A stretch of DNA of 40,829 nt, from sequence record NC_028822.1. The stretch is one strand, 5' to 3'. Origin of the DNA: Escherichia phage P483. The notes beneath the pieces are model-generated. The model ran no database searches and was not told where the DNA came from. It saw only the letters and a list, made by a program, of their open reading frames with translations. How positions within the stretch are numbered: the stretch's first letter is position 1; each line of letters opens with the position of its first letter. This document shows positions 1-40,829 of the stretch, piece by piece. The position numbers were made by a program, and so were the translations under genes.

Positions 1-150
1 CGCGCAAGCGCTTACCATCGTTACGCAAATCATTAATGACCCTATCAGTGCTGCCCTCCAGCGCCGCAAGGTCTTCTTGGTATTGTCGTGAGATTTCGTT
101 GATAGCAGCTTGTTTATCCTCAGTCGCCTTAACTTTCTTAACGTACTCAT
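1..150 (-). CDS. 18.7: o-spanin Rz1 (T7 gp18.7-like), 5' part of the duplicated copy, embedded in Rz in another frame
   Basis: Same sequence as 40604..40753; see the complete copy at 40499..40753. Confidence 0.6.
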   Translation of the reverse strand, partial: MSTLRKLRRLRINKLLSTKSHDNTKKTLRRWRAALIGSLMICVTMVSACA

Positions 151-265
151 TGTGCACCTCCTGTTCCCATTTAGTGTTAGCTTTGTCATAGCCGTGGTTA
201 TACGCAAGGGTAACACCCAAGGCAAACGCAGCGATTATGGCGTAGCTCTTTAAATTCTTGAGCAT
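1..265 (-). CDS. 18.5: i-spanin Rz (T7 gp18.5-like), 5' part only; the gene continues off the window start and its 3' part is at 40425..40829
   Basis: ATG at 265 (minus) gives MLKNLKSYAIIAAFALGVTLAYNHGYDK..., an N-terminal membrane anchor; positions 1-226 are identical to 40604-40829; full length would be 147 aa. Confidence 0.8.
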   Translation of the reverse strand, partial: MLKNLKSYAIIAAFALGVTLAYNHGYDKANTKWEQEVHNEYVKKVKATEDKQAAINEISRQYQEDLAALEGSTDRVINDLRNDGKRLR

Positions 266-323
266 AACTACCCTCCCATATTTTCAGATTTCACGTAGCG
301 TTACCGTGAGTTGTGTTGAAATA

Positions 324-357
324 TCATAAAGACCACTAGATGTAGCGGCCTTGAGTT
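324..357 (-). other. Putative RNase III processing hairpin (T7 R18.5 position, between gene 18 and Rz)
   Basis: Shares the motif aaaGaCCA...gCgGCCTTGAGTT with five other intergenic sites; forms a hairpin with G-U pairs. Confidence 0.45.
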
Positions 358-363
358 ATTCCA

Positions 364-633
364 TCAGTTTAGCGTGTACTTCTCATCTTCAGTGAGACCA
401 TCAGCACCCACTAGGTTCTGGTACTCTTCGAGTCCATCTGCCAGTCCACCAAGGATGTTACGGTCTGGCTGTAACTTGGAGACTTGGAACTTGTGGCGCT
501 CTAACAGTTTCCCGATAGCGTTATACAGTTGAGGTGTGCGCTTATCGTCATCCTGAAGGTCTTTCAGCATACGTTGAGCCATCTCAGTATCCAGCATCTC
601 AAGGAATTGAATCAAAGATTTATCGTTAGACAT
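364..633 (-). CDS. 18: Terminase small subunit / DNA maturase A (T7 gp18-like)
   Basis: 89 aa, same length as T7 gp18 and similar to its sequence as recalled; position between holin and Rz. Confidence 0.9.
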   Translation of the reverse strand: MSNDKSLIQFLEMLDTEMAQRMLKDLQDDDKRTPQLYNAIGKLLERHKFQVSKLQPDRNILGGLADGLEEYQNLVGADGLTEDEKYTLN

Positions 634-832
634 CTTTGCCCTCCTTCTTCCATTTGATAATCACATCGACTACCTTGGCACCAATTTGAGCCACTGTGTA
701 GGCAATTGCGGCTACATAGAACCACTCGTTGAGGGACAGGCCGAAGAACAGTCTGGCAGCACCATCAGCAACCCCTGTCCCTACAATCGGAGCAGCCTTC
801 ACTACCTCGTTGTTAAAGTCTAAAGACAACAT
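626..832 (-). CDS. 17.5: Class II holin (T7 gp17.5-like)
   Basis: 68 aa; MLSLDFNNE...FFGLSLNEWFYVAAIAYTV closely matches T7 holin as recalled; hydrophobic core. Confidence 0.9.
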   Translation of the reverse strand: MLSLDFNNEVVKAAPIVGTGVADGAARLFFGLSLNEWFYVAAIAYTVAQIGAKVVDVIIKWKKEGKDV

Positions 833-879
833 TGTGTCCTCCTTATTGTTGAGACCATCCGTGGTCGTAGTGTTGTCCG

Positions 880-2904
880 TTATTGGTTTTGAACTAAGAT
901 TCGCGTAGGGACTGAACGGTTGTCTTGGTCGTTACGGAAAGTTCGCCCGTTGTTAGAGATTGTAAAGGTCAACCAGCCGCCCATAGACGAGATATAGTAA
1001 GCCCCATTATCCCCAATCTGAACAGGGTTCCAGCGACCGTTGGTTTGAATCCAGATGGTTCTCCATCGGACATCCTGTGAGAGACCTACGGAAACACCGC
1101 CACCAGCAGAGCCTTTCCAGACCTCAGCCCACCCAGCGTTCTTGCGGACATAGCGACCATCGCCTTGGGCTTGTGTCAATCGACCATTCACTAGGTTGTT
1201 CGTCTCGCTCTTGTTGTAGGCATGTTCGCCAAGGCGTTTGTTTACCCAAGCGTCGATATAAGACCCATACTTCTTGATGTATAAGTTACCATCAGGCGGG
1301 ATATACCACCCCTTATTACTAGATAGCAGTCCATCAATCGTCATGGTCAGTGTGTGGTCATGACCCCCGTCTCCCTTAAGTTGGATGATACCCTCATGAA
1401 AGTTGTTGCTACCTTTCGATACCATGCCAATAGAGAATGCCGCCGGATAACCATTAGAGCGTCTACCATATTGTTTAATCATAGGGTAATACACGTTGCC
1501 ATCCTGATTTCCGGGGAGGCTTTGCGAGTAAGGGGCATTGTTATTCAACTGGCTTGCAAACCCTCCTGACCCAAAAGTTGACTCAGTGTAGAATCTCTCG
1601 TCAGCCCTAATATACTTAGAGACTCGAAGATACCCATCCATAGAGACGTTCTGGTAGAATCGAGAGTCATGGTGAGCGTGGAATCCCCCATAGAAGTCAT
1701 GACGACCGTGCCCATTGGAGCGACCATCAGGCCACGTAGAAGGGTCTGTATTTCCAAACACATAGAAGTCCATGCGTTTTGTACCAGCCTGAATCCACTG
1801 TTCCCATACGGTATCCTTAGCGCCCTGTCCACGCCACTGATTCCATACTAAATCAACTGGTTGTGTGTCATCGCCTCTAGCATCATTGTGGAGCGTTAAA
1901 ACACTAGAGCCTACCTTGCCTTTAAAGTAAACATCACTATCCTCAACCCTGTCAATGGCCTCTGCAAGTGCATTCATGCTGCCTAACTTGTCGGCCTCAG
2001 TCTTAGCACGGTCAGCTTCACTCTTAGAGCGGTTAGCCTCAGTGTTAGCACGGTCTGCATGTCCTTTAGCGGTCTCAACATGTGCAGCAGCCTTGGCAAC
2101 CTCAGCAGCAGCTTTAGTCACTTCTCCGGCAGCACGATTGGCCTCATCACGGGCACGATTGGCCTCAGAGTTGGAACGGTCAGCTTGCTTCTTGGCCTCA
2201 GCGACACTTGCGGTCATACTATCAGCATAACCTTTAGCTCGGTTGGCCTCAGAGTTGGAACGGTCAGCTTGCTTCTTGGACTCAACTGCTTGTTGCGTTG
2301 AGACACCTGCCTGTTGCGTTGAGCGGTCAGCTTCACGTTTAGCACGGTCAGCTTCATCACGTGAGCGGTTAGCTTCCTTGTTAGAACGGTTAGCATGTTC
2401 ATCAGCTTTGGTCACAGCGTTCCAAGCAGACGACTCGCGCTCTTTTACTTGCTTCAGTGGGACAGCATCATAGTCACCAGTAGCGAACGCTAGGTTCACA
2501 ATCTTACGACCACGGGCATCCAAGTGACCATCATTGTTGACACCAATGGTATCCGCAGTTAGGTCTCGTGCCTCTTCAGCTACGTGCAGCGTCTGAATCT
2601 GTGAGATGTTAAGGTCATACGCACGAAGGATTGAGCCATCAGCAAAGTCAACCAGACGGTCGGTTGCAGAAGTGAATCTACGAATCTCAATCATCTGATA
2701 ACCATCGGCAGCAGTCCACGAACGGGAGGTTGTGATTTGGGTCTTAGTGGTAAAGCGATAGTCCTGATTAAGAACCAACTCTTTACGGTCTTTCCCGATG
2801 AGTGTCACTTGGACGAACTTACGTGCTAAATACTCAAAGGTAATCGTGAAGTTCACGGCACCGTTCAGCGGGTAAGTACGTACAGTGGAAATTTTGTTAG
2901 CCAT
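880..2904 (-). CDS. 17: Tail fiber protein (T7 gp17-like) with an expanded repetitive coiled-coil shaft
   Basis: Start moved to internal ATG at 2904 (MANKISTVRTYPLNG..., SD AGGAGG upstream); N-terminal 150 aa and C-terminal tip resemble T7 gp17 as recalled; 674 aa versus 553 in T7. Confidence 0.9.
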   Translation of the reverse strand: MANKISTVRTYPLNGAVNFTITFEYLARKFVQVTLIGKDRKELVLNQDYRFTTKTQITTSRSWTAADGYQMIEIRRFTSATDRLVDFADGSILRAYDLNISQIQTLHVAEEARDLTADTIGVNNDGHLDARGRKIVNLAFATGDYDAVPLKQVKERESSAWNAVTKADEHANRSNKEANRSRDEADRAKREADRSTQQAGVSTQQAVESKKQADRSNSEANRAKGYADSMTASVAEAKKQADRSNSEANRARDEANRAAGEVTKAAAEVAKAAAHVETAKGHADRANTEANRSKSEADRAKTEADKLGSMNALAEAIDRVEDSDVYFKGKVGSSVLTLHNDARGDDTQPVDLVWNQWRGQGAKDTVWEQWIQAGTKRMDFYVFGNTDPSTWPDGRSNGHGRHDFYGGFHAHHDSRFYQNVSMDGYLRVSKYIRADERFYTESTFGSGGFASQLNNNAPYSQSLPGNQDGNVYYPMIKQYGRRSNGYPAAFSIGMVSKGSNNFHEGIIQLKGDGGHDHTLTMTIDGLLSSNKGWYIPPDGNLYIKKYGSYIDAWVNKRLGEHAYNKSETNNLVNGRLTQAQGDGRYVRKNAGWAEVWKGSAGGGVSVGLSQDVRWRTIWIQTNGRWNPVQIGDNGAYYISSMGGWLTFTISNNGRTFRNDQDNRSVPTRILVQNQ
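2161..2279 (-). repeat. Two perfect 35-bp direct repeats inside the tail-fiber shaft coding region
   Basis: ggcctcagagttggaacggtcagcttgcttcttgg at 2161-2195 and 2245-2279; encodes KKQADRSNSEANRA twice. Confidence 0.85.
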
Positions 2905-2953
2905 CTGTAGCCTCCTTTCGGTTAGGTATAATAGGAGGGAAGCTGTGAGAGCC

Positions 2954-2976
2954 TTCCCCAATAGTGAGTCGTATTG
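2954..2976 (-). promoter_or_regulatory. Phage RNAP promoter phi17
   Basis: Minus strand reads CAATACGACTCACTATTGGGGAA. Confidence 0.85.
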
Positions 2977-2977
2977 T

Positions 2978-5900
2978 TTACTTCTTGTCAGCCTTAATGT
3001 GAACACCGTTGGCCTCATAGAACTTAATGAGCATCTGTTGAGAGATTGGGTCGTTAGGAATCATCTCTCGGTGAGCATTCATTAAGCCAGTCATCATCTC
3101 ACGCTCGGTCGGTTTGTTAGGAGCCGTAAGGACACCATAAGCATTTCGACCAGTAGCTAGAGCAGCACCAGCGAAGCCAAGAGCAGGAACCTGTTCACCA
3201 ATAGCGCCCATAATGGAATCACCCATGTCACGAGAAGTCACCGCCTTATTGCGTTCACGCTTGTCATCACCTTTCGGTAGAATCGTAGAGCGAACCATAA
3301 GACCTTGGTCGTAACCAGCAGCACCCATAGCGAAGTTAGCGATACTCAGAGGCGACCCAAGGTGTGAACTTCGGGAGGCCGCTGCGTAGGCAATCATCTT
3401 CGGGTCGAGAGCTTTCTTCAAGTAATCCTTCTGTTGCTCTTTAGGAAGACCAGCAGCTTTCAAGTGAGCCTGTGCCACGTAGTAGGAACCGGCAAGACCA
3501 CCAGAGATAGCATAGGTCAGAGCCATGTCCATAGCGCGATGGTTCTTAAAGGCTTCGTTGCCAGAGCGGATAAACTTAGAGTTCATCGACTTGATGACAA
3601 ACGATTTAAACTGAAGGACTAACTTAGCGGTAGCACCAAACGCATGGGAATCCTGTAAGGAAACCTTATGAGGTCTGAGCATCGTTTCATCAGCAACCTT
3701 ATCAGCTAAACGCCATAAGTCCATAGCACGAGGGTCATTAGCCAGAGCCTTCTTATCCTTGAAGGTGAACTTACCATCTTCACCACGAGTCACGTTCTCC
3801 CGGATGAGAGACTGAATGCCTTCCCACTGTTCCTTAGAGATACTCGCCGACTTCAGCATGTCACCTTTAATCCACTTGTTGGCACCCTTACCAGTGATAG
3901 CATGAGTTACCACATCGCCCATAACACCCTGACGGGCCATGTCCAGAAGGTAGTTTGACGTACCATTGAGGAACTTGGTTAGAGGTGAGCGAGCAGCCAG
4001 TTCTTGAGTTGTGTGCTTAATGGTCCCAACAACCTTTGCTGCAACATCAGGTGTATCAGTTGACTCACGGAGTCGCTGAATGATGTCTTGACGAGTCGGT
4101 CGGATTAACTGGTCGAACTCTTTACCGAACACCATAGAGTGGAGTTCTTTGAGTTCCTTACCGGAGACTGGCTTGTTGCGGAACGCTAAGTCACGCAGTG
4201 CCGGAATGCCATGAAGCATCGCACGGATATTACCCTTCGCCAACATACCGGAGATTTCAGTTAGGTTCTGCAAGCCCATGTATGCGTTCTTCGTAAAGAA
4301 GGACATATCGGACAGAGCACGAACCATAGTGTCACCTACAGTATCCTGATTACGTCGAGCACGACCAGTGAGAATCTTAACGGTATCCTTAAGTGCTTCC
4401 ACTTCACCTTTCATTGTGCCTTTACCTTCAGACTTCTTATCAAGAGCCATGATAGCGTCCTTGAGTTCAGCAGTAGTCTTGCCTGTACCTCCCATGATAG
4501 CAATATCACCATCAACACGGCGGTCATATGCTGGCATCACATGCTTCATATCGAAGTCACGGAGGTCATTCACAGAGAACTGTTGTCCATTCGGTAGAGT
4601 GACTGGCATGTCAGAATCAAACAGGTTACGGGCTTCAAGGAATGAGTTGTTCTCAATCCCAACGAGACCCTCAATGTTATCGTCAATGACACTTGAAGAG
4701 TTGAACTCATCGGTCTTCGCAATACCATAAGCCTTGTCCATAGCGTACTTCTCAGCCATCTGACTAAGCATAGCCTCTTCGTCTACCTTTGGTTCCACCT
4801 TCTCGTCTGTGCCAAACTTCTGGCGCTCTGAAGGTTTAGCCGGAGCAGCTTGTGCACCTTTGGCAGCAGAGGCGGCTTCTTCAGCTTCGGCGGTGGCTCT
4901 GGTGATTCTGTCTTGGACCTTAGTAGCCTGTCCTTTCATGTATTCGAGACGCTCTGTGTTAACACGGACGTGAGACTTCTGGGTCTCAATCATCTGCTTC
5001 CGGCTCTCAATCTTAACAGGAATGGTTTTGCTATTAGGTTTAGCAGCTAGTTTTTCTTCCAACTCCTTCAGCTTAGCCTCATGCGAAGCCAGTCTGTCCT
5101 TGGAGTTCTGGAGTTTCCTTTCACGGTCCGCAACTCGCTTCTCAGCGTTGGTCAGGACGTCTTTTAGTTCTGCTACCTTATCACTTGCCTGTGTAGCTGC
5201 ATCGTCCAGTTTCATCTGGTAACTGGCTGTGTCGACAGACTCTTGGCTTCTGAGGAAGTTCTCAGTGTCAGCCGCAAGTTTGGCATCAGCTTCAGCTTTG
5301 GAGAAAACGTCACTGTTAACCTGTTTAAGGTATTCATCAACACGGGCCTTAACTTCAGGACGTGAATGATAGGATGTCATCCAGCTTGCAGCAATCGCTT
5401 CCTGTAAACCATCAGAACCCCCAAGAGCCTGTGAGTACAACTGCTTGGCTTCCCGTGAGTACACATGAGGAACGTAAGTCCCTTTGTGACGACTGTTAGG
5501 GAAGATAGAGTTGGCCTTGTTACCGAACATCGACGGGTTCTCCATCATCTCACGCTTGAGGTCAAAGTGTTCCTTCATGATGTCCATCACCTTACGTTCT
5601 GCCTTTGTCAAGTTGGCCTGAAGTTCAGGTCTCTCGATAGCCACAGCAGCACGACGATAGATTTCTTGACGGGCACCTTGAGCACCACTCTTGAACATAC
5701 CCACAGACCACTCAGGGTCAGCCATCGCTTCCTTCATTGCACCATAGAGGTCATTGTAGGTTCGCTGGTTGTTACTGTGTAGGCGCTCTTTGATGTCTGA
5801 GGCGGTAGCCCCAAACTTACCATGTGAGCCAGACTCCATACCTGTAGGTGAGCGCACTAAGTCCTTAGCTAGTCCACGGATTTCAGCGTGTTCAGAACGT

Positions 5901-7450
5901 AGAGTTCTCAAGCCGATTTCACTCAGGCCACGCATAGGCAATCCCCAAGCAGCACGTTCAGGGTCTACCTCGGCAAACTCTCTGGCTGTCATAGGGTTCG
6001 CTAGGTTAGTATCACTAATAATGGAACCATCACGCAGCACTACAGCACCCGGTTCAGTTTCCAGTGGTGCATACTCAACGCCGTTGTGCTGTGAGAACAC
6101 TCGGTCTTCACTAGGAGGCATACGGCTTGCGTCATAACCACCAGTGTTACGTGCAGTCTCACGAGCCTCAAAGCGCATCTGTGCAGCAGCAAAGGGGTTC
6201 TCAATCTGTTCAGCACCAGACTTACGGAGACCAGCGGCAACACCATCTGCCACAGCAGTCAGTCCACCAGCCAGTAACATCCCAGCAAGGGCAGCTTCAG
6301 CATAGTGTGCATTGCCACCTGCAACCGATGTACGCAGACCTTCAGAGGCAACGTTAAGTGCACCAGCTTGAGCACCCACCATCAATGCCTTGTTCACCAG
6401 TTTGAATCCCTTGGCTGTACTCCCTGCGAGTGGGACGTAGGTCAACGGGTCCACACCAGCACCAATCAGGCCAGCAGACAGCTTGGCACCAAGTCCAGCA
6501 TCAGCAGCCTTAGCATCAGCCTCGAAGTTCTCGTTAGCCATTTTGATTAGCTCGTCAAGGTTCTCAGCGGAACCACCGAGTACAACGTTCATGTACGCAG
6601 GGTTCTTTACTTCAGTCCGAATCTTCTCCAGTTCTTCAGGCGACCATATGTGGCTATTAAACCGTGTCGGTTGAAGTACATCAGTGAGCACATCAAAACC
6701 ATTGTCACGCTTACCAGCACGGAAGGCAACACCCAAGGTTGAGTTGGAGAGTTCTGCTTCAGCAGCACTACCGAATCCGAAGAAGGTTGAACGCTCATTG
6801 GCTTCGTCAAGAGTTGTTCCTTTTGCTTCCCAATAGTCTTTACCGAACGGCTGATTGGGAGCGGCCTGTTCTTTACCTTGAAAGGACATTGAGTGAGACT
6901 CAGGGAGTTCTGTAGTTACCTTTCCTTTCTTCCCGATACCACTCATAGCAGCATCGAACGGAATCCCTTTACCCTTTGGGGTGATACCACCGAAGGACTC
7001 AATGTCACCACTCTTAGGAGACTTAGCGACATCCAGAAGTGAGCGAAGATAGTTACGCCCTTCGTCACCGATACCAGCAAAGTTACCGGAGTCATAGGCT
7101 TCCAATTGAGGTTTACCAGTACGTCCCTCGCCTTGGTTGTACGCTAGTGCAGCTTTAAGTTCATCCCCATTGTATTTCTTAACGAGGTCTGCAAGGTAAC
7201 GAGCACCTGCATCGATTGACTTAGCCGGGTCGTTGAAGTCCTCATCAGACTGTAGGCCGTAAGCCTGACCAGTTGCCTTAGTGAACTGCATGACACCTCG
7301 TGGCCCTGTTGGTGATTGGGCCGTAGGTTTGAATCGGGACTCTACCCAACCGACCTTCCGAAGAAGGCCATAGGAGACTCCATGTGTGTCAGCAGCTTGT
7401 TGAAATAACGCATCATATTCATGCGGTTCGTTCGGGTTATACTTATCCAC
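2978..7450 (-). CDS. 16: Internal virion protein D (T7 gp16-like) with N-terminal lytic transglycosylase domain
   Basis: 1490 aa; GTG start with SD TAGGAGGT; N-terminus MDKYNPNEP...MQFTKAT and much of the body align with T7 gp16 as recalled; about 180 extra residues inserted. Confidence 0.9.
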   Translation of the reverse strand: MDKYNPNEPHEYDALFQQAADTHGVSYGLLRKVGWVESRFKPTAQSPTGPRGVMQFTKATGQAYGLQSDEDFNDPAKSIDAGARYLADLVKKYNGDELKAALAYNQGEGRTGKPQLEAYDSGNFAGIGDEGRNYLRSLLDVAKSPKSGDIESFGGITPKGKGIPFDAAMSGIGKKGKVTTELPESHSMSFQGKEQAAPNQPFGKDYWEAKGTTLDEANERSTFFGFGSAAEAELSNSTLGVAFRAGKRDNGFDVLTDVLQPTRFNSHIWSPEELEKIRTEVKNPAYMNVVLGGSAENLDELIKMANENFEADAKAADAGLGAKLSAGLIGAGVDPLTYVPLAGSTAKGFKLVNKALMVGAQAGALNVASEGLRTSVAGGNAHYAEAALAGMLLAGGLTAVADGVAAGLRKSGAEQIENPFAAAQMRFEARETARNTGGYDASRMPPSEDRVFSQHNGVEYAPLETEPGAVVLRDGSIISDTNLANPMTAREFAEVDPERAAWGLPMRGLSEIGLRTLRSEHAEIRGLAKDLVRSPTGMESGSHGKFGATASDIKERLHSNNQRTYNDLYGAMKEAMADPEWSVGMFKSGAQGARQEIYRRAAVAIERPELQANLTKAERKVMDIMKEHFDLKREMMENPSMFGNKANSIFPNSRHKGTYVPHVYSREAKQLYSQALGGSDGLQEAIAASWMTSYHSRPEVKARVDEYLKQVNSDVFSKAEADAKLAADTENFLRSQESVDTASYQMKLDDAATQASDKVAELKDVLTNAEKRVADRERKLQNSKDRLASHEAKLKELEEKLAAKPNSKTIPVKIESRKQMIETQKSHVRVNTERLEYMKGQATKVQDRITRATAEAEEAASAAKGAQAAPAKPSERQKFGTDEKVEPKVDEEAMLSQMAEKYAMDKAYGIAKTDEFNSSSVIDDNIEGLVGIENNSFLEARNLFDSDMPVTLPNGQQFSVNDLRDFDMKHVMPAYDRRVDGDIAIMGGTGKTTAELKDAIMALDKKSEGKGTMKGEVEALKDTVKILTGRARRNQDTVGDTMVRALSDMSFFTKNAYMGLQNLTEISGMLAKGNIRAMLHGIPALRDLAFRNKPVSGKELKELHSMVFGKEFDQLIRPTRQDIIQRLRESTDTPDVAAKVVGTIKHTTQELAARSPLTKFLNGTSNYLLDMARQGVMGDVVTHAITGKGANKWIKGDMLKSASISKEQWEGIQSLIRENVTRGEDGKFTFKDKKALANDPRAMDLWRLADKVADETMLRPHKVSLQDSHAFGATAKLVLQFKSFVIKSMNSKFIRSGNEAFKNHRAMDMALTYAISGGLAGSYYVAQAHLKAAGLPKEQQKDYLKKALDPKMIAYAAASRSSHLGSPLSIANFAMGAAGYDQGLMVRSTILPKGDDKRERNKAVTSRDMGDSIMGAIGEQVPALGFAGAALATGRNAYGVLTAPNKPTEREMMTGLMNAHREMIPNDPISQQMLIKFYEANGVHIKADKK

Positions 7451-7473
7451 TTGGAACCTCCTATCGTGGTCTG

Positions 7474-9753
7474 TTAGTCTTTACCAGTCAGCGTATCCAG
7501 AATACCTTTGCCACTCACGCTATCGTACATGCTGCCAGAGCGCTTAGGCTTCTTAGCTTCACGTTCACGCTTGCGGTTCATAGCTCGTGTATGTATGGTT
7601 CGCTTGTTGGCATCTTTGAGTGCCTTGTTACGGGCTTCCTCGTCCAGCTTCGCTTGGTTCTCTTGGTACATCTTAGAGAGCAACTTCTTGTCATACCGAA
7701 TGTTAATCTGTCCGGTTGTATCCATCAGGTAGATAGAGTCACCACGCTCAAACACAGTGAGTTGCTTGTTAGTCACCCAAGGGTTAGTCTCAGCGAGTTT
7801 CTTAGCGGCTGTGTCGATAATGTCCTTACCTTGTTTCCAAGAGTCCGGGTCATCCGTCACACGCAAAGAGTTTATCGTTAAGACACCAATGGTATCACCA
7901 TCAACATCACCAGCAGTTAGAGTTGTTGTGTTCTCTTTGAGATACTTATCGACCTGTTGCATCGCCATATCAGCATTGCCAGTACGGTACTTCACAGAGT
8001 CATAAATCTTACGAGCACCAGCGTCCAAGGTTGCTGGCATACGGGACAGTTCGGGAGACTCGGAGTTGTTCTTCAGCGAAGCCCAAGCCTTGTCATCCTC
8101 GTACTGCATCTCTTTGGTAAGAGACTGTCGAGCCTTATCTGCATCCAGCAGGATTTGCGGGTCAATCCCTTGGTTGTCCATCATGTCCATAGTGAGGAAC
8201 ATCTCGGCCTTATCAGGATACAGCGCAGCGAACAACTCAGGGTCAGCATTACGAACACGGCGTAGGGCATTAAGTGCCACTCCACCATCTTCGGGCATCT
8301 TCCCGTTAATCACAGCGGATGTCCATTCCTTCTCAGCGTCACCAATCAGTTCACCAACCGCAGTACGGAAGGCACCCTTCTCGGAGTCAGCCTTTAGGTA
8401 GTCCAACTTCATGCGGTCTTTCTGTTCATCAGGGATGTTCATAGCATCAATGTCAGCCAGCTTCTTGTTAGCGTAGTTAACCATATCACTATGAGTAAAC
8501 TCACCAGTGTTCTCGTTGGTTGGCATATCGCCATACGCAGTAGACACGTACTGACCATTGAGTCGCTTCTGGAACTGTGCGTCAATGACGTTCATCTTGT
8601 TCATGGACTTCTGTTGCTTATCCATTTCCTTGGCTAACTCAGCGGTCTCTCGCTTCATGCGGTCCTGCATCTGCGTCTGTGCGTTGATTAGAGTCTGACG
8701 TTCAGGTGTCATCTCTTCGCCCGGTTGCAGTGTATCCAGTTCTGCCTTGATAGACTGAAGCTGTTCCCAGCCAGTATTGACGTTCTCTTGGTTCAACGCT
8801 GAGTTCACATTAAGTTGGAACGCCTCTGTCTTCTTGGCATTCAACTGGAACTCATTATGTTGAGCCTTGACCATCAAGTTGTTCCACTGTTCGGCACCCA
8901 TCAGTTCCTTGAAGGTAGTCTCCTTGCCGTGAAGTTTGACCTTACGGTTCTCAATTTGTTGGAGGAACTGACCACCACCCTCACGGTTAACCACGTCAGA
9001 GAGACCTTGGCTAATCATGGTGAACGCTTGGTCATCACTAGGGATACTCCCTGTCGTCAATCCAGCGGTGAAGTAGTTCTCAAAGAACTCACCAGCATAT
9101 GGGGAACGTAGGGTTTCCGGGTCGTTCAACACAGAGTTCAACTCTACGCGACTGTTGATGACAGCACCCTTCTTAGCTTGGTCACTCAGGAAGTTATCGT
9201 GAGCACCATAGAGGGCGATGTTACGTTCAGTGATGTCGGAGTTGAAACCTTTCTGATAGTGCTCATCAGTCTCGTCGATGCCGAACTGTTCCGCATAGTT
9301 CTTAGCGGCTTCTTGTAGGCGATTGTGACGGAACTCTTCCAACTCTTGACGAGTACGGAACTCACCGTTCTTCACCTTCTGTGCCACTTCATCATCTACG
9401 AGATACGCAGCGTTACGACCAGTCTTAATCTTAAGTGCTTCCATCGCATATGGGTCATCCTGATATAACAGTGTCCCATTCTTAATGGCCTCTCGACGTT
9501 GCTCAGGAGTCAGCTTACGAATAATCTCGTTAGAGCGTTCGTCTGCCTTGTCCTTCTGGTGCTGGTCATACTTCATATAGGCATCCGCACCCATCTCAGC
9601 AAGTTTACCCACAGTCCCAATCAGTGCGGACTTCTTGGCATACTTAGGGTCTTCATAGACTGTTGCGGCCTTAACTTCCATACGACCAGTGCCGCGCAGA
9701 CGACTAGCAGCCGGAGAGTTCATGCTACCCAATGCTTGCGCTAACTTACTCAT
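7474..9753 (-). CDS. 15: Internal virion protein C (T7 gp15-like)
   Basis: 759 aa (T7 gp15 is 747 aa); position between gp14 and gp16. Confidence 0.85.
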   Translation of the reverse strand: MSKLAQALGSMNSPAASRLRGTGRMEVKAATVYEDPKYAKKSALIGTVGKLAEMGADAYMKYDQHQKDKADERSNEIIRKLTPEQRREAIKNGTLLYQDDPYAMEALKIKTGRNAAYLVDDEVAQKVKNGEFRTRQELEEFRHNRLQEAAKNYAEQFGIDETDEHYQKGFNSDITERNIALYGAHDNFLSDQAKKGAVINSRVELNSVLNDPETLRSPYAGEFFENYFTAGLTTGSIPSDDQAFTMISQGLSDVVNREGGGQFLQQIENRKVKLHGKETTFKELMGAEQWNNLMVKAQHNEFQLNAKKTEAFQLNVNSALNQENVNTGWEQLQSIKAELDTLQPGEEMTPERQTLINAQTQMQDRMKRETAELAKEMDKQQKSMNKMNVIDAQFQKRLNGQYVSTAYGDMPTNENTGEFTHSDMVNYANKKLADIDAMNIPDEQKDRMKLDYLKADSEKGAFRTAVGELIGDAEKEWTSAVINGKMPEDGGVALNALRRVRNADPELFAALYPDKAEMFLTMDMMDNQGIDPQILLDADKARQSLTKEMQYEDDKAWASLKNNSESPELSRMPATLDAGARKIYDSVKYRTGNADMAMQQVDKYLKENTTTLTAGDVDGDTIGVLTINSLRVTDDPDSWKQGKDIIDTAAKKLAETNPWVTNKQLTVFERGDSIYLMDTTGQINIRYDKKLLSKMYQENQAKLDEEARNKALKDANKRTIHTRAMNRKREREAKKPKRSGSMYDSVSGKGILDTLTGKD

Positions 9754-9767
9754 AAACCGTACCTCCT

Positions 9768-10373
9768 TTATTTGCCTTGGCCTGTTGACTTAGCATCCGA
9801 AGCCTTAACCTTAGCGGTAGCCTTCTTAGCCAGCTTGCCCTCGAAGAGTCCACCAGCGGTTGCGATGCCAGCCAGCTTACCCATGCCCAAACCTAATGGG
9901 TCGATGATTTGCTCTAAACGGCCTTTGAGTTTTGGCTCGGACTTGTTGATTTCTTTAATCTGACTCACGGTGTTCTCATGGTTAGCTAAACGCTTCCCTA
10001 AGATGACACTATAGTCACGTTGGTAGTTCTCAGTGAGACCTTGAGACTCTCGAAGGAAGTCACCCTCGGTAACGCGGGTTACACGTTCCATAGAGTTACC
10101 TTCAAGCATCCCTTCACCGATTGCCGCGCGGATAGTCCCCATGTTTCTCACACGGTTCATATTCGATTGGGTCATCTCTTGCACGGTGGAGTCAATGAGG
10201 TCACGAGATTCTAACTTAAGGTTAGCTTCGTTGTAGTTCATCTCCTTCAGCATCTGCATACTTTGACGACGACCTTGGTCAATCTGTGCGGCCTTTGCCT
10301 GTTCACCCTGCATACCTCCCATAATCATGGAAGCGCCTTGCATAGCGATAGGGATTGCAGCCATCCAGCACAT
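9768..10373 (-). CDS. 14: Internal virion protein B (T7 gp14-like)
   Basis: 201 aa (T7 gp14 is 196 aa); position. Confidence 0.8.
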   Translation of the reverse strand: MCWMAAIPIAMQGASMIMGGMQGEQAKAAQIDQGRRQSMQMLKEMNYNEANLKLESRDLIDSTVQEMTQSNMNRVRNMGTIRAAIGEGMLEGNSMERVTRVTEGDFLRESQGLTENYQRDYSVILGKRLANHENTVSQIKEINKSEPKLKGRLEQIIDPLGLGMGKLAGIATAGGLFEGKLAKKATAKVKASDAKSTGQGK

Positions 10374-10375
10374 AG

Positions 10376-10789
10376 TTAACCTCCTATTGTGAATAGTTGG
10401 AATTGATTACTGTCACCAGTAAACTCATTGTGGAATACTGCGCCGATAGACTTCAAGAACCTAATGTGGGACTTATTGCCTATCCAGACATAGTTCCAGA
10501 TTATTGGATACTGTTTTAGCATCGTATCGCGGTACTCTAGAATGAGCTTGCGGAACTCTCTTCGTGTCTTCATGCTCAGTTTCCACACACGGGCAGACGT
10601 TACGAACCACACTTGGTCTCCACAGTTACCACCAATAGCCACAGGCATCCCATGAAGAGACATAGTGACACACTCAGAGGCTGGTGGAAATGAGGGTTCA
10701 ATGCCATAGGCTTTTGCCTCAGCGATGTCTTCAGGTGACGGTGTGAATCTCTCGAAGTCTGATTCTTTGGCAGGTCTGATTATTAACAT
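10376..10789 (-). CDS. 13: Internal virion / assembly protein (T7 gp13-like)
   Basis: 137 aa (T7 gp13 is 138 aa); preceded by promoter phi13. Confidence 0.8.
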   Translation of the reverse strand: MLIIRPAKESDFERFTPSPEDIAEAKAYGIEPSFPPASECVTMSLHGMPVAIGGNCGDQVWFVTSARVWKLSMKTRREFRKLILEYRDTMLKQYPIIWNYVWIGNKSHIRFLKSIGAVFHNEFTGDSNQFQLFTIGG

Positions 10790-10817
10790 AGAGTTTCTCT
10801 CCTATAGTATAAAACCC

Positions 10818-10840
10818 CTTCCCAATAGTGAGTCGTATTG
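10818..10840 (-). promoter_or_regulatory. Phage RNAP promoter phi13
   Basis: Minus strand reads CAATACGACTCACTATTGGGAAG. Confidence 0.85.
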
Positions 10841-10868
10841 TTCACTTATTGAGTCGGGGTGTTTCTAT

Positions 10869-13256
10869 TTAGATACCAGAAGTACGACGTAGGTAGTTAC
10901 CTTCCCAGCCACATCCAATCACGTTTAGTGGTGTAGTGTGGTCAGAGATAATACGGACCTCATTCAACTGTGCGTTGCCAGCAACCGGGAAGCGGAACTG
11001 ACCTGTACCAACGTTAAGTCCACCAGAGCGTAACGCATTGGAACCCAAGCGAGCACCCGCCATGTCATAGCTGAACAGTCGAGAGGTGTTCTCCACTTCC
11101 ACAACGAATGCGCCAGAGTCCTCATAGTTAACCCATGCGCGTCGAAGCTGCAAGCGACCAATGTCCTCGGTAGCCGTAGACCCATCGTCAGCGGTCTTCT
11201 TGATGAGGAACTTAGAGAACACGTAGCGGAAGTCAATTGCCATCCCAATGTAGATGGTCTCACCTTCTCGGTTCCCATTCATAGACAGGACAGGAACACC
11301 ATCAGGCCACCCACCACGCGGCTGGTCGAACCACGAGACTAAACCATCAGAGGCCACGATGTAGAACTTACCCAACCAATACTTCATCCCGTAGATGTCC
11401 ACAGGCTTGATAGTGGTCGTGTAGGTATCATCATTATAGGAACCTGTAGGAATCACGTACTTCATCTTGTTGTCAATGTACAGACGATAAGGCTCATCAG
11501 GGAAGTCAATGCTGTTCTTCGTAAAGTGAGCGCGGCACATCCAAGTGTGGGACTGGTTGCGCAGCACAAGGTACATGGTGGACCCGATAGAGTCACAAGC
11601 CAGAACCGTTACGTTACTTCCAAGTTCCCAATGTGACCACGACTGTTGAGCAATCTCTTCGTTGAGGTACAGGAATTTGTACAGGAAGATTTTACTCGGA
11701 GCGTTCGCAGAGAGCACGGAGATGAAGTTCTCAGTACCGGAGCCACGAATGGAGAACACACCGTTCGGAATGTAACTTGGAACGTGAGCACTCATATCCT
11801 CAGCAGACTTCACGGAGCTAACATCCTGTACCGCATAGTAACGGTTCAGTGACGTGTAGGAAGCACGAGGTGACGCAAAATAAACACCACGTCCAACACC
11901 AAAAGGTCTCGCTCGGTCTGACACATCGAACTCGGTCGTGAGGTTCAACTCTACGGACTTCGGAGAGAGGATACCTTGAGCAGACAACACGAACTGTGCT
12001 TGGTCTGACCATAGGAGTAACTCTTCGGAGAACGGTACAGCGTACTTCAGGATAGAGATACGGTTGTGGGACACTGCTACGTCAATCGGGTCATCGTCGG
12101 ATAGGTTAGCCACGGACGCAGGGAACAATGAGAAATACTTGGATGTACGGGACATCACAATGTTCTCACCAGCAAGGAACCCTAAGCGGTTACGGAAGAA
12201 GAACACATCGTTAATCGTCTGGTCAACAATAGACGGAGTAGGGTTAGTATCCATGTCGCCACAGGTACGCTGTGACCACGGAAGGGCTTGCATCTGGAAT
12301 GAACCATCAGACTGACGCACAAGAGCATGAGGCATCGTGTCACCATTGAGTCCCTTCTGTACTCCCCAACCAGCCACCTCTTTCCACACCTTCTTCACGT
12401 TGTCGTACTGAACGTAGAACTGGTCGGAAGTCTTAGAGGTGTCACCTACAATCTTCACTGTGTATCCATTAGGAGCCTCAAGGGGCAACTTACTGAATGA
12501 CTGGCTGGTGTGCATCACTGCGTTCATCAACTGGTTGGCGTAGCCATCTTCAGTGGACAGTGAGTTAATCTGGCTGTTACCCGGAGCAATCACATGGATG
12601 AACCCCGGCCCTTCGTCGAACTTCCAGTCCTTAAAGGAACCGTGAGCACGAGCAAGGCCAGCTAGTTTCTTAACGAGCCACTGTGCGTCTGTCTCCTGTA
12701 CAGCCTGTTCAGCACCATCACCGACACCGTTGTGAATCTTGTATGAGATACGTACACCGTTGATAGTGAATGCCAGTGTACGCCCATACTGACCACCACG
12801 GACGTTAATCAAACAGTCTCCATTCTCCTTTAGGCTATACAGAGGGGCAGTGTCAGCGCGTACCACCATGTTACGGTTTACGATAAACGTATAGTCAGCC
12901 ACAGTGACCATCCTTAAGTCATCTCGTGGATTCCCTACCTTCACGTAGGACAAGTCACCCTTCACAGTATACTCTTTACCATTGAGGTCGAACACTCGAA
13001 CACCCTGTCCGGTAAACACTACGTAATACTGTTCGACACTATCTCGGTTGATGAGGTGAACGAGAGGTTTGGCACCAAGGGCATTCTGGTCTCCAATGGT
13101 CTTAGTGAAGACAAAAGGTGGACGCTTCTGAAGACCCTCAGTCTCAGACGACCAAGCGTTAATCTGTTCGGCACCCTGTTCGGGGAACCTTAAGATGTCT
13201 GGCTGTTGACTGATACCGCCTTTCAGGTTCTTGACGGATTGTGAAATAAGAGCCAT
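10869..13256 (-). CDS. 12: Tail tubular protein B (T7 gp12-like)
   Basis: Start moved to internal ATG at 13256 (MALISQSVKNLKGGISQQPDILR...), matching the T7 gp12 N-terminus as recalled; 795 aa. Confidence 0.9.
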   Translation of the reverse strand: MALISQSVKNLKGGISQQPDILRFPEQGAEQINAWSSETEGLQKRPPFVFTKTIGDQNALGAKPLVHLINRDSVEQYYVVFTGQGVRVFDLNGKEYTVKGDLSYVKVGNPRDDLRMVTVADYTFIVNRNMVVRADTAPLYSLKENGDCLINVRGGQYGRTLAFTINGVRISYKIHNGVGDGAEQAVQETDAQWLVKKLAGLARAHGSFKDWKFDEGPGFIHVIAPGNSQINSLSTEDGYANQLMNAVMHTSQSFSKLPLEAPNGYTVKIVGDTSKTSDQFYVQYDNVKKVWKEVAGWGVQKGLNGDTMPHALVRQSDGSFQMQALPWSQRTCGDMDTNPTPSIVDQTINDVFFFRNRLGFLAGENIVMSRTSKYFSLFPASVANLSDDDPIDVAVSHNRISILKYAVPFSEELLLWSDQAQFVLSAQGILSPKSVELNLTTEFDVSDRARPFGVGRGVYFASPRASYTSLNRYYAVQDVSSVKSAEDMSAHVPSYIPNGVFSIRGSGTENFISVLSANAPSKIFLYKFLYLNEEIAQQSWSHWELGSNVTVLACDSIGSTMYLVLRNQSHTWMCRAHFTKNSIDFPDEPYRLYIDNKMKYVIPTGSYNDDTYTTTIKPVDIYGMKYWLGKFYIVASDGLVSWFDQPRGGWPDGVPVLSMNGNREGETIYIGMAIDFRYVFSKFLIKKTADDGSTATEDIGRLQLRRAWVNYEDSGAFVVEVENTSRLFSYDMAGARLGSNALRSGGLNVGTGQFRFPVAGNAQLNEVRIISDHTTPLNVIGCGWEGNYLRRTSGI

Positions 13257-13281
13257 TAGAGACCTCCTTAAATTATTATCA

Positions 13282-13872
13282 TTAACGAGACAGCAGACCA
13301 CCAGTGAAGGCATCACCATCAAGCATGTTGAAGTTACCGAAGTCCAGTTCGTACTCGGCACACTGCATCTTCGCTTCCTGTTCCTCTTCAGCCAACACAG
13401 CGTCAATCTCAGGTGCACCGAAGAACCTGTTGTTAAACTGACGGGCAGCTTTAGTGACAATCCAGGAGCGGAAGCATTCAGGCATCTCGTAGAACTCTCT
13501 CAGTTTAATGATGGTCACAGTGATAGGGTTCTGGAACACATCGGTTCCTGTAGTCCGGTCATAGACGTAACCACCACGGTTAACGTAAGCGGTCGCGCCT
13601 CCTTCAGACAGTACGGACAGGTAGTCAGACATATAGGGAATCAATCCGTTGAACACATCAGGCAGCAACTGTTGGCCTTCCTCAATGTTGAACGTCCAGC
13701 CCTTCGACTGAATCTGACGGTTAATCTTATTGAGAACTCGACGTGCGTTAGCGACATCGGCGTTAGCATCACCTTCCAAAGTGGAGACTGGCGGTTCACC
13801 GATAGAGGACAAGATGTCATTGACCGCAGCTAACTCTTCCCCAGTCTCTAGGGTTGTTTCATAGGAACGCAT
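13282..13872 (-). CDS. 11: Tail tubular protein A (T7 gp11-like)
   Basis: 196 aa, same length as T7 gp11 and highly similar as recalled. Confidence 0.9.
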
Positions 13873-13895
13873 GTTGGTATCCTCCTGTTGTAGCG

Positions 13896-13936
13896 AAAAA
13901 ACCCCTCAAGCACCCGCGAAGGCACCCAAGGGGTTT
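13896..13936 (-). terminator. Tphi-like intrinsic terminator downstream of capsid gene
   Basis: Minus-strand RNA CCCCUUGGGUGCC-UUCGC-GGGUGCUUGAGGGG followed by UUUUUU; G-U rich stem as in T7 Tphi. Confidence 0.8.
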
Positions 13937-13948
13937 CATATAGTTTAC

Positions 13949-15117
13949 TTACTGTGCAGCAGCCAGTTTCGCCGCCTTGTTAGCAGCACGGGTACGAGCG
14001 GCTTTCTGTTGTGGCGTTAGCTCTTGCTCAACTTCAGTAGGAGACTCAGTGTCCCCTACGAGTTTGCGAGAAGTTAAGCCGTTTTGAAAACCAGCGCGCC
14101 TACTGCTTCAGGACGCAGACCACCGTGACCCATCGCGTACTTAGCGATAATCTGGTCAGCCTGATAGTTAGCACGACGAGCACGTTCCAGCGCCATGTCT
14201 TTCAGCTTAACAGTACCAACGGCAGAGCGGTGGCAGAACAGGCCAACAACGTTATCCAGAGCAACTTTGGTATCACCAGAAGCGGTCTCAGGGAATGCGT
14301 GTTTCTGACCAGTCGGGTTCACACCCTCTTCCGGACGGTCATCACCAGCACCACCAACGGTCAGATGCGGAACTTCAATAACTTCGAAGCCCATGACGTT
14401 GCGGATAGAACCAGTAGACGGGTCAATCAGAGCCTGATAGTTTGCAGCGTTAGGCATCAGAGCAGCCAGAATCGCAGAGTAGTTATCAGGAGTGGTGTAG
14501 AAGGTACGGTCCGCAGACGGAACATAGTTCTTAGTCAGACGGGCACGAGCCAGAGTCAACTGTGCAATGATAGCCTGACCCAGCTTAACTTGGTCACCTT
14601 GCAGGTCAGCCGCAGCGCCTACTTCCAGAACACTTGCAGTACCCAAGCCAGCGATGTTCTCGTTGCTTGCAGCCGGAAGGTTACACAGTTTAGCCATTTC
14701 AGCCAGAACCGCGCCGTCAGCAGCCAGAGCCAGAGACTCACCCAACTGAGCGGTATATTCGGAACGCACGTCATAGTGGTTCATTGCGTCTTCGATGTCG
14801 TAAATCAGAACGTCAGCAGTCAGCAGACCGTCAATGTTAATGGTCTTCTCAGTATGCTTCATGTCTTTACGTTTGTCATCAAGGTTCTCACCCGGTTGCA
14901 GATAAGCAGCTTTGGTACGACCCAGCACAGGGAACTGCGCGGACTTACCGGACTGAATAGAACGCACGAGGTGTTTGTTCATAGTTACTGAGGTACGGGT
15001 AAATGCAGTCAGAACTTCACCGCCGAAGACCTTCAGGAACAGAGCCAGTTTATCACCAGCGCTCATGCCTTTACCTTGGTCCTTACCAATCTGTTGTCCA
15101 CCAGTCATGTTAGCCAT
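13949..15117 (-). CDS. 10: Minor capsid protein 10B, predicted by -1 ribosomal frameshift near the end of 10A
   Basis: The -1 frame is open for about 45 codons after the GGTTTTC heptamer (minus strand, about 14080-14090) and ends at TAA (13949-13951) just before the terminator, mirroring T7 10B. Confidence 0.5.
14074..15117 (-). CDS. 10: Major capsid protein 10A
   Basis: 347 aa; MANMTGGQQIGKDQGKG... closely matches T7 gp10A as recalled. Confidence 0.95.
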   Translation of the reverse strand: MANMTGGQQIGKDQGKGMSAGDKLALFLKVFGGEVLTAFTRTSVTMNKHLVRSIQSGKSAQFPVLGRTKAAYLQPGENLDDKRKDMKHTEKTINIDGLLTADVLIYDIEDAMNHYDVRSEYTAQLGESLALAADGAVLAEMAKLCNLPAASNENIAGLGTASVLEVGAAADLQGDQVKLGQAIIAQLTLARARLTKNYVPSADRTFYTTPDNYSAILAALMPNAANYQALIDPSTGSIRNVMGFEVIEVPHLTVGGAGDDRPEEGVNPTGQKHAFPETASGDTKVALDNVVGLFCHRSAVGTVKLKDMALERARRANYQADQIIAKYAMGHGGLRPEAVGALVFKTA

Positions 15118-15258
15118 GTTGAATCTCCTTCTGTTGATTTATGATAAAAGTTTAAATGTGAGGTACTACTTGAAACGAGTTGGTTCTCATTGTGTATCAC
15201 TCAAAGGAAACACGAAGGACTCGAACCTTCAGACCAGACCTCACTCAATCTGGATGTG

Positions 15259-15281
15259 TCTCCCAATAGTGAGTCGTATTA
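15259..15281 (-). promoter_or_regulatory. Phage RNAP promoter phi10
   Basis: Minus strand reads TAATACGACTCACTATTGGGAGA. Confidence 0.9.
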
Positions 15282-15284
15282 ATT

Positions 15285-16232
15285 TTAGAACTGACTGTAC
15301 ATCATCTTGCGCTCAACTTCCGCACGGAACTTACTGTCGTGACGATAGCGAGGGTCGGACATTGCAGCAATCATTTCAGCCTGTGACTCAAAGCCAGACT
15401 GTTTGGTGCGTACAGGTGCAGCAGGTACAGCACGTTTAGAGATACTACGGGCAGCAGGTTTACCGAAAGTCTTTGCACGGCTTGCACCAGCGAGATTAAC
15501 GATAGCTTTAACTGTTGCGAGGTCACGGTTCTCCAAGGCACTAATCAGAGACTCGGCAGCATCCGGGTTGGACACTTCGAGATGATTGTAGATTGCTTGG
15601 AACTGTGCTTCACCGCCAGCATACTCCATAACGGACTGAACATACTGTTCTACCAGTGCTTCCTGACCACGAATGTAAGAGTCAACAAAAGACTTGGAGT
15701 AACCAGCTTTGGCTAACTCTTCGTAAGACTCTTCGGACAGACCGTCCTCTCCGTATTCCTGTTGGATACGAACAATGGTTTCTTCTGACAGACCACGTTC
15801 AGCAGCCTGATTGACCATCTCTTCGAAACCTGCTTCGTGCTCTTCGAGTTGACTTGAGGCTTCATTCAGTTCGTCTGGAACGTCACCCACAGGTTCAAAC
15901 TCTTCGGAACCTTCTTCGTTGCCTTCGGAGTAATCAACCTCACCCTCTTCGGTCTCTTCAGATTCACCATCAGTGGAGATACGAATCTCAGTACGATTCT
16001 CATCCTCTTCACCAAACGGGTCTGGATTACCATAAGGGTCATCATTGCCAACTAACTCGATTGCATCATCGCCATCACGGGCAGCAACATCGAGTTCAAG
16101 CATAGCCTGTTCGTGGTCAGTAGGAGTAGACCCACCGACAACCGCAGAGTTCACACCGAAAGATGCGTAAACGTCAGCATTAGATTCACCGGACATATTG
16201 TATCTCCTTTGATAATAAAGTTTAGAACTCAA
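15285..16232 (-). CDS. 9: Capsid assembly scaffolding protein (T7 gp9-like)
   Basis: 315 aa, very acidic with Glu/Asp-rich stretches; position between portal and capsid. Confidence 0.85.
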   Translation of the reverse strand: MSSKLYYQRRYNMSGESNADVYASFGVNSAVVGGSTPTDHEQAMLELDVAARDGDDAIELVGNDDPYGNPDPFGEEDENRTEIRISTDGESEETEEGEVDYSEGNEEGSEEFEPVGDVPDELNEASSQLEEHEAGFEEMVNQAAERGLSEETIVRIQQEYGEDGLSEESYEELAKAGYSKSFVDSYIRGQEALVEQYVQSVMEYAGGEAQFQAIYNHLEVSNPDAAESLISALENRDLATVKAIVNLAGASRAKTFGKPAARSISKRAVPAAPVRTKQSGFESQAEMIAAMSDPRYRHDSKFRAEVERKMMYSQF

Positions 16233-16249
16233 AGGGAGGACGTAGTGTC

Positions 16250-16272
16250 TCTCCCATTAGTGAGTCGTATTA
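16250..16272 (-). promoter_or_regulatory. Phage RNAP promoter phi9
   Basis: Minus strand reads TAATACGACTCACTAATGGGAGA. Confidence 0.85.
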
Positions 16273-17877
16273 ATTAGGAACCATACCAGCCTGTGCAGCA
16301 GCAGCTTCCATGTTCTCAGGACTTGCAGTAGCCAGCGCACCAGCACCAGCACCAGCAGACGCAGCAGCGTTCTCCAGAGCAGTACCTTGAGCGGACTCAG
16401 CCATTTCCTGTTGTTTCTCTTCAGGTGTCTTAAGGATACCAGAAGTGTCGATGCCGATAGCGTTCGCAATGCGCAACTTAATGGTCGCAATGTTGATGTC
16501 CGGGTCTTGCTGCATAGGAGCCAGAGCAGACCATGCGGCGATACAACGTTCCAGCTTATCGAGGTCTTGACCGCGACCCAATGCTTCCATCCCGGTACTG
16601 ATAGTAGGCTCAACGGCCTCTTTCGGTAACTCAGGAATCTGATTGGTTGCTTGAAGTTGCTTCAGAAGGACACGAACCATCGGTAATTGAAGTTCCTGTG
16701 AGAGAATCGAATAGACGCCACCAAGGGTATCTTCGAGTTCAGATGCAACATAACGAATCTCTTCGGCAGTCACACGCTCACCAGTACGTTGCACAGCGGA
16801 GTTCAACATAAAGGCATAGGATAGTCGGCCCTCAATCTGTTCACTCACAGCTTTCGCTACAGAGAAGTCTGCGGCCTTTTCAAGCTGAAGGAACGAGATG
16901 TCTTCTGGACGACCGGACACGAAGTCACCTGTCTGTGCTTTGGTCAAACGACGAACCTGTGTGATACCAGCAGGGTTAACCAAGCCGATAACTTTTGCAC
17001 TAATCATTGACATCTTAACGATAGCTTCTTGGAGGTTCTCAAGGGACCGTAAGTCACCTAAGTATTCCTCACAGTAAGAACGACCATATGATTCTCCATC
17101 AATGCGTACCATGCGAACCGGGATATAAGGACAAGCGTCCACCGGGTAAGAAGCATCTGTACCATCGACTTCAACACCATCAATCTCTTCGTACTTGAGG
17201 TACTCACCAGATTCTTCGTCAAGATAAATGTGAGTGTACACATCAATCATCTCGTCACCCTTATGTTCCTGACCGGAGTCCATAGAGTTCCTTACGTCTT
17301 CGGGTAGTGCTGCATAGGCAGTCTTATCCAAGGTCACAATCTGTAGTACCGTGCCGAATGCGTCTCGTTGGACAACATAAGAAGACAGGCGGTATAACTT
17401 CATGGGATTGTAAGTACCTTCAGGTTCAGGAATGTACAGCAGAGCGTTACCTGCTACGACTAACTGCTTTAGGGTCTCAAAGAGTGTCACACGGTATGAG
17501 TTTGACTCGATGTAGTTCATCAAGATTCGCTCGACCATAGAGAGACCTTCTTCGACCTTCGCCAGTTCAGCAGGTTGTGCTACCAATTGTTTCGCTTCGA
17601 ACTCAGATATGGTCAACTTCATCCAAGTCTGCATAGGGAACAGAGCAAGCATGAGCTTAGAGGCCAAGTTGTTCAGACCACGAGCGCCCACTGCTTGCCA
17701 CGGAGTCGTGTAGTCAGTAGAGGCGTTGTCGGAGTCTTTAGGGAACAACGAAGGGATGGTGTACTTCGCACAGTTTTCCGCACGGGTCTCATAGGAGTTC
17801 CGGTCGTTCTTCAATGAGTCATACACCGCCTTGGCACCATTCTCAGCGAAGCCTTCACGTTTCTGTGAGCTTGCCAT
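16270..17877 (-). CDS. 8: Head-to-tail connector / portal protein (T7 gp8-like)
   Basis: 535 aa (T7 gp8 is 536 aa); position. Confidence 0.9.
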   Translation of the reverse strand: MASSQKREGFAENGAKAVYDSLKNDRNSYETRAENCAKYTIPSLFPKDSDNASTDYTTPWQAVGARGLNNLASKLMLALFPMQTWMKLTISEFEAKQLVAQPAELAKVEEGLSMVERILMNYIESNSYRVTLFETLKQLVVAGNALLYIPEPEGTYNPMKLYRLSSYVVQRDAFGTVLQIVTLDKTAYAALPEDVRNSMDSGQEHKGDEMIDVYTHIYLDEESGEYLKYEEIDGVEVDGTDASYPVDACPYIPVRMVRIDGESYGRSYCEEYLGDLRSLENLQEAIVKMSMISAKVIGLVNPAGITQVRRLTKAQTGDFVSGRPEDISFLQLEKAADFSVAKAVSEQIEGRLSYAFMLNSAVQRTGERVTAEEIRYVASELEDTLGGVYSILSQELQLPMVRVLLKQLQATNQIPELPKEAVEPTISTGMEALGRGQDLDKLERCIAAWSALAPMQQDPDINIATIKLRIANAIGIDTSGILKTPEEKQQEMAESAQGTALENAAASAGAGAGALATASPENMEAAAAQAGMVPN

Positions 17878-17891
17878 TTAGCGCCTCCTTG

Positions 17892-18257
17892 TTAGATATT
17901 AAGACCACCGCCAGAACTACGAGCGACACTAAGTGATTTCTTACCACCAGCACGAGCTTTCTTCTTGCCAGATTCGGTCTGTGCATCATCATCTGTGTCC
18001 ACATCGTCTTTACTCGGCGGCTCGATAATCTGTGCAGCAGCAGGAGCCGGAGCAGCTACAGGAGCAGCTTGTTCAACTACCTGTACATCAGGCTTACCAC
18101 CAGTAAGAGCACCAGCAACGCCACCTACAGCTTTACCAGCTTCCTTACCGACCTTCTCGACTACCTTACCAGTTTCCTTGACTACCTTCTCGATAGGCTT
18201 AGTTACTTTCTTGATAGTCTTTTTGATTTTCTTACGAATCTTTTTACCCCAACCCAT
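17892..18257 (-). CDS. 7.3: Tail assembly / host-range protein (T7 gp7.3-like)
   Basis: C-terminus ...TESGKKKARAGGKKSLSVARSSGGGLNI matches T7 gp7.3 as recalled; Lys-rich N-terminus; SD AGGAGG. Confidence 0.75.
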   Translation of the reverse strand: MGWGKKIRKKIKKTIKKVTKPIEKVVKETGKVVEKVGKEAGKAVGGVAGALTGGKPDVQVVEQAAPVAAPAPAAAQIIEPPSKDDVDTDDDAQTESGKKKARAGGKKSLSVARSSGGGLNI

Positions 18258-18271
18258 GATAAACCTCCTAA

Positions 18272-18547
18272 TTATTTCTTCTTAAAGACACTGGTACGGA
18301 TACCAGACTTGGACTTCTTCTTGGCAGCAGCGGAGTCTGCCTTCTTGGATTTCTCAACGGAGTCATCCAGTTTCACCTTCAGGGACTTCTTACCACCCGT
18401 TGGTACCTCAGAAGAGGTTCCGCTATCGTTGTCCTCTTCGCCACCAAAGAGAATACCTTTCGGTTCCTCAGTCAGTGGAGCAGGGTCGATAGCTCGGATG
18501 GATTCAGTCTTTACTTTAGGTGTCTTAATCTTTGGTGAAAAGCACAT
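18272..18547 (-). CDS. 6.7: Small virion protein (T7 gp6.7-like)
   Basis: N-terminus MCFSPKIKTPK matches T7 gp6.7 as recalled; SD GGAGGT. Confidence 0.7.
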   Translation of the reverse strand: MCFSPKIKTPKVKTESIRAIDPAPLTEEPKGILFGGEEDNDSGTSSEVPTGGKKSLKVKLDDSVEKSKKADSAAAKKKSKSGIRTSVFKKK

Positions 18548-18562
18548 AAGACCTCCATAACA

Positions 18563-18808
18563 CTAGGACTCAGCCTGTTCCTTACGGATTGCCTCCATGT
18601 CATCCAGAGTTTGAGACGCATAGTTGAGACCCGCGAGGAACCCAGCGATGTAGCTTTCAGACCATCCAGCCTGTTTCAATCGGTTGATTAGTCCTGACTG
18701 AATAGCATATCCAGCATTGTATTGAACCTGTAGGTACTCCATAGTTGCACGAGGCACATTAGGAATATCTTGTGGGTTCTCCATATACTTCTTGATAGGG
18801 GTTAACAT
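18563..18808 (-). CDS. Hypothetical protein (T7 gene 6.5 position)
   Basis: Start at internal ATG 18808 with SD AAGGAGA; 81 aa; follows promoter phi6.5. Confidence 0.7.
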   Translation of the reverse strand: MLTPIKKYMENPQDIPNVPRATMEYLQVQYNAGYAIQSGLINRLKQAGWSESYIAGFLAGLNYASQTLDDMEAIRKEQAES

Positions 18809-18859
18809 AATTAATGTTCTCCTTAAAGTTAAACTTAAAGTAGGTATCATATAGGCACC

Positions 18860-18882
18860 CCTCTCAATAGTGAGTCGTATTG
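18860..18882 (-). promoter_or_regulatory. Phage RNAP promoter phi6.5
   Basis: Minus strand reads CAATACGACTCACTATTGAGAGG. Confidence 0.8.
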
Positions 18883-18910
18883 ATTTCACTGTCGAGAAGA
18901 ATGCCTAGAG

Positions 18911-18997
18911 TTACACACTCTTAGCTATAAATGCAGCCCACACCATAGCGAAGGCTACGATTGCGAACATTACGAACGCAACTGTTCCGGCGACCAT
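18911..18997 (-). CDS. Small hydrophobic peptide (T7 gene 6.3 position)
   Basis: 28 codons, MVAGTVAFVMFAIVAFAMVWAAFIAKSV, SD AGGAGA 7 nt upstream; not in the ORF track (under 60 aa). Confidence 0.5.
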   Translation of the reverse strand: MVAGTVAFVMFAIVAFAMVWAAFIAKSV

Positions 18998-19884
18998 AGG
19001 TAAATCTCCTTGTCGATAAAGTTGTACTCTTCGAAACGAAGGATGCGAGCCATCTGGCCTTGCTTAATTATTTCCTCTTCGGTCATCCCAGCTTTGGCAC
19101 CAAGGGTCACAATCGCTTCCCACAAGGTTCGGTCTCCCATGTCAACCTTCTTCCATTCGAGGACTGTCTGACCCTTACGGGCACCAGACTTAAAGGTTTT
19201 CTCAACCTGTTCAAAGGCATATGGGTTCTCCAGCCACTCAGCGGTAGTCTCACCCCAGCCCGGAATGCCACTATAGCCATCTGTCAAGTCACCTTTAATG
19301 GTCTGATAGATGTGCCAGTAGTCAGCAGTAGTCTGGTCTTGAGTCAAGATGTTACCAGTTGTGCACCACAAGAAGTCACAATCAGGGATGGTCTTAAAGT
19401 CCTTATCACAGGAGATCAACACAGCCTTCTTGAAACCAAAATGTTTAGCACCAGACCCAATGATTCCCATTACGTCATCACCCTCAAGTCGGTCCTCAAG
19501 GATAGACGTCCAGTCCTCACAGGCTTGAACACGCTCGACGAACGCACGGTAGCCTACAGGCTTACGGGATGCCTTACGGTTCTCCTTGTAGGTTGGGTCC
19601 ACCAGTTCCTTACGCCAGTTCACAGAGTCAGTAAAGGCCAACACGATAGGTGCATCACACCAAGCCTTCTTACGACCAGCGTAGGACTTAATGGAGTCTA
19701 CCAGAATATTCCACGCTTTCCCGTGGTCACACTCTAAGGTCCATGTGTCATCTCCCCAATCGGTCTCGACCTCACTTGCTGCCATCGCTTGGAATACCAG
19801 CCAGTCACCATCCATTACGAGAACACCCTTATCGGATTTACCTTGGCGAATCTCATAGAACTCCTTCAGTGTAATGGCGCTCAT
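18970..19884 (-). CDS. 6: 5'-3' exonuclease (T7 gp6-like)
   Basis: Start at internal ATG 19884 (MSAITLKEFYEIRQG..., SD GGGAGGT); strong similarity to T7 gp6 as recalled (DGDWLVFQAM, FLWCTTGNILTQ, IIKQGQMARILRF). Confidence 0.9.
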   Translation of the reverse strand: MSAITLKEFYEIRQGKSDKGVLVMDGDWLVFQAMAASEVETDWGDDTWTLECDHGKAWNILVDSIKSYAGRKKAWCDAPIVLAFTDSVNWRKELVDPTYKENRKASRKPVGYRAFVERVQACEDWTSILEDRLEGDDVMGIIGSGAKHFGFKKAVLISCDKDFKTIPDCDFLWCTTGNILTQDQTTADYWHIYQTIKGDLTDGYSGIPGWGETTAEWLENPYAFEQVEKTFKSGARKGQTVLEWKKVDMGDRTLWEAIVTLGAKAGMTEEEIIKQGQMARILRFEEYNFIDKEIYLWSPEQLRS

Positions 19885-20090
19885 ACGCAACCTCCCATCT
19901 TCTTCAGGAAACGGACACCAGCGCCTGTTACTTCCCAAGCGCCAGCATTACGCCCATCAACCGATAGGCAAGAGATATGGCCACGACTCGCAGCCTCAGC
20001 CACCAGTGACGCATTGTTGCGCACATAGTTCGACTGAAAGGTCTTAGGGCAGCTTTTAATAGCCGCCAGTACACGTAGATAATCACCCAT
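19881..20090 (-). CDS. 5.7: Hypothetical protein (T7 gp5.7-like)
   Basis: 69 aa; AAIKSCPKTFQSNYVRNNASLVAEAASRGHISCL matches T7 gp5.7 as recalled. Confidence 0.85.
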   Translation of the reverse strand: MGDYLRVLAAIKSCPKTFQSNYVRNNASLVAEAASRGHISCLSVDGRNAGAWEVTGAGVRFLKKMGGCV

Positions 20091-20383
20091 TACTTCACCT
20101 CACGAATAGTTGCAGGTGCAAACTTAATGCCCTCTCCGTGGTGCTCAATGCCCATCTCACGGATTTCATTACGAATGCCCTGCTTAACAGCAAAGGCAAC
20201 AACACCATCGGCACCATGAGTAAGAGCCTGTACGAGTAACTCTTTGTCCTGCGCACTTACGGACTCACCATCACGAACGCTGCGAGCCAAATCCAAGATG
20301 CGTTCCTTAATCATATCTTCAGTCTCAGAGTCAACCTTTACGGTCATTTCGAATGATACTTTAAAACGTTTAGTAATAGCCAT
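20090..20383 (-). CDS. 5.5: Probable host H-NS-binding protein (T7 gene 5.5 position)
   Basis: Start at internal ATG 20383 with SD AAGGAGA; MAITKRFKVSFEM...; 97 aa. Confidence 0.7.
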   Translation of the reverse strand: MAITKRFKVSFEMTVKVDSETEDMIKERILDLARSVRDGESVSAQDKELLVQALTHGADGVVAFAVKQGIRNEIREMGIEHHGEGIKFAPATIREVK

Positions 20384-20396
20384 GATACATTTCTCC

Positions 20397-20624
20397 TTAA
20401 AGATAGTGATTCTTGACAACCTGTTTTACTTCAGGTTCATCAGTTGATTTAGACTCGTTGACGAACTCAAGTGCCTCACTGTAATAAGTGAATGACACCT
20501 TACGTTCTTCCGGGTAGTCCTTAAAGTGGCACCAGAACGGGAACCACTCATGACGGAACTGCGGGTAATATAAAGTCTCACCTGTAGTCATTCGGACTTC
20601 TCGAATCCTGTATCGCCATGCCAT
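20397..20624 (-). CDS. Hypothetical protein (T7 gene 5.3 position)
   Basis: 75 aa ORF with SD GGAGG, between DNA polymerase and 5.5. Confidence 0.6.
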   Translation of the reverse strand: MAWRYRIREVRMTTGETLYYPQFRHEWFPFWCHFKDYPEERKVSFTYYSEALEFVNESKSTDEPEVKQVVKNHYL

Positions 20625-20637
20625 AAGTGGCCTCCTA

Positions 20638-22752
20638 TTAGTGACAATCTTTCCAGTTTGCGCCAGTCTTACCTTCGGTATCTAACTGACATCTAAAGTT
20701 AAAGTGGTCTCCCACATTACGCATTGCTTGCTGTGCCAACTCGACAATCTTATCGGCAATCTCTTGAGTACGTGCAGCTACCTGAATTTCATCATGAACC
20801 CAAGCCATATAAGCAAAGTCACCATCCCAGCCATGCTTAAGGCCAGCTTCCAGTAACAGACGTTCAGTCTCAACAATCCACAGTTTACAAATCAGAGCAC
20901 CAGCAGACTGCAACAAGGTGTTCAACGCAGCGTGAGGACTACGGACGTGTACTTTACGACCGTCCAAGCCTCGAACCCAACGACGTTTCCAAGTTACTTT
21001 CTGTTCACCGCCAACCCACTTGGAGTCCTTGACGAGTGTCCCTGTGATTGCTTCACGTAACGCAGCGATAGCCGGAGTTTGCTCAAGGAAGTTCTTGATG
21101 AGTCGCTTACCATCTTCGGCAGTACCACCAACAATCTGTCCAATCTTCGCAGCACCAGCACCATAGAGGAACCCATAGATAAACGTCTTAGCGTTATCAC
21201 GAGTAGGCAGACCAGCAGCCAATTGGTTCTTAGTATGGATGTCACCAGTGAGGATAGTCTCAACGTACTCACCCTCATCATAACGATACATGAAGTGGCC
21301 CAAGCAACGTAGCTCAAGGCCGGACGCATCCACACCAACTTGAATCCAAGGGTCTGGCTTACCGTCTTTCAGGTTGTGCTCAGCACCGAAAGCAGCACGG
21401 CAAGGTTCACCATATGCAGCACGGATTGAAGGCACCTGTGCCACGTTAGGGAAGCTATGAGTTGCACGACCAGTTACCGCACCGTTCGGGTTAACGCTTC
21501 CGTGAATACGACCATCGTCTCCAATCATTCGGAGCCAGCCGTTATCACCTTCAGCAACCTGACCGATACGCTTCTGAATCATAAGGTATTCTTTAATCAA
21601 CTCAATGCAACGCTGTGCATCCGGGTCGTCTACCTTAACGTGCTCTAAGACCTCATCGTCTACCTTTGGTGCACCACTAGGAGTGAACTCAACGGGCACC
21701 CAGCCAGCTTTGGTAAGCACACGGGTGATGTGGTCACGGCTAGCAGGGTTAAACACAACGTGCTCTACAGGCGTATATGGTGCGCCCTCCACATAATCAC
21801 GAGTGTCCAGTTCACAAGGTTCCAGGCCTTCGCGTTGCTTCTTGTTCTTCGGCTTCTTAAAGATGCCACCCTGTTTCGGATACTTCACACGAGGGTACTT
21901 AGTGAGAGGCTTACCAGTTCTCGGATGACGGAATGCTTCAACGCCACCCTTGGCCTGATACCATGATCCGAAAGTGTTGGTCAGTTCGACCAGCAGTTCA
22001 CCACGGCGACCAGACAGTTCAGCGTAGAGGTTCTCTAAGGACTTGATGTCAATAGGAAAACCGTTACGTTCCATCTTAGCTAACAACCATGCAGCATCAT
22101 GTTCCAGTTTGACAGCCTCAATGCTACCATTCCAGAAACGGTCTGCTTCTGTGCTTCCAGCGGGTGTCTCGTTAGGGAAATAGAAAGTGTTACTACACAG
22201 TTTCTCAAAGAGTGCCTTGGTGACTACAACGTCTTGAACGTTATATTCCATCATGTCTTCGTTGAAGAACATCCACTCCATCCCGTCTTCGTATTCATCA
22301 CCAGACTCTTCCAGTGACTTCTTAAAGTCGTCCTTGTACTCACCCTTCATTTCGCCTAAGCGGTAGCCCCATGCTTCCAGAGCGTGAGACCCAAAGCGAC
22401 TACCCGGTAGCTTGCCAGCACGGAGCAGACCAGCATCGGTGTCTTTGATGTTAGAGTAAATCAGTCGGGACATCACTAAGGTGTCCAATACGTTCTCTTT
22501 CGGGAACTTAACGTCACGATTCAGAATCAGCTTTGCCAGCTTCTCAATAACCGGAATGTCATACTTGTGCCCGTTGTGAAACACAATGAGACCACCGCGA
22601 GCAACCTCAGCTTCGAGTGCATCAATGTATGCCCCAAAGTCATCAGGTCGATAACGGATGTACTGGTCAGTTGTGTAGTCGTAAGTCACCGCACAGTGAA
22701 ATTGACTAACGTTGTGCAGCAACCCGTTTGTTTCGATGTCGGATAGTAACAT
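20638..22752 (-). CDS. 5: DNA polymerase (T7 gp5-like, family A)
   Basis: 704 aa, identical in length to T7 gp5; 3'-5' exonuclease and polymerase regions recognisable. Confidence 0.95.
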   Translation of the reverse strand: MLLSDIETNGLLHNVSQFHCAVTYDYTTDQYIRYRPDDFGAYIDALEAEVARGGLIVFHNGHKYDIPVIEKLAKLILNRDVKFPKENVLDTLVMSRLIYSNIKDTDAGLLRAGKLPGSRFGSHALEAWGYRLGEMKGEYKDDFKKSLEESGDEYEDGMEWMFFNEDMMEYNVQDVVVTKALFEKLCSNTFYFPNETPAGSTEADRFWNGSIEAVKLEHDAAWLLAKMERNGFPIDIKSLENLYAELSGRRGELLVELTNTFGSWYQAKGGVEAFRHPRTGKPLTKYPRVKYPKQGGIFKKPKNKKQREGLEPCELDTRDYVEGAPYTPVEHVVFNPASRDHITRVLTKAGWVPVEFTPSGAPKVDDEVLEHVKVDDPDAQRCIELIKEYLMIQKRIGQVAEGDNGWLRMIGDDGRIHGSVNPNGAVTGRATHSFPNVAQVPSIRAAYGEPCRAAFGAEHNLKDGKPDPWIQVGVDASGLELRCLGHFMYRYDEGEYVETILTGDIHTKNQLAAGLPTRDNAKTFIYGFLYGAGAAKIGQIVGGTAEDGKRLIKNFLEQTPAIAALREAITGTLVKDSKWVGGEQKVTWKRRWVRGLDGRKVHVRSPHAALNTLLQSAGALICKLWIVETERLLLEAGLKHGWDGDFAYMAWVHDEIQVAARTQEIADKIVELAQQAMRNVGDHFNFRCQLDTEGKTGANWKDCH

Positions 22753-22764
22753 TGTGTTTACTCC

Positions 22765-23181
22765 TTAAAATGTAGATTTGCGGTAGCCCATGAAGTTCTT
22801 CGGGTCAATCACACGCAGGTTCTTGTGGTTCATCTTGTGGTACTGAATACCAGCGACTGTACCCATTGCGTCAATACGTGTCACACGGGAACACCAAATG
22901 TCAGTCCCTTCGACCTTACGGTCATACCAAATGTTTGCGTTGCTGGTGGAGGTACAGAAGTCCCCAACCTTGATGTGGGTCATCTTGTCTGCATCGAAAG
23001 TCTGCATACCAACGCTACCACACTTGGCTACTGGTTTGACCCATTTACCGTACTTGCGGGTCCACCCTAAGTTCTTCAGGATGTGGACAGCGGAGTCACG
23101 AGCACATTCATGCTCTTTAACGTCTGCCAGTTCTGCTTCCAGTTTAGCGATTTCAGCTTCGATTACGGTACGATTACGCAT
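22765..23181 (-). CDS. Hypothetical protein (T7 gene 4.7 position)
   Basis: 138 aa (T7 gp4.7 is 135 aa); ATG 14 nt after the phi4.7 start site. Confidence 0.7.
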   Translation of the reverse strand: MRNRTVIEAEIAKLEAELADVKEHECARDSAVHILKNLGWTRKYGKWVKPVAKCGSVGMQTFDADKMTHIKVGDFCTSTSNANIWYDRKVEGTDIWCSRVTRIDAMGTVAGIQYHKMNHKNLRVIDPKNFMGYRKSTF

Positions 23182-23189
23182 AGTATTGT

Positions 23190-23212
23190 TCTCCCATTAG
23201 TGAGTTGAATAG
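23190..23212 (-). promoter_or_regulatory. Phage RNAP promoter phi4.7 (divergent class II type)
   Basis: Minus strand reads CTATTCAACTCACTAATGGGAGA; A instead of G at -11. Confidence 0.65.
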
Positions 23213-23227
23213 ATTTCATACAAAAGT

Positions 23228-23268
23228 TAATCATGAAGGCCATCCGTTAAGATGACCTTTAGTTTAAC
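23228..23268 (-). other. Putative RNase III processing hairpin (R4.7 position)
   Basis: atcatGAAGGCCAtccgttaagaTGACCTTtAGTTtaac motif shared with five other sites. Confidence 0.45.
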
Positions 23269-23272
23269 TCTT

Positions 23273-23575
23273 TTAGATTCCAGATTTCGCAGCCAGAATC
23301 ATGCCCTCTTCGCCAGTCACTTTGGACATCAGGAGTTCACGAGTCTTGTCTTCACCTACAGCCACAGTAGCAGCTACAGCAACGGAAGCCAGCAGACGAC
23401 CTGCCTGTGTATCGTCAAGAGTCACACGCTGTGTGTGCGCCTTGGTGGACTTATGGTCCTTCCAACGGTAGACCAAAGTGACCTTGCCATTACGGACGTT
23501 AATATGTACTCGACGAGCATACTGGTCGATGGTGTCGGACAGACGGATCGTGTTGCCGGGGAATTTAATAGCCAT
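23273..23575 (-). CDS. Hypothetical protein (T7 gene 4.5 position)
   Basis: 100 aa, SD AAGGAGTGA. Confidence 0.65.
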   Translation of the reverse strand: MAIKFPGNTIRLSDTIDQYARRVHINVRNGKVTLVYRWKDHKSTKAHTQRVTLDDTQAGRLLASVAVAATVAVGEDKTRELLMSKVTGEEGMILAAKSGI

Positions 23576-23588
23576 AATGTGTCACTCC

Positions 23589-23801
23589 TTACAGAAAGAA
23601 TTTGTTGAGGTCGGTTGCTTTAGCTGCAATCTTAGCAGCAGACGTTACGCCAGCACTTGCATCTTCAGACAGCAGACGCGCCTGTTTAGCCAAGCGTTGA
23701 GCCTGTGCAGCGTCCTTACGTGCCTTGTCGTTCAGACGTTTAGCTTCACGGAAGTACATTTTAACTACCAGCTTACCAAGAGTATTGATGAATTTAAACA
23801 T
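23589..23801 (-). CDS. 4.3: Hypothetical protein (T7 gp4.3-like)
   Basis: 70 aa; MFKFINTLGKLVVKMYFREAKRLNDKARK... resembles T7 gp4.3 as recalled. Confidence 0.8.
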   Translation of the reverse strand: MFKFINTLGKLVVKMYFREAKRLNDKARKDAAQAQRLAKQARLLSEDASAGVTSAAKIAAKATDLNKFFL

Positions 23802-23845
23802 TGTGATTCTCCTTAAGCGGATTGATAAGTGGGAACAGAGTGTCT

Positions 23846-23868
23846 GTCCCCTTAGTGAGTTGTATAGA
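23846..23868 (-). promoter_or_regulatory. Phage RNAP promoter phi4.3 (divergent class II type)
   Basis: Minus strand reads TCTATACAACTCACTAAGGGGAC. Confidence 0.6.
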
Positions 23869-23872
23869 TTGC

Positions 23873-25682
<1,810 letters not shown>

Positions 25683-25732
25683 AGTGGTTACTCCTTATAC
25701 AATTTTAGCGAACAAAGGGAGAAACCTTTCGG

Positions 25733-25755
25733 TCCTCCCATAGTGAGTTCTATTA
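25733..25755 (-). promoter_or_regulatory. Phage RNAP promoter upstream of gene 4 (T7 phi3.8 position)
   Basis: Minus strand reads TAATAGAACTCACTATGGGAGGA. Confidence 0.7.
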
Positions 25756-26208
25756 ACCCCAATCGCTTGTAACCAGTTCTCCAGTCTTCAGCCAGCGGCT
25801 CAAGTTGAAGGACGGACAGGCTTTAGGTGCAACGTCATGGTGAGCTTTCACTTCAGCATCTGGATACATGTCCAGCAGGTCTGCAAGTTTCTCTTTAAGA
25901 GACTGCATCTGTGCTGGCGTAAAGTTAGCTTCGAACTTACCTTTATCGTCAATGCCACCAACGAGGCACACACCGACTGACTTACTGTTCCAGTCCTTAA
26001 CGTGAGACCCTACGACATCGACAGGGCGGCCTTCTTCGATTGTACCATCACGGCGGATAATGAAGTGGTAGCCTACATCAAGCCAGCCCTGTTCTTTATG
26101 CCACTGACGGATTTCACGCAGACCAACATTCATGGTCGCCTTAGTTGCGCTACAGTGGACAAAGATTGCTTCTGTCACAGCGCGTGGTTTGAATTGTACC
26201 TTACTCAT
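25753..26208 (-). CDS. 3.5: Lysozyme / N-acetylmuramoyl-L-alanine amidase (T7 gp3.5-like)
   Basis: 151 aa, same length as T7 lysozyme; IFVHCSATK, EIRQWHKEQGWLDVGYHFII, APKACPSF match T7 as recalled. Confidence 0.95.
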   Translation of the reverse strand: MSKVQFKPRAVTEAIFVHCSATKATMNVGLREIRQWHKEQGWLDVGYHFIIRRDGTIEEGRPVDVVGSHVKDWNSKSVGVCLVGGIDDKGKFEANFTPAQMQSLKEKLADLLDMYPDAEVKAHHDVAPKACPSFNLSRWLKTGELVTSDWG

Positions 26209-26651
26209 TTCTTCTTCACCTCTTTAAATTTATCGAATGGAACATCCTTAGAAGGCTCTTTCAGCCAATCAACTGGAATTAACTTGTCAGCAAACAGAAT
26301 GCCATGCTTCTCGCACCACTCACCGTAACTGGTCGGAGACCCTTTGTACAGCTTGGAGCGGCTTGAAGAGAACACGATGCGAACATCAAGTTCAGGATAC
26401 TGTTCACGAATCAGCAAGTGTTTCTTACGGTCCTCACTATCCCACAGACCTTTGGTTTCCACAAAGATTCCATTAGGTAACAGGAAGTCCGGGCAATATG
26501 TATGGTTGCTTGCAGGTATAACATAGGGTACTCGCCAGCGCTCATAGTCGAACTTAATGTTCTTCCCTTCGAGTTGCTTGCTTACCTTATCCTCCAAGCC
26601 AGAGCGAAAGGCACCCACACGAGTGCCTCGACCTGCATAGCCCTTAGCCAT
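26205..26651 (-). CDS. 3: Endonuclease I, Holliday junction resolvase (T7 gp3-like)
   Basis: 148 aa; VPYVIPASNHTYCPDFLLPNGIFVETKG matches T7 gp3 as recalled. Confidence 0.95.
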   Translation of the reverse strand: MAKGYAGRGTRVGAFRSGLEDKVSKQLEGKNIKFDYERWRVPYVIPASNHTYCPDFLLPNGIFVETKGLWDSEDRKKHLLIREQYPELDVRIVFSSSRSKLYKGSPTSYGEWCEKHGILFADKLIPVDWLKEPSKDVPFDKFKEVKKK

Positions 26652-27358
26652 TAGAAGTCACCGTCTTCGTCTTCATCGTCCTCTTCTTCTTCTTCTGGTT
26701 CTTCATTCCAGCCAGAGTCGTTTTGCGGCTTGCGGGTCTGTGCTTCATCAGCTTCGTACCCGTCTTCTTCGACTTCATCCGCCCAGTCATCCTCACCACC
26801 ACCGAACTCGACCAGCTTAATCAGCATCACGGAATCCAGTTGCAGCTTAACGGAAGCACCTGCCACAGCAGACCAACCATAAGGGAACAGGGTGTATTTA
26901 ATCTTCAGTTCAGAGCCACCGGAGATAGCCGGACGCTCACCACGAATGCGCTTACCTTTGGAGTCCACAATAGCCAAGTCGATTGGTTTGTTCTCACCAG
27001 TCTTCTTGTCAGTGAACGAGCCGTAGCACTTGAAGTTGAACGTAGTGGTTCCATCTTCGTTATCCATGAAAGGCATGTCGCCAACGTATGGCTTCAGTGG
27101 TTTCTTACCCTTGACAACTTTCGGCGGGTTCGCTTCGTACTCTTCGAGACGTGCAGCGTAGTCCGTTTCGTGGGCTTCGACAATCTCGTCAATCATTTTC
27201 TGACAGCGAGGGTCGTCGTTGGATACAGTCAGTGACACTTTGTAGACACCACGTTCGTTCTTGAAGTCACCGCTACCGAAGTCTGGTTTAGCCAGATAGC
27301 AGTAAGGTTCAGCAACGCCACGAGCGGAAGTGAATACTTTACGTTTATTGAAAGCCAT
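26651..27358 (-). CDS. 2.5: Single-stranded DNA-binding protein (T7 gp2.5-like)
   Basis: Start at internal ATG 27358 with SD AAGGAGA; acidic C-terminal tail ending ...EEEEEDDEDEDGDF as in T7 gp2.5. Confidence 0.9.
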   Translation of the reverse strand: MAFNKRKVFTSARGVAEPYCYLAKPDFGSGDFKNERGVYKVSLTVSNDDPRCQKMIDEIVEAHETDYAARLEEYEANPPKVVKGKKPLKPYVGDMPFMDNEDGTTTFNFKCYGSFTDKKTGENKPIDLAIVDSKGKRIRGERPAISGGSELKIKYTLFPYGWSAVAGASVKLQLDSVMLIKLVEFGGGEDDWADEVEEDGYEADEAQTRKPQNDSGWNEEPEEEEEDDEDEDGDF

Positions 27359-27407
27359 GATGTTTCTCCTTTGAGGTTTCTGAAAGTTAAAAGTGGGAAA
27401 CGATGTG

Positions 27408-27430
27408 TCTCCCAATAGTGAGTCCTATTA
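27408..27430 (-). promoter_or_regulatory. Phage RNAP promoter phi2.5
   Basis: Minus strand reads TAATAGGACTCACTATTGGGAGA. Confidence 0.85.
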
Positions 27431-27619
27431 AACCTTTCGGTCTGGACGAATGCGTGTCACTGCGAAGCCAGCCGGGACATATTGCCACTCAGCTAACTCG
27501 TTGGCCTCTTCAAGAGACACAGCAAACACAGGGACTTCGAACGATTGGCCTTGGCCTTCTACCGTTGCGAAGAACTTCTTGTCACCGTTGACCAGTGACC
27601 CTTTGTTTAAATTGCTCAT
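27428..27619 (-). CDS. 2: Inhibitor of host RNA polymerase (T7 gp2-like)
   Basis: Start at ATG 27619 (MSNLNKGSL...FEVPVFA...[10 protein letters not shown]), matching T7 gp2 as recalled; SD AAGGAGAGAGG. Confidence 0.85.
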
Positions 27620-27706
27620 TGTCCTCTCTCCTTCCACTGATTGTATAATTCGAGGTAGTCAGCGTTTCCCGTCTTTTCGAACATACGCTCACACCACTCA
27701 CTCGGT

Positions 27707-27880
27707 TTAAGAATCGTCATATTCAATCACCTCGTTACGTGAAAGATATACTTCTTCGTCATGCTTGTTCATGATCTTATAGAACTTACCGTCCCATGTT
27801 CGCTCTGCAAAGAATATGTCATGGCGTTTAACTAGTGCCATCATATCATCTTCACCCACATACTCGACCTTAATAATCAT
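27707..27880 (-). CDS. Hypothetical protein (T7 gene 1.8 position)
   Basis: ATG at 27880 overlapping the end of the upstream gene; 57 aa. Confidence 0.5.
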   Translation of the reverse strand: MIIKVEYVGEDDMMALVKRHDIFFAERTWDGKFYKIMNKHDEEVYLSRNEVIEYDDS

Positions 27881-28163
27881 AGCACTTGTCCTTATGTTTC
27901 TCGAACAGTTCACCATAGAACCCAGCTTTCGCCATGTCCTTCTCTAAGAATGCCAGTTCAGATTTCTTACCAGCACGTAGGCGATACTTAAGGATGTTCC
28001 CGTAGCAATACCCTTTGAACTGTTCACGGGTCATCGACCGGGCAATCACTTCGATAGCCTCAATGTCGTCAAACAACATATAGTGGCTCGGAGTCCGAAC
28101 GCCCTCTATATCTTGTGGTTGTTTGTGGTCTTTCTCCCACGCATCACCATCTAGCAGTCCCAT
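27870..28163 (-). CDS. Hypothetical protein (T7 gene 1.7 position)
   Basis: 97 aa, SD AAGGAGG; start overlaps the stop of the upstream gene (TAATG). Confidence 0.6.
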   Translation of the reverse strand: MGLLDGDAWEKDHKQPQDIEGVRTPSHYMLFDDIEAIEVIARSMTREQFKGYCYGNILKYRLRAGKKSELAFLEKDMAKAGFYGELFEKHKDKCYDY

Positions 28164-28426
28164 TAGAACACCTCCTTGATACGTGCAATGACCAGACGGA
28201 CTTTAGGGAAACGCGTGACGAGAACCGGGATGAAAGGCCGGGAGCCAGTGGTCGCTTCTTTATATAAGCCAGTGGTGATTACAGCGTGAACACGGGGTGC
28301 TAACTCAATGGTCGAACCAAGCACTTTAGGGATGACTGCGTGTTTCTCAGAGGCCAGAACCGTCGAGCGGTCAGCACCACGAGCCGAAAAGATACCATTA
28401 GATTTGTTGAAGTGAAGTCTTAACAT
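28163..28426 (-). CDS. Hypothetical protein (T7 gene 1.6 position)
   Basis: Start assigned to the second ATG (28426) because the phi1.6 start site falls inside the first ATG (28441) and the transcript 5' end GGAGGA provides the SD. Confidence 0.6.
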   Translation of the reverse strand: MLRLHFNKSNGIFSARGADRSTVLASEKHAVIPKVLGSTIELAPRVHAVITTGLYKEATTGSRPFIPVLVTRFPKVRLVIARIKEVF

Positions 28427-28433
28427 AGTTGTG

Positions 28434-28456
28434 TCCTCCATAGGTGAGTCGTATTA
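28434..28456 (-). promoter_or_regulatory. Phage RNAP promoter phi1.6
   Basis: Minus strand reads TAATACGACTCACCTATGGAGGA. Confidence 0.75.
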
Positions 28457-28534
28457 ACAATCAGGCCAGCAGTTGTCATCAATGATAACGAGAGCAAAGG
28501 TGGCAACAATGATAGCAACAATTAGAAATAGCAT
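28454..28534 (-). CDS. Small hydrophobic peptide (T7 gene 1.5 position)
   Basis: 26 codons, MLFLIVAIIVATFALVIIDDNCWPDC; its SD GGAGGA is the 5' end of the phi1.5 transcript. Confidence 0.45.
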   Translation of the reverse strand: MLFLIVAIIVATFALVIIDDNCWPDC

Positions 28535-28541
28535 GAGGTTG

Positions 28542-28564
28542 TTCCTCCATAGTGAGTCGTATAG
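28542..28564 (-). promoter_or_regulatory. Phage RNAP promoter phi1.5
   Basis: Minus strand reads CTATACGACTCACTATGGAGGAA. Confidence 0.75.
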
Positions 28565-28598
28565 AAACGCAAAAAGGCCAGCCCACGAAGGACTGACC
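28565..28598 (-). terminator. TE-like intrinsic terminator for host RNAP at the end of the early operon
   Basis: Minus-strand RNA GGUCAGUCC-UUCGU-GGGCUGGCC (9-bp stem, two G-U) followed by UUUUUGCGUUU. Confidence 0.7.
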
Positions 28599-28604
28599 GT
28601 TTGT

Positions 28605-29093
28605 TTATGATAGTGCTTCATCACGGGCGGCTATCGCCTCGTCAAGCGTTTTGTGGTAGGAAACATGCCTAGCACCATTCCTCCTGATACAGACAGTATA
28701 TAGTTCCCTGTCATTCCTCTTAGAGATGTGCTTCAATCCCAGCTTGTTGGTCGTGAATGTACCTTTGTTCTGGTTGTTAACAGCACAAGTAACCACCCTA
28801 AGATTCTCTATGAGGTTGTTACCTTTGTTTCGGTCTATGTGGTCAACTTGTAGTCCTTCAGGTATTGCACCATTTATTAGTTCCCAAATTACCCGATGGA
28901 CTCGTAGGTGATGTGCCACTCCGTTGACCCTCACACATAATACCCAATAGCCAGCCTTATTCAAGTATCCTACTGGCTTACCGTTGGGCTTGGAGAGGCC
29001 ACTAGGAGCCTCCCTGTTTACTTTAAATCTTTTCTTTAGGATTGTCCTCAGTTCCTCGGAAGCAGGAGAATGAGGGATGCCGCAATGACCCAT
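28605..29093 (-). CDS. HNH homing endonuclease with AP2-like DNA-binding domain
   Basis: 162 aa; HNH motif region VDHIDRNKGNNLIENLRVVTCAVNNQNKG and AP2-like YTVCIRRNGARHVSYHKTLDEAIAARDEA; start overlaps the last 70 nt of ligase. Confidence 0.75.
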   Translation of the reverse strand: MGHCGIPHSPASEELRTILKKRFKVNREAPSGLSKPNGKPVGYLNKAGYWVLCVRVNGVAHHLRVHRVIWELINGAIPEGLQVDHIDRNKGNNLIENLRVVTCAVNNQNKGTFTTNKLGLKHISKRNDRELYTVCIRRNGARHVSYHKTLDEAIAARDEALS

Positions 29094-30105
29094 CGCTTGT
29101 TTCCTCCATGTAGTTTACTTGACACTGCCAGCCCTGATAAGGGTTAACCCAATCACTCTCAGTTCTTACATTTAGGATGTTTGTAGCATCAAAAACGTTA
29201 TTGGTAAACTCATCCATCAACGCTTGGCTAATGTTGTTGGCAGAGACTACGCGACCGGACTCAAGGAGAACCTCGAAGCCAATCACTTTACCTTCGTTAG
29301 CCAGACCCGGAGTACCCCAATTGAGTCCCACAATGACACCATCAGCTTCACACTCAGGCTTCATCTTCCAGTAGCCAGACTTCTTGCCACGCATGTAGAA
29401 GCCCAGAGGGTCTTTGACTACCAGACCTTCATGACCATCGGCACGGGCTTTCTCATAGAGGGCATTCAGTTCTACCATATCGTAGACCTCGTAGCTCTCA
29501 GAGATGTCCCATTCGATTTCAGGGAAGTGCTCACGCAGCACTGGCAGCATAGCCTTAACGTGCTCGCGCATCAGTAGGTTCATCACTTCGTAGGTCTCAC
29601 CGGAGACCATAGAGTCAAACGGCATGACACCATAGAGGATAACCTTTAGTTTCTCAGTGTCTAGGTGGAATGGAATCTTACCATCAACCGTGAAGTCACC
29701 ATTCTTGTTCTTCTTGAGAGGGACACCAGCCACATCATTGTGAGCCAGTAGGTTGTCCGTCTTGACCCACTTGGTACGCAGGAGGCCAGACCCTGTGTTA
29801 AAGTCCACGCCTTTGACCATCAGTTCACCATCAAGCATGAAGCCATCAGGGAAGATACAGCGGTCGTCTTTCAGGAGCATCTCCCAGCGCTTGTCGTACC
29901 CGTTGAGATGTGACAGAGCAGGAATCTCTTTAGAGACACGAGAGAGCCACAATGAGTCAGCCGTATTGTCAACTACAATGTTACCACGAACGCCATCATA
30001 TTTAATGTCAGCAATCAGGTAGCCAGCTTTGTCGAGAGCTTTATTAACGGCAGACTCAACGAATGATACAGCTTTATGTGGATTTGTCTTGAATGTGATT
30101 TCCAT
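29023..30105 (-). CDS. 1.3: ATP-dependent DNA ligase (T7 gp1.3-like)
   Basis: Start at internal ATG 30105 with SD TAGGAGT; KYDGVRG adenylation motif; 360 aa; strong similarity to T7 ligase as recalled. Confidence 0.95.
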   Translation of the reverse strand: MEITFKTNPHKAVSFVESAVNKALDKAGYLIADIKYDGVRGNIVVDNTADSLWLSRVSKEIPALSHLNGYDKRWEMLLKDDRCIFPDGFMLDGELMVKGVDFNTGSGLLRTKWVKTDNLLAHNDVAGVPLKKNKNGDFTVDGKIPFHLDTEKLKVILYGVMPFDSMVSGETYEVMNLLMREHVKAMLPVLREHFPEIEWDISESYEVYDMVELNALYEKARADGHEGLVVKDPLGFYMRGKKSGYWKMKPECEADGVIVGLNWGTPGLANEGKVIGFEVLLESGRVVSANNISQALMDEFTNNVFDATNILNVRTESDWVNPYQGWQCQVNYMEETSDGSLRHPSFSCFRGTEDNPKEKI

Positions 30106-30156
30106 GATGGAACTCCTATATGTGTGTGTGTTATGGTTAATGTTTAAACAAAAGTT

Positions 30157-30194
30157 AATCACAAAGGCCAACCTTTCGGATGACCTTGAGTCTA
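30157..30194 (-). other. Putative RNase III processing hairpin (R1.3 position)
   Basis: aatcacAAAGGCCAacctttcggaTGACCTTGAGTcta motif. Confidence 0.45.
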
Positions 30195-30196
30195 CC

Positions 30197-30219
30197 TCTC
30201 GCAATAGTGAGTCGTATTA
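30197..30219 (-). promoter_or_regulatory. Phage RNAP promoter phi1.3
   Basis: Minus strand reads TAATACGACTCACTATTGCGAGA. Confidence 0.8.
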
Positions 30220-30489
30220 TTTCCAGTGCTTCATATCACTGTGAACCTTGCGGAGCCATTCAGTCTGTGCATTACAGCGAACGTCTGCATCATCCTGTTC
30301 GAAACACTTAGCGGTCAGCATTAAGCCATCCCGTAAGACCACTCGAAGTGTCTCTCCTGCGACCATCCGGCGCTGTGCGAAGTCCTCATAGCGATAAGTC
30401 TCAACGACCACATTTGCATCATGGTCTTCTTTAAGTCGTTCGATAGCGTCTTTGTATGCTATTAAGTTACCACTGTATAAGCGACCCAT
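30217..30489 (-). CDS. 1.2: Inhibitor of host dGTPase (T7 gp1.2-like)
   Basis: 90 aa; N-terminus MGRLYSGNL and C-terminus ...KHWK resemble T7 gp1.2 as recalled. Confidence 0.8.
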   Translation of the reverse strand: MGRLYSGNLIAYKDAIERLKEDHDANVVVETYRYEDFAQRRMVAGETLRVVLRDGLMLTAKCFEQDDADVRCNAQTEWLRKVHSDMKHWK

Positions 30490-30638
30490 TAGAGTGCCTC
30501 CTTCCAGTTGCGTTTCTCAGAGTTTCCACGTTGTGTCTTGTGGCGTTTCTTCATGCGGTCTTTACGTTCCTGCCATTCAGCACCATGTTCATTGATGATG
30601 TTGTTGCGCTTAGTGGTTGGTTCAAAGTTGGTACGCAT
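30489..30638 (-). CDS. 1.1: Small basic protein (T7 gp1.1-like)
   Basis: 49 codons, MRTNFEPTTKRNNIINEHGAEWQERKDRMKKRHKTQRGNSEKRNWKEAL; SD AGAGGA; not in the ORF track. Confidence 0.7.
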   Translation of the reverse strand: MRTNFEPTTKRNNIINEHGAEWQERKDRMKKRHKTQRGNSEKRNWKEAL

Positions 30639-30673
30639 AATGTTATTTCCTCTTGGTAGTATCGTTGACAGTT

Positions 30674-30712
30674 AATAATGAAGGCCACCATGTAGATGAC
30701 CTTGAGTTTAAC
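30674..30712 (-). other. Putative RNase III processing hairpin (R1.1 position)
   Basis: aataatGAAGGCCAccatgtagaTGACCTTGAGTTtaac motif. Confidence 0.45.
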
Positions 30713-30720
30713 TTTCAGTG

Positions 30721-30743
30721 TTTCCCATTAGTGAGTCGTATTG
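30721..30743 (-). promoter_or_regulatory. Phage RNAP promoter phi1.1
   Basis: Minus strand reads CAATACGACTCACTAATGGGAAA. Confidence 0.8.
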
Positions 30744-31285
30744 TCTGCAACCTTACGTGCAATCTCAATGCGACCAGCTACGTCTTTCTTATAATAGGTG
30801 AACTCTTTGCGCTCACCATCAGTGCACGTCTGTGTCAGCAGGTAGCGGTCCGACTGTTCTTTCCAGTGCAAACATGTAACCTCTTTGCCGCAAGACCCTA
30901 TACCTAGCTTGAACTCAGTGCGCTTCCATCCAGCATCCGGGATGTGAGCAGTAAACTTGATAGACGTGATGTCACTGTGAGTGTACTCACGGATGGTACT
31001 CTTTGCCTCTTTAAGTTCCTTGCGGTACTCCACTGCCTCACCACGTAGACGCTCAATGAGTTCTCGTTGGTTCGACATGTCATATCGTTGTTCGAACTCT
31101 AAGGTACGGATTCGACCAGCTAGTTCCTGCTTCTCTCGCCATCCATCTTCAAGTCTCTCTTTGAGTGCATGAGAGTTCTTCTCTTCTTTGATTAGCTTAG
31201 TGAGAAATACATTTGAACGATTATAGTATGTTGCTGCAAGAATGGTTGATACGAGAACACCTACTGAAGTGATGAAAGTAAACAT
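30728..31285 (-). CDS. Hypothetical membrane-anchored coiled-coil protein (T3 gene 1.05 slot; no T7 counterpart)
   Basis: 185 aa; N-terminal TM helix MFTFITSVGVLVSTILAATYY, central charged coiled coil, C-terminal Cys-containing region; SD AAGAGGAAA; preceded by its own phage promoter. Confidence 0.7.
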   Translation of the reverse strand: MFTFITSVGVLVSTILAATYYNRSNVFLTKLIKEEKNSHALKERLEDGWREKQELAGRIRTLEFEQRYDMSNQRELIERLRGEAVEYRKELKEAKSTIREYTHSDITSIKFTAHIPDAGWKRTEFKLGIGSCGKEVTCLHWKEQSDRYLLTQTCTDGERKEFTYYKKDVAGRIEIARKVADNTTH

Positions 31286-31344
31286 GATTATGTTTCCTCT
31301 TAAAGTTAAACTTAAAGTTATCTTAAAGTAGGGAAACCCAAGGG

Positions 31345-31367
31345 TCTCCCAATAGTGAGTCGTATTA
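31345..31367 (-). promoter_or_regulatory. Phage RNAP promoter immediately downstream of gene 1 (T7 phi1.1A equivalent)
   Basis: Minus strand reads TAATACGACTCACTATTGGGAGA; the transcript starts with a 9-bp 5' stem-loop GGGAGACCC-UU-GGGUUUCCC. Confidence 0.9.
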
Positions 31368-31375
31368 GATTACCA

Positions 31376-34027
31376 TCAGGCAAAAGCGAAGTCTGACTTG
31401 AGGATTTCTTGGAGGTCGAGAGCACCTTTAGCTGGCATCTCAGGCATCTTGTCAAGCTGTGACTCGTGCAACTGCTCGGCAAATTGCTCATAGAAGTCTG
31501 CGAGTACATCGTTTTCTTCGTAAGTGTTGACCATCGTTTCACGCACTGCTTTAAACAGGTTGCCAGCATCAGCAGGGATAGTACCAAATGAGTCGTGAAT
31601 AAGTGCAAAGGATTCCACACCGTATACCTCATTGGAGCGCACTACAGTCATTCGCAGGTGGCTACCGTCCATTGAGTGAACAAAGTTAGGTGCGATGCCT
31701 GACTCCTGCTTACGTGCGTCAATTCCGCTATCCTTGTTGGTGTTCACGGTAGGCTGCAAACGAATCTGCCCCAAGAACATCAGGTTCAAACGAGTCTGTA
31801 CTGGCTTCTTGTATTCCTGCCAGACCGGGAAGCCATCAGGAGTTACCCAATGTACCGCGCAGCGCTTGCGGAGAACCTCTTTAGTCTTCTTGTCCTTGAC
31901 TTCAGCAGCTAGGAGTTTAGCCGCAGACTTCAGCCAGTTCATTGCTTCAACCGCAGCGACCACAGTCACTGTTACCGATTCCCAAATCAGTTTAGCCATA
32001 TAGCCAGCCGCTTGGTTCGGTTGAGTGAACATCAAGCCTTTACCATCGTCGATAGCTGGCTGAATGGTGTCCTCTAGCACTTGGTCACGGAAGCCGTACT
32101 CCTTGGACCCGTAAGCCAACGTCATGACCGAACGCTTAGTGACCTTGCGAGTCACACCGTAGGCCAGCCACTGACCAGCTAACTCTTTCGTTCCCAGCTT
32201 GAGCTTCTCAGTGATTTCACCAGTGTCCTTGTTTGTCACTGTTTCCACTTCGTTATCAGTGCCGTTGATTACCGCTTCGCGGAGCATCTCGTTCACACGT
32301 TCGGCAACGATGCGGTAGATGTCCTGTACTTCCTTGCTTGGCAGCAGGTTAACAGCGCGTCCACCTACTTCATCACGAAGCATTGCAGAGAAGTGTTGAA
32401 TACCAGAGCAAGAGCCATCGAACGCCAGCGGCAGAGAGCAGTTGTAGTTCATACCGTGGTGTTGCACACCTGCATACTCAAAGCAGAATGCGAGGAAGCA
32501 GAACGGAGAGTCTTGTTCAGCCCACCAAGTGTTAGCAATAGGGTCAGCCGCAACGCTCATGATGTTCTCGTGGTTGTCCTCAATGAACTTGATGCGTTCT
32601 GCAAAGTCCACCTTGTCCACACCAGCAGTGTTTGCACCGTGAATCTTCAGCCAGTAGTATCCATCAACACCGATTGGTTTACCTTTAGCGAGCGTTAACA
32701 GACCCTTGGTCATGTCGTTGCCTTGCGGGTTAAACATCGGTACAGCGTAGACACGACCGCGCCAGTCCATGTTCATAGGGAACCAGATAGCTTTAAACTG
32801 TGCGAACTTGTTGGCTTGCCCTAACATGAACTCCATGCTCATACGACGAGACACGCGAGCCTTCTCCTTGCGGTAGATTGCGGAGGCCGCTTTCTTCCAT
32901 GCTTTGAGTGCCGCTTCGTTCGTGTCGATGTCTTCAGGTTTAACCGGAAGTTCACCACGTTCGAGAGCAGGTACATCTTCAACCGGGCAATGCTTCCAGT
33001 TCACAATCTCGTTGACCACTGCCAGAACCTTCTTGTTAATCTTCCAAGGAGTATTCTGTGCGATGTTAACCGCCTTGTAAACTTCAGGCATATGCACGTC
33101 GTTGTAACGCTCAAGTCCCTTCTTGGAACCAGTGCGAACCAGAGAGAGAGGCTTGCGACCAGCAGCCCAATAGCCACCACCAACCGGAGAAGTCCAAGGC
33201 TTCGGAGGGACCACACAAGGTTGATACATTGGAGCGATTGCAGCCAGTGCACCAGCACGTTTAGATAACAGGTCAACGTATTGTTCGGTTAACTGGATGT
33301 ACTCACCATCCTTCTCAACGTTACCAGCAAACGGTCGGTGTAACTCAACGAGACCAGTAGACCCAATGAGCAGTTCCAACATACGTACACCAACGTGGAT
33401 TGCTTCTTCAGGTGTCCATGTGGTCCACTTGGTTTGCAGTTGACCAGCATCTAACATCTTGCCTTCTACTGCTTGCATGAATGCCTTCTTGTAGACGATA
33501 CCTACGCGCTTGTTTAGTGCTTCCTGTACGTGATTCTTAAAGTGCTTCGCTTCTTCGTCACGAATGCGACCGAAACGCAGTTCATCTTCAATGCTGCGAC
33601 CAATCTTAGTTGCGACCGCTTGCAGGTTGGTGTATTCCTCTTTGGTTAAACAAGCCAGTGTGACCTTCAGTGTGATGAAAGCAGCCGCTTCAGGTGCAAC
33701 CTTCTGTACCAGATTATAGGCCACTGGACGCTTACCGCGCTTAGATTCCACTTCAGTGAACCAAGTGTTCCACGCCTCGATAAACTTCGGTGCGAGGGAT
33801 GACAGGAGAGGTTTAGCCACTGCGTTGTCACCGAACTCACCCGCTTTGATTTGACGCTCCATTGCCTTAAGGAAACGCTTCTCGCCCTCAGTGTGCGCTT
33901 CGTGTTCTAACTCAAGCTGAGTAGCAGCAAGCTGTGCGCCGTAATGGTCAGCCAGAATGTTGTACGGCTGGATTGCGTTAGCGATGTCAGAGAAGTCATT
34001 CTTTGGTGCATTGATTACGTTAGTCAT
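31376..34027 (-). CDS. 1: DNA-directed RNA polymerase, single subunit (T7 gp1-like)
   Basis: 883 aa, identical in length to T7 RNAP; long stretches match as recalled, including the specificity-loop region RKRCAVHWVTPDGFPVWQEYKKP and QPTVNTNKDSGIDARKQESGIAPNFVHS. Confidence 0.97.
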   Translation of the reverse strand: MTNVINAPKNDFSDIANAIQPYNILADHYGAQLAATQLELEHEAHTEGEKRFLKAMERQIKAGEFGDNAVAKPLLSSLAPKFIEAWNTWFTEVESKRGKRPVAYNLVQKVAPEAAAFITLKVTLACLTKEEYTNLQAVATKIGRSIEDELRFGRIRDEEAKHFKNHVQEALNKRVGIVYKKAFMQAVEGKMLDAGQLQTKWTTWTPEEAIHVGVRMLELLIGSTGLVELHRPFAGNVEKDGEYIQLTEQYVDLLSKRAGALAAIAPMYQPCVVPPKPWTSPVGGGYWAAGRKPLSLVRTGSKKGLERYNDVHMPEVYKAVNIAQNTPWKINKKVLAVVNEIVNWKHCPVEDVPALERGELPVKPEDIDTNEAALKAWKKAASAIYRKEKARVSRRMSMEFMLGQANKFAQFKAIWFPMNMDWRGRVYAVPMFNPQGNDMTKGLLTLAKGKPIGVDGYYWLKIHGANTAGVDKVDFAERIKFIEDNHENIMSVAADPIANTWWAEQDSPFCFLAFCFEYAGVQHHGMNYNCSLPLAFDGSCSGIQHFSAMLRDEVGGRAVNLLPSKEVQDIYRIVAERVNEMLREAVINGTDNEVETVTNKDTGEITEKLKLGTKELAGQWLAYGVTRKVTKRSVMTLAYGSKEYGFRDQVLEDTIQPAIDDGKGLMFTQPNQAAGYMAKLIWESVTVTVVAAVEAMNWLKSAAKLLAAEVKDKKTKEVLRKRCAVHWVTPDGFPVWQEYKKPVQTRLNLMFLGQIRLQPTVNTNKDSGIDARKQESGIAPNFVHSMDGSHLRMTVVRSNEVYGVESFALIHDSFGTIPADAGNLFKAVRETMVNTYEENDVLADFYEQFAEQLHESQLDKMPEMPAKGALDLQEILKSDFAFA

Positions 34028-34057
34028 TGTTGCCTCACGTTGTTGAGAAAGTTTATC

Positions 34058-34093
34058 TATAAAGGCCAGCAGTCAGTGCCGACCTTGAAGATA
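34058..34093 (-). other. Putative RNase III processing hairpin (R1 position)
   Basis: ctatAAAGGCCAgcagtcagtgccGACCTTGAAGata motif between kinase and RNAP genes. Confidence 0.45.
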
Positions 34094-34100
34094 CACCTTA

Positions 34101-35198
34101 TCAGCCCATGAACAATACGTCCATCATTTTGTCAATCATCAGTGGTGCGCCAGCTTGGATAGCCAGACCGTCAGCCACTTGCCACTTGAAGCCGTTCACT
34201 TGGTCAATCTTGCGGACCGTTGCGTTACCATTACGCAGCCAGAAGTCATGCCATGCAGACCCCATGAGCATCTCAGCACGGCGTTCGTTGCGCTCAATCA
34301 CACCGCGTTCCCTACGGATTGCCATAAAGTGTAAGCGGTCACGTTCAGCCACCTTGGCACGTAACTTACGGTTACGCTTGCGGCGTTTCATGTTGGCTTT
34401 CTTGTTCATCCAGTAAGTGCCATTAGGGTCACGCTTGGCCTTGCGGTTGCGGCAACGTTCAATCATACGTTCTTGCGCTACAGCCTCGACCTCGGCCAGC
34501 AGTGCTTCAGGGTCCAGAGGAAAACCGTCCTCACGTTCACGGTCATGTGAGAAACTCACCGGGTCAGTGATGTACGGAACATCGTTATCGTCGAACATAA
34601 TGTTCCCACTGTGCATGTCGAAGGATGCAATGCCTTTGAAGAACTCACGAATCATTTTGCAGGTTTCGATGAACTCGTAGTCACCCGGTGCAAAGTCGCT
34701 TGCGTCATGGCAATCCGACTCCACAAAGTAACGTGCGAGGTCAGCGTATACCTCATGGTCATAATTATTGCGGTCGCAACTGTTCAAGTGGTCCAATACA
34801 ACCGTATAGCAACCTGCATGACGTGCTACGTGATAGACGTTAGGGATACCCGCTCGGCCTTGGTGCATCCTACAGAATGCAGTGTATGCAGCGCCTGAAT
34901 CCTCTTTCTTAAAGCCAACCTTGATGACTCGACCCGGTAACAATTCGTGCGAGTAGGCCGCGCTGAAGTGACCATTGCCTAACATGCGGAATCCTGCATC
35001 ACGCATCAGTGCGCCCAAGGTGTTCCACCAGTCCTGATACTCCAAGCCGTTCGAGCCATCGGTGTCGTTTCCGTCACATGTTTCACCGTTCACGATGTCA
35101 GCAGCCAGTTCGACCAAAAGAGGCTGGCGCTTGTCCAAGTCGCTAATCGGGAGAGACTTGATGATTGCCAGACGTGCCTGAATGTCGGTGTAATTCAT
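34101..35198 (-). CDS. 0.7: Serine/threonine protein kinase, host shut-off (T7 gp0.7-like)
   Basis: 365 aa; GNGHFSAAYSH, VIKVGFKKEDSGAAYTAFCRM, FDMHSGNIMF, VPYITDPVSFS match T7 gp0.7 as recalled. Confidence 0.9.
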   Translation of the reverse strand: MNYTDIQARLAIIKSLPISDLDKRQPLLVELAADIVNGETCDGNDTDGSNGLEYQDWWNTLGALMRDAGFRMLGNGHFSAAYSHELLPGRVIKVGFKKEDSGAAYTAFCRMHQGRAGIPNVYHVARHAGCYTVVLDHLNSCDRNNYDHEVYADLARYFVESDCHDASDFAPGDYEFIETCKMIREFFKGIASFDMHSGNIMFDDNDVPYITDPVSFSHDREREDGFPLDPEALLAEVEAVAQERMIERCRNRKAKRDPNGTYWMNKKANMKRRKRNRKLRAKVAERDRLHFMAIRRERGVIERNERRAEMLMGSAWHDFWLRNGNATVRKIDQVNGFKWQVADGLAIQAGAPLMIDKMMDVLFMG

Positions 35199-35232
35199 TA
35201 GATTGTGTCCTATTTAAGAAAGAAGATTAATG

Positions 35233-35433
35233 TTATTTGTGCGTTGCGATGTAAAAGATTCCCACCTTGTTAGCCTTAAAGCGTCCATTGCGTTCACGGA
35301 CAGTGAAGCGCGGCAGGAAGCCATACTTTAGGTGCGAGAAGTTAGCTTTGTGTACCTTGAGACCCTTGCGGAAGTCTCGAAGGAAGTACAGCGCGATTAG
35401 AGTGTAAACGAGTGCAACAAGTGTATATAACAT
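35233..35433 (-). CDS. Hypothetical small membrane protein (early region)
   Basis: 66 aa with N-terminal hydrophobic helix; weak SD. Confidence 0.45.
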   Translation of the reverse strand: MLYTLVALVYTLIALYFLRDFRKGLKVHKANFSHLKYGFLPRFTVRERNGRFKANKVGIFYIATHK

Positions 35434-35466
35434 GTGGTGTTACCTTATAGAGTTCAAATAGCGTTA

Positions 35467-35667
35467 TCAGTCATTCCAGCCCGCACATGTTGCTTGGTGT
35501 ATCACGCAGGCTTGGTATTCTTCTTGTGCCAAAACCTCGTTCACCCAATGTGTGACCTGTTTACCGTATCGCACAACGTAGGTGCTACCCATTGCCCCGT
35601 GATCATACTCTCGTAGTGTTACAGTGCATTGGCCTTTGATTTTAGATGTTGCCAGAAGTTTACTCAT
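35467..35667 (-). CDS. Hypothetical early protein
   Basis: First in-frame ATG at 35667 (MSKLLATSKIKGQ...); 66 aa; the ORF-track start at 35712 is a GTG. Confidence 0.5.
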   Translation of the reverse strand: MSKLLATSKIKGQCTVTLREYDHGAMGSTYVVRYGKQVTHWVNEVLAQEEYQACVIHQATCAGWND

Positions 35668-35696
35668 GGTGTTAGTCCTATTGCATGTTAAATGAT

Positions 35697-35738
35697 AATC
35701 ATGAAAGGCCACTCACAAGGAGCGACCTTGAGTTTATC
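35697..35738 (-). other. Putative RNase III processing hairpin (R0.5 position)
   Basis: aatcatGAAAGGCCActcacaaggagcGACCTTGAGTTtatc motif. Confidence 0.45.
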
Positions 35739-35740
35739 AC

Positions 35741-36199
35741 TTACTGTACTTGCCAGCGGCGACCGAACTCATCAATCGTGAAGCAACCTTGAAGCGGTGC
35801 GCCTTTAGGCACTTCTTGGAAGCTACCCGGTAAACGTTCAGCTTTATAGCCGTCAATGCCTTTAGCATACACTAAGCCAGCCGTGTGAGTCTGTGACTTA
35901 TAGACCAGTACGCAGTCCTGTTCAAACTCATTACATGCCAGACGTGCGACCGCTATTGCTTGAGCTTTGTTGGCACAGCGTACACGAACAGTCAGTTCCT
36001 CAGTCGGTGCACTTGCGATAGCCTCCCGATAACAACCAGTCAAATCTGTAGACTCAACGCTACCGTATTCAAGCGGTGCATTACGCAGTGAGTTAACCAT
36101 GTGACGATGACGACTCATATTTACTTCGTCGCAGAGGTTAGAGCGGAACGCTGATACCAGTACATAGAATACGTTTGCAGGTTCGTTAGTGTAAATCAT
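35741..36199 (-). CDS. 0.3: S-adenosyl-L-methionine hydrolase/lyase (T3 gp0.3 SAMase-like anti-restriction protein)
   Basis: 152 aa; MIYTNEPANVFYVLVSAFRSNLCDEVNMSRHRHMV...GCFTIDEFGRRWQVQ is near-identical to T3 SAMase as recalled. Confidence 0.9.
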   Translation of the reverse strand: MIYTNEPANVFYVLVSAFRSNLCDEVNMSRHRHMVNSLRNAPLEYGSVESTDLTGCYREAIASAPTEELTVRVRCANKAQAIAVARLACNEFEQDCVLVYKSQTHTAGLVYAKGIDGYKAERLPGSFQEVPKGAPLQGCFTIDEFGRRWQVQ

Positions 36200-36465
36200 G
36201 ATAGTGCCTCATTATGTGTGTGTTAGTGATTATCATTAAAGAGCACACGTTGTTACTTAATGTATGCCCTTGAGTTAATCGCTATCGGCGTTATCACTGT
36301 TTAAACGCTTGTGCGTTCACGTCATCCCCGTAGTTCTTGACTACCTGTCTCGCAGTAAGGGAATTACACGACCAAATTGTTAAAGAGCTTTAAGTGCAGG
36401 TTTGTTAGCACCGAGTCACTTTCAGTGTGTGACCTCACAAGAACGTTATGTAGTGCATGTGGTAC

Positions 36466-36494
36466 AGCTTACAGTTTTTAAAGGAGACTGTCAA
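36466..36494 (-). promoter_or_regulatory. Sigma70-type early promoter (A3-like)
   Basis: Minus strand -35 TTGACA (36489-36494), 17-bp spacer, -10 TAAGCT (36466-36471). Confidence 0.55.
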
Positions 36495-36613
36495 CCTGTT
36501 ATTCTTTTATGCGATGAGTGACCGAATTCGACTCATGGCTAGTGCCTTATCCGTTGGCGGGTCACGGGCAGGTTTCTCGGTTCCTATCCCTACACCCTTA
36601 CTGCATGTCGTGC

Positions 36614-36643
36614 ATCTTACATCTTATCTTTACTGCTTGTCAA
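36614..36643 (-). promoter_or_regulatory. Sigma70-type early promoter (A2-like)
   Basis: Minus strand -35 TTGACA (36638-36643), 18-bp spacer, -10 TAAGAT (36614-36619). Confidence 0.55.
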
Positions 36644-36705
36644 CACCTTTCTTACCGTGACACCTCATGTTGTTTCAGAGGGTAGTCGTTGTGTTGACGT
36701 TGTGT

Positions 36706-36734
36706 AGCTTACTGCTTTGTTACCGTTGAGTCAA
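36706..36734 (-). promoter_or_regulatory. Sigma70-type early promoter
   Basis: Minus strand -35 TTGACT (36729-36734), 17-bp spacer, -10 TAAGCT (36706-36711). Confidence 0.5.
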
Positions 36735-36840
36735 CCACTTTCATATGTCTGGTTGATGACTACTTGAGACTCTTCAGCTTTACTAGATAACTCGCGGTAT
36801 TGTCTAGTAGTTGGTAGCGTTGTGTCTCTCAACGGTTGCT

Positions 36841-36869
36841 ATAGTCTCATAAGCCATTATCAATGTCAA
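36841..36869 (-). promoter_or_regulatory. Sigma70-type early promoter (A1-like)
   Basis: Minus strand -35 TTGACA (36864-36869), 17-bp spacer, -10 GACTAT (36841-36846). Confidence 0.6.
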
Positions 36870-36961
36870 CACTCAATCTTAAAGAATCTTAAAGCCTCTC
36901 TTTAAGTTGTCTTATAGTCTCTTATAGTGGACATAAAGAGAGAATGACCATTATTAGTGTT

Positions 36962-36979
36962 TCTCTCTCTCTCTCTCTC
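36962..36979 (-). repeat. (TC)9 / (GA)9 dinucleotide microsatellite at the phiOL transcription start
   Basis: tctctctctctctctctc read directly; the transcript would begin GAGAGAGAGAGAGAGAGA. Confidence 0.9.
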
Positions 36980-36996
36980 AATAGTGAGTCATATTA
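36974..36996 (-). promoter_or_regulatory. Phage RNAP promoter phiOL
   Basis: Minus strand reads TAATATGACTCACTATTGAGAGA. Confidence 0.75.
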
Positions 36997-37135
36997 AAGG
37001 CTATTGACTCTAAGCCATCTTTAAGGCACTATAAACACTCAGTCGATTCTACTTGTCTCTCTCATTACTCAGAGACTGCTAAACAGAGTAAGATAGTGAT
37101 TCCCCTTTGTGACGAAGCCTATTGTCACTGATAAA

Positions 37136-37210
37136 CATAAGGCACTGACTGAAGGTTAACATAAGGATAGGCATGGTCATAAGGTGATAACTCAAGGTGA
37201 TGACATAAGG
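37136..37210 (-). repeat. Four CCTTATG heptamer repeats between the predicted terminal repeat and phiOL (analogous to T7 CCTAAAG repeats)
   Basis: cataagg at 37136, 37160, 37178, 37204; three more at 37464, 37490, 37568 on the other side of the predicted end. Confidence 0.6.
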
Positions 37211-37412
37211 AGATACTCAATGGTCACTTACAGATAGGGACACAGAGACACTAAGTTATCCACAGAGTTACCAACAGTCTCACCTAAAGTTATCCACACA
37301 GCCTCTAACCTAGAGTTATCCACAGAGTTATCCATAGGTTATCCACAAGTTATCCACAAGTTATCTACAGGGTTACCCACAGGGGGGAAACCACTATGTA
37401 TGAACTATGAGA
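37190..37412 (-). repeat. Predicted terminal direct repeat with the left physical genome end at about 37412 (boundaries approximate)
   Basis: Minus strand from 37412 reads TCTCATAGTTCATACATAGTGG...CCCCCC, like the T3/T7 left end (TCTCA...) as recalled; GTGTCTCTGTGTCCCTATCTGT (37225-37250) matches the end of the T7 terminal repeat. Confidence 0.4.
37246..37381 (+). repeat. Array of eight DnaA-box-like 9-mers (five exact TTATCCACA) in the predicted terminal-repeat region
   Basis: TTATCCACA at 37246, 37290, 37316, 37339, 37350; TTATCCATA at 37328; TTATCTACA at 37361; TTACCCACA at 37373; all same orientation. Confidence 0.8.
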
Positions 37413-37667
37413 TACCCACTCAGATTTTTCTGTAGGATTCTTAAAGGGGTACATCAAGTCTCTCATAAGGTTATCCTTGGAGTGGCTATCATAAGGTGCT
37501 ACGTAGGGAGCATAGCGGTGAGACTACGTGAGAGACCCTAAGAGACCTTGTAGACCATTAAGGAATACATAAGGCTACCTCTTAGAGTTGACTTCTTACA
37601 GTGATTATAGGGAAGATGTATATCGACCATAATCACTAAGAGCGCGCACTAAGCGCCAATGAGCAGT

Positions 37668-37823
37668 CTAAGGAACACAAGTGAGTAGAGAACAAAGCAG
37701 AGTCTCCAGTTCACCGATGTGTTCAGCACTAGATGCGAGACCAATGGAAGCAGCAAGTACAACGAGAAATTTATAGGTCACTCGATGCGTTGCCAGTGTC
37801 TTGAGCACGGTTAGTAAGCGCAT
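37668..37823 (-). CDS. 19.5: Small protein (T7 gp19.5-like)
   Basis: 51 codons, MRLLTVLKTLATHRVTYKFLVVLAASIGLASSAEHIGELETLLCSLLTCVP; resembles T7 gp19.5 (HRVTYRFLVVL) as recalled; SD AAGGAGGA. Confidence 0.7.
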   Translation of the reverse strand: MRLLTVLKTLATHRVTYKFLVVLAASIGLASSAEHIGELETLLCSLLTCVP

Positions 37824-37981
37824 AGAGCGTCCTCCTTGTTATACTTGATGGTTACACTGATAGTTAGGGATGTAATTACTATTACTATCATCCCTCACTG
37901 TAAGGGTCTCTAAGAGTTAGTCACTAAGTATGCACTTTGCATATGCAGTCTTTAAGTGTCTTTAAGTTGTCTTAGGGTGCC

Positions 37982-38004
37982 CTTCCCAATAGTGAGTCGT
38001 ATTA
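37982..38004 (-). promoter_or_regulatory. Phage RNAP promoter phiOR
   Basis: Minus strand reads TAATACGACTCACTATTGGGAAG, downstream of the terminase gene. Confidence 0.85.
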
Positions 38005-38091
38005 ATTTCTTCATGTATATCAGTAAGTTACTTAATGGTAACATAGCGGTACTAAGTGCTTACCTATGCACCTTTCCCGCATACTTATCTA

Positions 38092-39849
38092 TTACCACTC
38101 AATGAAGCAGCTAGAATCTCCATCGTCCTCGTAGTAGATGTCCACGCCACCAACATCGTAGCTATGGATAGCATCACCACCAACGGTCTGTTTCTCCATG
38201 TGGTGTTCAAGGAACTCAAGGGTCATCTCTTCTTCACCTACACGGCTGTCCACAAGCATCCCTTCACGCAGGAACTCGATACCCAATGCGATAGCATCAA
38301 GTCGGTCATCGTGTGCCACAGCGCCTCGCTCACGGGTCATACGGGTCATCTGATAGAACGCACTGTAGCGAACATCATGTTTCCCATCAAGGTCACGAGC
38401 AGTCTGGTAGTCCTCACGGATAACCTCATCACGAATGACCAGCTTGTGCGCACCCATCAACGGTTCGATAGTATCGCAGATTCGCATCTCCTTCATGCCT
38501 TTAGCACGGATTTCCTCTAAGGCACACTTGTGATGCTTCAGGAGAATCGGAGAGAAAATCTTACCGAACATACCGTCACCGAAGTTGGACTCGTGGACTA
38601 CTGTCTGTACATTCCACTGCTTGGCCTTCTTAGCGAGCTTCTCTAGGGTAGCATCATCGTAACCACCACGGAACCCACCGACTTCCATCAAGTAGATATA
38701 ACCGTTAAGTGAGTAGAGGACTGCGTACCCGGTCTCATCCTTACCACGACCACTTGGGTCAATGACCAGAATCTTAGACTGATACTCAGCGGTACGAGAA
38801 GAGCACGTATGGAACGCATGGATGTCATCACCCTTCAGACCAACGTTAGGGAGTTCCTCATTGCGGTTCTGACGGTTCGGCAACCACTGGTAAGACAATG
38901 GGGCACGTTCAGGGTCCACAGCGCACACGATAGCGTCACGGAGTCGTAGCGGGTACTTCTCGGCATCACTAAGGTTCGGGTTAAGCATGAACTGAAGCGT
39001 GTAGCCAGCTTTGCCATATTCGAGTTCACGTTCACGGAGGTCATCCATGTCGAATCGAATAGGGTCAGTAGGTTGACCACGAAGTAACTCGAAGCCTTCA
39101 TCGTATTCAGCCTTAAGCATCGGAGCCAAGCGGTCCCCATAGTAGAGAGCCTCAGCATCATTACGTGGATACTGTGCAGGCCAGATTACCGTACTGTACC
39201 CTTTGTTATCCTCAAGTTCCTTGTAGAGCGTCATCTCGGTTTGAGGTGTGCCAAGGTAGATAACACGAGAGGTAGGCAGCGGCTTAAGTAATGCAGCGAA
39301 CTCAGTTACCAACGTCCAGAGCTTCTCACGAGCAGAACTCGTAGAGCTATTACCGGGAACCTCAACGTCATCTGCGATAATAATGTCAGCACGGCTACCA
39401 GTTAACTGACCAGTAATACCTACAGACTTCACAGAGGGTGAGTGGTCGGGTTTCGCCAAGCCAACGTCAAAGCTAATAACAGAGTCACGCTGTCCCGGTC
39501 GAGGTTTCAACTCAGAGAGGAACGGAAGGAGGTCGATGATGTTCTTAATGAAGATGGAGTTAGCGTCCGCACGTTCCTTAGAGGCAGACACGATGAGAAC
39601 CTTAAGTTGAGGGTCACGCCATAAGACCCACACGACGAACGCACAGGTGATAAAGGACTTGCCGATACCACGGAACGCCTGAAGGATAAACTTCTTGTGG
39701 TCGCCGTTAGCGAGTGTACGTGCCATATCAATCTGACACTTGGTTGGTTTAGGTAAGTTCAGAGCCTTCCATAAGACGAACAGGAAGGCCACGAAGTCAC
39801 CCTTAAGTTGCGCCACGATGAGCGCATTCTTGTTTGCTTGAGTAGACAT
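38092..39849 (-). CDS. 19: Terminase large subunit / DNA maturase B (T7 gp19-like)
   Basis: 585 aa (T7 gp19 is 586 aa); Walker-type ATPase and nuclease regions; SD TAGGAGG. Confidence 0.95.
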
Positions 39850-39864
39850 TGTGGCCTCCTATTG

Positions 39865-40422
39865 TTACTCGGCAGGTTTCTCTAAGGCAGCAATGCGCTT
39901 CTCAAGAGCCTTGATAGTGTCGGTCTTAGATACAGCCCCGTCGATGTTACTAGGTTGGAACATAACGGAAACGCTCTTCCCTTCGCTATCCACGAACTGT
40001 GTACCAAATTCACTATCAGACGCAGAAAGCGTTGCACTAACTAAGGAAGCCATACCACCTTCAGGTTCAGGGTCAGCACCAGTCCACTCTTTGTATACGT
40101 CGATTCGAACCATACCGAGTCGCTCAGTGCTTTGCTCATTCAGGAACACCGTCATGAACCCGCTACCCGGTTTAGACTCGACGGAGCCACCCCAAGTGGA
40201 CATAAGGGTCTCGAACGTAGCGTGTTGCTCAGTGGTGCCATCACTCAGTTGGATAACGTATTCAACCTTAGAGTAGCCCTCAACCTTAACCATCTCCGAA
40301 GCTGGGATGTCGATACGCCCAACACGAAGACCAATATTGTTGCGGTCGTACACATCACGACTGTCTGGTGAGCGACCATTGATGGTCCATAGTGTGCGGG
40401 TTCTTGAGTTTGTAGTAGCCAT
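39865..40422 (-). CDS. Hypothetical late protein inserted between Rz/Rz1 and terminase large subunit (no T7/T3 counterpart recognised)
   Basis: 185 aa ORF, ATG 40422 preceded by SD GAAGGAGAAG at optimal spacing; starts 3 nt after the Rz stop and ends 16 nt before the gene 19 start; no TM segment, no Cys, C-terminal amphipathic helix. Confidence 0.75.
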   Translation of the reverse strand: MATTNSRTRTLWTINGRSPDSRDVYDRNNIGLRVGRIDIPASEMVKVEGYSKVEYVIQLSDGTTEQHATFETLMSTWGGSVESKPGSGFMTVFLNEQSTERLGMVRIDVYKEWTGADPEPEGGMASLVSATLSASDSEFGTQFVDSEGKSVSVMFQPSNIDGAVSKTDTIKALEKRIAALEKPAE

Positions 40423-40424
40423 AA

Positions 40425-40829
40425 TTACTTCTCCTTCTTAGCTTGCATTTCAGTTATTGTATTTTGGAGCGCCTTAATCCACGCATCCCCTCTTTGAGTT
40501 ACTCCGATAAGACGCTTACTAAACTCTTCGTCAAGTTCGGCTCGACCATCAACGAGGCATCCACCATTAGCTTGGAGTTCTCGTGTGGTGGCTGATAGTT
40601 TGACGCGCAAGCGCTTACCATCGTTACGCAAATCATTAATGACCCTATCAGTGCTGCCCTCCAGCGCCGCAAGGTCTTCTTGGTATTGTCGTGAGATTTC
40701 GTTGATAGCAGCTTGTTTATCCTCAGTCGCCTTAACTTTCTTAACGTACTCATTGTGCACCTCCTGTTCCCATTTAGTGTTAGCTTTGTCATAGCCGTGG
40801 TTATACGCAAGGGTAACACCCAAGGCAAA
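40425..40829 (-). CDS. 18.5: i-spanin Rz (T7 gp18.5-like), 3' part; the 5' end lies beyond the window end (equivalent to 1..265)
   Basis: Continuous with the copy at the window start; resembles T7 gp18.5 as recalled. Confidence 0.8.
   Translation of the reverse strand, partial: FALGVTLAYNHGYDKANTKWEQEVHNEYVKKVKATEDKQAAINEISRQYQEDLAALEGSTDRVINDLRNDGKRLRVKLSATTRELQANGGCLVDGRAELDEEFSKRLIGVTQRGDAWIKALQNTITEMQAKKEK
40499..40753 (-). CDS. 18.7: o-spanin Rz1 (T7 gp18.7-like), embedded in Rz in the +1 frame
   Basis: ATG 40753 with SD GGAGGTG; MSTLRKLRRLRINK...LIGSLMICVTMVSACAS (lipoprotein signal and Cys) ...SLMVEPNLT resembles T7 gp18.7 as recalled. Confidence 0.8.
   Translation of the reverse strand: MSTLRKLRRLRINKLLSTKSHDNTKKTLRRWRAALIGSLMICVTMVSACASNYQPPHENSKLMVDASLMVEPNLTKSLVSVLSE
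40604..40829. repeat. 226-bp exact duplication of window positions 1-226 (circular-permutation overlap, not a biological repeat)
   Basis: Direct comparison of window start and end. Confidence 0.95.

What the first reader, a model, noticed from the sequence alone, without database searches (positions are those of the whole stretch)
35741..36199. Mosaic early region: T3-type SAMase in a phage with T7-type RNA polymerase and promoters
Gene 0.3 encodes a 152-aa protein near-identical, as recalled, to T3 SAM hydrolase/lyase rather than the T7 Ocr DNA mimic, and a gene occupies the T3 1.05 slot. The RNA polymerase specificity region and all promoters are T7-type, not T3-type (CCCTCACTAAAG). The genome therefore combines T3-like anti-restriction with T7-like transcription specificity, which implies recombination between lineages or an intermediate lineage.
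Basis: partly seen in the sequence, partly recalled or inferred. Interest (0 to 1): 0.45.

Follow-up and report, generated by a model that had tools for sequence, protein, structure and literature searches.

The report
Ordinary Berlinvirus phage with SAM lyase
The window is a complete T7-like phage genome of the known genus Berlinvirus, in which a T3-like SAM-degrading anti-restriction gene alongside T7-like promoters is the usual, already published state rather than a T3 x T7 hybrid.

Summary
Window 35741-36199 (minus strand) encodes a 152-aa S-adenosylmethionine lyase, 90.8% identical to T3 SAMase. A gene carrying the T3 1.05 domain sits after the RNA polymerase gene. The polymerase has T7-type promoter-contact residues. 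All 15 phage promoters match T7 from -17 to -2, and none is T3-type.

The genome is not a T3/T7 recombinant. It is a Berlinvirus (BA14/P694/A7/Kvp1 group), a third lineage equidistant from T7 and T3 (about 48% nucleotide identity x coverage to each, against 80-85% to Berlinvirus genomes).

SAMase synonymous divergence from T3 (pS 0.60) lies inside the core-gene range (0.56-0.78). Its high protein identity therefore reflects purifying selection, not recent transfer. SAMase at gp0.3 in Berlinvirus and other non-Teseptimavirus genera, and "T3-like" early genes in this lineage, are already in the literature. Phages pO103 and D226 have the same early-region layout.

Real mosaicism exists, but inside the genus. 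The 0.3 locus carries several deep SAMase alleles, an optional T7-like Ocr cassette (absent here), or neither gene. The promoters never have A at -1, and the polymerase's intercalating hairpin differs from T7's.

Low interest; already known.

The parts
35741..36199 (-). Gene 0.3: S-adenosylmethionine lyase (SAMase), 152 aa, the first early gene
   Evidence: ORF. PF23780 at 142 bits. Full-length match to PDB 7OCK T3 SAMase, E 9e-92. E67/E68, G55, Y57, Q103 and the internal M28 are conserved. 97.4% identical to the A7, P694, pO103 and P151 proteins.
35467..35667 (-). Gene 0.45-like small early ORF (66 aa from the ATG; an alternative GTG start lies at 35712)
   Evidence: PHROG 6500, E 1.8e-44. 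86% identical to phiYeO3-12 gp0.45, 97% to P694 and 100% to nasanit; absent from T3, T7, BA14, A7 and Berlin.
35233..35433 (-). Gene 0.6-like small early ORF (66 aa)
   Evidence: PHROG 2385, E 2.7e-29. 74% identical to T3, 83% to BA14 and 94% to P694.
34101..35198 (-). Gene 0.7: Ser/Thr protein kinase with host shut-off domain (365 aa)
   Evidence: About 50% identical to both T7 and T3 gp0.7, and 78-88% to Berlinvirus gp0.7. A homologue in the Berlinvirus phage JSS1 (JSS1_004) is a characterised anti-defence kinase.
31376..34027 (-). Gene 1: single-subunit RNA polymerase (883 aa) with T7-type promoter-contact residues
   Evidence: PF00940 and PF14700. 76% identical to T7, 75% to T3 and 96-99% to Berlinvirus. 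R96, K98, T745, R746, N748, R756 and Q758 match T7; F755I, E222G and a divergent intercalating hairpin do not.
30728..31285 (-). Gene in the 1.05 slot (185 aa): T3 1.05 domain plus an N-terminal extension
   Evidence: PF25755 over residues 106-176, E 1.2e-29. 95-96% identical to BA14 and nasanit; 47% identical over 37% of its length to T3 1.05; absent from A7, P694, Berlin and T7.
37982..38004 (-). Phage promoter phiOR equivalent, TAATACGACTCACTATTGGGAAG
   Evidence: Identical to the curated BA14 phiOR sequence.
36974..36996 (-). Phage promoter phiOL equivalent, TAATATGACTCACTATTGAGAGA
   Evidence: Its position relative to the left end matches BA14 phiOL.
31345..31367 (-). Phage promoter phi1.05, exact Berlinvirus consensus
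30721..30743 (-). Phage promoter phi1.1
30197..30219 (-). Phage promoter phi1.3
28542..28564 (-). Phage promoter phi1.5-like
27408..27430 (-). Phage promoter phi2.5
25733..25755 (-). Phage promoter (phi3.8 position)
23845..23867 (-). Phage promoter phi4.3
23190..23212 (-). Phage promoter phi4.7
18860..18882 (-). Phage promoter phi6.5
16250..16272 (-). Phage promoter phi9
15259..15281 (-). Phage promoter phi10, exact consensus
10818..10840 (-). Phage promoter phi13
2954..2976 (-). Phage promoter phi17
36200..37412 (-). Left-end non-coding control region. The physical genome left end (TCTCATAGTTCATACA...) is at 37412. The direct terminal repeat, present once here, is at about 37235-37412. Host-RNA-polymerase early promoters lie upstream of gene 0.3.
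   Evidence: The left-end sequence matches the BA14 5' end. The terminal repeat was inferred from the overlap of both A7 record ends. The region is 88% identical to BA14 423-955, which carries four curated host promoters. One sigma-70-like site, TTGACA-18-TAAGAT at 36643-36614, coincides with the third of them, although the scan as a whole found no more sites than chance.
36252..36268 (-). Empty site where relative A7 carries a ~430-bp T7-like Ocr cassette
   Evidence: Window/A7 blastn: A7 39055-38621, which contains its Ocr gene, has no counterpart here; the flanks are collinear.

Best explanation
The window is a complete, circularly permuted genome of a lytic T7-like podovirus of the genus Berlinvirus, read on the minus strand. 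Its gene 0.3 is the lineage's own SAM lyase. It is inferred to be transcribed first, by host RNA polymerase from the left-end early promoters, as the DNA enters the cell. By homology to T3 SAMase, the enzyme cleaves S-adenosylmethionine to methylthioadenosine and homoserine lactone, and probably also binds the host SAM synthetase MetK. This starves SAM-dependent defences (type I restriction-modification, BREX) of their cofactor. Gene 0.7 kinase and gene 1 RNA polymerase follow. The polymerase then transcribes the middle and late genes from 15 promoters whose binding region (-17 to -5) is the same as T7's, because the recognition residues are the same as T7's. The pairing of a T3-like 0.3 with T7-like promoter recognition is a stable, genus-wide character of Berlinvirus, not the product of a T3 x T7 cross. 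The SAMase looks 'T3-like' at the protein level because it is under strong purifying selection. Shown here: the gene identities, the promoter set, the recognition residues, the phylogenetic placement and the divergence statistics. Inferred: the enzymatic activity, the expression timing and the actual promoter specificity.
For: The window's identity with Berlinvirus is seen along the whole genome. T7 and T3 are equidistant from it. For SAMase against T3, pS is 0.60, within the core resampling interval 0.56-0.78 (fraction at or below the observed value 0.107), while pN 0.073 lies below all 5000 core resamples. Every IMG/VR or GenBank relative with RNAP at least 83% identical carries the same specificity-loop sequence QTRLNLMFLGQIRLQP and promoters without A at -1, and 9 of about 13 informative ones carry a SAMase. 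The curated BA14 record annotates gp0.3, gp1.05 and the same promoter set. pO103 and D226 have a collinear early region, 93% identical over about 1450 nt, with SAMase and no Ocr. The functional residues of T3 SAMase are conserved. Literature: BASEL states that gp0.3 is Ocr in Teseptimavirus and a SAM hydrolase in all the other genera it tested. The Kvp1 paper reports T3-like Gp0.3, 0.6 and 0.7 with Berlin-like promoters. T3 SAMase is a lyase and overcomes BREX (abstract listed).
Against: Yersinia phage Berlin itself and several other members lack any SAMase. SAMase alleles within the genus are as divergent as between genera: pS is 0.54-0.58 against BA14 and nasanit, while the core is 0.15-0.36. 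Strict vertical descent of this particular allele therefore cannot be proven, and an old lateral acquisition from an unsampled genus is equally compatible. Synonymous sites against T3 are near saturation, so the test cannot distinguish 'as old as the genus split' from 'somewhat younger'. No activity, expression or cross-transcription data exist for this phage. A secondary citation of Mertens & Hausmann 1982 says the BA14 polymerase/promoter system is functionally distinct from T7's, so calling it 'T7-type specificity' rests on sequence alone.
Confidence: 0.85

Rival explanations
1. Recent recombinant: a T7-type backbone that recently acquired the T3 early region (0.3, 1.05) by recombination with a T3-group phage.
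For: The SAMase protein is 91% identical to T3, against 50-83% for the neighbouring and core proteins. A 1.05-domain gene is present, as in T3 but not T7. Such transfers do occur in the genus: nasanit's SAMase is 98.3% nucleotide-identical to phiYeO3-12's, with pS 0.076.
Against: The window's SAMase is only 80.6% nucleotide-identical to T3's, with pS 0.60, which is not different from the core. The backbone is not T7: it is 48% identity x coverage, with core proteins as far from T7 as from T3. The 1.05-slot gene is only 47% identical to T3 1.05 over 37% of its length. No 600-nt segment of the window is closer to T3 or T7 than to a Berlinvirus.
Confidence: 0.03
2. Old lateral acquisition: the window-type SAMase allele (shared with A7, P694, pO103, D226, P151 and others) entered a subset of Berlinviruses from another, possibly unsampled, Studiervirinae genus. 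It replaced or filled the 0.3 locus long enough ago for synonymous sites to saturate.
For: Three or four deep allele lineages coexist in one genus: the window type, the BA14 type, the T3/YeO3-12 type and a ~70% PYPS50 type. Pairwise pS between them is 0.54-0.62, while the core pS is 0.15-0.36. Some members have no SAMase. The locus demonstrably accepts cassettes, since Ocr occurs on either side of SAMase in A7 and in P694.
Against: No donor has been identified. The position, gene order and flanks are conserved across genera, which fits an ancestral gene with homologous allele exchange equally well. In the phage collection the window-type allele (at least 94% identity) was found only in Berlinvirus-like records.
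Confidence: 0.12
3. Assembly artefact: the early region was joined to the rest by a chimeric metagenomic assembly of two co-occurring T7-like phages.
For: The contig is circularly permuted, with identical 226-nt ends, which shows it is an assembler product. The best-matching reference changes along the genome.
Against: The whole early region is collinear, at 93% identity, with the isolate genomes D226 and pO103, and its flanks on both sides are Berlinvirus. The same patchwork pattern is seen between sequenced isolates of the genus.
Confidence: 0.01

Closest known systems
Escherichia phages pO103 (OR204651) and vB_Eco_D226 (MN080711), genus Berlinvirus
   Same: They have the same early-region layout (SAMase, small ORFs, 0.7 kinase, no Ocr). 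Their SAMase is 96-97% identical, and about 1450 nt are collinear at 93% identity.
   Different: They are about 7% diverged at the nucleotide level. The rest of the window matches other Berlinviruses (A7, P694, BA14, nasanit) better in different segments.
Shigella phage vB_ShiP-A7 (MK685668) and Escherichia phages P694 and P151
   Same: They carry the closest SAMase allele (97.4% amino-acid identity; A7 is 96.9% nucleotide-identical). A7 RNAP is 99% identical, and the replication genes have pS of 0.05-0.09.
   Different: They additionally carry an Ocr gene 92-97% identical to T7 Ocr, upstream of the SAMase in A7 and downstream of it in P694 and P151. The window has neither copy. A7 and P694 lack the 1.05-slot gene and have a very different gp12 (76-77% identical).
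Coliphage BA14 (EU734171), the curated reference for this group, and Kluyvera phage Kvp1
   Same: Same genus. Genes 0.3 and 1.05 and the same promoter family with T at -1 are annotated. gp1.05 is 95% identical and gp11/gp12 are 97-99% identical. The Kvp1 paper already notes T3-like Gp0.3, 0.6 and 0.7.
   Different: BA14 carries a different SAMase allele, 85% identical at the protein level with pS 0.54, against a core pS of 0.24.
Phage T3 gp0.3 SAMase / SAM lyase (PDB 7OCK, 8BB1)
   Same: Same family, length, genomic position and functional residues; 90.8% identical.
   Different: There are 14 substitutions, and synonymous sites are near saturation (pS 0.60). The host genome differs: the polymerase is only 75% identical, and T3 has D748 with a CCC promoter core.
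Phage T7 RNA polymerase/promoter system
   Same: The promoter consensus is identical from -17 to -2. Residues K95, R96, K98, T745, R746, N748, R756, Q758 and P759 are identical.
   Different: The polymerase is only 76% identical overall. Position -1 is T or G and never A. F755I, E222G and most of the intercalating hairpin differ. According to a secondary citation, BA14 cross-transcription experiments showed functional differences. T7 has Ocr rather than SAMase at 0.3.

Membership tests
S-AdoMet lyase family (Pfam PF23780; T3 SAMase) | Sequence matches the family profile above the curated threshold over the full domain | tested here: met
   142.2 bits against a cut-off of 28; residues 13-151 match profile positions 1-132 of 133.
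S-AdoMet lyase family (Pfam PF23780; T3 SAMase) | Full-length homology to the structurally solved enzyme | tested here: met
   Residues 1-152 align to 1-152 of 7OCK/8BB1 without gaps, E 9.3e-92.
S-AdoMet lyase family (Pfam PF23780; T3 SAMase) | Substrate-binding residues: T3 E68 (with E67), the Gly and Tyr equivalent to Svi3-3 G56 and Y58, and the Gln equivalent to Q104 | tested here: met
   PTEE (E67/E68), TGCY (G55/Y57) and KSQTH (Q103) are unchanged in the alignment. The roles of these residues come from PMC7877911.
S-AdoMet lyase family (Pfam PF23780; T3 SAMase) | Conversion of SAM to methylthioadenosine and homoserine lactone; anti-restriction and anti-BREX phenotype; binding of MetK | not testable with these tools
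   Needs an enzyme assay, delta-ilvA rescue, or plating of a 0.3 deletion mutant.
Genus Berlinvirus (Studiervirinae) | At least 70% nucleotide identity over the genome to members of the genus (the ICTV criterion as quoted in PMC13600099) | tested here: met
   Identity x coverage is 84.5% to BA14, 84.3% to nasanit, 82.3% to A7, 79.9% to P694 and 73.7% to Berlin, against 48% to T7 and T3.
Any single known Berlinvirus species | At least 95% nucleotide identity over the genome | tested here: not met
   The best of the five Berlinvirus genomes compared in full is 84.5%. The best database halves give 93% coverage x 93.0% identity and 88% x 92.0%. The window is therefore probably a further species of the genus.
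T7-type promoter specificity class | Promoter binding region (-17 to -5) with CGA at -12 to -10 | tested here: met
   In the 15 promoters, -12 is C in 12, -11 is G in 12 and -10 is A in all 15. The consensus equals T7 from -17 to -2.
T7-type promoter specificity class | Recognition residues N748 (D in T3), R746, R756 and Q758, and R96/K98 of the AT-rich recognition loop | tested here: met
   All are identical to T7, while T3 differs at 96, 98, 745 and 748. The roles of these residues come from PMC8874028.
T7-type promoter specificity class | T7 initiation region (A at -1) and T7-like intercalating hairpin | tested here: not met
   Position -1 is T in 12 and G in 3 of 15, against A in 16 of 17 T7 promoters. 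The hairpin reads HRPFAGNVEKDGEYIQ against HRQNAGVVGQDSETIE in T7.
T7-type promoter specificity class | Reciprocal transcription of T7 and own promoters in vitro | not testable with these tools
   Only a secondary statement is available: that BA14 cross-transcription differed from T7 and T3. The 1982 primary paper is not held.
   Gene 0.3 against T3 has pS 0.60, inside the core interval 0.56-0.78. No 600-nt segment has T3 or T7 as its best match.
Ocr DNA-mimic anti-restriction (T7 gp0.3) | An Ocr homologue is present | tested here: not met
   tblastn of T7 Ocr and of A7 Ocr against the window gave a best E of 7.7, while the same queries find 94-97% matches in A7 and P694.

The most novel reading that the evidence does not exclude
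Berlinvirus RNA polymerases may discriminate their own promoters from T7's through the melting and initiation region rather than through the binding region. The window's 15 promoters are identical to T7's consensus from -17 to -2, and every known base-contacting residue is T7's. Yet -1 is never A, the intercalating hairpin is extensively substituted, and a secondary citation reports that the BA14 system is functionally distinct from T7's. If true, this would be a natural orthogonal polymerase/promoter pair whose specificity determinant lies outside the classical -12 to -8 / N748 code.
Probability: 0.15. Interest if true: 0.45.

Novelty: already known. Interest (0 to 1): 0.1.

Why it matters
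The finding matters little as a discovery. It corrects an impression that comes from knowing only T3 and T7. With hundreds of Studiervirinae genomes available, SAMase at gp0.3 is the common state outside Teseptimavirus, and Berlinvirus phages combine it with T7-like promoter recognition as a matter of course.

The analysis does give a usable picture of the gp0.3 locus as an anti-defence swap site within one genus. Several deep SAMase alleles, an Ocr cassette on either side of the SAMase, or nothing at all can occupy it. There are also clear examples of recent intergeneric transfer in relatives (nasanit from a phiYeO3-12-like phage; A7 and P694 from a T7-like phage). This may interest those choosing or engineering therapeutic T7-like phages against hosts with type I restriction-modification or BREX.

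Tried and rejected
1. My first per-gene table was wrong. The locus files hold several records each, and my parser kept only the last hit for each query. I detected this because the SAMase-P694 identity disagreed, and I redid the table.
2. My first numbering of T7 RNAP residues was off by one, because the sequences came from tblastn alignments. I corrected it with the annotated CDS translations.
3. I rejected recent T3-to-window transfer of gene 0.3 on synonymous divergence.
4. I rejected the presence of an Ocr gene in the window.
5. The sigma-70 promoter and terminator scan of the left end gave no more sites than chance (4 found, 3.9 expected). Only one site coincides with a curated BA14 host promoter, so the host promoters are assigned by homology, not by the scan.
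6. The primary BA14 paper (Mertens & Hausmann 1982) is not held. Full-text searches for 'phage BA14' with 'SAMase', and for the promoter sequence itself, found nothing.
7. PMC12345140 (JSS1_004) turned out to concern the gp0.7 kinase, not gp0.3. PMC13029058 did not test a Berlinvirus polymerase.
8. I did not use the large protein-database searches, structure prediction or fold search, because a solved structure of a 91%-identical protein already exists.

Full report
WHAT THE WINDOW IS. The 40,829-nt window is a whole T7-like phage genome read on the minus strand and circularly permuted. Its first 226 nt are identical to its last 226 nt, which is an assembler overlap, so the unique length is 40,603 nt. 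The gene order on the minus strand is: terminase gene 19 (38092-39849), the non-coding left end, gene 0.3 (35741-36199), small early ORFs, gene 0.7 kinase (34101-35198), gene 1 RNA polymerase (31376-34027), and then the replication, structural and lysis genes down to position 1. The physical left end, TCTCATAGTTCATACA..., lies at window 37412 and matches the 5' end of phage BA14.

CHECK OF THE OBSERVATION.
- The ORF at 35741-36199 (minus strand) is 152 aa. It matches Pfam PF23780 S-AdoMet_lyase at 142 bits, against a cut-off of 28.
- It aligns without gaps to the solved T3 SAMase, PDB 7OCK/8BB1, with E 9e-92. It is 90.8% identical to T3 gp0.3.
- The residues shown or proposed to bind SAM are unchanged: T3 E67/E68, the Gly-x-Tyr motif and the Gln.
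- There is no Ocr gene anywhere in the window.
- A 185-aa ORF at 30728-31285 occupies the 1.05 slot. It carries the Pfam Phage_T3_1_05 domain in its C-terminal half (E 1.2e-29). It is only 47% identical to T3 1.05 over 37% of its length.
- With correct numbering, the polymerase has T7's K95, R96, K98, T745, R746, N748, R756, Q758 and P759. T3 has K96, R98, K745 and D748. The roles of these residues in T7/T3 discrimination are described in PMC8874028.
- Fifteen phage promoters, all on the coding strand, give the consensus TAATACGACTCACTATTGGGAGA. This equals the T7 consensus from -17 to -2.
- No site lies within three mismatches of the T3 promoter.

WHERE THE GENOME BELONGS.
- Megablast of both halves of the window finds the BA14 / P694 / A7 / PYPS50 / nasanit / 285P / FE44 group at 89-95% identity over 70-93% of the query. 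These records are classified as genus Berlinvirus.
- Gene by gene, core proteins are 92-99% identical to Berlinvirus genomes. They are equally distant from T7 and T3: gp1 76/75%, gp4 69/70%, gp5 73/73%, gp8 80/83%, gp10 78/80%, gp19 81/80%.
- Whole-genome identity x coverage is 48.2% to T7, 48.4% to T3, 49.2% to phiYeO3-12, 84.5% to BA14, 84.3% to nasanit, 82.3% to A7, 79.9% to P694 and 73.7% to Berlin.
- In 600-nt steps, no segment is closer to T3 or T7 than to a Berlinvirus. The best reference alternates among A7, P694, BA14 and nasanit.
- The backbone is therefore not T7-type. It is a third lineage that shares T7's promoter-recognition residues.
- Nothing reaches the 95% species threshold, so this is probably a further species of a well-populated genus.

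IS THE SAMASE A RECENT T3 IMPORT? The protein is an outlier: 91% identical to T3, while its neighbour gp0.7 is 50% and gp1 is 75%. To separate constraint from transfer, I compared synonymous and non-synonymous divergence (Nei-Gojobori proportions) with 12 core genes, about 6000 codons in all.
- Against T3, the SAMase has pS 0.60 and pN 0.073. The core has pS 0.67 and pN 0.198.
- Resampling 152 codons from the core 5000 times gives a 95% pS interval of 0.56-0.78, and 10.7% of resamples are at or below the observed value. It gives a pN interval of 0.146-0.252, and none of the 5000 resamples is as low as the observed value.
- Nucleotide identity to T3 is only 80.6%.
- The gene is thus about as old a divergence from T3's as the rest of the genome, and it is simply under strong purifying selection.
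- Two positive controls show what a real transfer looks like. The SAMase of the Berlinvirus nasanit is 98.3% nucleotide-identical to phiYeO3-12's, with pS 0.076. The Ocr of A7 is 93% nucleotide-identical to T7's, with pS 0.28. In both cases the core pS is about 0.67.

REAL MOSAICISM, BUT ELSEWHERE. Within the genus, the 0.3 locus is strikingly polymorphic.
- The window's allele differs from BA14's and nasanit's by pS 0.54-0.58, while the core differs by 0.24-0.27. All 5000 core resamples fall below the observed value.
- I took a census of early regions anchored on the polymerase gene (49 IMG/VR loci, many of which are the same genomes as GenBank isolates). Fourteen loci have a polymerase at least 83% identical to the window's. 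All 14 keep the loop QTRLNLMFLGQIRLQP, and none has A at -1.
Phage Berlin itself, compared separately, also has no SAMase.
- Among GenBank carriers of the window-type allele, P151 also has Ocr. pO103, D226, PZJ0206, SEqdws-315 and WW1 do not.
- pO103 and D226 are collinear with the window across the early region at 93% identity.
- Relative to A7, the window shows a clean absence of the ~430-bp Ocr cassette at about 36252-36268.
- Other loci with allele replacement inside the genus include ligase 1.3, gp12, gp11 and the 1.05-slot gene.

WHAT IS ALREADY PUBLISHED.
[quoted passage not shown] Two BASEL phages, CarlSpitteler and ErnstBeyeler, are among the window's best matches.
- The 2008 Kvp1 paper reports T3-like Gp0.3, 0.6 and 0.7 in a phage whose promoters are most like those of Berlin (PMC2579914).
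- The curated BA14 GenBank record annotates gp0.3, gp1.05 and the promoter set.
- The A7 paper lists both the SAM hydrolase and an antirestriction protein (PMC8427288).
[quoted passage not shown] I could not read the primary paper.
- SAMase homologues occur in 480 phage records and Ocr homologues in 572. Neither gene is diagnostic of T3 or T7.

HOW IT MOST LIKELY WORKS. This mechanism is inferred from homology and synteny; nothing was tested here.
- On entry, host RNA polymerase transcribes the left end. That region is 88% identical to the BA14 stretch that carries four curated host promoters, and one sigma-70-like site coincides with one of them.
- Gene 0.3, which has a GAGG ribosome-binding site, is the first product. 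By analogy with T3, its product is a SAM lyase yielding methylthioadenosine and homoserine lactone (PMC7877911).
- The solved 7OCK complex and the T3/BREX preprint (listed) indicate additional inhibition of SAM synthesis. That 7OCK contains the host SAM synthetase MetK is my recollection, not something shown.
- Removing SAM disables type I restriction and BREX. The gp0.7 kinase provides a second, broader anti-defence layer, as shown for the Berlinvirus phage JSS1.
- The phage polymerase then takes over from the 15 promoters.

VERDICT. The feature is already known and is shared at 93-97% identity with deposited, annotated genomes. Interest is low.

The only open thread with some novelty potential concerns promoter discrimination. 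The binding-region contacts and sequence are identical to T7's, yet the promoter consistently has T or G at -1, the intercalating hairpin is divergent, and there is a second-hand report that the BA14 system behaves differently from T7's. Discrimination might therefore lie in the melting and initiation region. I rate that at about 15% probability.

Noticed in passing
window 1-226 and 40604-40829: The first and last 226 nt are identical. This is a circular-assembly overlap inside the lysis gene region, not the phage's terminal repeat. The unique genome length is 40,603 nt.
   Followed up: yes
L005 (A7) 38640-38984; L004 (P694) 5698-6039; L059 (P151) 1842-2204; empty site in window ~36252-36268: Three close relatives carry an Ocr gene 92-97% identical to T7 Ocr next to their SAMase (upstream in A7, downstream in P694 and P151), although their core genes are only about 75% identical to T7. 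A7 Ocr against T7 Ocr has pS 0.28, which indicates a comparatively recent cassette transfer. The window lacks the gene. The P694 copy is annotated 'protein kinase'.
   Followed up: yes
L008 (nasanit) 5080-5538 vs L006 (phiYeO3-12) 1035-1493: The Berlinvirus nasanit has a SAMase 98.3% nucleotide-identical (pS 0.076, pN 0) to that of the Teetrevirus phiYeO3-12.
   Followed up: yes
all 15 promoters (e.g. window 31345-31367) and RNAP residues 230-245, 222 and 755 (gene 1, 31376-34027): Promoters never have A at -1 (T in 12, G in 3), against A in 16 of 17 T7 promoters. The polymerase's intercalating hairpin is extensively substituted, and the substitutions E222G and F755I are present. All of this is conserved across Berlinvirus relatives, and it may underlie the reported functional difference from T7.
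   Followed up: partly
window 28605-29093 (-): A 162-aa HNH endonuclease ORF (Pfam HNH_3, PHROG 99) overlaps the 3' end of the ligase gene. Among the eight reference genomes it matches only phiYeO3-12 (48% identity, 99% coverage; by position probably that phage's gene 1.45) and is absent from the five Berlinvirus genomes. It is probably a homing endonuclease insertion.
   Followed up: partly
window 4787-5311 (-), inside gp16 (ORF about 2978-7450): There is an Ala/Glu/Lys-rich insertion of about 175 aa, probably coiled coil, in internal virion protein gp16. It is absent from BA14, T7 and T3. Only A7 shares it, and A7's gp16 has a further ~154-aa insertion at the same place, apparently a second copy. 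The true gp16 start appears to be a non-ATG codon about 53 codons upstream of the first ATG at 7291.
   Followed up: partly
window 39865-40422 (-): A 185-aa ORF of unknown function (PHROG 20446) lies between the spanin gene and terminase gene 19. It is 95% identical in BA14 and nasanit, partly conserved in Berlin, and absent from A7, P694, T7 and T3.
   Followed up: no
window 880-3018 (-), especially 1201-1800: The C-terminal half of tail fibre gp17 diverges from all eight reference genomes, and the 600-nt segment 1201-1800 has no nucleotide match in any of them. This suggests a different receptor specificity from the nearest relatives.
   Followed up: no
window 29023-30105 (ligase 1.3), 10869-13319 (gp12), 13282-13872 (gp11): There are further allele replacements within the genus. 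Ligase is 88% identical to P694 but only 70-73% to the other Berlinviruses, about the same as to T3 (69%). gp12 is 97% identical to BA14 but 76-77% to A7 and P694. Gene 11 is 99.0% nucleotide-identical to BA14 (pS 0.03), while its neighbours have pS 0.2-0.3.
   Followed up: partly
annotations of hits (e.g. NC_048180, NC_028863, NC_003298): RefSeq re-annotations label the gp0.3 SAM lyase as 'SAM-dependent methyltransferase', and the single-subunit T7-like RNA polymerase as 'N4-like RNA polymerase'. Both labels are misleading, and the first could hide the anti-restriction function in automated surveys.
   Followed up: no
window 20397-20624 (-) and 27707-27916 (-): Two small accessory ORFs have a patchy distribution. 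The 75-aa ORF (PHROG 18049) is found only in A7 among the references, and the 69-aa ORF (PHROG 38524) only in A7 and P694.
   Followed up: no

Follow-up and report, generated by a model that had tools for sequence, protein, structure and literature searches.

A perfect (GA)9 repeat at the phiOL start site of a Berlinvirus genome, probably a microsatellite seeded by the promoter's own start sequence

The left-most phage promoter of the window (i.e., the whole 40,829-bp stretch of DNA that was analysed) runs directly into a perfect (GA)9 repeat. We consider this repeat to be probably a slippage-grown, length-polymorphic microsatellite, seeded by the purine-rich start of the promoter itself, phiOL. 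The feature is modestly interesting and recurrent, is not a new kind of element and is already present in published genomes (phiA1122). A preliminary description of the window had raised several consequences for the repeat, including transcript slippage, altered promoter clearance, triplex formation and length variation between isolates, and its interpretation is partly supported. To it we add a conserved GAGA seed, an expansion in a second genus and a complementary pyrimidine arm 15 nt downstream.

When both strands are read, the plus strand has (TC)9 at 36962-36979 and directly after it AATAGTGAGTCATATTA at 36980-36996, while the minus strand has TAATATGACTCACTATT followed by GAGAGAGAGAGAGAGAGA-AACAC, continuing AACACTAATAATGGTCATTCTCTCTTTATG after the tract. 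The span 36962-36996 is thus exactly the repeat plus a 17-bp promoter, as first described, and the earlier reading of a perfect (GA)9 from +1 on the transcribed strand holds. Tandem Repeats Finder gives a period of 2, 9.0 copies and 100% matches at 36962-36979. Together with two A's (36960-36961), the tract makes the window's longest homopurine run, of 20 nt; +1 to +18 alternate between G and A, and the first homopolymer is the AAA at +18 to +20. The features concerned are:

36962..36979, minus strand: (GA)9 microsatellite, +1 to +18 of the phiOL transcript; (TC)9 on the plus strand
36980..36996, minus strand: phiOL-type phage RNA polymerase promoter TAATATGACTCACTATT, positions -17 to -1
31376..34027, minus strand: gene for a single-subunit T7-type RNA polymerase (883-aa ORF; Pfam PF00940, E 2.7e-111, and PF14700, E 7.7e-22)

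The phiOL promoter is one of 14 minus-strand phage promoter sites resembling the genome consensus TAATACGACTCACTATT, which it matches at 16 of 17 positions, the sole mismatch being a T at -12. A 16-mer promoter pattern allowing up to three mismatches has 14 matches in the window, 13 of which lie on the minus strand; shuffled sequences give an expectation of 0.29. By a leave-one-out weight matrix covering -17 to +6, phiOL scores 32.1 bits, and the other 12 promoters score 20.3-39.4. To judge from its sequence the promoter is intact, and the polymerase encoded at 31376..34027 would use it. Transcription would begin at the first G of the tract, and phiOL transcripts are expected to open with an 18-nt GA run (20 purines). 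Ten of the other 13 promoters start with GGG, five of these with GGGAGA, in agreement with the earlier statement that GGGAGA is the usual start; one other promoter (18882) starts GAGAGG. The phiOL start, GAGAGA, differs from the consensus GGGAGA at +2 alone, so the repeat can be seen as an outgrowth of the promoter's own start sequence. Two other roles for the tract were considered and rejected: a coding role, because no ORF of at least 20 aa crosses it on either strand, and membership of a known RNA family, because the sole Rfam match at the tract, a nematode sRNA (E 0.3), is far under its gathering score.

The window is a Berlinvirus genome (T7-like, Studiervirinae), reverse-complemented and circularly permuted, with all of its long genes on the minus strand. 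Its best identity to Berlinvirus genomes is approximately 93% over 24 kb, and the phage collection has no identical record; its length, 40,829 bp, exceeds that of every related genome record retrieved (about 38.4-40.7 kb). Around phiOL, the layout is as follows:

37230..37412, minus strand: terminal-repeat region, from BLAST of the BA14, Kvp1, JSS1 and 315 left ends and from the BA14 annotation
36870..36961, minus strand: A+T-rich spacer that separates the GA tract from the A1-like promoter, 31.5% G+C over 92 bp vs 48.4% in the window
36841..36869, minus strand: first sigma-70 promoter downstream of phiOL, the A1 equivalent (TTGACA, 17 nt, GACTAT)

This permuted assembly apparently has the terminal repeat in single copy. 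At 37412 is the genome's left end, TCTCATAG... (TCTCATAGTTCATAC...), with the first 35 bases of BA14 matching 37412-37377, and a concatemer-junction-like motif, CTATCTGT, lies at approximately 37237-37230, as located from the annotated concatemer junction of BA14. With the left end at 37412, the phiOL +1 (36979) falls at genome position ~434, comparable with T7 (phiOL at 405) and BA14 (phiOL feature at 353-375). The promoter at 36980-36996 is the left-most phage promoter, between the terminal repeat/concatemer junction and the first host promoter, and it is positionally homologous to phiOL as annotated in BA14 and T7. This homology, the left-most position, the consensus match and the weight-matrix score all confirm the name phiOL, which the preliminary description had already used. 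On the other side of the genome end, the phage promoter at 38004-37988 is the phiOR equivalent. In alignments, the A1-like promoter coincides with the feature annotated as 'host RNAP promoter' in BA14 (460-496) and Kvp1 (455-484); it scores under the threshold of a consensus promoter scan and was identified by reading and alignment.

A repeat of nine units is far above chance. The second-longest dinucleotide run in the window has five units, and the longest run in each of 2000 first-order Markov simulations of the window had 4-7 units, reaching 7 in 6 of the 2000 and 8 or more in none. The expected count of 9-unit dinucleotide runs of any kind is 4e-5 per window. These figures uphold, for the window, the earlier remark that such repeats are rare in genomes of this type. 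The tract is therefore a perfect repeat of a 1-6-nt unit beyond chance, and it also has the other mark of a microsatellite, i.e., its length differs by whole units between aligned flanks.

This length variation emerges from the orthologous phiOL region, which was read in 23 Berlinvirus genomes. Most of the 23 starts are of the GAG type (GAGAAT, GAGGAT or GAGAGA), and five are GGG. The start is GAGAATGG in BA14, Kvp1, S523, P694 and DS_BP2, GAGGAT in WW1 and D226, and GAGAAAC in RN5i1; the GGG-type starts are GGGATAGG (BP12A, PhiV-1, ETEP21B and CarlSpitteler) and GGGAAGG (Berlin). One subclade has the window's downstream sequence (…AACAC…AATGGTCATTCTCTC…), and its start is GAGAGA-AA, i.e., (GA)3, in 285P, SEqdws-315 and Salmonella phage JSS1. 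Longer tracts occur in Shigella phage A7 (GAGAGAGAG-G-GAGA-AA, seven units, interrupted), Escherichia phage P151 (GAGAGAGAGAG-G-GAGA-AA, eight units, interrupted) and the window (nine pure units, then AA).

A six-way alignment of the window, P151, A7, 285P, SEqdws-315 and JSS1 has 89% mean column identity, and tract lengths in these genomes are 6, 6, 6, 14, 16 and 18 nt. Indels near the start site are confined to the tract (0, 2, 4, 12, 12 and 12 nt) and are all multiples of 2. The preliminary description had suggested that the repeat might vary in length between isolates and should be compared among them; at the level of related genomes it does vary, with 3, 3, 3, 7, 8 and 9 units in six Berlinvirus genomes and 89% conserved flanks.

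The nearest orthologues, in P151 and A7, are identical to the window in promoter (including the -12 T), flanks, pyrimidine arm and position; their tracts are shorter and have one A-to-G interruption, whereas the window's is pure and is one and two units longer, respectively. The interruption (GGGAGA-AAC) is common to A7 and P151 and lies at a fixed distance from the 3' end. On its promoter side, the tract of P151 is longer than that of A7 by one unit, as would be expected if the pure part slipped stepwise. Because the -12 T variant is common to all three long-tract genomes (A7, P151 and the window), the simplest history suggested by these sequences is one expansion from (GA)3, followed by single-unit changes. 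An exact-pattern scan of IMG/VR for the promoter plus (GA)5.5 with -1 T gave no match, and a variable-gap scan (promoter, 2-32 nt, AATGGTCAT) of the same database gave only copies of A7 and 285P. The variable-gap pattern (AATGGTCAT) had no match in the genome collection and one chance match, unrelated on inspection, in the metagenome collection. By itself, (GA)9 occurs in at least 120 stretches of IMG/VR.

The expansion is not confined to Berlinvirus. Scanning IMG/VR for CTCACTANN(GA)5 revealed two further T7-like genomes, phiA1122 (100% identity to AY247822), which has TAATACGACTCACTATA followed by (GA)14-TAGACAGAGAGAC, and EG1 (MG488277, Teseptimavirus), which has TAATTCGACTCACTATA followed by (GA)7-TAAGACC. 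The (GA)14 was read in the sequences of phiA1122 and YpP-Y, and for YpsP-G it follows from a gap-free 100% match to phiA1122. After its (GA)14, Yersinia phage YpP-Y has TAGATAGACAGAGAGAC vs TAGACAGAGAGAC in phiA1122, a 4-nt TAGA duplication that leaves the GA count the same; the two records are otherwise near-identical. Like the window, the Teseptimavirus genomes of Yersinia phage phiA1122 (AY247822 / NC_004777), YpsP-G and YpP-Y have a perfect GA repeat from +1 of the left-most promoter, likewise between the terminal repeat and the first host promoter. Unlike the window, phiA1122 belongs to another genus, has A rather than T at -1, has 14 rather than 9 units and is without a downstream pyrimidine arm or predicted 5' hairpin, and its flanks cannot be aligned to the window by megablast.

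Other Teseptimavirus phiOL starts are short: AGGAGAGAC in T7, AGGAGAGAGAC in 13a, NC-A and 3A_8767, GAGAGAC in MeretOppenheim and GGGAGAGAC in avDM11. T7-group starts are thus AGGAGAGA, AGGAGAGAGA or GAGAGA, with AG(GA)4 in 13a. The T7 phiOL itself (405 in NC_001604) resembles the window's in being left-most and non-consensus; its start (AGGAGAGA) is likewise rich in purines and leads into an A+T-rich stretch and then the A1 promoter. It differs in starting with A, in having three GA units after AG and in deviating from consensus at -11 rather than -12. Taken together, these sequences indicate that a short GA run belongs to the phiOL start throughout the subfamily and that its lengthening occurred in at least two lineages and probably in three. 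A literature search on dinucleotide repeats in T7-like phages returned nothing useful, and the literature passages covered on phiOL, which do not extend to the phiA1122 genome paper (J Bacteriol 2003), make no mention of a GA repeat.

In the microsatellite reading that we favour, the seed would be the GAGA(GA) of the phiOL initially transcribed consensus, with (GA)3 already there before expansion, and stepwise strand slippage during DNA replication would have lengthened it to 7, 8 and 9 units. Replication slippage, which we infer as the mechanism, is the standard route to whole-unit length change in such tracts. The site is non-coding and lies ~90 bp before the first host promoter, where no reading frame, ribosome site or essential leader structure would limit length, so the tract would be free to grow. 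Spread to the left would be blocked, since -1 and the positions upstream are held by promoter recognition, and this would explain why the repeat looks fused to the start site. The tract would be near-neutral, and its effect on fitness is probably small. In the passages of PMC6171733 that treat T7 phiOL, the promoter is described as weakly used, which is consistent with relaxed constraint, and as one that could drive polymerase-mediated genome entry.

Some observations fit neutral slippage less well. Long tracts recur at exactly phiOL in two genera, and this recurrence could reflect selection or a site-specific mutational process. If the tract were neutral and highly unstable, three phiA1122-group records would not be expected to have an identical (GA)14; the identity is compatible with a recent common origin, or else with stability or selection. 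A second run, (GA)4 at 37063-37056, lies 80 nt upstream and differs by no more than one unit among the six aligned genomes. However, this run lies in a hairpin (37052-37075, minus strand, ~60-80 nt upstream of phiOL; GTCTCT-GAGTAATGAG-AGAGAC) that has a compensatory double change in JSS1 (GTCCCT...AGGGAC), and this constraint means that it cannot serve as a free control; the extra GA unit is in A7.

Several other explanations were weighed against slippage-driven growth of the tract, the least probable being that the repeat arose in sequencing or assembly, which the preliminary description had named as its refutation. Dinucleotide runs do tend to stutter by one unit in PCR-based libraries, and there is no second copy of the exact genome for comparison (the best record has ~93% identity). 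Against this, relatives assembled independently have tracts of 7 and 8 units at this site, between conserved flanks, three phiA1122-group records have 14 units at the same promoter, and an 18-bp repeat is well inside read length. With independent assemblies showing 7, 8 and 14 units at the same promoter, a wholly artefactual tract, the proposed refutation, is very unlikely; the exact number of GA units in an assembly is nevertheless worth checking against reads. We also give little credence to the idea that the tract makes the phage polymerase slip at initiation in 2-nt steps and so gives phiOL RNAs variable non-templated 5' GA runs. T7-type polymerases do slip at start sites: an extra 5' G is found on 79% of T7 transcripts starting GGG (PMC7429497), and the related mitochondrial polymerase slips on T-tracts at its own promoters (PMC8934621). 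A GA-repeat RNA would, by its sequence, re-pair perfectly after a 2-nt shift. However, in the parts of the literature covered, reiterative transcription start sites are defined by a homopolymeric run (PMC8812562, PMC7039003, PMC8934621), and the reported cases found are homopolymeric tracts at the start site (PMC7429497, PMC8934621, PMC8812562, PMC7039003). Those cases (pyrBI, pyrG, T7 GGG starts and mitochondrial LSP/HSP) share with phiOL a repeat exactly at the transcription start site, but theirs are homopolymeric runs, whereas that of phiOL is a dinucleotide repeat. The start-site homopolymer of three or more bases that is the criterion for reiterative transcription is absent at phiOL, where no homopolymer precedes the AAA at +18 to +20, and a 2-nt shift requires all hybrid pairs to break simultaneously. 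A full-text literature search for dinucleotide-repeat slippage by T7 RNA polymerase found nothing relevant.

A structural role is similarly improbable, and it concerns one further feature:

36935..36944, minus strand: pyrimidine arm TTCTCTCTTT (UUCUCUCUUU), 15 nt downstream of the purine run

This arm is complementary to the 3' part of the GA tract and could pair with it, as RNA or as single-stranded DNA, in a predicted 10-bp stem, so the tract could be the 5' arm of a phiOL RNA stem-loop with UUCUCUCUUU (36944..36935), in which expansion adds spare registers. Such a structure would resemble the 5' stem-loops that open many T7-type late transcripts, and obvious 5' hairpins occur at several other promoters in the window (e.g., GGGAGACCC..GGGTTTCCC). 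The arm is present in P151, A7, 285P, 315 and JSS1, and the stem is predicted in the window, P151, A7 and 285P, with MFEs of -11.9 to -15.7 kcal/mol. The first nucleotide of the (GA)3AA start is already paired in the 285P fold, and in that of A7 the G interrupting the tract is opposite a C, where other genomes have T (CATCCTCTC vs CATTCTCTC). The number of units in the arm also varies (CATCCTCTCTCTTT in JSS1 vs CATTCTCTCTTT in the window, P151 and 285P), i.e., both arms of this inverted GA/TC pair behave as short repeats. The folds are, however, close to those of shuffled sequences: the window's leader has an MFE of -15.7 kcal/mol with a z-score of -1.87 and 10 of 200 shuffles as good, and across these leaders z-scores are just -1.3 to -2.0, with 6-19 of 200 shuffles folding equally well. 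JSS1 and other Berlinvirus leaders have no significant fold, and a genus-wide 5' hairpin was rejected, as RNAalifold found 0 consensus pairs in 17 phiOL leaders. Furthermore, phiA1122 and EG1 have long tracts with neither the pyrimidine arm nor a fold (MFE -0.7 and -0.2), so a hairpin cannot account for the recurrent expansions.

A functional start is a likelier alternative than these, though still an unlikely one: the expanded homopurine start might have been selected because it tunes phiOL, through promoter escape, an R-loop that throttles re-initiation or priming at a left-end origin. The first 20 nucleotides would use GTP and ATP alone, and a stable purine RNA/pyrimidine DNA hybrid could reduce abortive release and help escape; a persistent RNA:DNA hybrid (R-loop) could throttle re-initiation at high polymerase concentration, or the hybrid could prime DNA synthesis at a left-end secondary origin made up of the promoter and the A+T-rich stretch. 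In favour of such tuning, one and the same promoter has recurrent long tracts in two genera, and (GA)14 is unchanged across three phiA1122-group records. With its purines on the non-template strand and its start at +1, the tract has the orientation and promoter proximity of R-loop-forming G-rich inserts. In published experiments, G-rich homopurine inserts on the non-template strand near a T7 promoter cut yield ~13-fold via RNase H-sensitive R-loops, with blockage declining at lower G content and no significant effect from an A-rich insert (PMC5499740; PMC3561996). Those inserts (Belotserkovskii et al. 2013, 2017) are like the window's tract in having a purine-rich non-template strand adjoining a T7-type promoter, but they are G-rich, longer and 9 bp from the promoter, whereas the tract is 50% G, 18-20 nt long and begins at +1. 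By a rough nearest-neighbour estimate, the (GA)9 leader's hybrid-over-duplex advantage is -4.2 kcal/mol per 20 nt, which is in the top 3.5% of all 20-mers yet not outside what the phage's other 13 promoter leaders show (-0.8 to -6.1, with phiOR at -6.1). Moreover, two to four units suffice in most Berlinvirus and Teseptimavirus genomes, and long tracts are spread widely (7, 8, 9 and 14 units), with no common optimum.

T7 replication origins consist of a phage promoter and an A+T-rich region, and by its sequence layout phiOL is likewise a promoter followed by an A+T-rich stretch (31.5% G+C over the 92 bp 3' of the tract). This resemblance is a point for selection. In a broader reading, which we hold to be about as doubtful, the phiOL start would be a hotspot of repeated, independent GA expansion in Studiervirinae, with cases in the Berlinvirus subclade, the phiA1122 group and EG1; it would be either driven by initiation or selected for its leader, and so functional or mechanistically informative rather than neutral. 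Expansion driven by initiation would come from repeated melting and abortive cycling, or from DNA synthesis primed by RNA at the left-end origin. A selected leader, on the other hand, would owe its advantage in promoter escape or origin priming to being long, free of pyrimidines and hybrid-stabilising. A role that is selected or coupled to initiation is thus possible, at low probability. As for the triplex suggested in the preliminary description, (GA)9 is a homopurine-homopyrimidine mirror repeat in a 20-nt purine run, which is the pattern expected of H-DNA as a sequence property only, and the location of the site, ~430 bp from the free end of a linear genome, would argue against sustained supercoiling; a triplex would be expected under negative supercoiling or at low pH.

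Long non-coding stretches are few in a T7-like genome; on the likeliest reading, the tract is no more than an ordinary microsatellite within one of them, and its length could be a cheap marker for typing close isolates. The recurrence would be more interesting if it had a cause in initiation or origin priming, as alleles of 3, 7, 8, 9 and 14 units would form a ready series with which to test the effects of +1 repeats on escape, slippage and R-loops in single-subunit RNA polymerases.

Other short repeats and promoter-like sequences were seen in the window and its relatives. Within the spacer, 36875-36928 contains short direct repeats of the CTTAAAG/CTATAAG type (AATCTTAAAG twice and TCTTATAGTC twice), one of which, CCACTATAAGAGAC, looks like the 3' half of a phage promoter; ACTTAAAGAG motifs akin to them are also found 3' of phiOL in T7, BA14 and Kvp1. 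On the minus strand at 28440-28564, two phage promoters lie ~108 nt apart (28564 and 28456), and the one at 28456 has a one-base insertion relative to the consensus (GACTCACCTAT, then GGAGG). Inside the terminal-repeat region, at 37314-37383, an 11-nt unit (plus strand AGTTATCCACA, minus strand TGTGGATAACT) is repeated in tandem approximately six times, in an array which recalls the short repeated motifs of T7-group terminal repeats. Yersinia phage Berlin, the type species, has a long array of ~11-nt GACTACTTAGAG-type units at 408-540, directly upstream of phiOL and annotated as a repeat_region, a layout that differs from the window's.

Follow-up and report, generated by a model that had tools for sequence, protein, structure and literature searches.

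Positions 37236 to 37412 of the genome record of Escherichia phage P483 (NC_028822.1), read on the minus strand, very probably represent a terminal repeat of the T7 type, and homology to other phages of this group indicates that the virion DNA would be linear and carry a short exact direct repeat. The complete record of 40,829 nucleotides is referred to here as the window. The 177-bp segment occurs once in the window, as had been expected in a previous sequence-only reading of this DNA, because assemblers merge the two terminal copies; the form found is the same as that of a concatemer junction. The mature left end is predicted to start at 37412, exactly where the minus-strand sequence TCTCATAGTT... 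/ TCTCATAGTTCATACATAGTGGTTTCCCCCC begins, and the mature right end to finish at 37236, or at 37235 if an extra A in the record of phage A7 is real. The repeat and the overlapping ends of the window are located as follows:

37236 to 37412, minus strand: predicted direct terminal repeat of 177 bp, present as a single collapsed copy; its boundaries align with those of T7, T3, BA14, A7, Berlin, and Sarma103
1 to 226, strand not given: assembly overlap, copy 1, identical to 40604 to 40829, in gene 18.5/Rz; not a physical repeat
40604 to 40829, strand not given: assembly overlap, copy 2, with exact 226-bp identity

The assembly behind the window, which is that of a T7-group (Berlinvirus) phage, closes as a circle and was opened at an arbitrary point. 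All of its long ORFs are on the minus strand, which has a T7-like gene order and encodes a T7-type terminase, Rz, and a single-subunit RNA polymerase. A megablast comparison revealed 90 to 97% identity and collinearity with the Berlinvirus-type T7-group phages PYPS50, BA14, FE44, PhiV-1, and Shigella phage A7 (vB_ShiP-A7, MK685668), and T7-type promoters (TAATACGACTCACTATTGGGAGA and variants) were matched 11 times in the window, on the minus strand only, with 0 matches expected by chance. Both copies of the 226-bp overlap map to positions 2790 to 3015 of A7, inside gene 18.5/Rz, with collinear sequence on either side, and the corresponding Rz Pfam match covers positions 40425 to 40823 of the window. 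Since these identical end bases lie within a gene, the assembly is circularly permuted, as the sequence-only reading had proposed, and the overlap is an artefact of assembly. Assemblers choose an arbitrary first base for genomes of this kind (PMC5557969). Once the overlap is removed, 40,603 bp of unique sequence remain, and a second copy of the 177-bp repeat brings the computed length of the mature genome to 40,780 bp. The previous estimate of about 40.8 kb agrees with this value, but only when the overlap is taken out before the second repeat copy is added. The genome should consequently be reopened at 37412 in reverse-complemented form, with the second copy restored.

The boundaries of the repeat were derived from a comparison with relatives. 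Exact terminal repeats were computed from both ends of the reference records of T7, T3, BA14, A7, and Berlin, whereas those of Yep-phi and Sarma103 were taken as annotated:

T7: 160 bp, computed
T3: 231 bp, computed
BA14 (EU734171): 194 bp, computed
A7: 177 bp, computed
Berlin: 226 bp, computed
Yep-phi: 222 bp, annotated
Sarma103: 204 bp, annotated

In all references compared, the left boundary reads ...AAAAATCTGAGTG(G/A)(G/C)TA followed by TCTCA(T/C)AG..., and the right boundary reads ...TGTGTCCCT followed by ATCTGT.... The boundary contexts ...AAAAATCTGAGTGGGTA followed by TCTCATAG and ...TGTGTCCCT followed by ATCTGT are conserved in T7, T3, BA14, A7, Berlin, Sarma103, and 13 metagenomic junctions, each spanned by a contig of the viral collection. 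In the window, the left-end consensus TCTCAYAG..., preceded by ...AAAAATCTGAGTGRSTA, is found exactly at 37412/37413, with at least 17 nt on each side identical to BA14, A7, and T3, and with 33 nt upstream of the left cut identical to BA14. The previously noted resemblance of the minus strand from 37412 downward to the left end of T3 and T7 is confirmed by this alignment, in which position 37412 matches base for base the first base of the T7, T3, BA14, A7, and Sarma103 genomes. The right-boundary consensus, ...YTGTSYCYT and then ATCTGT, appears as CTCTGTGTCCCT followed by ATCTGTAAG at 37247 to 37227, is identical across the boundary to T7, T3, and BA14, and places 37236 opposite the last base of the repeats of these three phages. 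The inner motif GTGTCTCTGTGTCCCTATCTGT noted in the sequence-only reading is indeed present on the minus strand, at 37251 to 37230, and the coordinates assigned to it then (37225 to 37250) were off by 1 to 5 nt. Similarly, the proposal of a genome start at about 37412 followed by a terminal repeat holds, but the length of 190 to 230 bp does not: boundary alignment and the A7 repeat both give 177 bp, and the part of the earlier interval from 37190 to 37235 is already unique left-end DNA.

For A7, end fragments obtained with EcoRI and PstI were subjected to run-off sequencing, which fixed the ends and gave repeats of 177 bp (PMC8427288). When the A7 record is reverse-complemented, its start corresponds to window position 37412 and its end to 37235. 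These ends, together with the boundary alignments, map onto 37412 and 37235/6 and therefore lead to the predicted repeat at 37236 to 37412. The right boundary is uncertain by 1 nt, and the repeat would measure 178 bp if the extra terminal A of the A7 record is real; this base is possibly a non-templated addition arising in run-off sequencing.

A further conserved element adjoins the left cut:

37413 to 37452, minus strand: conserved block GTACCCCTTTAAGAATCCTACAGAAAAATCTGAGTGGGTA immediately upstream of the left cut, the last unique right-end sequence; 100% identical in the nearest relative, P151, and in the Logan contig L172

The core of this block, ...AAAAATCTGAGTGGGTA, is common to T3, BA14, and A7 and nearly so to T7, and a search of the viral collection with this pattern yielded 33 T7-group contigs. 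According to the comparison, only some 30 nt at each edge of a T7-type repeat and the immediate flanks are constrained, and the interior is free to vary. Contigs encoding an identical SAM-lyase were also inspected for breaks at the predicted ends: none of the eight terminates there, two span the junction, and six start at unrelated points. A search of the assembly index for the exact terminase, RNA polymerase, and 185-aa proteins of the window retrieved no record.

Other accounts of the ends fit these observations poorly. It is very unlikely that the repeat measures 190 to 230 bp, with the same outer end and an inner boundary near 37190. Other Berlinvirus repeats do have lengths of 194 to 226 bp; however, the inner boundary motif ...TGTGTCCCT followed by ATCTGT is located at 37236/37235, exactly as in T7, T3, and BA14, the repeat of the same type in A7 was measured at 177 bp, and differences in length between phages arise in the variable interior rather than from a shifted boundary. 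Headful (pac) packaging, in which there would be no fixed ends and the conserved motifs would be relics, has in its favor only that the assembly closes as a circle, and it is extremely improbable given that fixed ends and exact repeats are found in all characterized phages of the group and that the terminase and junction sequences are 93 to 100% identical to those of fixed-end phages. An automatic caller of direct terminal repeats would instead report the exact 226-bp direct repeat at the contig termini, the length of which is near that of real repeats of the genus (226 bp in Berlin). That this is the real terminal repeat of the phage is scarcely conceivable, since both copies fall midway within the Rz/18.5 gene, between collinear flanks, no T7-group genome has ends inside this gene, and the conserved end motifs are at 37236 to 37412 instead; the location inside the Rz gene rules it out as a physical repeat. 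Automatic tools would accordingly call the wrong repeat in this record, the true ends, 177 bp apart, being 3.4 kb away from the contig end. The T7-type short exact repeat at 37236 to 37412 is of a thoroughly known kind and is ordinary for the family, and the present phage is closest to A7 in this respect.

The elements flanking the repeat are arranged as expected for a T7-type junction. On the gene strand, the terminase large subunit gene (39849 to 38092) is followed by a phiOR-like promoter (38004 to 37982), a 51-aa ORF (37823 to 37668), three CCTTATG heptamers, the 40-nt conserved block, the left cut, the repeat, the right cut, ATCTGTA, four CCTTATG heptamers, a phiOL-like promoter (36996 to 36974), a host-type promoter (36643 to 36614), and then the SAM-lyase gene. 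The individual features are the following:

37982 to 38004, minus strand: phage RNA polymerase promoter TAATACGACTCACTATTGGGAAG, phiOR equivalent, 570 bp upstream of the repeat (promoter match)
37668 to 37823, minus strand: 51-aa ORF, gene 19.5 equivalent, last gene before the right end; position as that of BA14 gp19.5, with a 51-residue gene likewise in L172
37464 to 37574, minus strand: three CCTTATG heptamers in right-end unique DNA, corresponding to the right-side CCTAAAG array of T7
37229 to 37235, minus strand: ATCTGTA directly after the repeat, counterpart of the T7 class II pause signal ATCTGTT by comparison with T7, T3, and Berlinvirus
37136 to 37210, minus strand: four CCTTATG heptamers in left-end unique DNA, corresponding to the left-side CCTAAAG array of T7
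36974 to 36996, minus strand: phage promoter TAATATGACTCACTATTGAGAGA, phiOL equivalent, whose start is 417 nt away from the predicted left end (promoter match)

T7, T3, and BA14 each have a phiOR promoter at the corresponding position, and by analogy the phiOR-like promoter of the window is predicted to direct transcription across the junction. The phiOL promoter is found at position 405 in T7, 366 to 388 in T3, and 353 to 375 in BA14. A (GA)9 run on the gene strand at 36962 to 36979 begins in the region where transcription from the phiOL-like promoter would start (CACTATTGAGAGAGAGAGAGAGAGAAAC); this run is longer in the related contig L176 and looks like a length-variable microsatellite. In the window, 15 copies of the heptamer CCTTATG were counted, compared with 3.6 expected. 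Seven of these, all on the gene strand, are located within 439 bp around the repeat, where 0.04 would be expected (Poisson P of about 3e-14), and their 4 + 3 distribution bears out the earlier statement that such heptamers lie on both sides of the region. The comparison made then with CCTAAAG arrays around the T7 repeat was correct as well: T7 has eight copies at 175 to 332, just inside the left repeat, and further copies at 39671 and 39700, just before the right repeat. The host-type promoter TTGACA-18-TAAGAT at 36643 to 36614 is strong; in the region around the repeat, four sigma-70 promoters were predicted against 4.0 expected, which is not above chance, and a scan of this region for intrinsic terminators retrieved none. 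No Rfam family matched between 36200 and 38100.

The motif that follows the repeat is ATCTGTT in the T7 and T3 clades and ATCTGTA in all genomes of the Berlinvirus clade examined, and in the BA14 record CTATCTGT bears the annotation "concatemeric junction". In T7, the concatemer junction contains the class II RNA polymerase pause/termination signal ATCTGTT (bioRxiv 10.1101/2021.01.11.426313; 10.64898/2026.02.12.705533), and any base change in it has been reported to abolish termination by the T7 polymerase (bioRxiv 10.1101/2021.01.11.426313). The complex of polymerase and lysozyme pauses at the junction and engages gp18/gp19 (PMC3276506). That the window has ATCTGTA and not the strict signal counts against the reading; pausing there by the polymerase of the present phage itself is plausible. 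Packaging may then be pictured as in T7 and T3: genomes would join head to tail through the repeat, and the phage RNA polymerase, starting from the phiOR-like promoter, would run through the repeat and, one base further on, encounter the pause-type signal ATCTGT(A). Two sequence-specific cuts by terminase (gp18/gp19) would follow, before TCTCATAG at 37412 and after ...GTGTCCCT at 37236. The repeat would be duplicated by extension from staggered nicks, and each packaged chromosome would therefore have a copy at both ends.

Unusually, the interior of the repeat contains a dense array of sites resembling those bound by the host initiator DnaA:

37256 to 37381, plus strand: array of nine DnaA-box-like 9-mers, TTATCCACA on this strand; five exact, three with one mismatch, and one with two mismatches

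All nine boxes have the same orientation and read TGTGGATAA on the gene strand. Their start-to-start spacing is 12, 11, 11, 11, 12, 26, 22, and 12 bp, so that six consecutive boxes are in an 11- to 12-bp register that is predicted to permit DnaA oligomerization. The consensus 9-mers TTATNCACA / TTATCCACA have five exact copies in the 40.8-kb window, all of them inside 37256 to 37381, and eight sites with at most one mismatch fall within these 126 bp, compared with 0.03 expected. The repeat also shares the 11-mer CTGTGGATAAC with box R1 and its flanks, and the 14-mer AGAGTTATCCACAG with box R4 and its flanks, of E. coli K-12 oriC. Judging by these consensus sites, the array is likely to bind DnaA in vitro. 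Neither a 13-mer-like AT-rich unwinding element nor GATC was found in the 31 nt that separate the array from the end of the genome (TCTCATAGTTCATACATAGTGGTTTCCCCCC); without an adjacent unwinding element, the array is not an origin by the usual definition and is therefore not to be filed as one.

This type of interior is common to only a handful of T7-group phages. The repeats that were found to contain such boxes are the following:

A7: four exact boxes, eight with at most one mismatch
nasanit: five exact boxes, six with at most one mismatch
NJ2: three exact boxes, six with at most one mismatch
phiEap-1 (genus Eapunavirus): five exact boxes, five with at most one mismatch; a repeat of 195 bp at each end of the record, and 72% identity elsewhere
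L172 (Logan contig, 95% identical to the window): three exact boxes
L184 (same sequence as L206; diverged metagenomic T7-type junction): three exact boxes, four with at most one mismatch

With one mismatch allowed, DnaA-box sites were absent from 32 of the 33 T7-group junctions of the viral collection. None was found in the repeats of T7, T3, BA14, Berlin, and P151, and that of Sarma103 has a single one-mismatch match. As far as the left cut, P151 and the window agree at 99 to 100% identity, and immediately beyond the right boundary at 96%, but identity across the interior is only 41%. Among contigs encoding the exact SAM-lyase of the window, L175 has a 199-bp cassette of the BA14 type and L172 a 178-bp cassette of the DnaA-box type; L175 also has two HNH-endonuclease-like genes between the terminase and the junction. 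The unrelated interior of P151 in spite of its matching flanks, and the BA14-type interior of L175, therefore indicate that the interior behaves as an exchangeable cassette between conserved edges, among phages with 96 to 100% identical flanks.

Similar arrays are not restricted to this phage group. When the viral and metagenome collections were scanned loosely for a box with the right boundary after it, most matches were bacterial or due to chance, and L184 was the only real T7-type junction among the matches listed. In a paired-box scan of viral contigs, at least 30 contigs with four or more exact boxes were found among the 120 matches listed. A microvirus, L311 (OQ686952.1, 4204 to 4290; locus 251 to 340), matches the repeat interior with six same-strand TGTGGATAA boxes and opposite-strand copies, and its box region is located just downstream of the replication-initiator gene, in sequence that is intergenic or annotated as a hypothetical protein. 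The uncultivated viral contigs L079 (reverse, 2160 to 2330), L081 (60 to 185), and L168 (1365 to 1610) have 6 to 11 exact TGTGGATAA(C) boxes on one strand, after which come a G-run and, next to it, an AT-rich promoter-like region; the array of L081 is about 70 bp from the contig end. These three arrays possibly belong to the genome ends or early regions of other phage groups. As dense same-strand arrays are common in unrelated viral contigs and are present in a microvirus, the use of DnaA boxes by phages is not new in general. The record of Enterobacter phage vB_SEqdws-315 (OK663600.1) appears to have been opened inside the DnaA-box repeat, its start corresponding to window position 37334 downward and its end reaching about 37360. 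That these ends fall inside the tandem boxes suggests that the assembler broke within them and that the deposited ends are not the physical ones.

It is possible, although doubtful, that in a minority of T7-group phages, namely the present one and those listed above with boxes, an oriC-like array of high-affinity DnaA boxes has taken the place of the repeat interior, forming a selected, exchangeable cassette that would coat both ends of every infecting and progeny chromosome with an oligomer of host DnaA; the alternative is an accidental repeat unit. If it were selected, possible roles of the cassette would be titration of DnaA, a barrier to transcription or exonucleases at the chromosome ends, or help in processing the junction. 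A related account, to which a similarly cautious, less than even degree of belief is assigned, holds that the region is mainly a host-DnaA-dependent element, origin-like or DnaA-titrating, with a secondary likeness to T7 ends, or, in a moderate form, that the terminal repeat is genuine and DnaA binding gives its interior an additional function under selection. The nine boxes in one orientation, five of them exact consensus and six in an 11- to 12-bp register, argue for it, as do the identity of boxes to oriC R1 and R4 including flanks, the recurrence of similar arrays in unrelated phage contigs and a microvirus, and the persistence of boxes in the diverged repeats of phiEap-1 (five exact), NJ2 (three exact and three near-exact), and L184 (three exact and one near-exact). 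The strong form conflicts with the conserved end motifs. The moderate form is opposed by the conservation pattern: among four close relatives, box columns are no better conserved than spacer columns (14 of 72 compared with 9 of 43 variable), and no purifying selection on the boxes is seen in this comparison, in which the tandem register is ambiguous. Boxes are also missing from 32 of the 33 other T7-group junctions and from P151, the flanks of which are 96 to 100% identical, and are therefore dispensable in the family; furthermore, the array has no 13-mer AT-rich unwinding element beside it, and T7-group replication is not known to require DnaA. A search of open-access texts for a link between DnaA boxes and T7-like terminal repeats retrieved nothing relevant, and no paper describing such boxes in T7-group repeats was found, which is weak evidence of absence. 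A T7-type terminal repeat remains the preferred reading of the segment as a whole, and its DnaA-box cassette offers an experimentally accessible handle on the role of internal repeats in T7-family terminal repetitions.

Differences in gene content from A7 were also observed. An insertion of about 570 bp is located at 39832 to 40430, between Rz (18.5) and the terminase large subunit gene (19). It contains an ORF on the minus strand (39865 to 40422) for a 185-aa protein that has no Pfam match and matches PHROG 20446, of unknown function, over its full length (E = 5e-129). An ocr-like anti-restriction gene is missing from the window at 36242 to 36267, where only about 26 bp correspond to positions 38611 to 39054 of the A7 record; upstream of the SAM-lyase gene, such a gene is present in A7 (38640 to 38984) and in L172 (2585 to 2929, PF08684).

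The ends of the present phage may be compared with known systems. The array resembles E. coli oriC, whose DnaA-box arrays have an 11-bp register, in that its boxes are identical to R1 and R4 including flanking bases, have one orientation, and are separated from their neighbors by gaps of 2 to 3 bp; it differs from oriC in the absence of an AT-rich 13-mer unwinding element and of GATC sites, and in that these putative DnaA sites are at the chromosome end of a phage with its own replication machinery. With T7, the window shares the first 8 to 10 nt almost identically (TCTCACAG in T7, TCTCATAG in the window), a C-run at about 25 to 31, the identical inner boundary GTGTCCCT followed by ATCTGT, heptamer arrays on both flanks, phiOR upstream of the repeat, and phiOL downstream. 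The differences are ATCTGTA in place of ATCTGTT, CCTTATG in place of CCTAAAG, and an unrelated interior, that of T7 being without DnaA-type boxes. BA14 belongs to the same genus and agrees with the window at every position over 33 nt ahead of the left cut, over the initial 16 nt of the repeat, and at the right boundary including ATCTGTA, and the flanks of P151 are 96 to 100% identical to those of the window. However, both phages have another interior cassette (41% identity, which amounts to unalignable sequence), with units of the CTTATG/CTTAATG type and no DnaA boxes. The closest system is that of A7, of the same genus. Its record has one extra terminal A compared with T7 and BA14, the order and number of its boxes differ slightly, it has the ocr-like gene, absent from the window, close to its left end, and it is without the insertion of about 570 bp between Rz and terminase. 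Its repeat is 92% identical to that of the window over 98% of the length; both begin with TCTCATAGTT, share the inner motif, and have an interior of the DnaA-box type.

Follow-up and report, generated by a model that had tools for sequence, protein, structure and literature searches.

The closest described counterparts of the locus analysed here are the terminal repetitions of phages T7, T3 and BA14. These have phiOR and gene 19 on one side and phiOL and the early promoters on the other, belong to a size class of 160-231 bp, carry the conserved segments TCTCAYAG...CCCCC at one end and ...GTGTCCCT with a subsequent ATCTGT at the other, and have an interior made of short direct repeats with a period of about one helical turn. 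All these traits are also found in Escherichia phage P483 (record NC_028822.1), whose sequence of 40,829 nucleotides, taken as a whole, is referred to as the window in the following. What differs is the repeated unit, which is of the CCTAAAG, CCTTATG or CTTGAGG type in the described repeats and a DnaA-box 11-mer in the window. T7-group phages replicate their DNA with phage enzymes from RNA-polymerase-primed origins, and it takes them minutes to stop transcription by the host and to degrade its DNA. To our knowledge, both replication and packaging proceed in this group without DnaA.

DnaA boxes at the ends of phage genomes have been described in T5-like phages, in which eight of them are conserved in terminal-repeat DNA that is first to enter the cell. 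For these boxes, capture by membrane-associated host DnaA has been proposed (Davison, 10.1101/866236). As in T5, the boxes of the window match the consensus, are closely spaced (the T5 pairs have a 3-bp gap) and lie in the first-entering terminal repeat, away from the phage replication origin. However, T5 has its eight boxes in pairs, set in large inverted repeats whose spacers measure 52 bp, at about 8% of the length of a repeat of about 10 kb, whereas those of the window form a direct head-to-tail array, devoid of an inverted-repeat scaffold, in a repeat of 177 bp and at 32 bp from its end. Thus, the location in the terminal repeat is common to the window and to the injection-stop architecture of T5, while the paired boxes in long inverted repeats are absent from the window; the phage family and the entry mechanism also differ.

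Bacterial and plasmid loci offer further terms of comparison. In the origin oriC of Escherichia coli (R1-tau1-R5M-tau2-I1-I2; C3-C2-I3-C1-R4), strong boxes flank or nucleate weak ones in a single orientation and at close distance, as is also seen in the window. On the other hand, oriC has two perfect boxes and the window five, and the array of the window is found without an unwinding element, IHF site or GATC and outside any DnaA-controlled replicon. No similar array is present in 5,426 complete E. coli genomes, so that a copy of host DNA is rejected as its source; matches were limited to a few small plasmids and some Acinetobacter entries. The loci datA and DARS are, similarly, clusters of boxes outside oriC that bind or titrate DnaA or change its nucleotide state, but datA requires an IHF site in addition to specific boxes, and a datA-like locus is rejected in the window by the absence of such a site within 300 bp of the array. 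Plasmid origins such as P1 oriR carry tandem DnaA boxes, along with a Rep protein gene and iterons, and neither the gene nor the iterons are present at the window array. Finally, the presence of a host factor within a packaging signal is exemplified by lambda cosB, which contains an IHF site. There, as would be the case in the window, a site for an abundant host DNA-binding protein is located beside or between the cut and recognition elements of the terminase, whereas the factor and the geometry are different and the array of the window is dispensable within its genus.

Genome context and terminal repeat

The window is a circularly permuted, Berlinvirus-like genome of the T7 group that corresponds to the IMG/VR contig 2711768803_000001. 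Its genes lie on the minus strand, and its identity to P694, nasanit, A7, BA14 and others ranges from 89 to 95% across most of its length. Positions 1-226 and 40604-40829 are identical and leave a unique unit of 40,603 bp. This 226-bp end overlap is a circular-assembly overlap in the lysis/packaging gene region, whereas the biological terminal repeat is the 177-bp segment listed in Table 1.

On the minus strand, the genome end begins with TCTCATAGTT... (first base at 37412), and the repeat terminates with ...GTGTCCCT at 37236, followed by the junction signal ATCTGT. The boundary motifs, TCTCATAG... on one side and ...GTGTCCCT on the other, agree with those of the annotated 194-bp repeat of BA14. 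In line with the T7 group as a whole, the segment is non-coding, is placed between the gene 19/phiOR side and the phiOL/early-promoter side, and has TCTCAYAG...C-run at its left boundary and ...GTGTCCCT with ATCTGT at its right one. In parallel, a homologous 177-bp segment (90.4% identity over 177/177 nt) is duplicated exactly at the two ends of the A7 record, and the direct terminal repeat of A7, also of 177 bp, was mapped via run-off sequencing of end fragments (PMC8427288). By virtue of the BA14 motifs and the A7 repeat, a location that the earlier note had only predicted, namely in a terminal repeat adjoining the left genome end, is borne out.

The array spans nt 32-157 of the repeat, i.e., 32-157 bp from the left genome end. 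The right genome end would also carry it, by duplication of the repeat, and the single copy present in the circularly collapsed assembly is in effect a concatemer junction. The conserved left-end segment is presumed to be a recognition sequence for the terminase or for maturation, and the right-end junction sequence (GTGTCTCTGTGTCCCT, CTATCTGT) is the class II pause signal of T7 RNA polymerase. The phiOR-like promoter would transcribe across the repeat in concatemers. No sigma-70 promoter was found in 37236-37412, whereas the T3 repeat has the leftward A0 promoter.

Table 1. Coordinates of the features discussed, given as positions in the window
Feature	Position	Strand	Remarks
Small terminase subunit gp18 (TerS), 89 aa	364..633	-	PF11123 / phrog_1351; gene used in the co-variation test
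Gene 0.3-like ORF	35741-36199		
phiOL-like phage-RNA-polymerase promoter TAATATGACTCACTATTGAGAG	36975..37000	-	phiOL annotation of BA14
Short-repeat array with CCTTATG-type units, flanking the repeat on the left-end side	37110..37229	-	Homologous region in BA14
Conserved right-end segment ...GTGTCTCTGTGTCCCT, then CTATCTGT	37230..37255	-	BA14 homologue annotated 'concatemeric junction'
Direct terminal repeat, 177 bp, single copy in the window	37236..37412	-	Boundary motifs and A7 homology
DnaA-box array, eight 9-mers	37256..37381	+	Reads TGTGGATAA inward from the left genome end
Exact boxes TTATCCACA	37256-64, 37290-98, 37316-24, 37339-47, 37350-58	+	
Degenerate ninth box TTACCAACA	37268-76	+	Two mismatches
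Box TTATCCATA	37328-36	+	One mismatch
Box TTATCTACA	37361-69	+	One mismatch
Box TTACCCACA	37373-81	+	One mismatch
Conserved left-end segment TCTCATAGTTCATACATAGTGGTTTCCCCCC	37382..37412	-	Common to relatives without the array
phiOR-like phage-RNA-polymerase promoter TAATACGACTCACTATTGGGAA	37983..38008	-	phiOR annotation of BA14
Large terminase subunit gp19 (TerL)	38092..39849	-	Gene used in the co-variation test

Additional features were observed around the repeat and elsewhere in the genome. Directly downstream of the phiOL-like core TATGACTCACTATTGAGAGAGAG... there is a perfect (TC)9 run at 36962-36979, (GA)9 on the coding strand, which BA14 does not have at the homologous place. In phage vB_SEqdws-315, positions 100-260, homologous to about 37110-37229 of the window, contain about five tandem copies of a unit of about 26 bp (tcaccttatgtcatcacctttgagtta), an expansion which indicates that the flanking short-repeat arrays change length by slippage. 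The nasanit record has eight 'hypothetical proteins' of 30-70 aa annotated at 3582-4787, over the non-coding concatemer junction and the array within it, and these are likely spurious gene calls. As to the protein-coding part of the window, an HNH endonuclease ORF of 162 aa located beside the ligase gene (28605-29093, minus strand; PF13392, E = 7e-18) has no counterpart in A7, nasanit, phiEap-1, NJ2, P151 and BA14, and probably represents the insertion of a mobile homing endonuclease. Between the Rz-like gene and the large terminase gene lies an ORF of 185 aa without assigned function (phrog_20446; 39865-40422, minus strand), which nasanit and BA14 also have (95% identity) and which A7, P151, NJ2 and phiEap-1 lack. 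The gp16-like internal virion protein encoded at 2978-7450 (minus strand) has 1490 aa, being longer than its counterparts in BA14, nasanit and P151 (1315 aa) and shorter than the one in A7 (1644 aa), which suggests lineage-specific insertions in the ejection protein. GATC is found at 5 sites in 40.6 kb, with about 159 expected, and its strong avoidance is a known trait of T7-group phages.

Anatomy of the array and its match to DnaA sites

The array consists of eight boxes in identical orientation, with start-to-start spacings of 34, 26, 12, 11, 11, 11 and 12 bp and with gaps of 2-3 bp between the last six; Tandem Repeats Finder places a period-11 tandem array at 37314-37381, with the consensus AGTTATCCACA. 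Recounting thus confirmed what the earlier note had reported, namely five exact and three one-mismatch copies in the same orientation, the last six being 11-12 bp apart, and located them at 37256-37381. The note had also considered this density too high for chance and had suggested a genome-wide count, and both points hold up. Indeed, TTATCCACA occurs five times in the whole window, always within the array and never outside it, whereas 0.29 copies are expected by chance, and 100 dinucleotide-preserving shuffles of the window gave a maximum of two exact copies and never attained five. The array is a real, non-chance feature. The relaxed consensus TTWTNCACA also has five sites in the 40.6-kb unit, all within the array, where about 3.9 would be expected per genome. 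The same consensus has no site outside the terminal repeat in the genomes of the window, A7, nasanit, P151 and BA14, which are five closely related genomes and hence non-independent observations. A depletion of boxes as a trait peculiar to array-bearing phages is rejected, since P151 and BA14, which have no array, are likewise at zero.

In both its 9-mer match (TTWTNCACA or R1/R4 type) and its close same-strand spacing, the array has the properties of a DnaA-box cluster. In particular, the phage unit cTGTGGATAAc(t) is the same as R1 (cTGTGGATAAc) and R4 (TGTGGATAACtctg) of the MG1655 oriC, the two natural boxes of highest affinity, flanks included, and the identity extends over 11-13 nt. The reading of the repeats as DnaA boxes, already put forward in the earlier note, is strengthened by this match as well as by the recurrence of the motif in several phage lineages. 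Boxes of the R1/R4 type bind DnaA with a KD of about 1 nM (PMC5835720), and cooperative binding of DnaA is supported where boxes follow one another closely in one orientation (PMC5716108). The commonest variant, TTACCCACA, alters a position that is not tolerated by TTWTNCACA. There is little difference between GGTAACTTATGG of BA14 and GGATAACTCTAGG, and the GGTAAC core is partly common to BA14-type repeats.

Distribution among terminal repeats and phages

The interiors of terminal repeats were compared across T7, T3, BA14, P151, Berlin and 42 further repeats obtained from an unbiased TerL-based sample. The conserved end segments are common to all of them. The interiors of the sampled repeats, by contrast with these common ends, fall into at least ten unrelated families with weak short repeats of the CCTNAGG type and a periodicity of 11-12 bp, and no DnaA box was found in the other interior families, including the repeats of T7, T3, BA14, Berlin and P151. 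Among the sampled Studiervirinae loci, the array is present in two of 80 (the window and A7) and absent from the remaining 78. It is also the most regular interior, with six copies of a 7-mer as compared with at most four in the other families and an autocorrelation of 0.5 as compared with 0.35-0.47. Thus, the array represents a rare version of a compartment of the T7-group repeat that is already known and is variable, and it is an accessory, exchangeable module. Indeed, P151 has a terminase about 98% identical to that of the window and an unrelated repeat interior. One of the options raised in the earlier note, that the array is simply the packaging-repeat family of the lineage and matches the DnaA consensus by chance, is only in part compatible with this picture. 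The position does correspond to the periodic-repeat compartment of the T7 group, but the usual family is a different one, the array being found in only two of the 80 relatives and in none of BA14, P151, Berlin, T3 and T7, and the array does not track the terminase, as the comparison with P151 indicates.

BLAST and pattern scans revealed that the same motif fills the terminal repeats of A7, nasanit and vB_SEqdws-315, which are part of the lineage of the window, and those of the Enterobacter phage NJ2 and of phiEap-1 (Eapunavirus), the latter with five exact boxes at a spacing of about 22 bp inside an exact 195-bp repeat. The box motif is also carried in the terminal repeat of the Przondovirus 175002, and it is found in the Molineuxvirinae phages Kp7, ZK1 and PmP19 of Klebsiella and Proteus, with five exact boxes in the exact 238-bp repeat of Kp7. 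Each array-bearing repeat has three to seven exact boxes with the unit cTGTGGATAAc(t/c), while the spacers vary between phages and the orientation of the boxes relative to the genome end differs among lineages. When NJ2 and phiEap-1 are aligned, 43 of 45 box positions and 66 of 89 spacer positions are identical (Fisher p = 0.0015), in an alignment for which the boxes themselves were the anchors. Metagenomic sequences provide additional examples: three Autographiviridae-like contigs have box triplets with 11-bp spacing downstream of TerL, and the 36-kb contig IMGVR_UViG_3300050343_000022 has seven exact boxes in its repeated ends. A BLAST search of the array of one metagenomic contig against isolate phages gave no classifying match. 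More generally, triple clusters of the box 9-mer are found at no fewer than 120 IMG/VR loci, as compared with 23 and 18 for two control 9-mers of the same composition, which amounts to a more than fivefold excess of box clusters over control clusters in viral contigs.

Dense clusters of DnaA boxes were also observed in many unrelated viral contigs, including contigs of 4-6 kb, which is the size of microviruses, as well as in phages of the Lactococcus 949 group and in T5-like phages, of which Sugarlandvirus is an example found in the sequence search. As for the literature, we found no description of DnaA boxes in terminal repeats of the T7-like or SP6-like type, where an older note may exist, and DnaA is nowhere mentioned in the A7 paper (PMC8427288). 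Both the terminal repeats of the T7 group and phage-borne DnaA-box clusters of the T5 type are already known.

Possible function of the array and its implications

On the basis of these comparisons, we lean, by a small measure, towards the array being a selected putative binding site for host DnaA within the variable interior of the terminal repeat. Pointing to this are the density and exactness of the boxes, the match to R1/R4, the recurrence across lineages and the higher conservation of boxes over spacers. Against selection, the motif could have drifted from the generic family of 11-12 bp repeats, given its similarity to BA14, and slippage and recombination can keep the copies within one array identical. 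As for how the site would work, DnaA in either the ATP or the ADP form would occupy the five strong boxes at nanomolar affinity, ATP-DnaA would fill the weaker neighbouring boxes cooperatively, and an oligomer of about 8-9 DnaA protomers would form on each copy of the repeat, all of which can be expected with high confidence from the biochemistry of DnaA. Entry into the cell begins with the leading end, and it is there that the oligomer would assemble first. The purpose of such a complex at the ends can be proposed only with low confidence. Our first preference is that the end-bound complex would capture or anchor the entering end or organise the two ends, working as an anchor, a ratchet, a means of end pairing or a gate. 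This is preferred because arrays are located in terminal repeats wherever the boundaries are defined and because T5-like phages place their boxes in first-entering DNA. A second preference is that the array would work as a DnaA sink after replication of the phage DNA. Whatever its role, the array would be dispensable, since the T7 group manages without DnaA and 78 of the 80 sampled loci lack it.

That the resemblance to DnaA sites is incidental appears rather unlikely, though it deserves attention. The array would then be the version of helically phased repeats that is proper to a sub-lineage, homogenised by slippage and matching DnaA sites without a selected function, and the repeats would serve the processing of concatemers and packaging, either as a spacer or as a structural element. 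Consistent with this are the periodicity of 11-12 bp and the CCTNAGG-type repeats of all ten sampled interior families, the free swapping of interiors among near-identical phages, and the rarity and dispensability of the array, together with the GGTAAC core partly common to BA14-type repeats, the boxes that gain or lose exactness between the window, A7 and nasanit, and the recurrence of the non-consensus variant TTACCCACA. However, an identical 11-mer recurs where spacers and end segments have diverged, and even in other subfamilies; the boxes of NJ2 and phiEap-1 are better conserved than the spacers, in their box-anchored alignment; and neither the copy number of the 7-mer, unmatched in the other interior families, nor the frequency of DnaA 9-mer clusters in viral contigs relative to control 9-mers is easily accommodated. 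Moreover, with five boxes of the R1/R4 type, binding of DnaA in the cell would be biochemically hard to avoid. A sink may alternatively be the primary function, in which case phage DNA would titrate host DnaA or alter its nucleotide state, and host initiation would be stopped or DnaA-regulated transcription altered, as with datA and box-carrying plasmids; we regard this as improbable. The host chromosome has 307 consensus boxes, about 200 DnaA monomers are present per origin and plasmid-borne boxes titrate DnaA in vivo (PMC5835720), and A7 has a burst size of about 100 (PMC8427288). At five top-affinity boxes per repeat, such a burst corresponds to at least 500 strong sites, and the boxes of about 100 genome copies, 5-8 in each, would outnumber both the consensus boxes of the host and its DnaA monomers per origin. 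Nonetheless, the hydrolysis of DnaA-ATP of the datA type requires an IHF site, which is missing within 300 bp of the array, blocking host initiation late would gain little given the host shut-off by T7-group phages, and a sink does not need to be in the terminal repeat, yet the arrays are there in every Autographiviridae case with defined boundaries.

A phage protein, be it the small terminase or some other protein that binds DNA, is a highly improbable ligand of the repeats, whose likeness to DnaA boxes would in this case be a coincidence. The array does sit between two conserved cut-site segments, and small terminases elsewhere bind repeated elements beside the cut site (lambda cosB, SPP1 pac). 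However, both terminase subunits, TerS and TerL, have an identity of 98% to their P151 counterparts and of 94% to those of BA14, two phages with interiors unrelated to the array, and none of the ORFs of at least 45 aa that A7, nasanit, NJ2 and phiEap-1 have in common is missing from both P151 and BA14. Recognition repeats for the terminase are rejected by this lack of co-variation, and an array-specific phage DNA-binding protein is rejected as no ORF of the window has a matching pattern of presence and absence. A host rather than a phage factor is favoured because the terminase is near-identical in phages without the array and no ORF co-occurs with it. We also find it hard to credit that the array is an auxiliary replication origin at the genome ends, dependent on DnaA in the manner of oriC or of a plasmid. 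The strong and weak boxes in the same orientation resemble the left half of the DnaA-oligomerisation region of oriC, and they read TGTGGATAA away from the terminal 31 bp, like R1 relative to the unwinding element. Yet an AT-rich unwinding element, a 13-mer, GATC and an IHF site (a match to WATCARNNNNTTR) are all lacking within 300 bp of the array, where the AT content is at most 70% over any 30 bp, and because of the missing unwinding element, IHF site and GATC this type of explanation is disfavoured; on the absence of these accessory elements, an oriC-like or plasmid-type origin is rejected. Shuffled sequence folds at least as well as the single strand (z = +1.43), and replication in the T7 group relies on the phage enzymes and RNA-polymerase-primed origins mentioned above. 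A structured RNA or DNA element was likewise discarded, on the same folding result and on Rfam matches at chance level only.

The T7 group is a textbook case of independence from host replication initiation, which makes dense DnaA sites of the top grade at its genome ends unexpected. The surprise is heightened by their recurrence in several Autographiviridae lineages and by the echo of the boxes in the first-step-transfer DNA of T5. In practical terms, the array is a ready-made, compact and putatively high-capacity titrator of DnaA, and the window phage and P151 are a natural near-isogenic pair that differs in the repeat interior, with terminases about 98% identical. Caution is also warranted in annotation, as indicated by the small proteins called across the array in the nasanit record. 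On a broader scale, and as a rather doubtful proposal, DnaA-box arrays in terminal repeats may mark an unrecognised host-factor step that is common to T7-, SP6- (Molineuxvirinae) and T5-like phages and other virulent phages, whereby DnaA captured on first-entering or terminal DNA would anchor, ratchet, pair or gate the ends. T7-like phages offer a simpler system for the unverified model that Davison proposed for T5. If DnaA is indeed captured at the genome ends, infection would be sensitive to the DnaA level or the replication state of the host.

Follow-up and report, generated by a model that had tools for sequence, protein, structure and literature searches.

Escherichia phage P483 carries, between its spanin genes and its terminase large subunit gene, an additional gene, here called 18.9, whose product may be a non-essential accessory fibre or decoration protein of the virion with a new anchoring domain. 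We hold this to be a real possibility, although it falls short of being probable. The reading is built on an N-terminal domain that is conserved while the distal part is exchangeable, on tail-fibre modules in the distal part of relatives, on a C-terminal helix which could oligomerise the protein, and on late co-expression with virion genes combined with dispensability. The superfamily to which the protein belongs was named after gp18.9 of Erwinia phage L1. Positions given below refer to the window, i.e., the whole P483 record of 40,829 nt.

Location and expression of gene 18.9

P483 is a Berlinvirus (Studiervirinae, T7-like) with its genes on the minus strand, and the genomes closest to it are those of nasanit, P151, CarlSpitteler, P694, S523, and WW1. 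The first-pass annotation, which gave no strand, had reported a 185-codon reading frame filling the junction between Rz and gene 19. We confirmed this frame at 39865-40422 on the minus strand, with an ATG start, 185 codons and a TAA stop. Its product of 20.2 kDa and pI 4.8 is 100% identical to hypothetical protein P483_44, and no paralogue was found elsewhere in the P483 genome. The TAA stop of Rz (40425-40427) lies two bases upstream of the 18.9 ATG (40420-40422), while the 18.9 stop (39865-39867) is situated 15 bases upstream of the ATG of gene 19 at 39849. Gene 19, encoding the terminase large subunit (38092-39849, minus strand), has its own Shine-Dalgarno sequence, TAGGAGG, within this 15-nt spacer. 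On the other side, the C-terminal 134 codons of Rz (gene 18.5, i-spanin) occupy 40425-40829 on the minus strand and the start of the gene is found at 263-265, so that Rz is split by the ends of the record and is not readable contiguously. Rz1 (gene 18.7, o-spanin; 40499-40753, minus strand) is embedded in Rz in another frame, carries the lipobox VSAC and corresponds to the BA14 annotation. The first 226 bases of the record (1-226) and its final 226 (40604-40829) are identical. Since this duplication falls inside Rz, away from the position of a T7-type terminal repeat, the record has the look of an assembly that was circularly permuted and whose overlapping ends were left untrimmed; with the overlap removed, 40,603 bp of unique sequence would remain.

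The Shine-Dalgarno site of 18.9, GAAGGAGA (40430-40437, minus strand), lies within the final Rz codons at a distance of 7 nt from the ATG, and the sequence upstream of the gene reads GAAGGAGAAGTAATTATG, as first noted. The site had been considered one of the strongest in the genome, which did not hold when all sites were ranked. Its pairing with the anti-Shine-Dalgarno sequence, -8.8 kcal/mol, is the same as for the major capsid gene, which shares the GAAGGAGA core, and the AGGAGG sites of at least 15 genes pair more strongly, at -10 to -12.9. The 18.9 site is thus canonical and of middle rank, approximately 24th to 25th among 52 reading frames on the gene strand. The earlier suggestion of a high-copy late product is weakened accordingly, as the strength of the site gives no sign of high copy number.

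Phage promoters were searched for with a 21-mer BA14-type consensus over the whole genome, which gave 11 sites against 0 expected by chance. The nearest promoter for the phage RNA polymerase upstream of 18.9 is located at 2956-2976 (minus strand), in the phi17 position, and reads through genes 17, 17.5, 18, 18.5/18.7, 18.9, and 19 across the record junction. The next one, of phiOR type and in agreement with the phiOR annotation of BA14, lies downstream of gene 19 at 37984-38004 (minus strand). The consensus scan found no phage promoter between these two sites in the direction of transcription, and no terminator-like hairpin was found on the coding strand. Both scans bear out the earlier remark that 18.9 has no promoter or terminator of its own, and the layout implies co-transcription with genes 17, 17.5, 18, 18.5/18.7, and 19, supporting the expected late transcription together with lysis and packaging genes. 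By its promoter context 18.9 is a class III (late) gene of a T7-like phage.

Selection and distribution

Values of dN/dS were between 0.10 and 0.51 in all 15 pairs of six close homologues (P483, BA14, 285P, BSP161, S523, and FE44). By these values, and by homologues at the same locus down to approximately 20% identity, 18.9 is a real gene under purifying selection and not a chance reading frame. Searches with tblastn found the protein at exactly the same locus in 56 phage records, all of which annotate it as "hypothetical" or "unknown product". Fifteen full-length matches with 92-98% identity came from Escherichia, Erwinia, Salmonella, and Enterobacter phages, and the frame was intact in 15 of the 16 records of the 185-aa type. 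The remaining records were mostly from phages of Yersinia pestis and Y. pseudotuberculosis; in most of these the similarity is limited to residues 4-121, with about 65% identity, and the protein is 256 aa long. The family is rare on a global scale, with 18 clusters among 5.8 billion proteins, and a profile search gave 23 representative clusters at E <= 0.001 among 1.84 billion proteins. The P483 protein matched PHROG 20446 (E 5e-129) and PHROG 27102 (E 2e-47). Given the 56 records, the two PHROG families and the named gp18.9 of Erwinia phage L1, the uniqueness implied by the first-pass annotation could not be upheld. The homology search that it had proposed did return homologues at this locus, none of them with a known function.

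A second family, which we call the L1 type, was found in 14 phage records, with members in Erwinia phage vB_EamP-L1 (gp18.9, HQ728265), Dickeya phage JA10 (JA10_048), Pantoea phages SK1 and Bubbas, Klebsiella phage Sibilus, and the pEp_SNUABM phages of Erwinia. Alignment of the N-terminal domains of the P483-type and L1-type families by hhalign gave a probability of 96.6% and an E-value of 6.3e-10 over 107 columns. L1 gp18.9 and the P483 protein have the same locus (Rz/Rz1, the gene, terL), a homologous N-terminal domain and a similar size, the L1-type proteins being about 200-226 aa long. They differ in that the identity of the N-terminal domains is only about 17-23%, and the distal part of the L1 type, with its YTKAEVD motif, a stretch of helix and a C-terminal domain that matches PHROG 5004, is unlike that of P483. 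Intermediates between the two families were found as well. The metagenomic homologues P0028, P0052, and P0053 combine the P483-type N-terminal motif (DSRE...GRID) with the L1-type C-terminal domain (PHROG 5004), and the C-terminus of P0028 is that of Erwinia phage L1 gp18.9. As read from their domain composition, these three chimeras give direct evidence that the two subfamilies have recombined at the hinge.

The order Rz, 18.9-type gene, terL was the same in all contexts examined, i.e., in BA14, the Yersinia phages, L1, JA10, Bubbas, and six metagenomic contigs, and the synteny comparison proposed at first sight of the gene thus gave one order in every carrier examined. The six contigs, which hold homologues P0019, P0011, P0027, P0028, P0033, and P0056, carry, in this order, gp17, holin, terS, Rz, the 18.9-type gene, and terL. 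In the alignment of all members only W12, D26, G31, G35, G62, and G103 are nearly invariant. Because the shared positions are core glycine, tryptophan and hydrophobic residues and form no polar catalytic constellation, they fit a scaffold or docking domain and not an enzyme. In this way the N-terminal domain has persisted at about 20% identity in three genera or more. On the basis of these comparisons, PHROG 20446, PHROG 27102, and the Erwinia gp18.9 proteins are one small superfamily, found only in Studiervirinae and at a fixed locus.

Conserved N-terminal domain and exchangeable distal part

The general features of the protein agreed with its first description. It has no cysteine and no transmembrane segment, the maximum Kyte-Doolittle value of a 19-residue window being 0.47; its centre is acidic and rich in glycine, serine and threonine (33% G+S+T in residues 116-160); and it ends in an amphipathic helix with I, L, I, and L in the heptad a/d positions. 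The AlphaFold model of the P483 protein had a mean pLDDT of 79. Residues 1-115 were modelled as a confident beta-rich domain with one helix (pLDDT of the N-terminal domain 74-92), followed by three strands in residues 127-155 and a helix in residues 167-180.

The N-terminal domain (residues 1-118; 40069-40422, minus strand) is the conserved and family-defining part, and it is proposed here as the virion anchor. The P483-type family alignment, with identities down to 44%, has 26 invariant columns, among them R17, D20, S21, R22, D26, R36, D38, G49, Y50, K52-Y55, G86, S87, G103, K111, E112, D117, and P118. The conserved block ends with DPEPE (residues 117-121; 40060-40074, minus strand), a hinge that marks the boundary between conserved and exchangeable sequence: D117 and P118 are invariant, divergence begins right after them, and past the hinge the homologues split into unrelated sequence classes. 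In P483 the hinge is followed by a variable middle part (residues 122-160; 39943-40059, minus strand), an acidic, Ser/Gly/Thr-rich three-strand beta meander which occurs only in the group of BA14, 285P, and P483. The C-terminal segment (residues 161-185; 39868-39942, minus strand) contains the amphipathic helix TIKALEKRIAALEK, which is probably an oligomerising coiled coil judging by its heptads. A helix of the form IAxLEKRIxALEKPA is common to many of the long variants and is present as a tandem duplicate in homologue P0004, where it resembles the segmented shafts of fibres.

Several relatives carry fibre-like modules behind the hinge. The middle domain of the 256-aa variant from Yersinia phages matches PHROG 6578 "tail fiber", and in tblastn it hit genes for tail fibres or lateral tail fibres in rV5-like coliphages, in Xanthomonas phage RTH11 (E 5e-8), and in Salmonella phage SP01. 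In a profile search the same domain also matched repeated domains of bacterial RTX/cadherin-type adhesins. The AlphaFold model of this variant was set aside, since pLDDT values of 33-53 in the middle domain were too poor. In homologue P0011, residues 114-219 match positions 140-245 of PHROG 4242 "tail fiber" (E 5.5e-9), and the same segment aligns to the junction of N-terminal domain and shaft in the gp17 that lies on the P0011 contig (ADPxxDxDAVxL; E 1e-4). The 185-aa form of P483 is without tail-fibre-like modules; its distal part, just 65 residues long, is related to nothing outside its own group. BLASTP of the P483 protein against P483 gp17 gave no similarity (E >= 3.5).

Absence and deletion of the gene

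The gene is cleanly absent from P694, ErnstBeyeler, RN5i1, and WW1. Rz overlaps terL in these four phages in the T7 manner, in line with the earlier statement that 18.9 is additional to the gene set of T7 and T3. In Carena the product of car1b_004 (1013-1240), annotated as a "hypothetical protein" of 75 aa, is an in-frame deletion allele in which residues 1-42 are fused to residues 152-185, with the junction at a short S-x-V/M microhomology. Judged by what it has lost, the allele is a natural near-null. Carena has been reported as 93.4% identical to CarlSpitteler, which carries 18.9 (PMC10927641). From the four Berlinviruses that do without the gene and the deletion in Carena we infer that 18.9 is dispensable in nature, which fits an accessory virion protein.

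The search for a docking partner through co-variation was dropped, as the type of gp12 did not track the presence of 18.9. Proteins at least 90% identical to gp12 are present in both carriers and non-carriers, the shared ones reaching 92% or more, and the capsid and portal proteins of the non-carrier P694 and of Carena are at least 97% identical to those of P483. With gp12, capsid and portal shared across carriers and non-carriers, no partner is deducible in this way.

Some further differences were observed among these genomes. Between P694 (185-562 region) and P483 (880-2904), gp17 has 43% identity, gp12 76%, and gp7.3 a partial match only; P694 also has an extra reading frame of 125 aa after the fibre gene, and its capsid, portal, and terminase proteins are at least 97% identical to those of P483. 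The differences lie mainly in the adsorption apparatus and suggest that phages which are otherwise close have exchanged the tail module; as they come from a single pair, they name no docking partner. The internal core/ejectosome protein gp16 (gene 16; 2978-7450, minus strand) is 1490 aa long in P483 and 1315 aa in P694. The P483 protein has an insertion of 177 residues (712-888), highly charged and helical-looking, which is also found in Carena (1430 aa). Pfam recognised in P483 gp16 only the N-terminal SLT domain, with no intein and no nuclease. In several relatives an HNH homing-endonuclease gene lies right downstream of terL (L003, 5380-5838; L024, 2795-3241; L011, 6311-6703; and L012, 8551-8997), where P483 has none. 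Presence or absence thus varies independently at two loci, 18.9 and HNH, near the right end of these genomes.

Searches for known families and folds

The protein had not been recognised in the first reading of the sequence, and family searches left it so. For the P483 protein, Pfam and PADLOC gave no match at E <= 1 and NCBIfam gave no match, and all three gave nothing for diverse homologues. Structure prediction and Foldseek, suggested earlier as a check, were carried out with the AlphaFold model; comparison against PDB and BFVD gave nothing significant outside the protein's own family. The fold of the N-terminal domain has a weak, non-significant similarity to carbohydrate-binding modules and to the tips of receptor-binding proteins. 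The only PDB profile match, 8fjf chain A ("H10"; E 2e-5), consists of three repeated stretches and was rejected as convergent or spurious. It covers positions 49-83 of the superfamily alignment, a beta-hairpin and helix (xEYxVxDGxGxxxxFxxLxEAxxxxK) in the AlphaFold model, and the match shows this predicted segment to be an idealised beta-beta-alpha unit. A match of the C-terminal helix to PHROG 1857 "head-tail connector" (E 0.011) was considered coiled-coil noise; no small virion protein of P483 belongs to PHROG 1857.

Comparison with several known classes likewise brought no match. A spanin or other lysis protein does not agree with the absence of a transmembrane segment, of cysteine and a lipobox, and of any Pfam match, Phage_lysis included. 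Neither Pfam nor NCBIfam found an HNH, GIY-YIG or LAGLIDADG domain of a homing endonuclease or mobile reading frame, and the HNH genes of relatives are located downstream of terL. The protein does not look like a tail fibre of T7 type, having no similarity to its own gp17 and no PF03906 (Phage_T7_tail) domain, the part with which such fibres dock on gp11/gp12. No fold or sequence similarity was found to the known capsid decoration proteins (Dec, gpD, Soc, Hoc, pb10, alpha-claw/alpha-paw). In the covered literature on Berlinvirus, BA14, 285P, FE44, Yep-phi, the BASEL phages, and L1 gp18.9, no functional, genetic, proteomic or structural work, cryo-EM included, was found for any member of the family.

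Discussion

The first-pass annotation had offered three roles for the product, namely a virion accessory or decoration protein, a lysis-timing factor, and a late anti-defence or exclusion protein. We infer that the first of these fits best, in view of the fibre modules in homologues and the conserved N-terminal domain with its exchangeable distal part. An anchor with an exchangeable tip is the typical architecture of phage fibres. In the proposed mechanism, the N-terminal domain would attach the protein to a conserved part of the virion surface, on capsid or tail, and the C-terminal helix would oligomerise it. The distal part, replaced in relatives by modules common to tail fibres, would project as a short fibre and provide an auxiliary, low-affinity adhesion to structures on the host surface or in the environment. 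Such adhesion would be useful in natural habitats and dispensable on laboratory hosts, as with T4 Hoc, the head fibres of phi29, and the alpha-paw of PhiM1. Against this reading stand the missing fibre modules of the P483 form itself, the weak fold matches, the failure of co-variation to name a docking partner and the ordinary Shine-Dalgarno site; conserved flanks around a variable middle could also come partly from recombination between conserved neighbour genes and not from function.

Decoration proteins with fibrous arms have precedents within the Autographiviridae, in PhiM1 and HRP29 (PMC11440229). PhiM1 alpha-paw (gp43), phi29 gp8.5, T4 Hoc, T5 pb10, and Dec of phage L are non-essential, late, small and modular, and they combine one module for capsid binding with one that projects, a plan which the 18.9 protein would share. 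Weak adhesion has been proposed for these proteins, and none resembles the 18.9 protein in fold or sequence. Binding is by an alpha-helical claw in the proteins of PhiM1 and HRP29, but the N-terminal domain of 18.9 is beta-rich. A similar plan is seen in gp17, where a conserved N-terminal domain is followed by an exchangeable fibrous distal part, and P0011 even carries a junction-and-shaft segment of gp17 type. However, gp17, with its PF03906 N-terminal domain, trimeric coiled-coil shaft and C-terminal beta-sandwich tip, is 674 aa long compared to 185 aa for the 18.9 protein, and it is the essential primary receptor-binding protein, whereas 18.9 is dispensable. Additional host-interaction proteins encoded outside the gene 17 position are found in T7-like genomes, as in the second receptor-binding proteins (RBP2) of KP32 type and the tailspike pairs of SP6 and K1-5. 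These are large and enzymatic and dock via a short N-terminal peptide or an adaptor, in contrast to the 18.9 protein, which is small, without an enzymatic domain, and has a globular N-terminal domain of 118 residues.

It is conceivable, if unlikely, that the product is instead a non-structural late protein which stays out of virions and acts inside the cell, as an accessory of spanin lysis or its timing, as a packaging accessory, or as a late anti-defence or decoy protein. The gene always lies directly downstream of Rz and directly upstream of terL, with probably a translational link to Rz, and a soluble, acidic protein without a signal peptide and without fold similarity to known virion proteins would suit such a role; dispensability and patchy distribution are also common to many counter-defence genes. 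Yet an intracellular regulator would have no obvious use for the tail-fibre and extracellular adhesin modules seen in homologues, and the protein matches no lysis, packaging or defence-related family. The known anti-defence genes of the T7 group are, moreover, early or middle genes.

The same fibre and adhesin modules, the weak similarity of the N-terminal domain to carbohydrate-binding modules and receptor-binding tips, and the late expression in one operon with lysis genes could also speak for a soluble protein resembling a receptor-binding protein, which is released at lysis and coats receptors on debris or neighbouring cells, keeping the progeny from being lost on dead cells or excluding competing phages. 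Its purpose would be analogous to that of T5 Llp, without the membrane targeting. We consider this quite improbable: the fold matches are not significant, a conserved N-terminal domain with a variable distal part is the usual pattern of virion-anchored fibres and not of free binders, and we know of no precedent for a released receptor-coating protein in T7-like phages. Purifying selection (dN/dS 0.1-0.5), the 26 invariant columns at identities down to 44%, the persistence of the N-terminal domain in three or more genera at about 20% identity, and the intact frame of 15 among the 16 records with the 185-aa form all argue against a decaying or functionless remnant of recombination, such as a captured fibre fragment kept only by its position between two essential genes. 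This last explanation has very little probability in our view, although the frequent loss of the gene, the internal in-frame deletion in Carena and the mosaic of borrowed modules in homologues would agree with it.

Returning to the accessory fibre, the gp18.9 superfamily is unstudied, narrowly distributed and locked to one locus, and it may represent a further form of accessory fibre in phages. A broader proposal, which we regard as speculative and somewhat doubtful, is that gp18.9 represents an unrecognised class of exchangeable accessory adhesins of T7-like phages, either plugged into the virion via the new beta-domain or freed at lysis to coat receptors, in which swaps behind the DPEPE hinge would retune binding to host or environment independently of gp17.

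The practical gain is the unification of two PHROG families and the Erwinia gp18.9 proteins at one fixed locus, with P694, ErnstBeyeler, and Carena as natural null alleles for comparison. Should the product be a non-structural late factor, 18.9 would simply join the many accessory genes that are orphans. Podovirus structure is studied with T7-like phages as its reference, and the list of their virion parts is regarded as complete. A conserved, dispensable surface protein with a new anchor and tips derived from tail fibres would, if true, add a component to that list, the DPEPE hinge would be a natural site for display and engineering, and the gene could help to explain differences in host range or persistence among the near-identical Berlinviruses used in plague diagnostics and phage therapy. 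If the adhesin reading is true, gp18.9 would be a second, hidden determinant of host range or persistence in the best-studied phage group.
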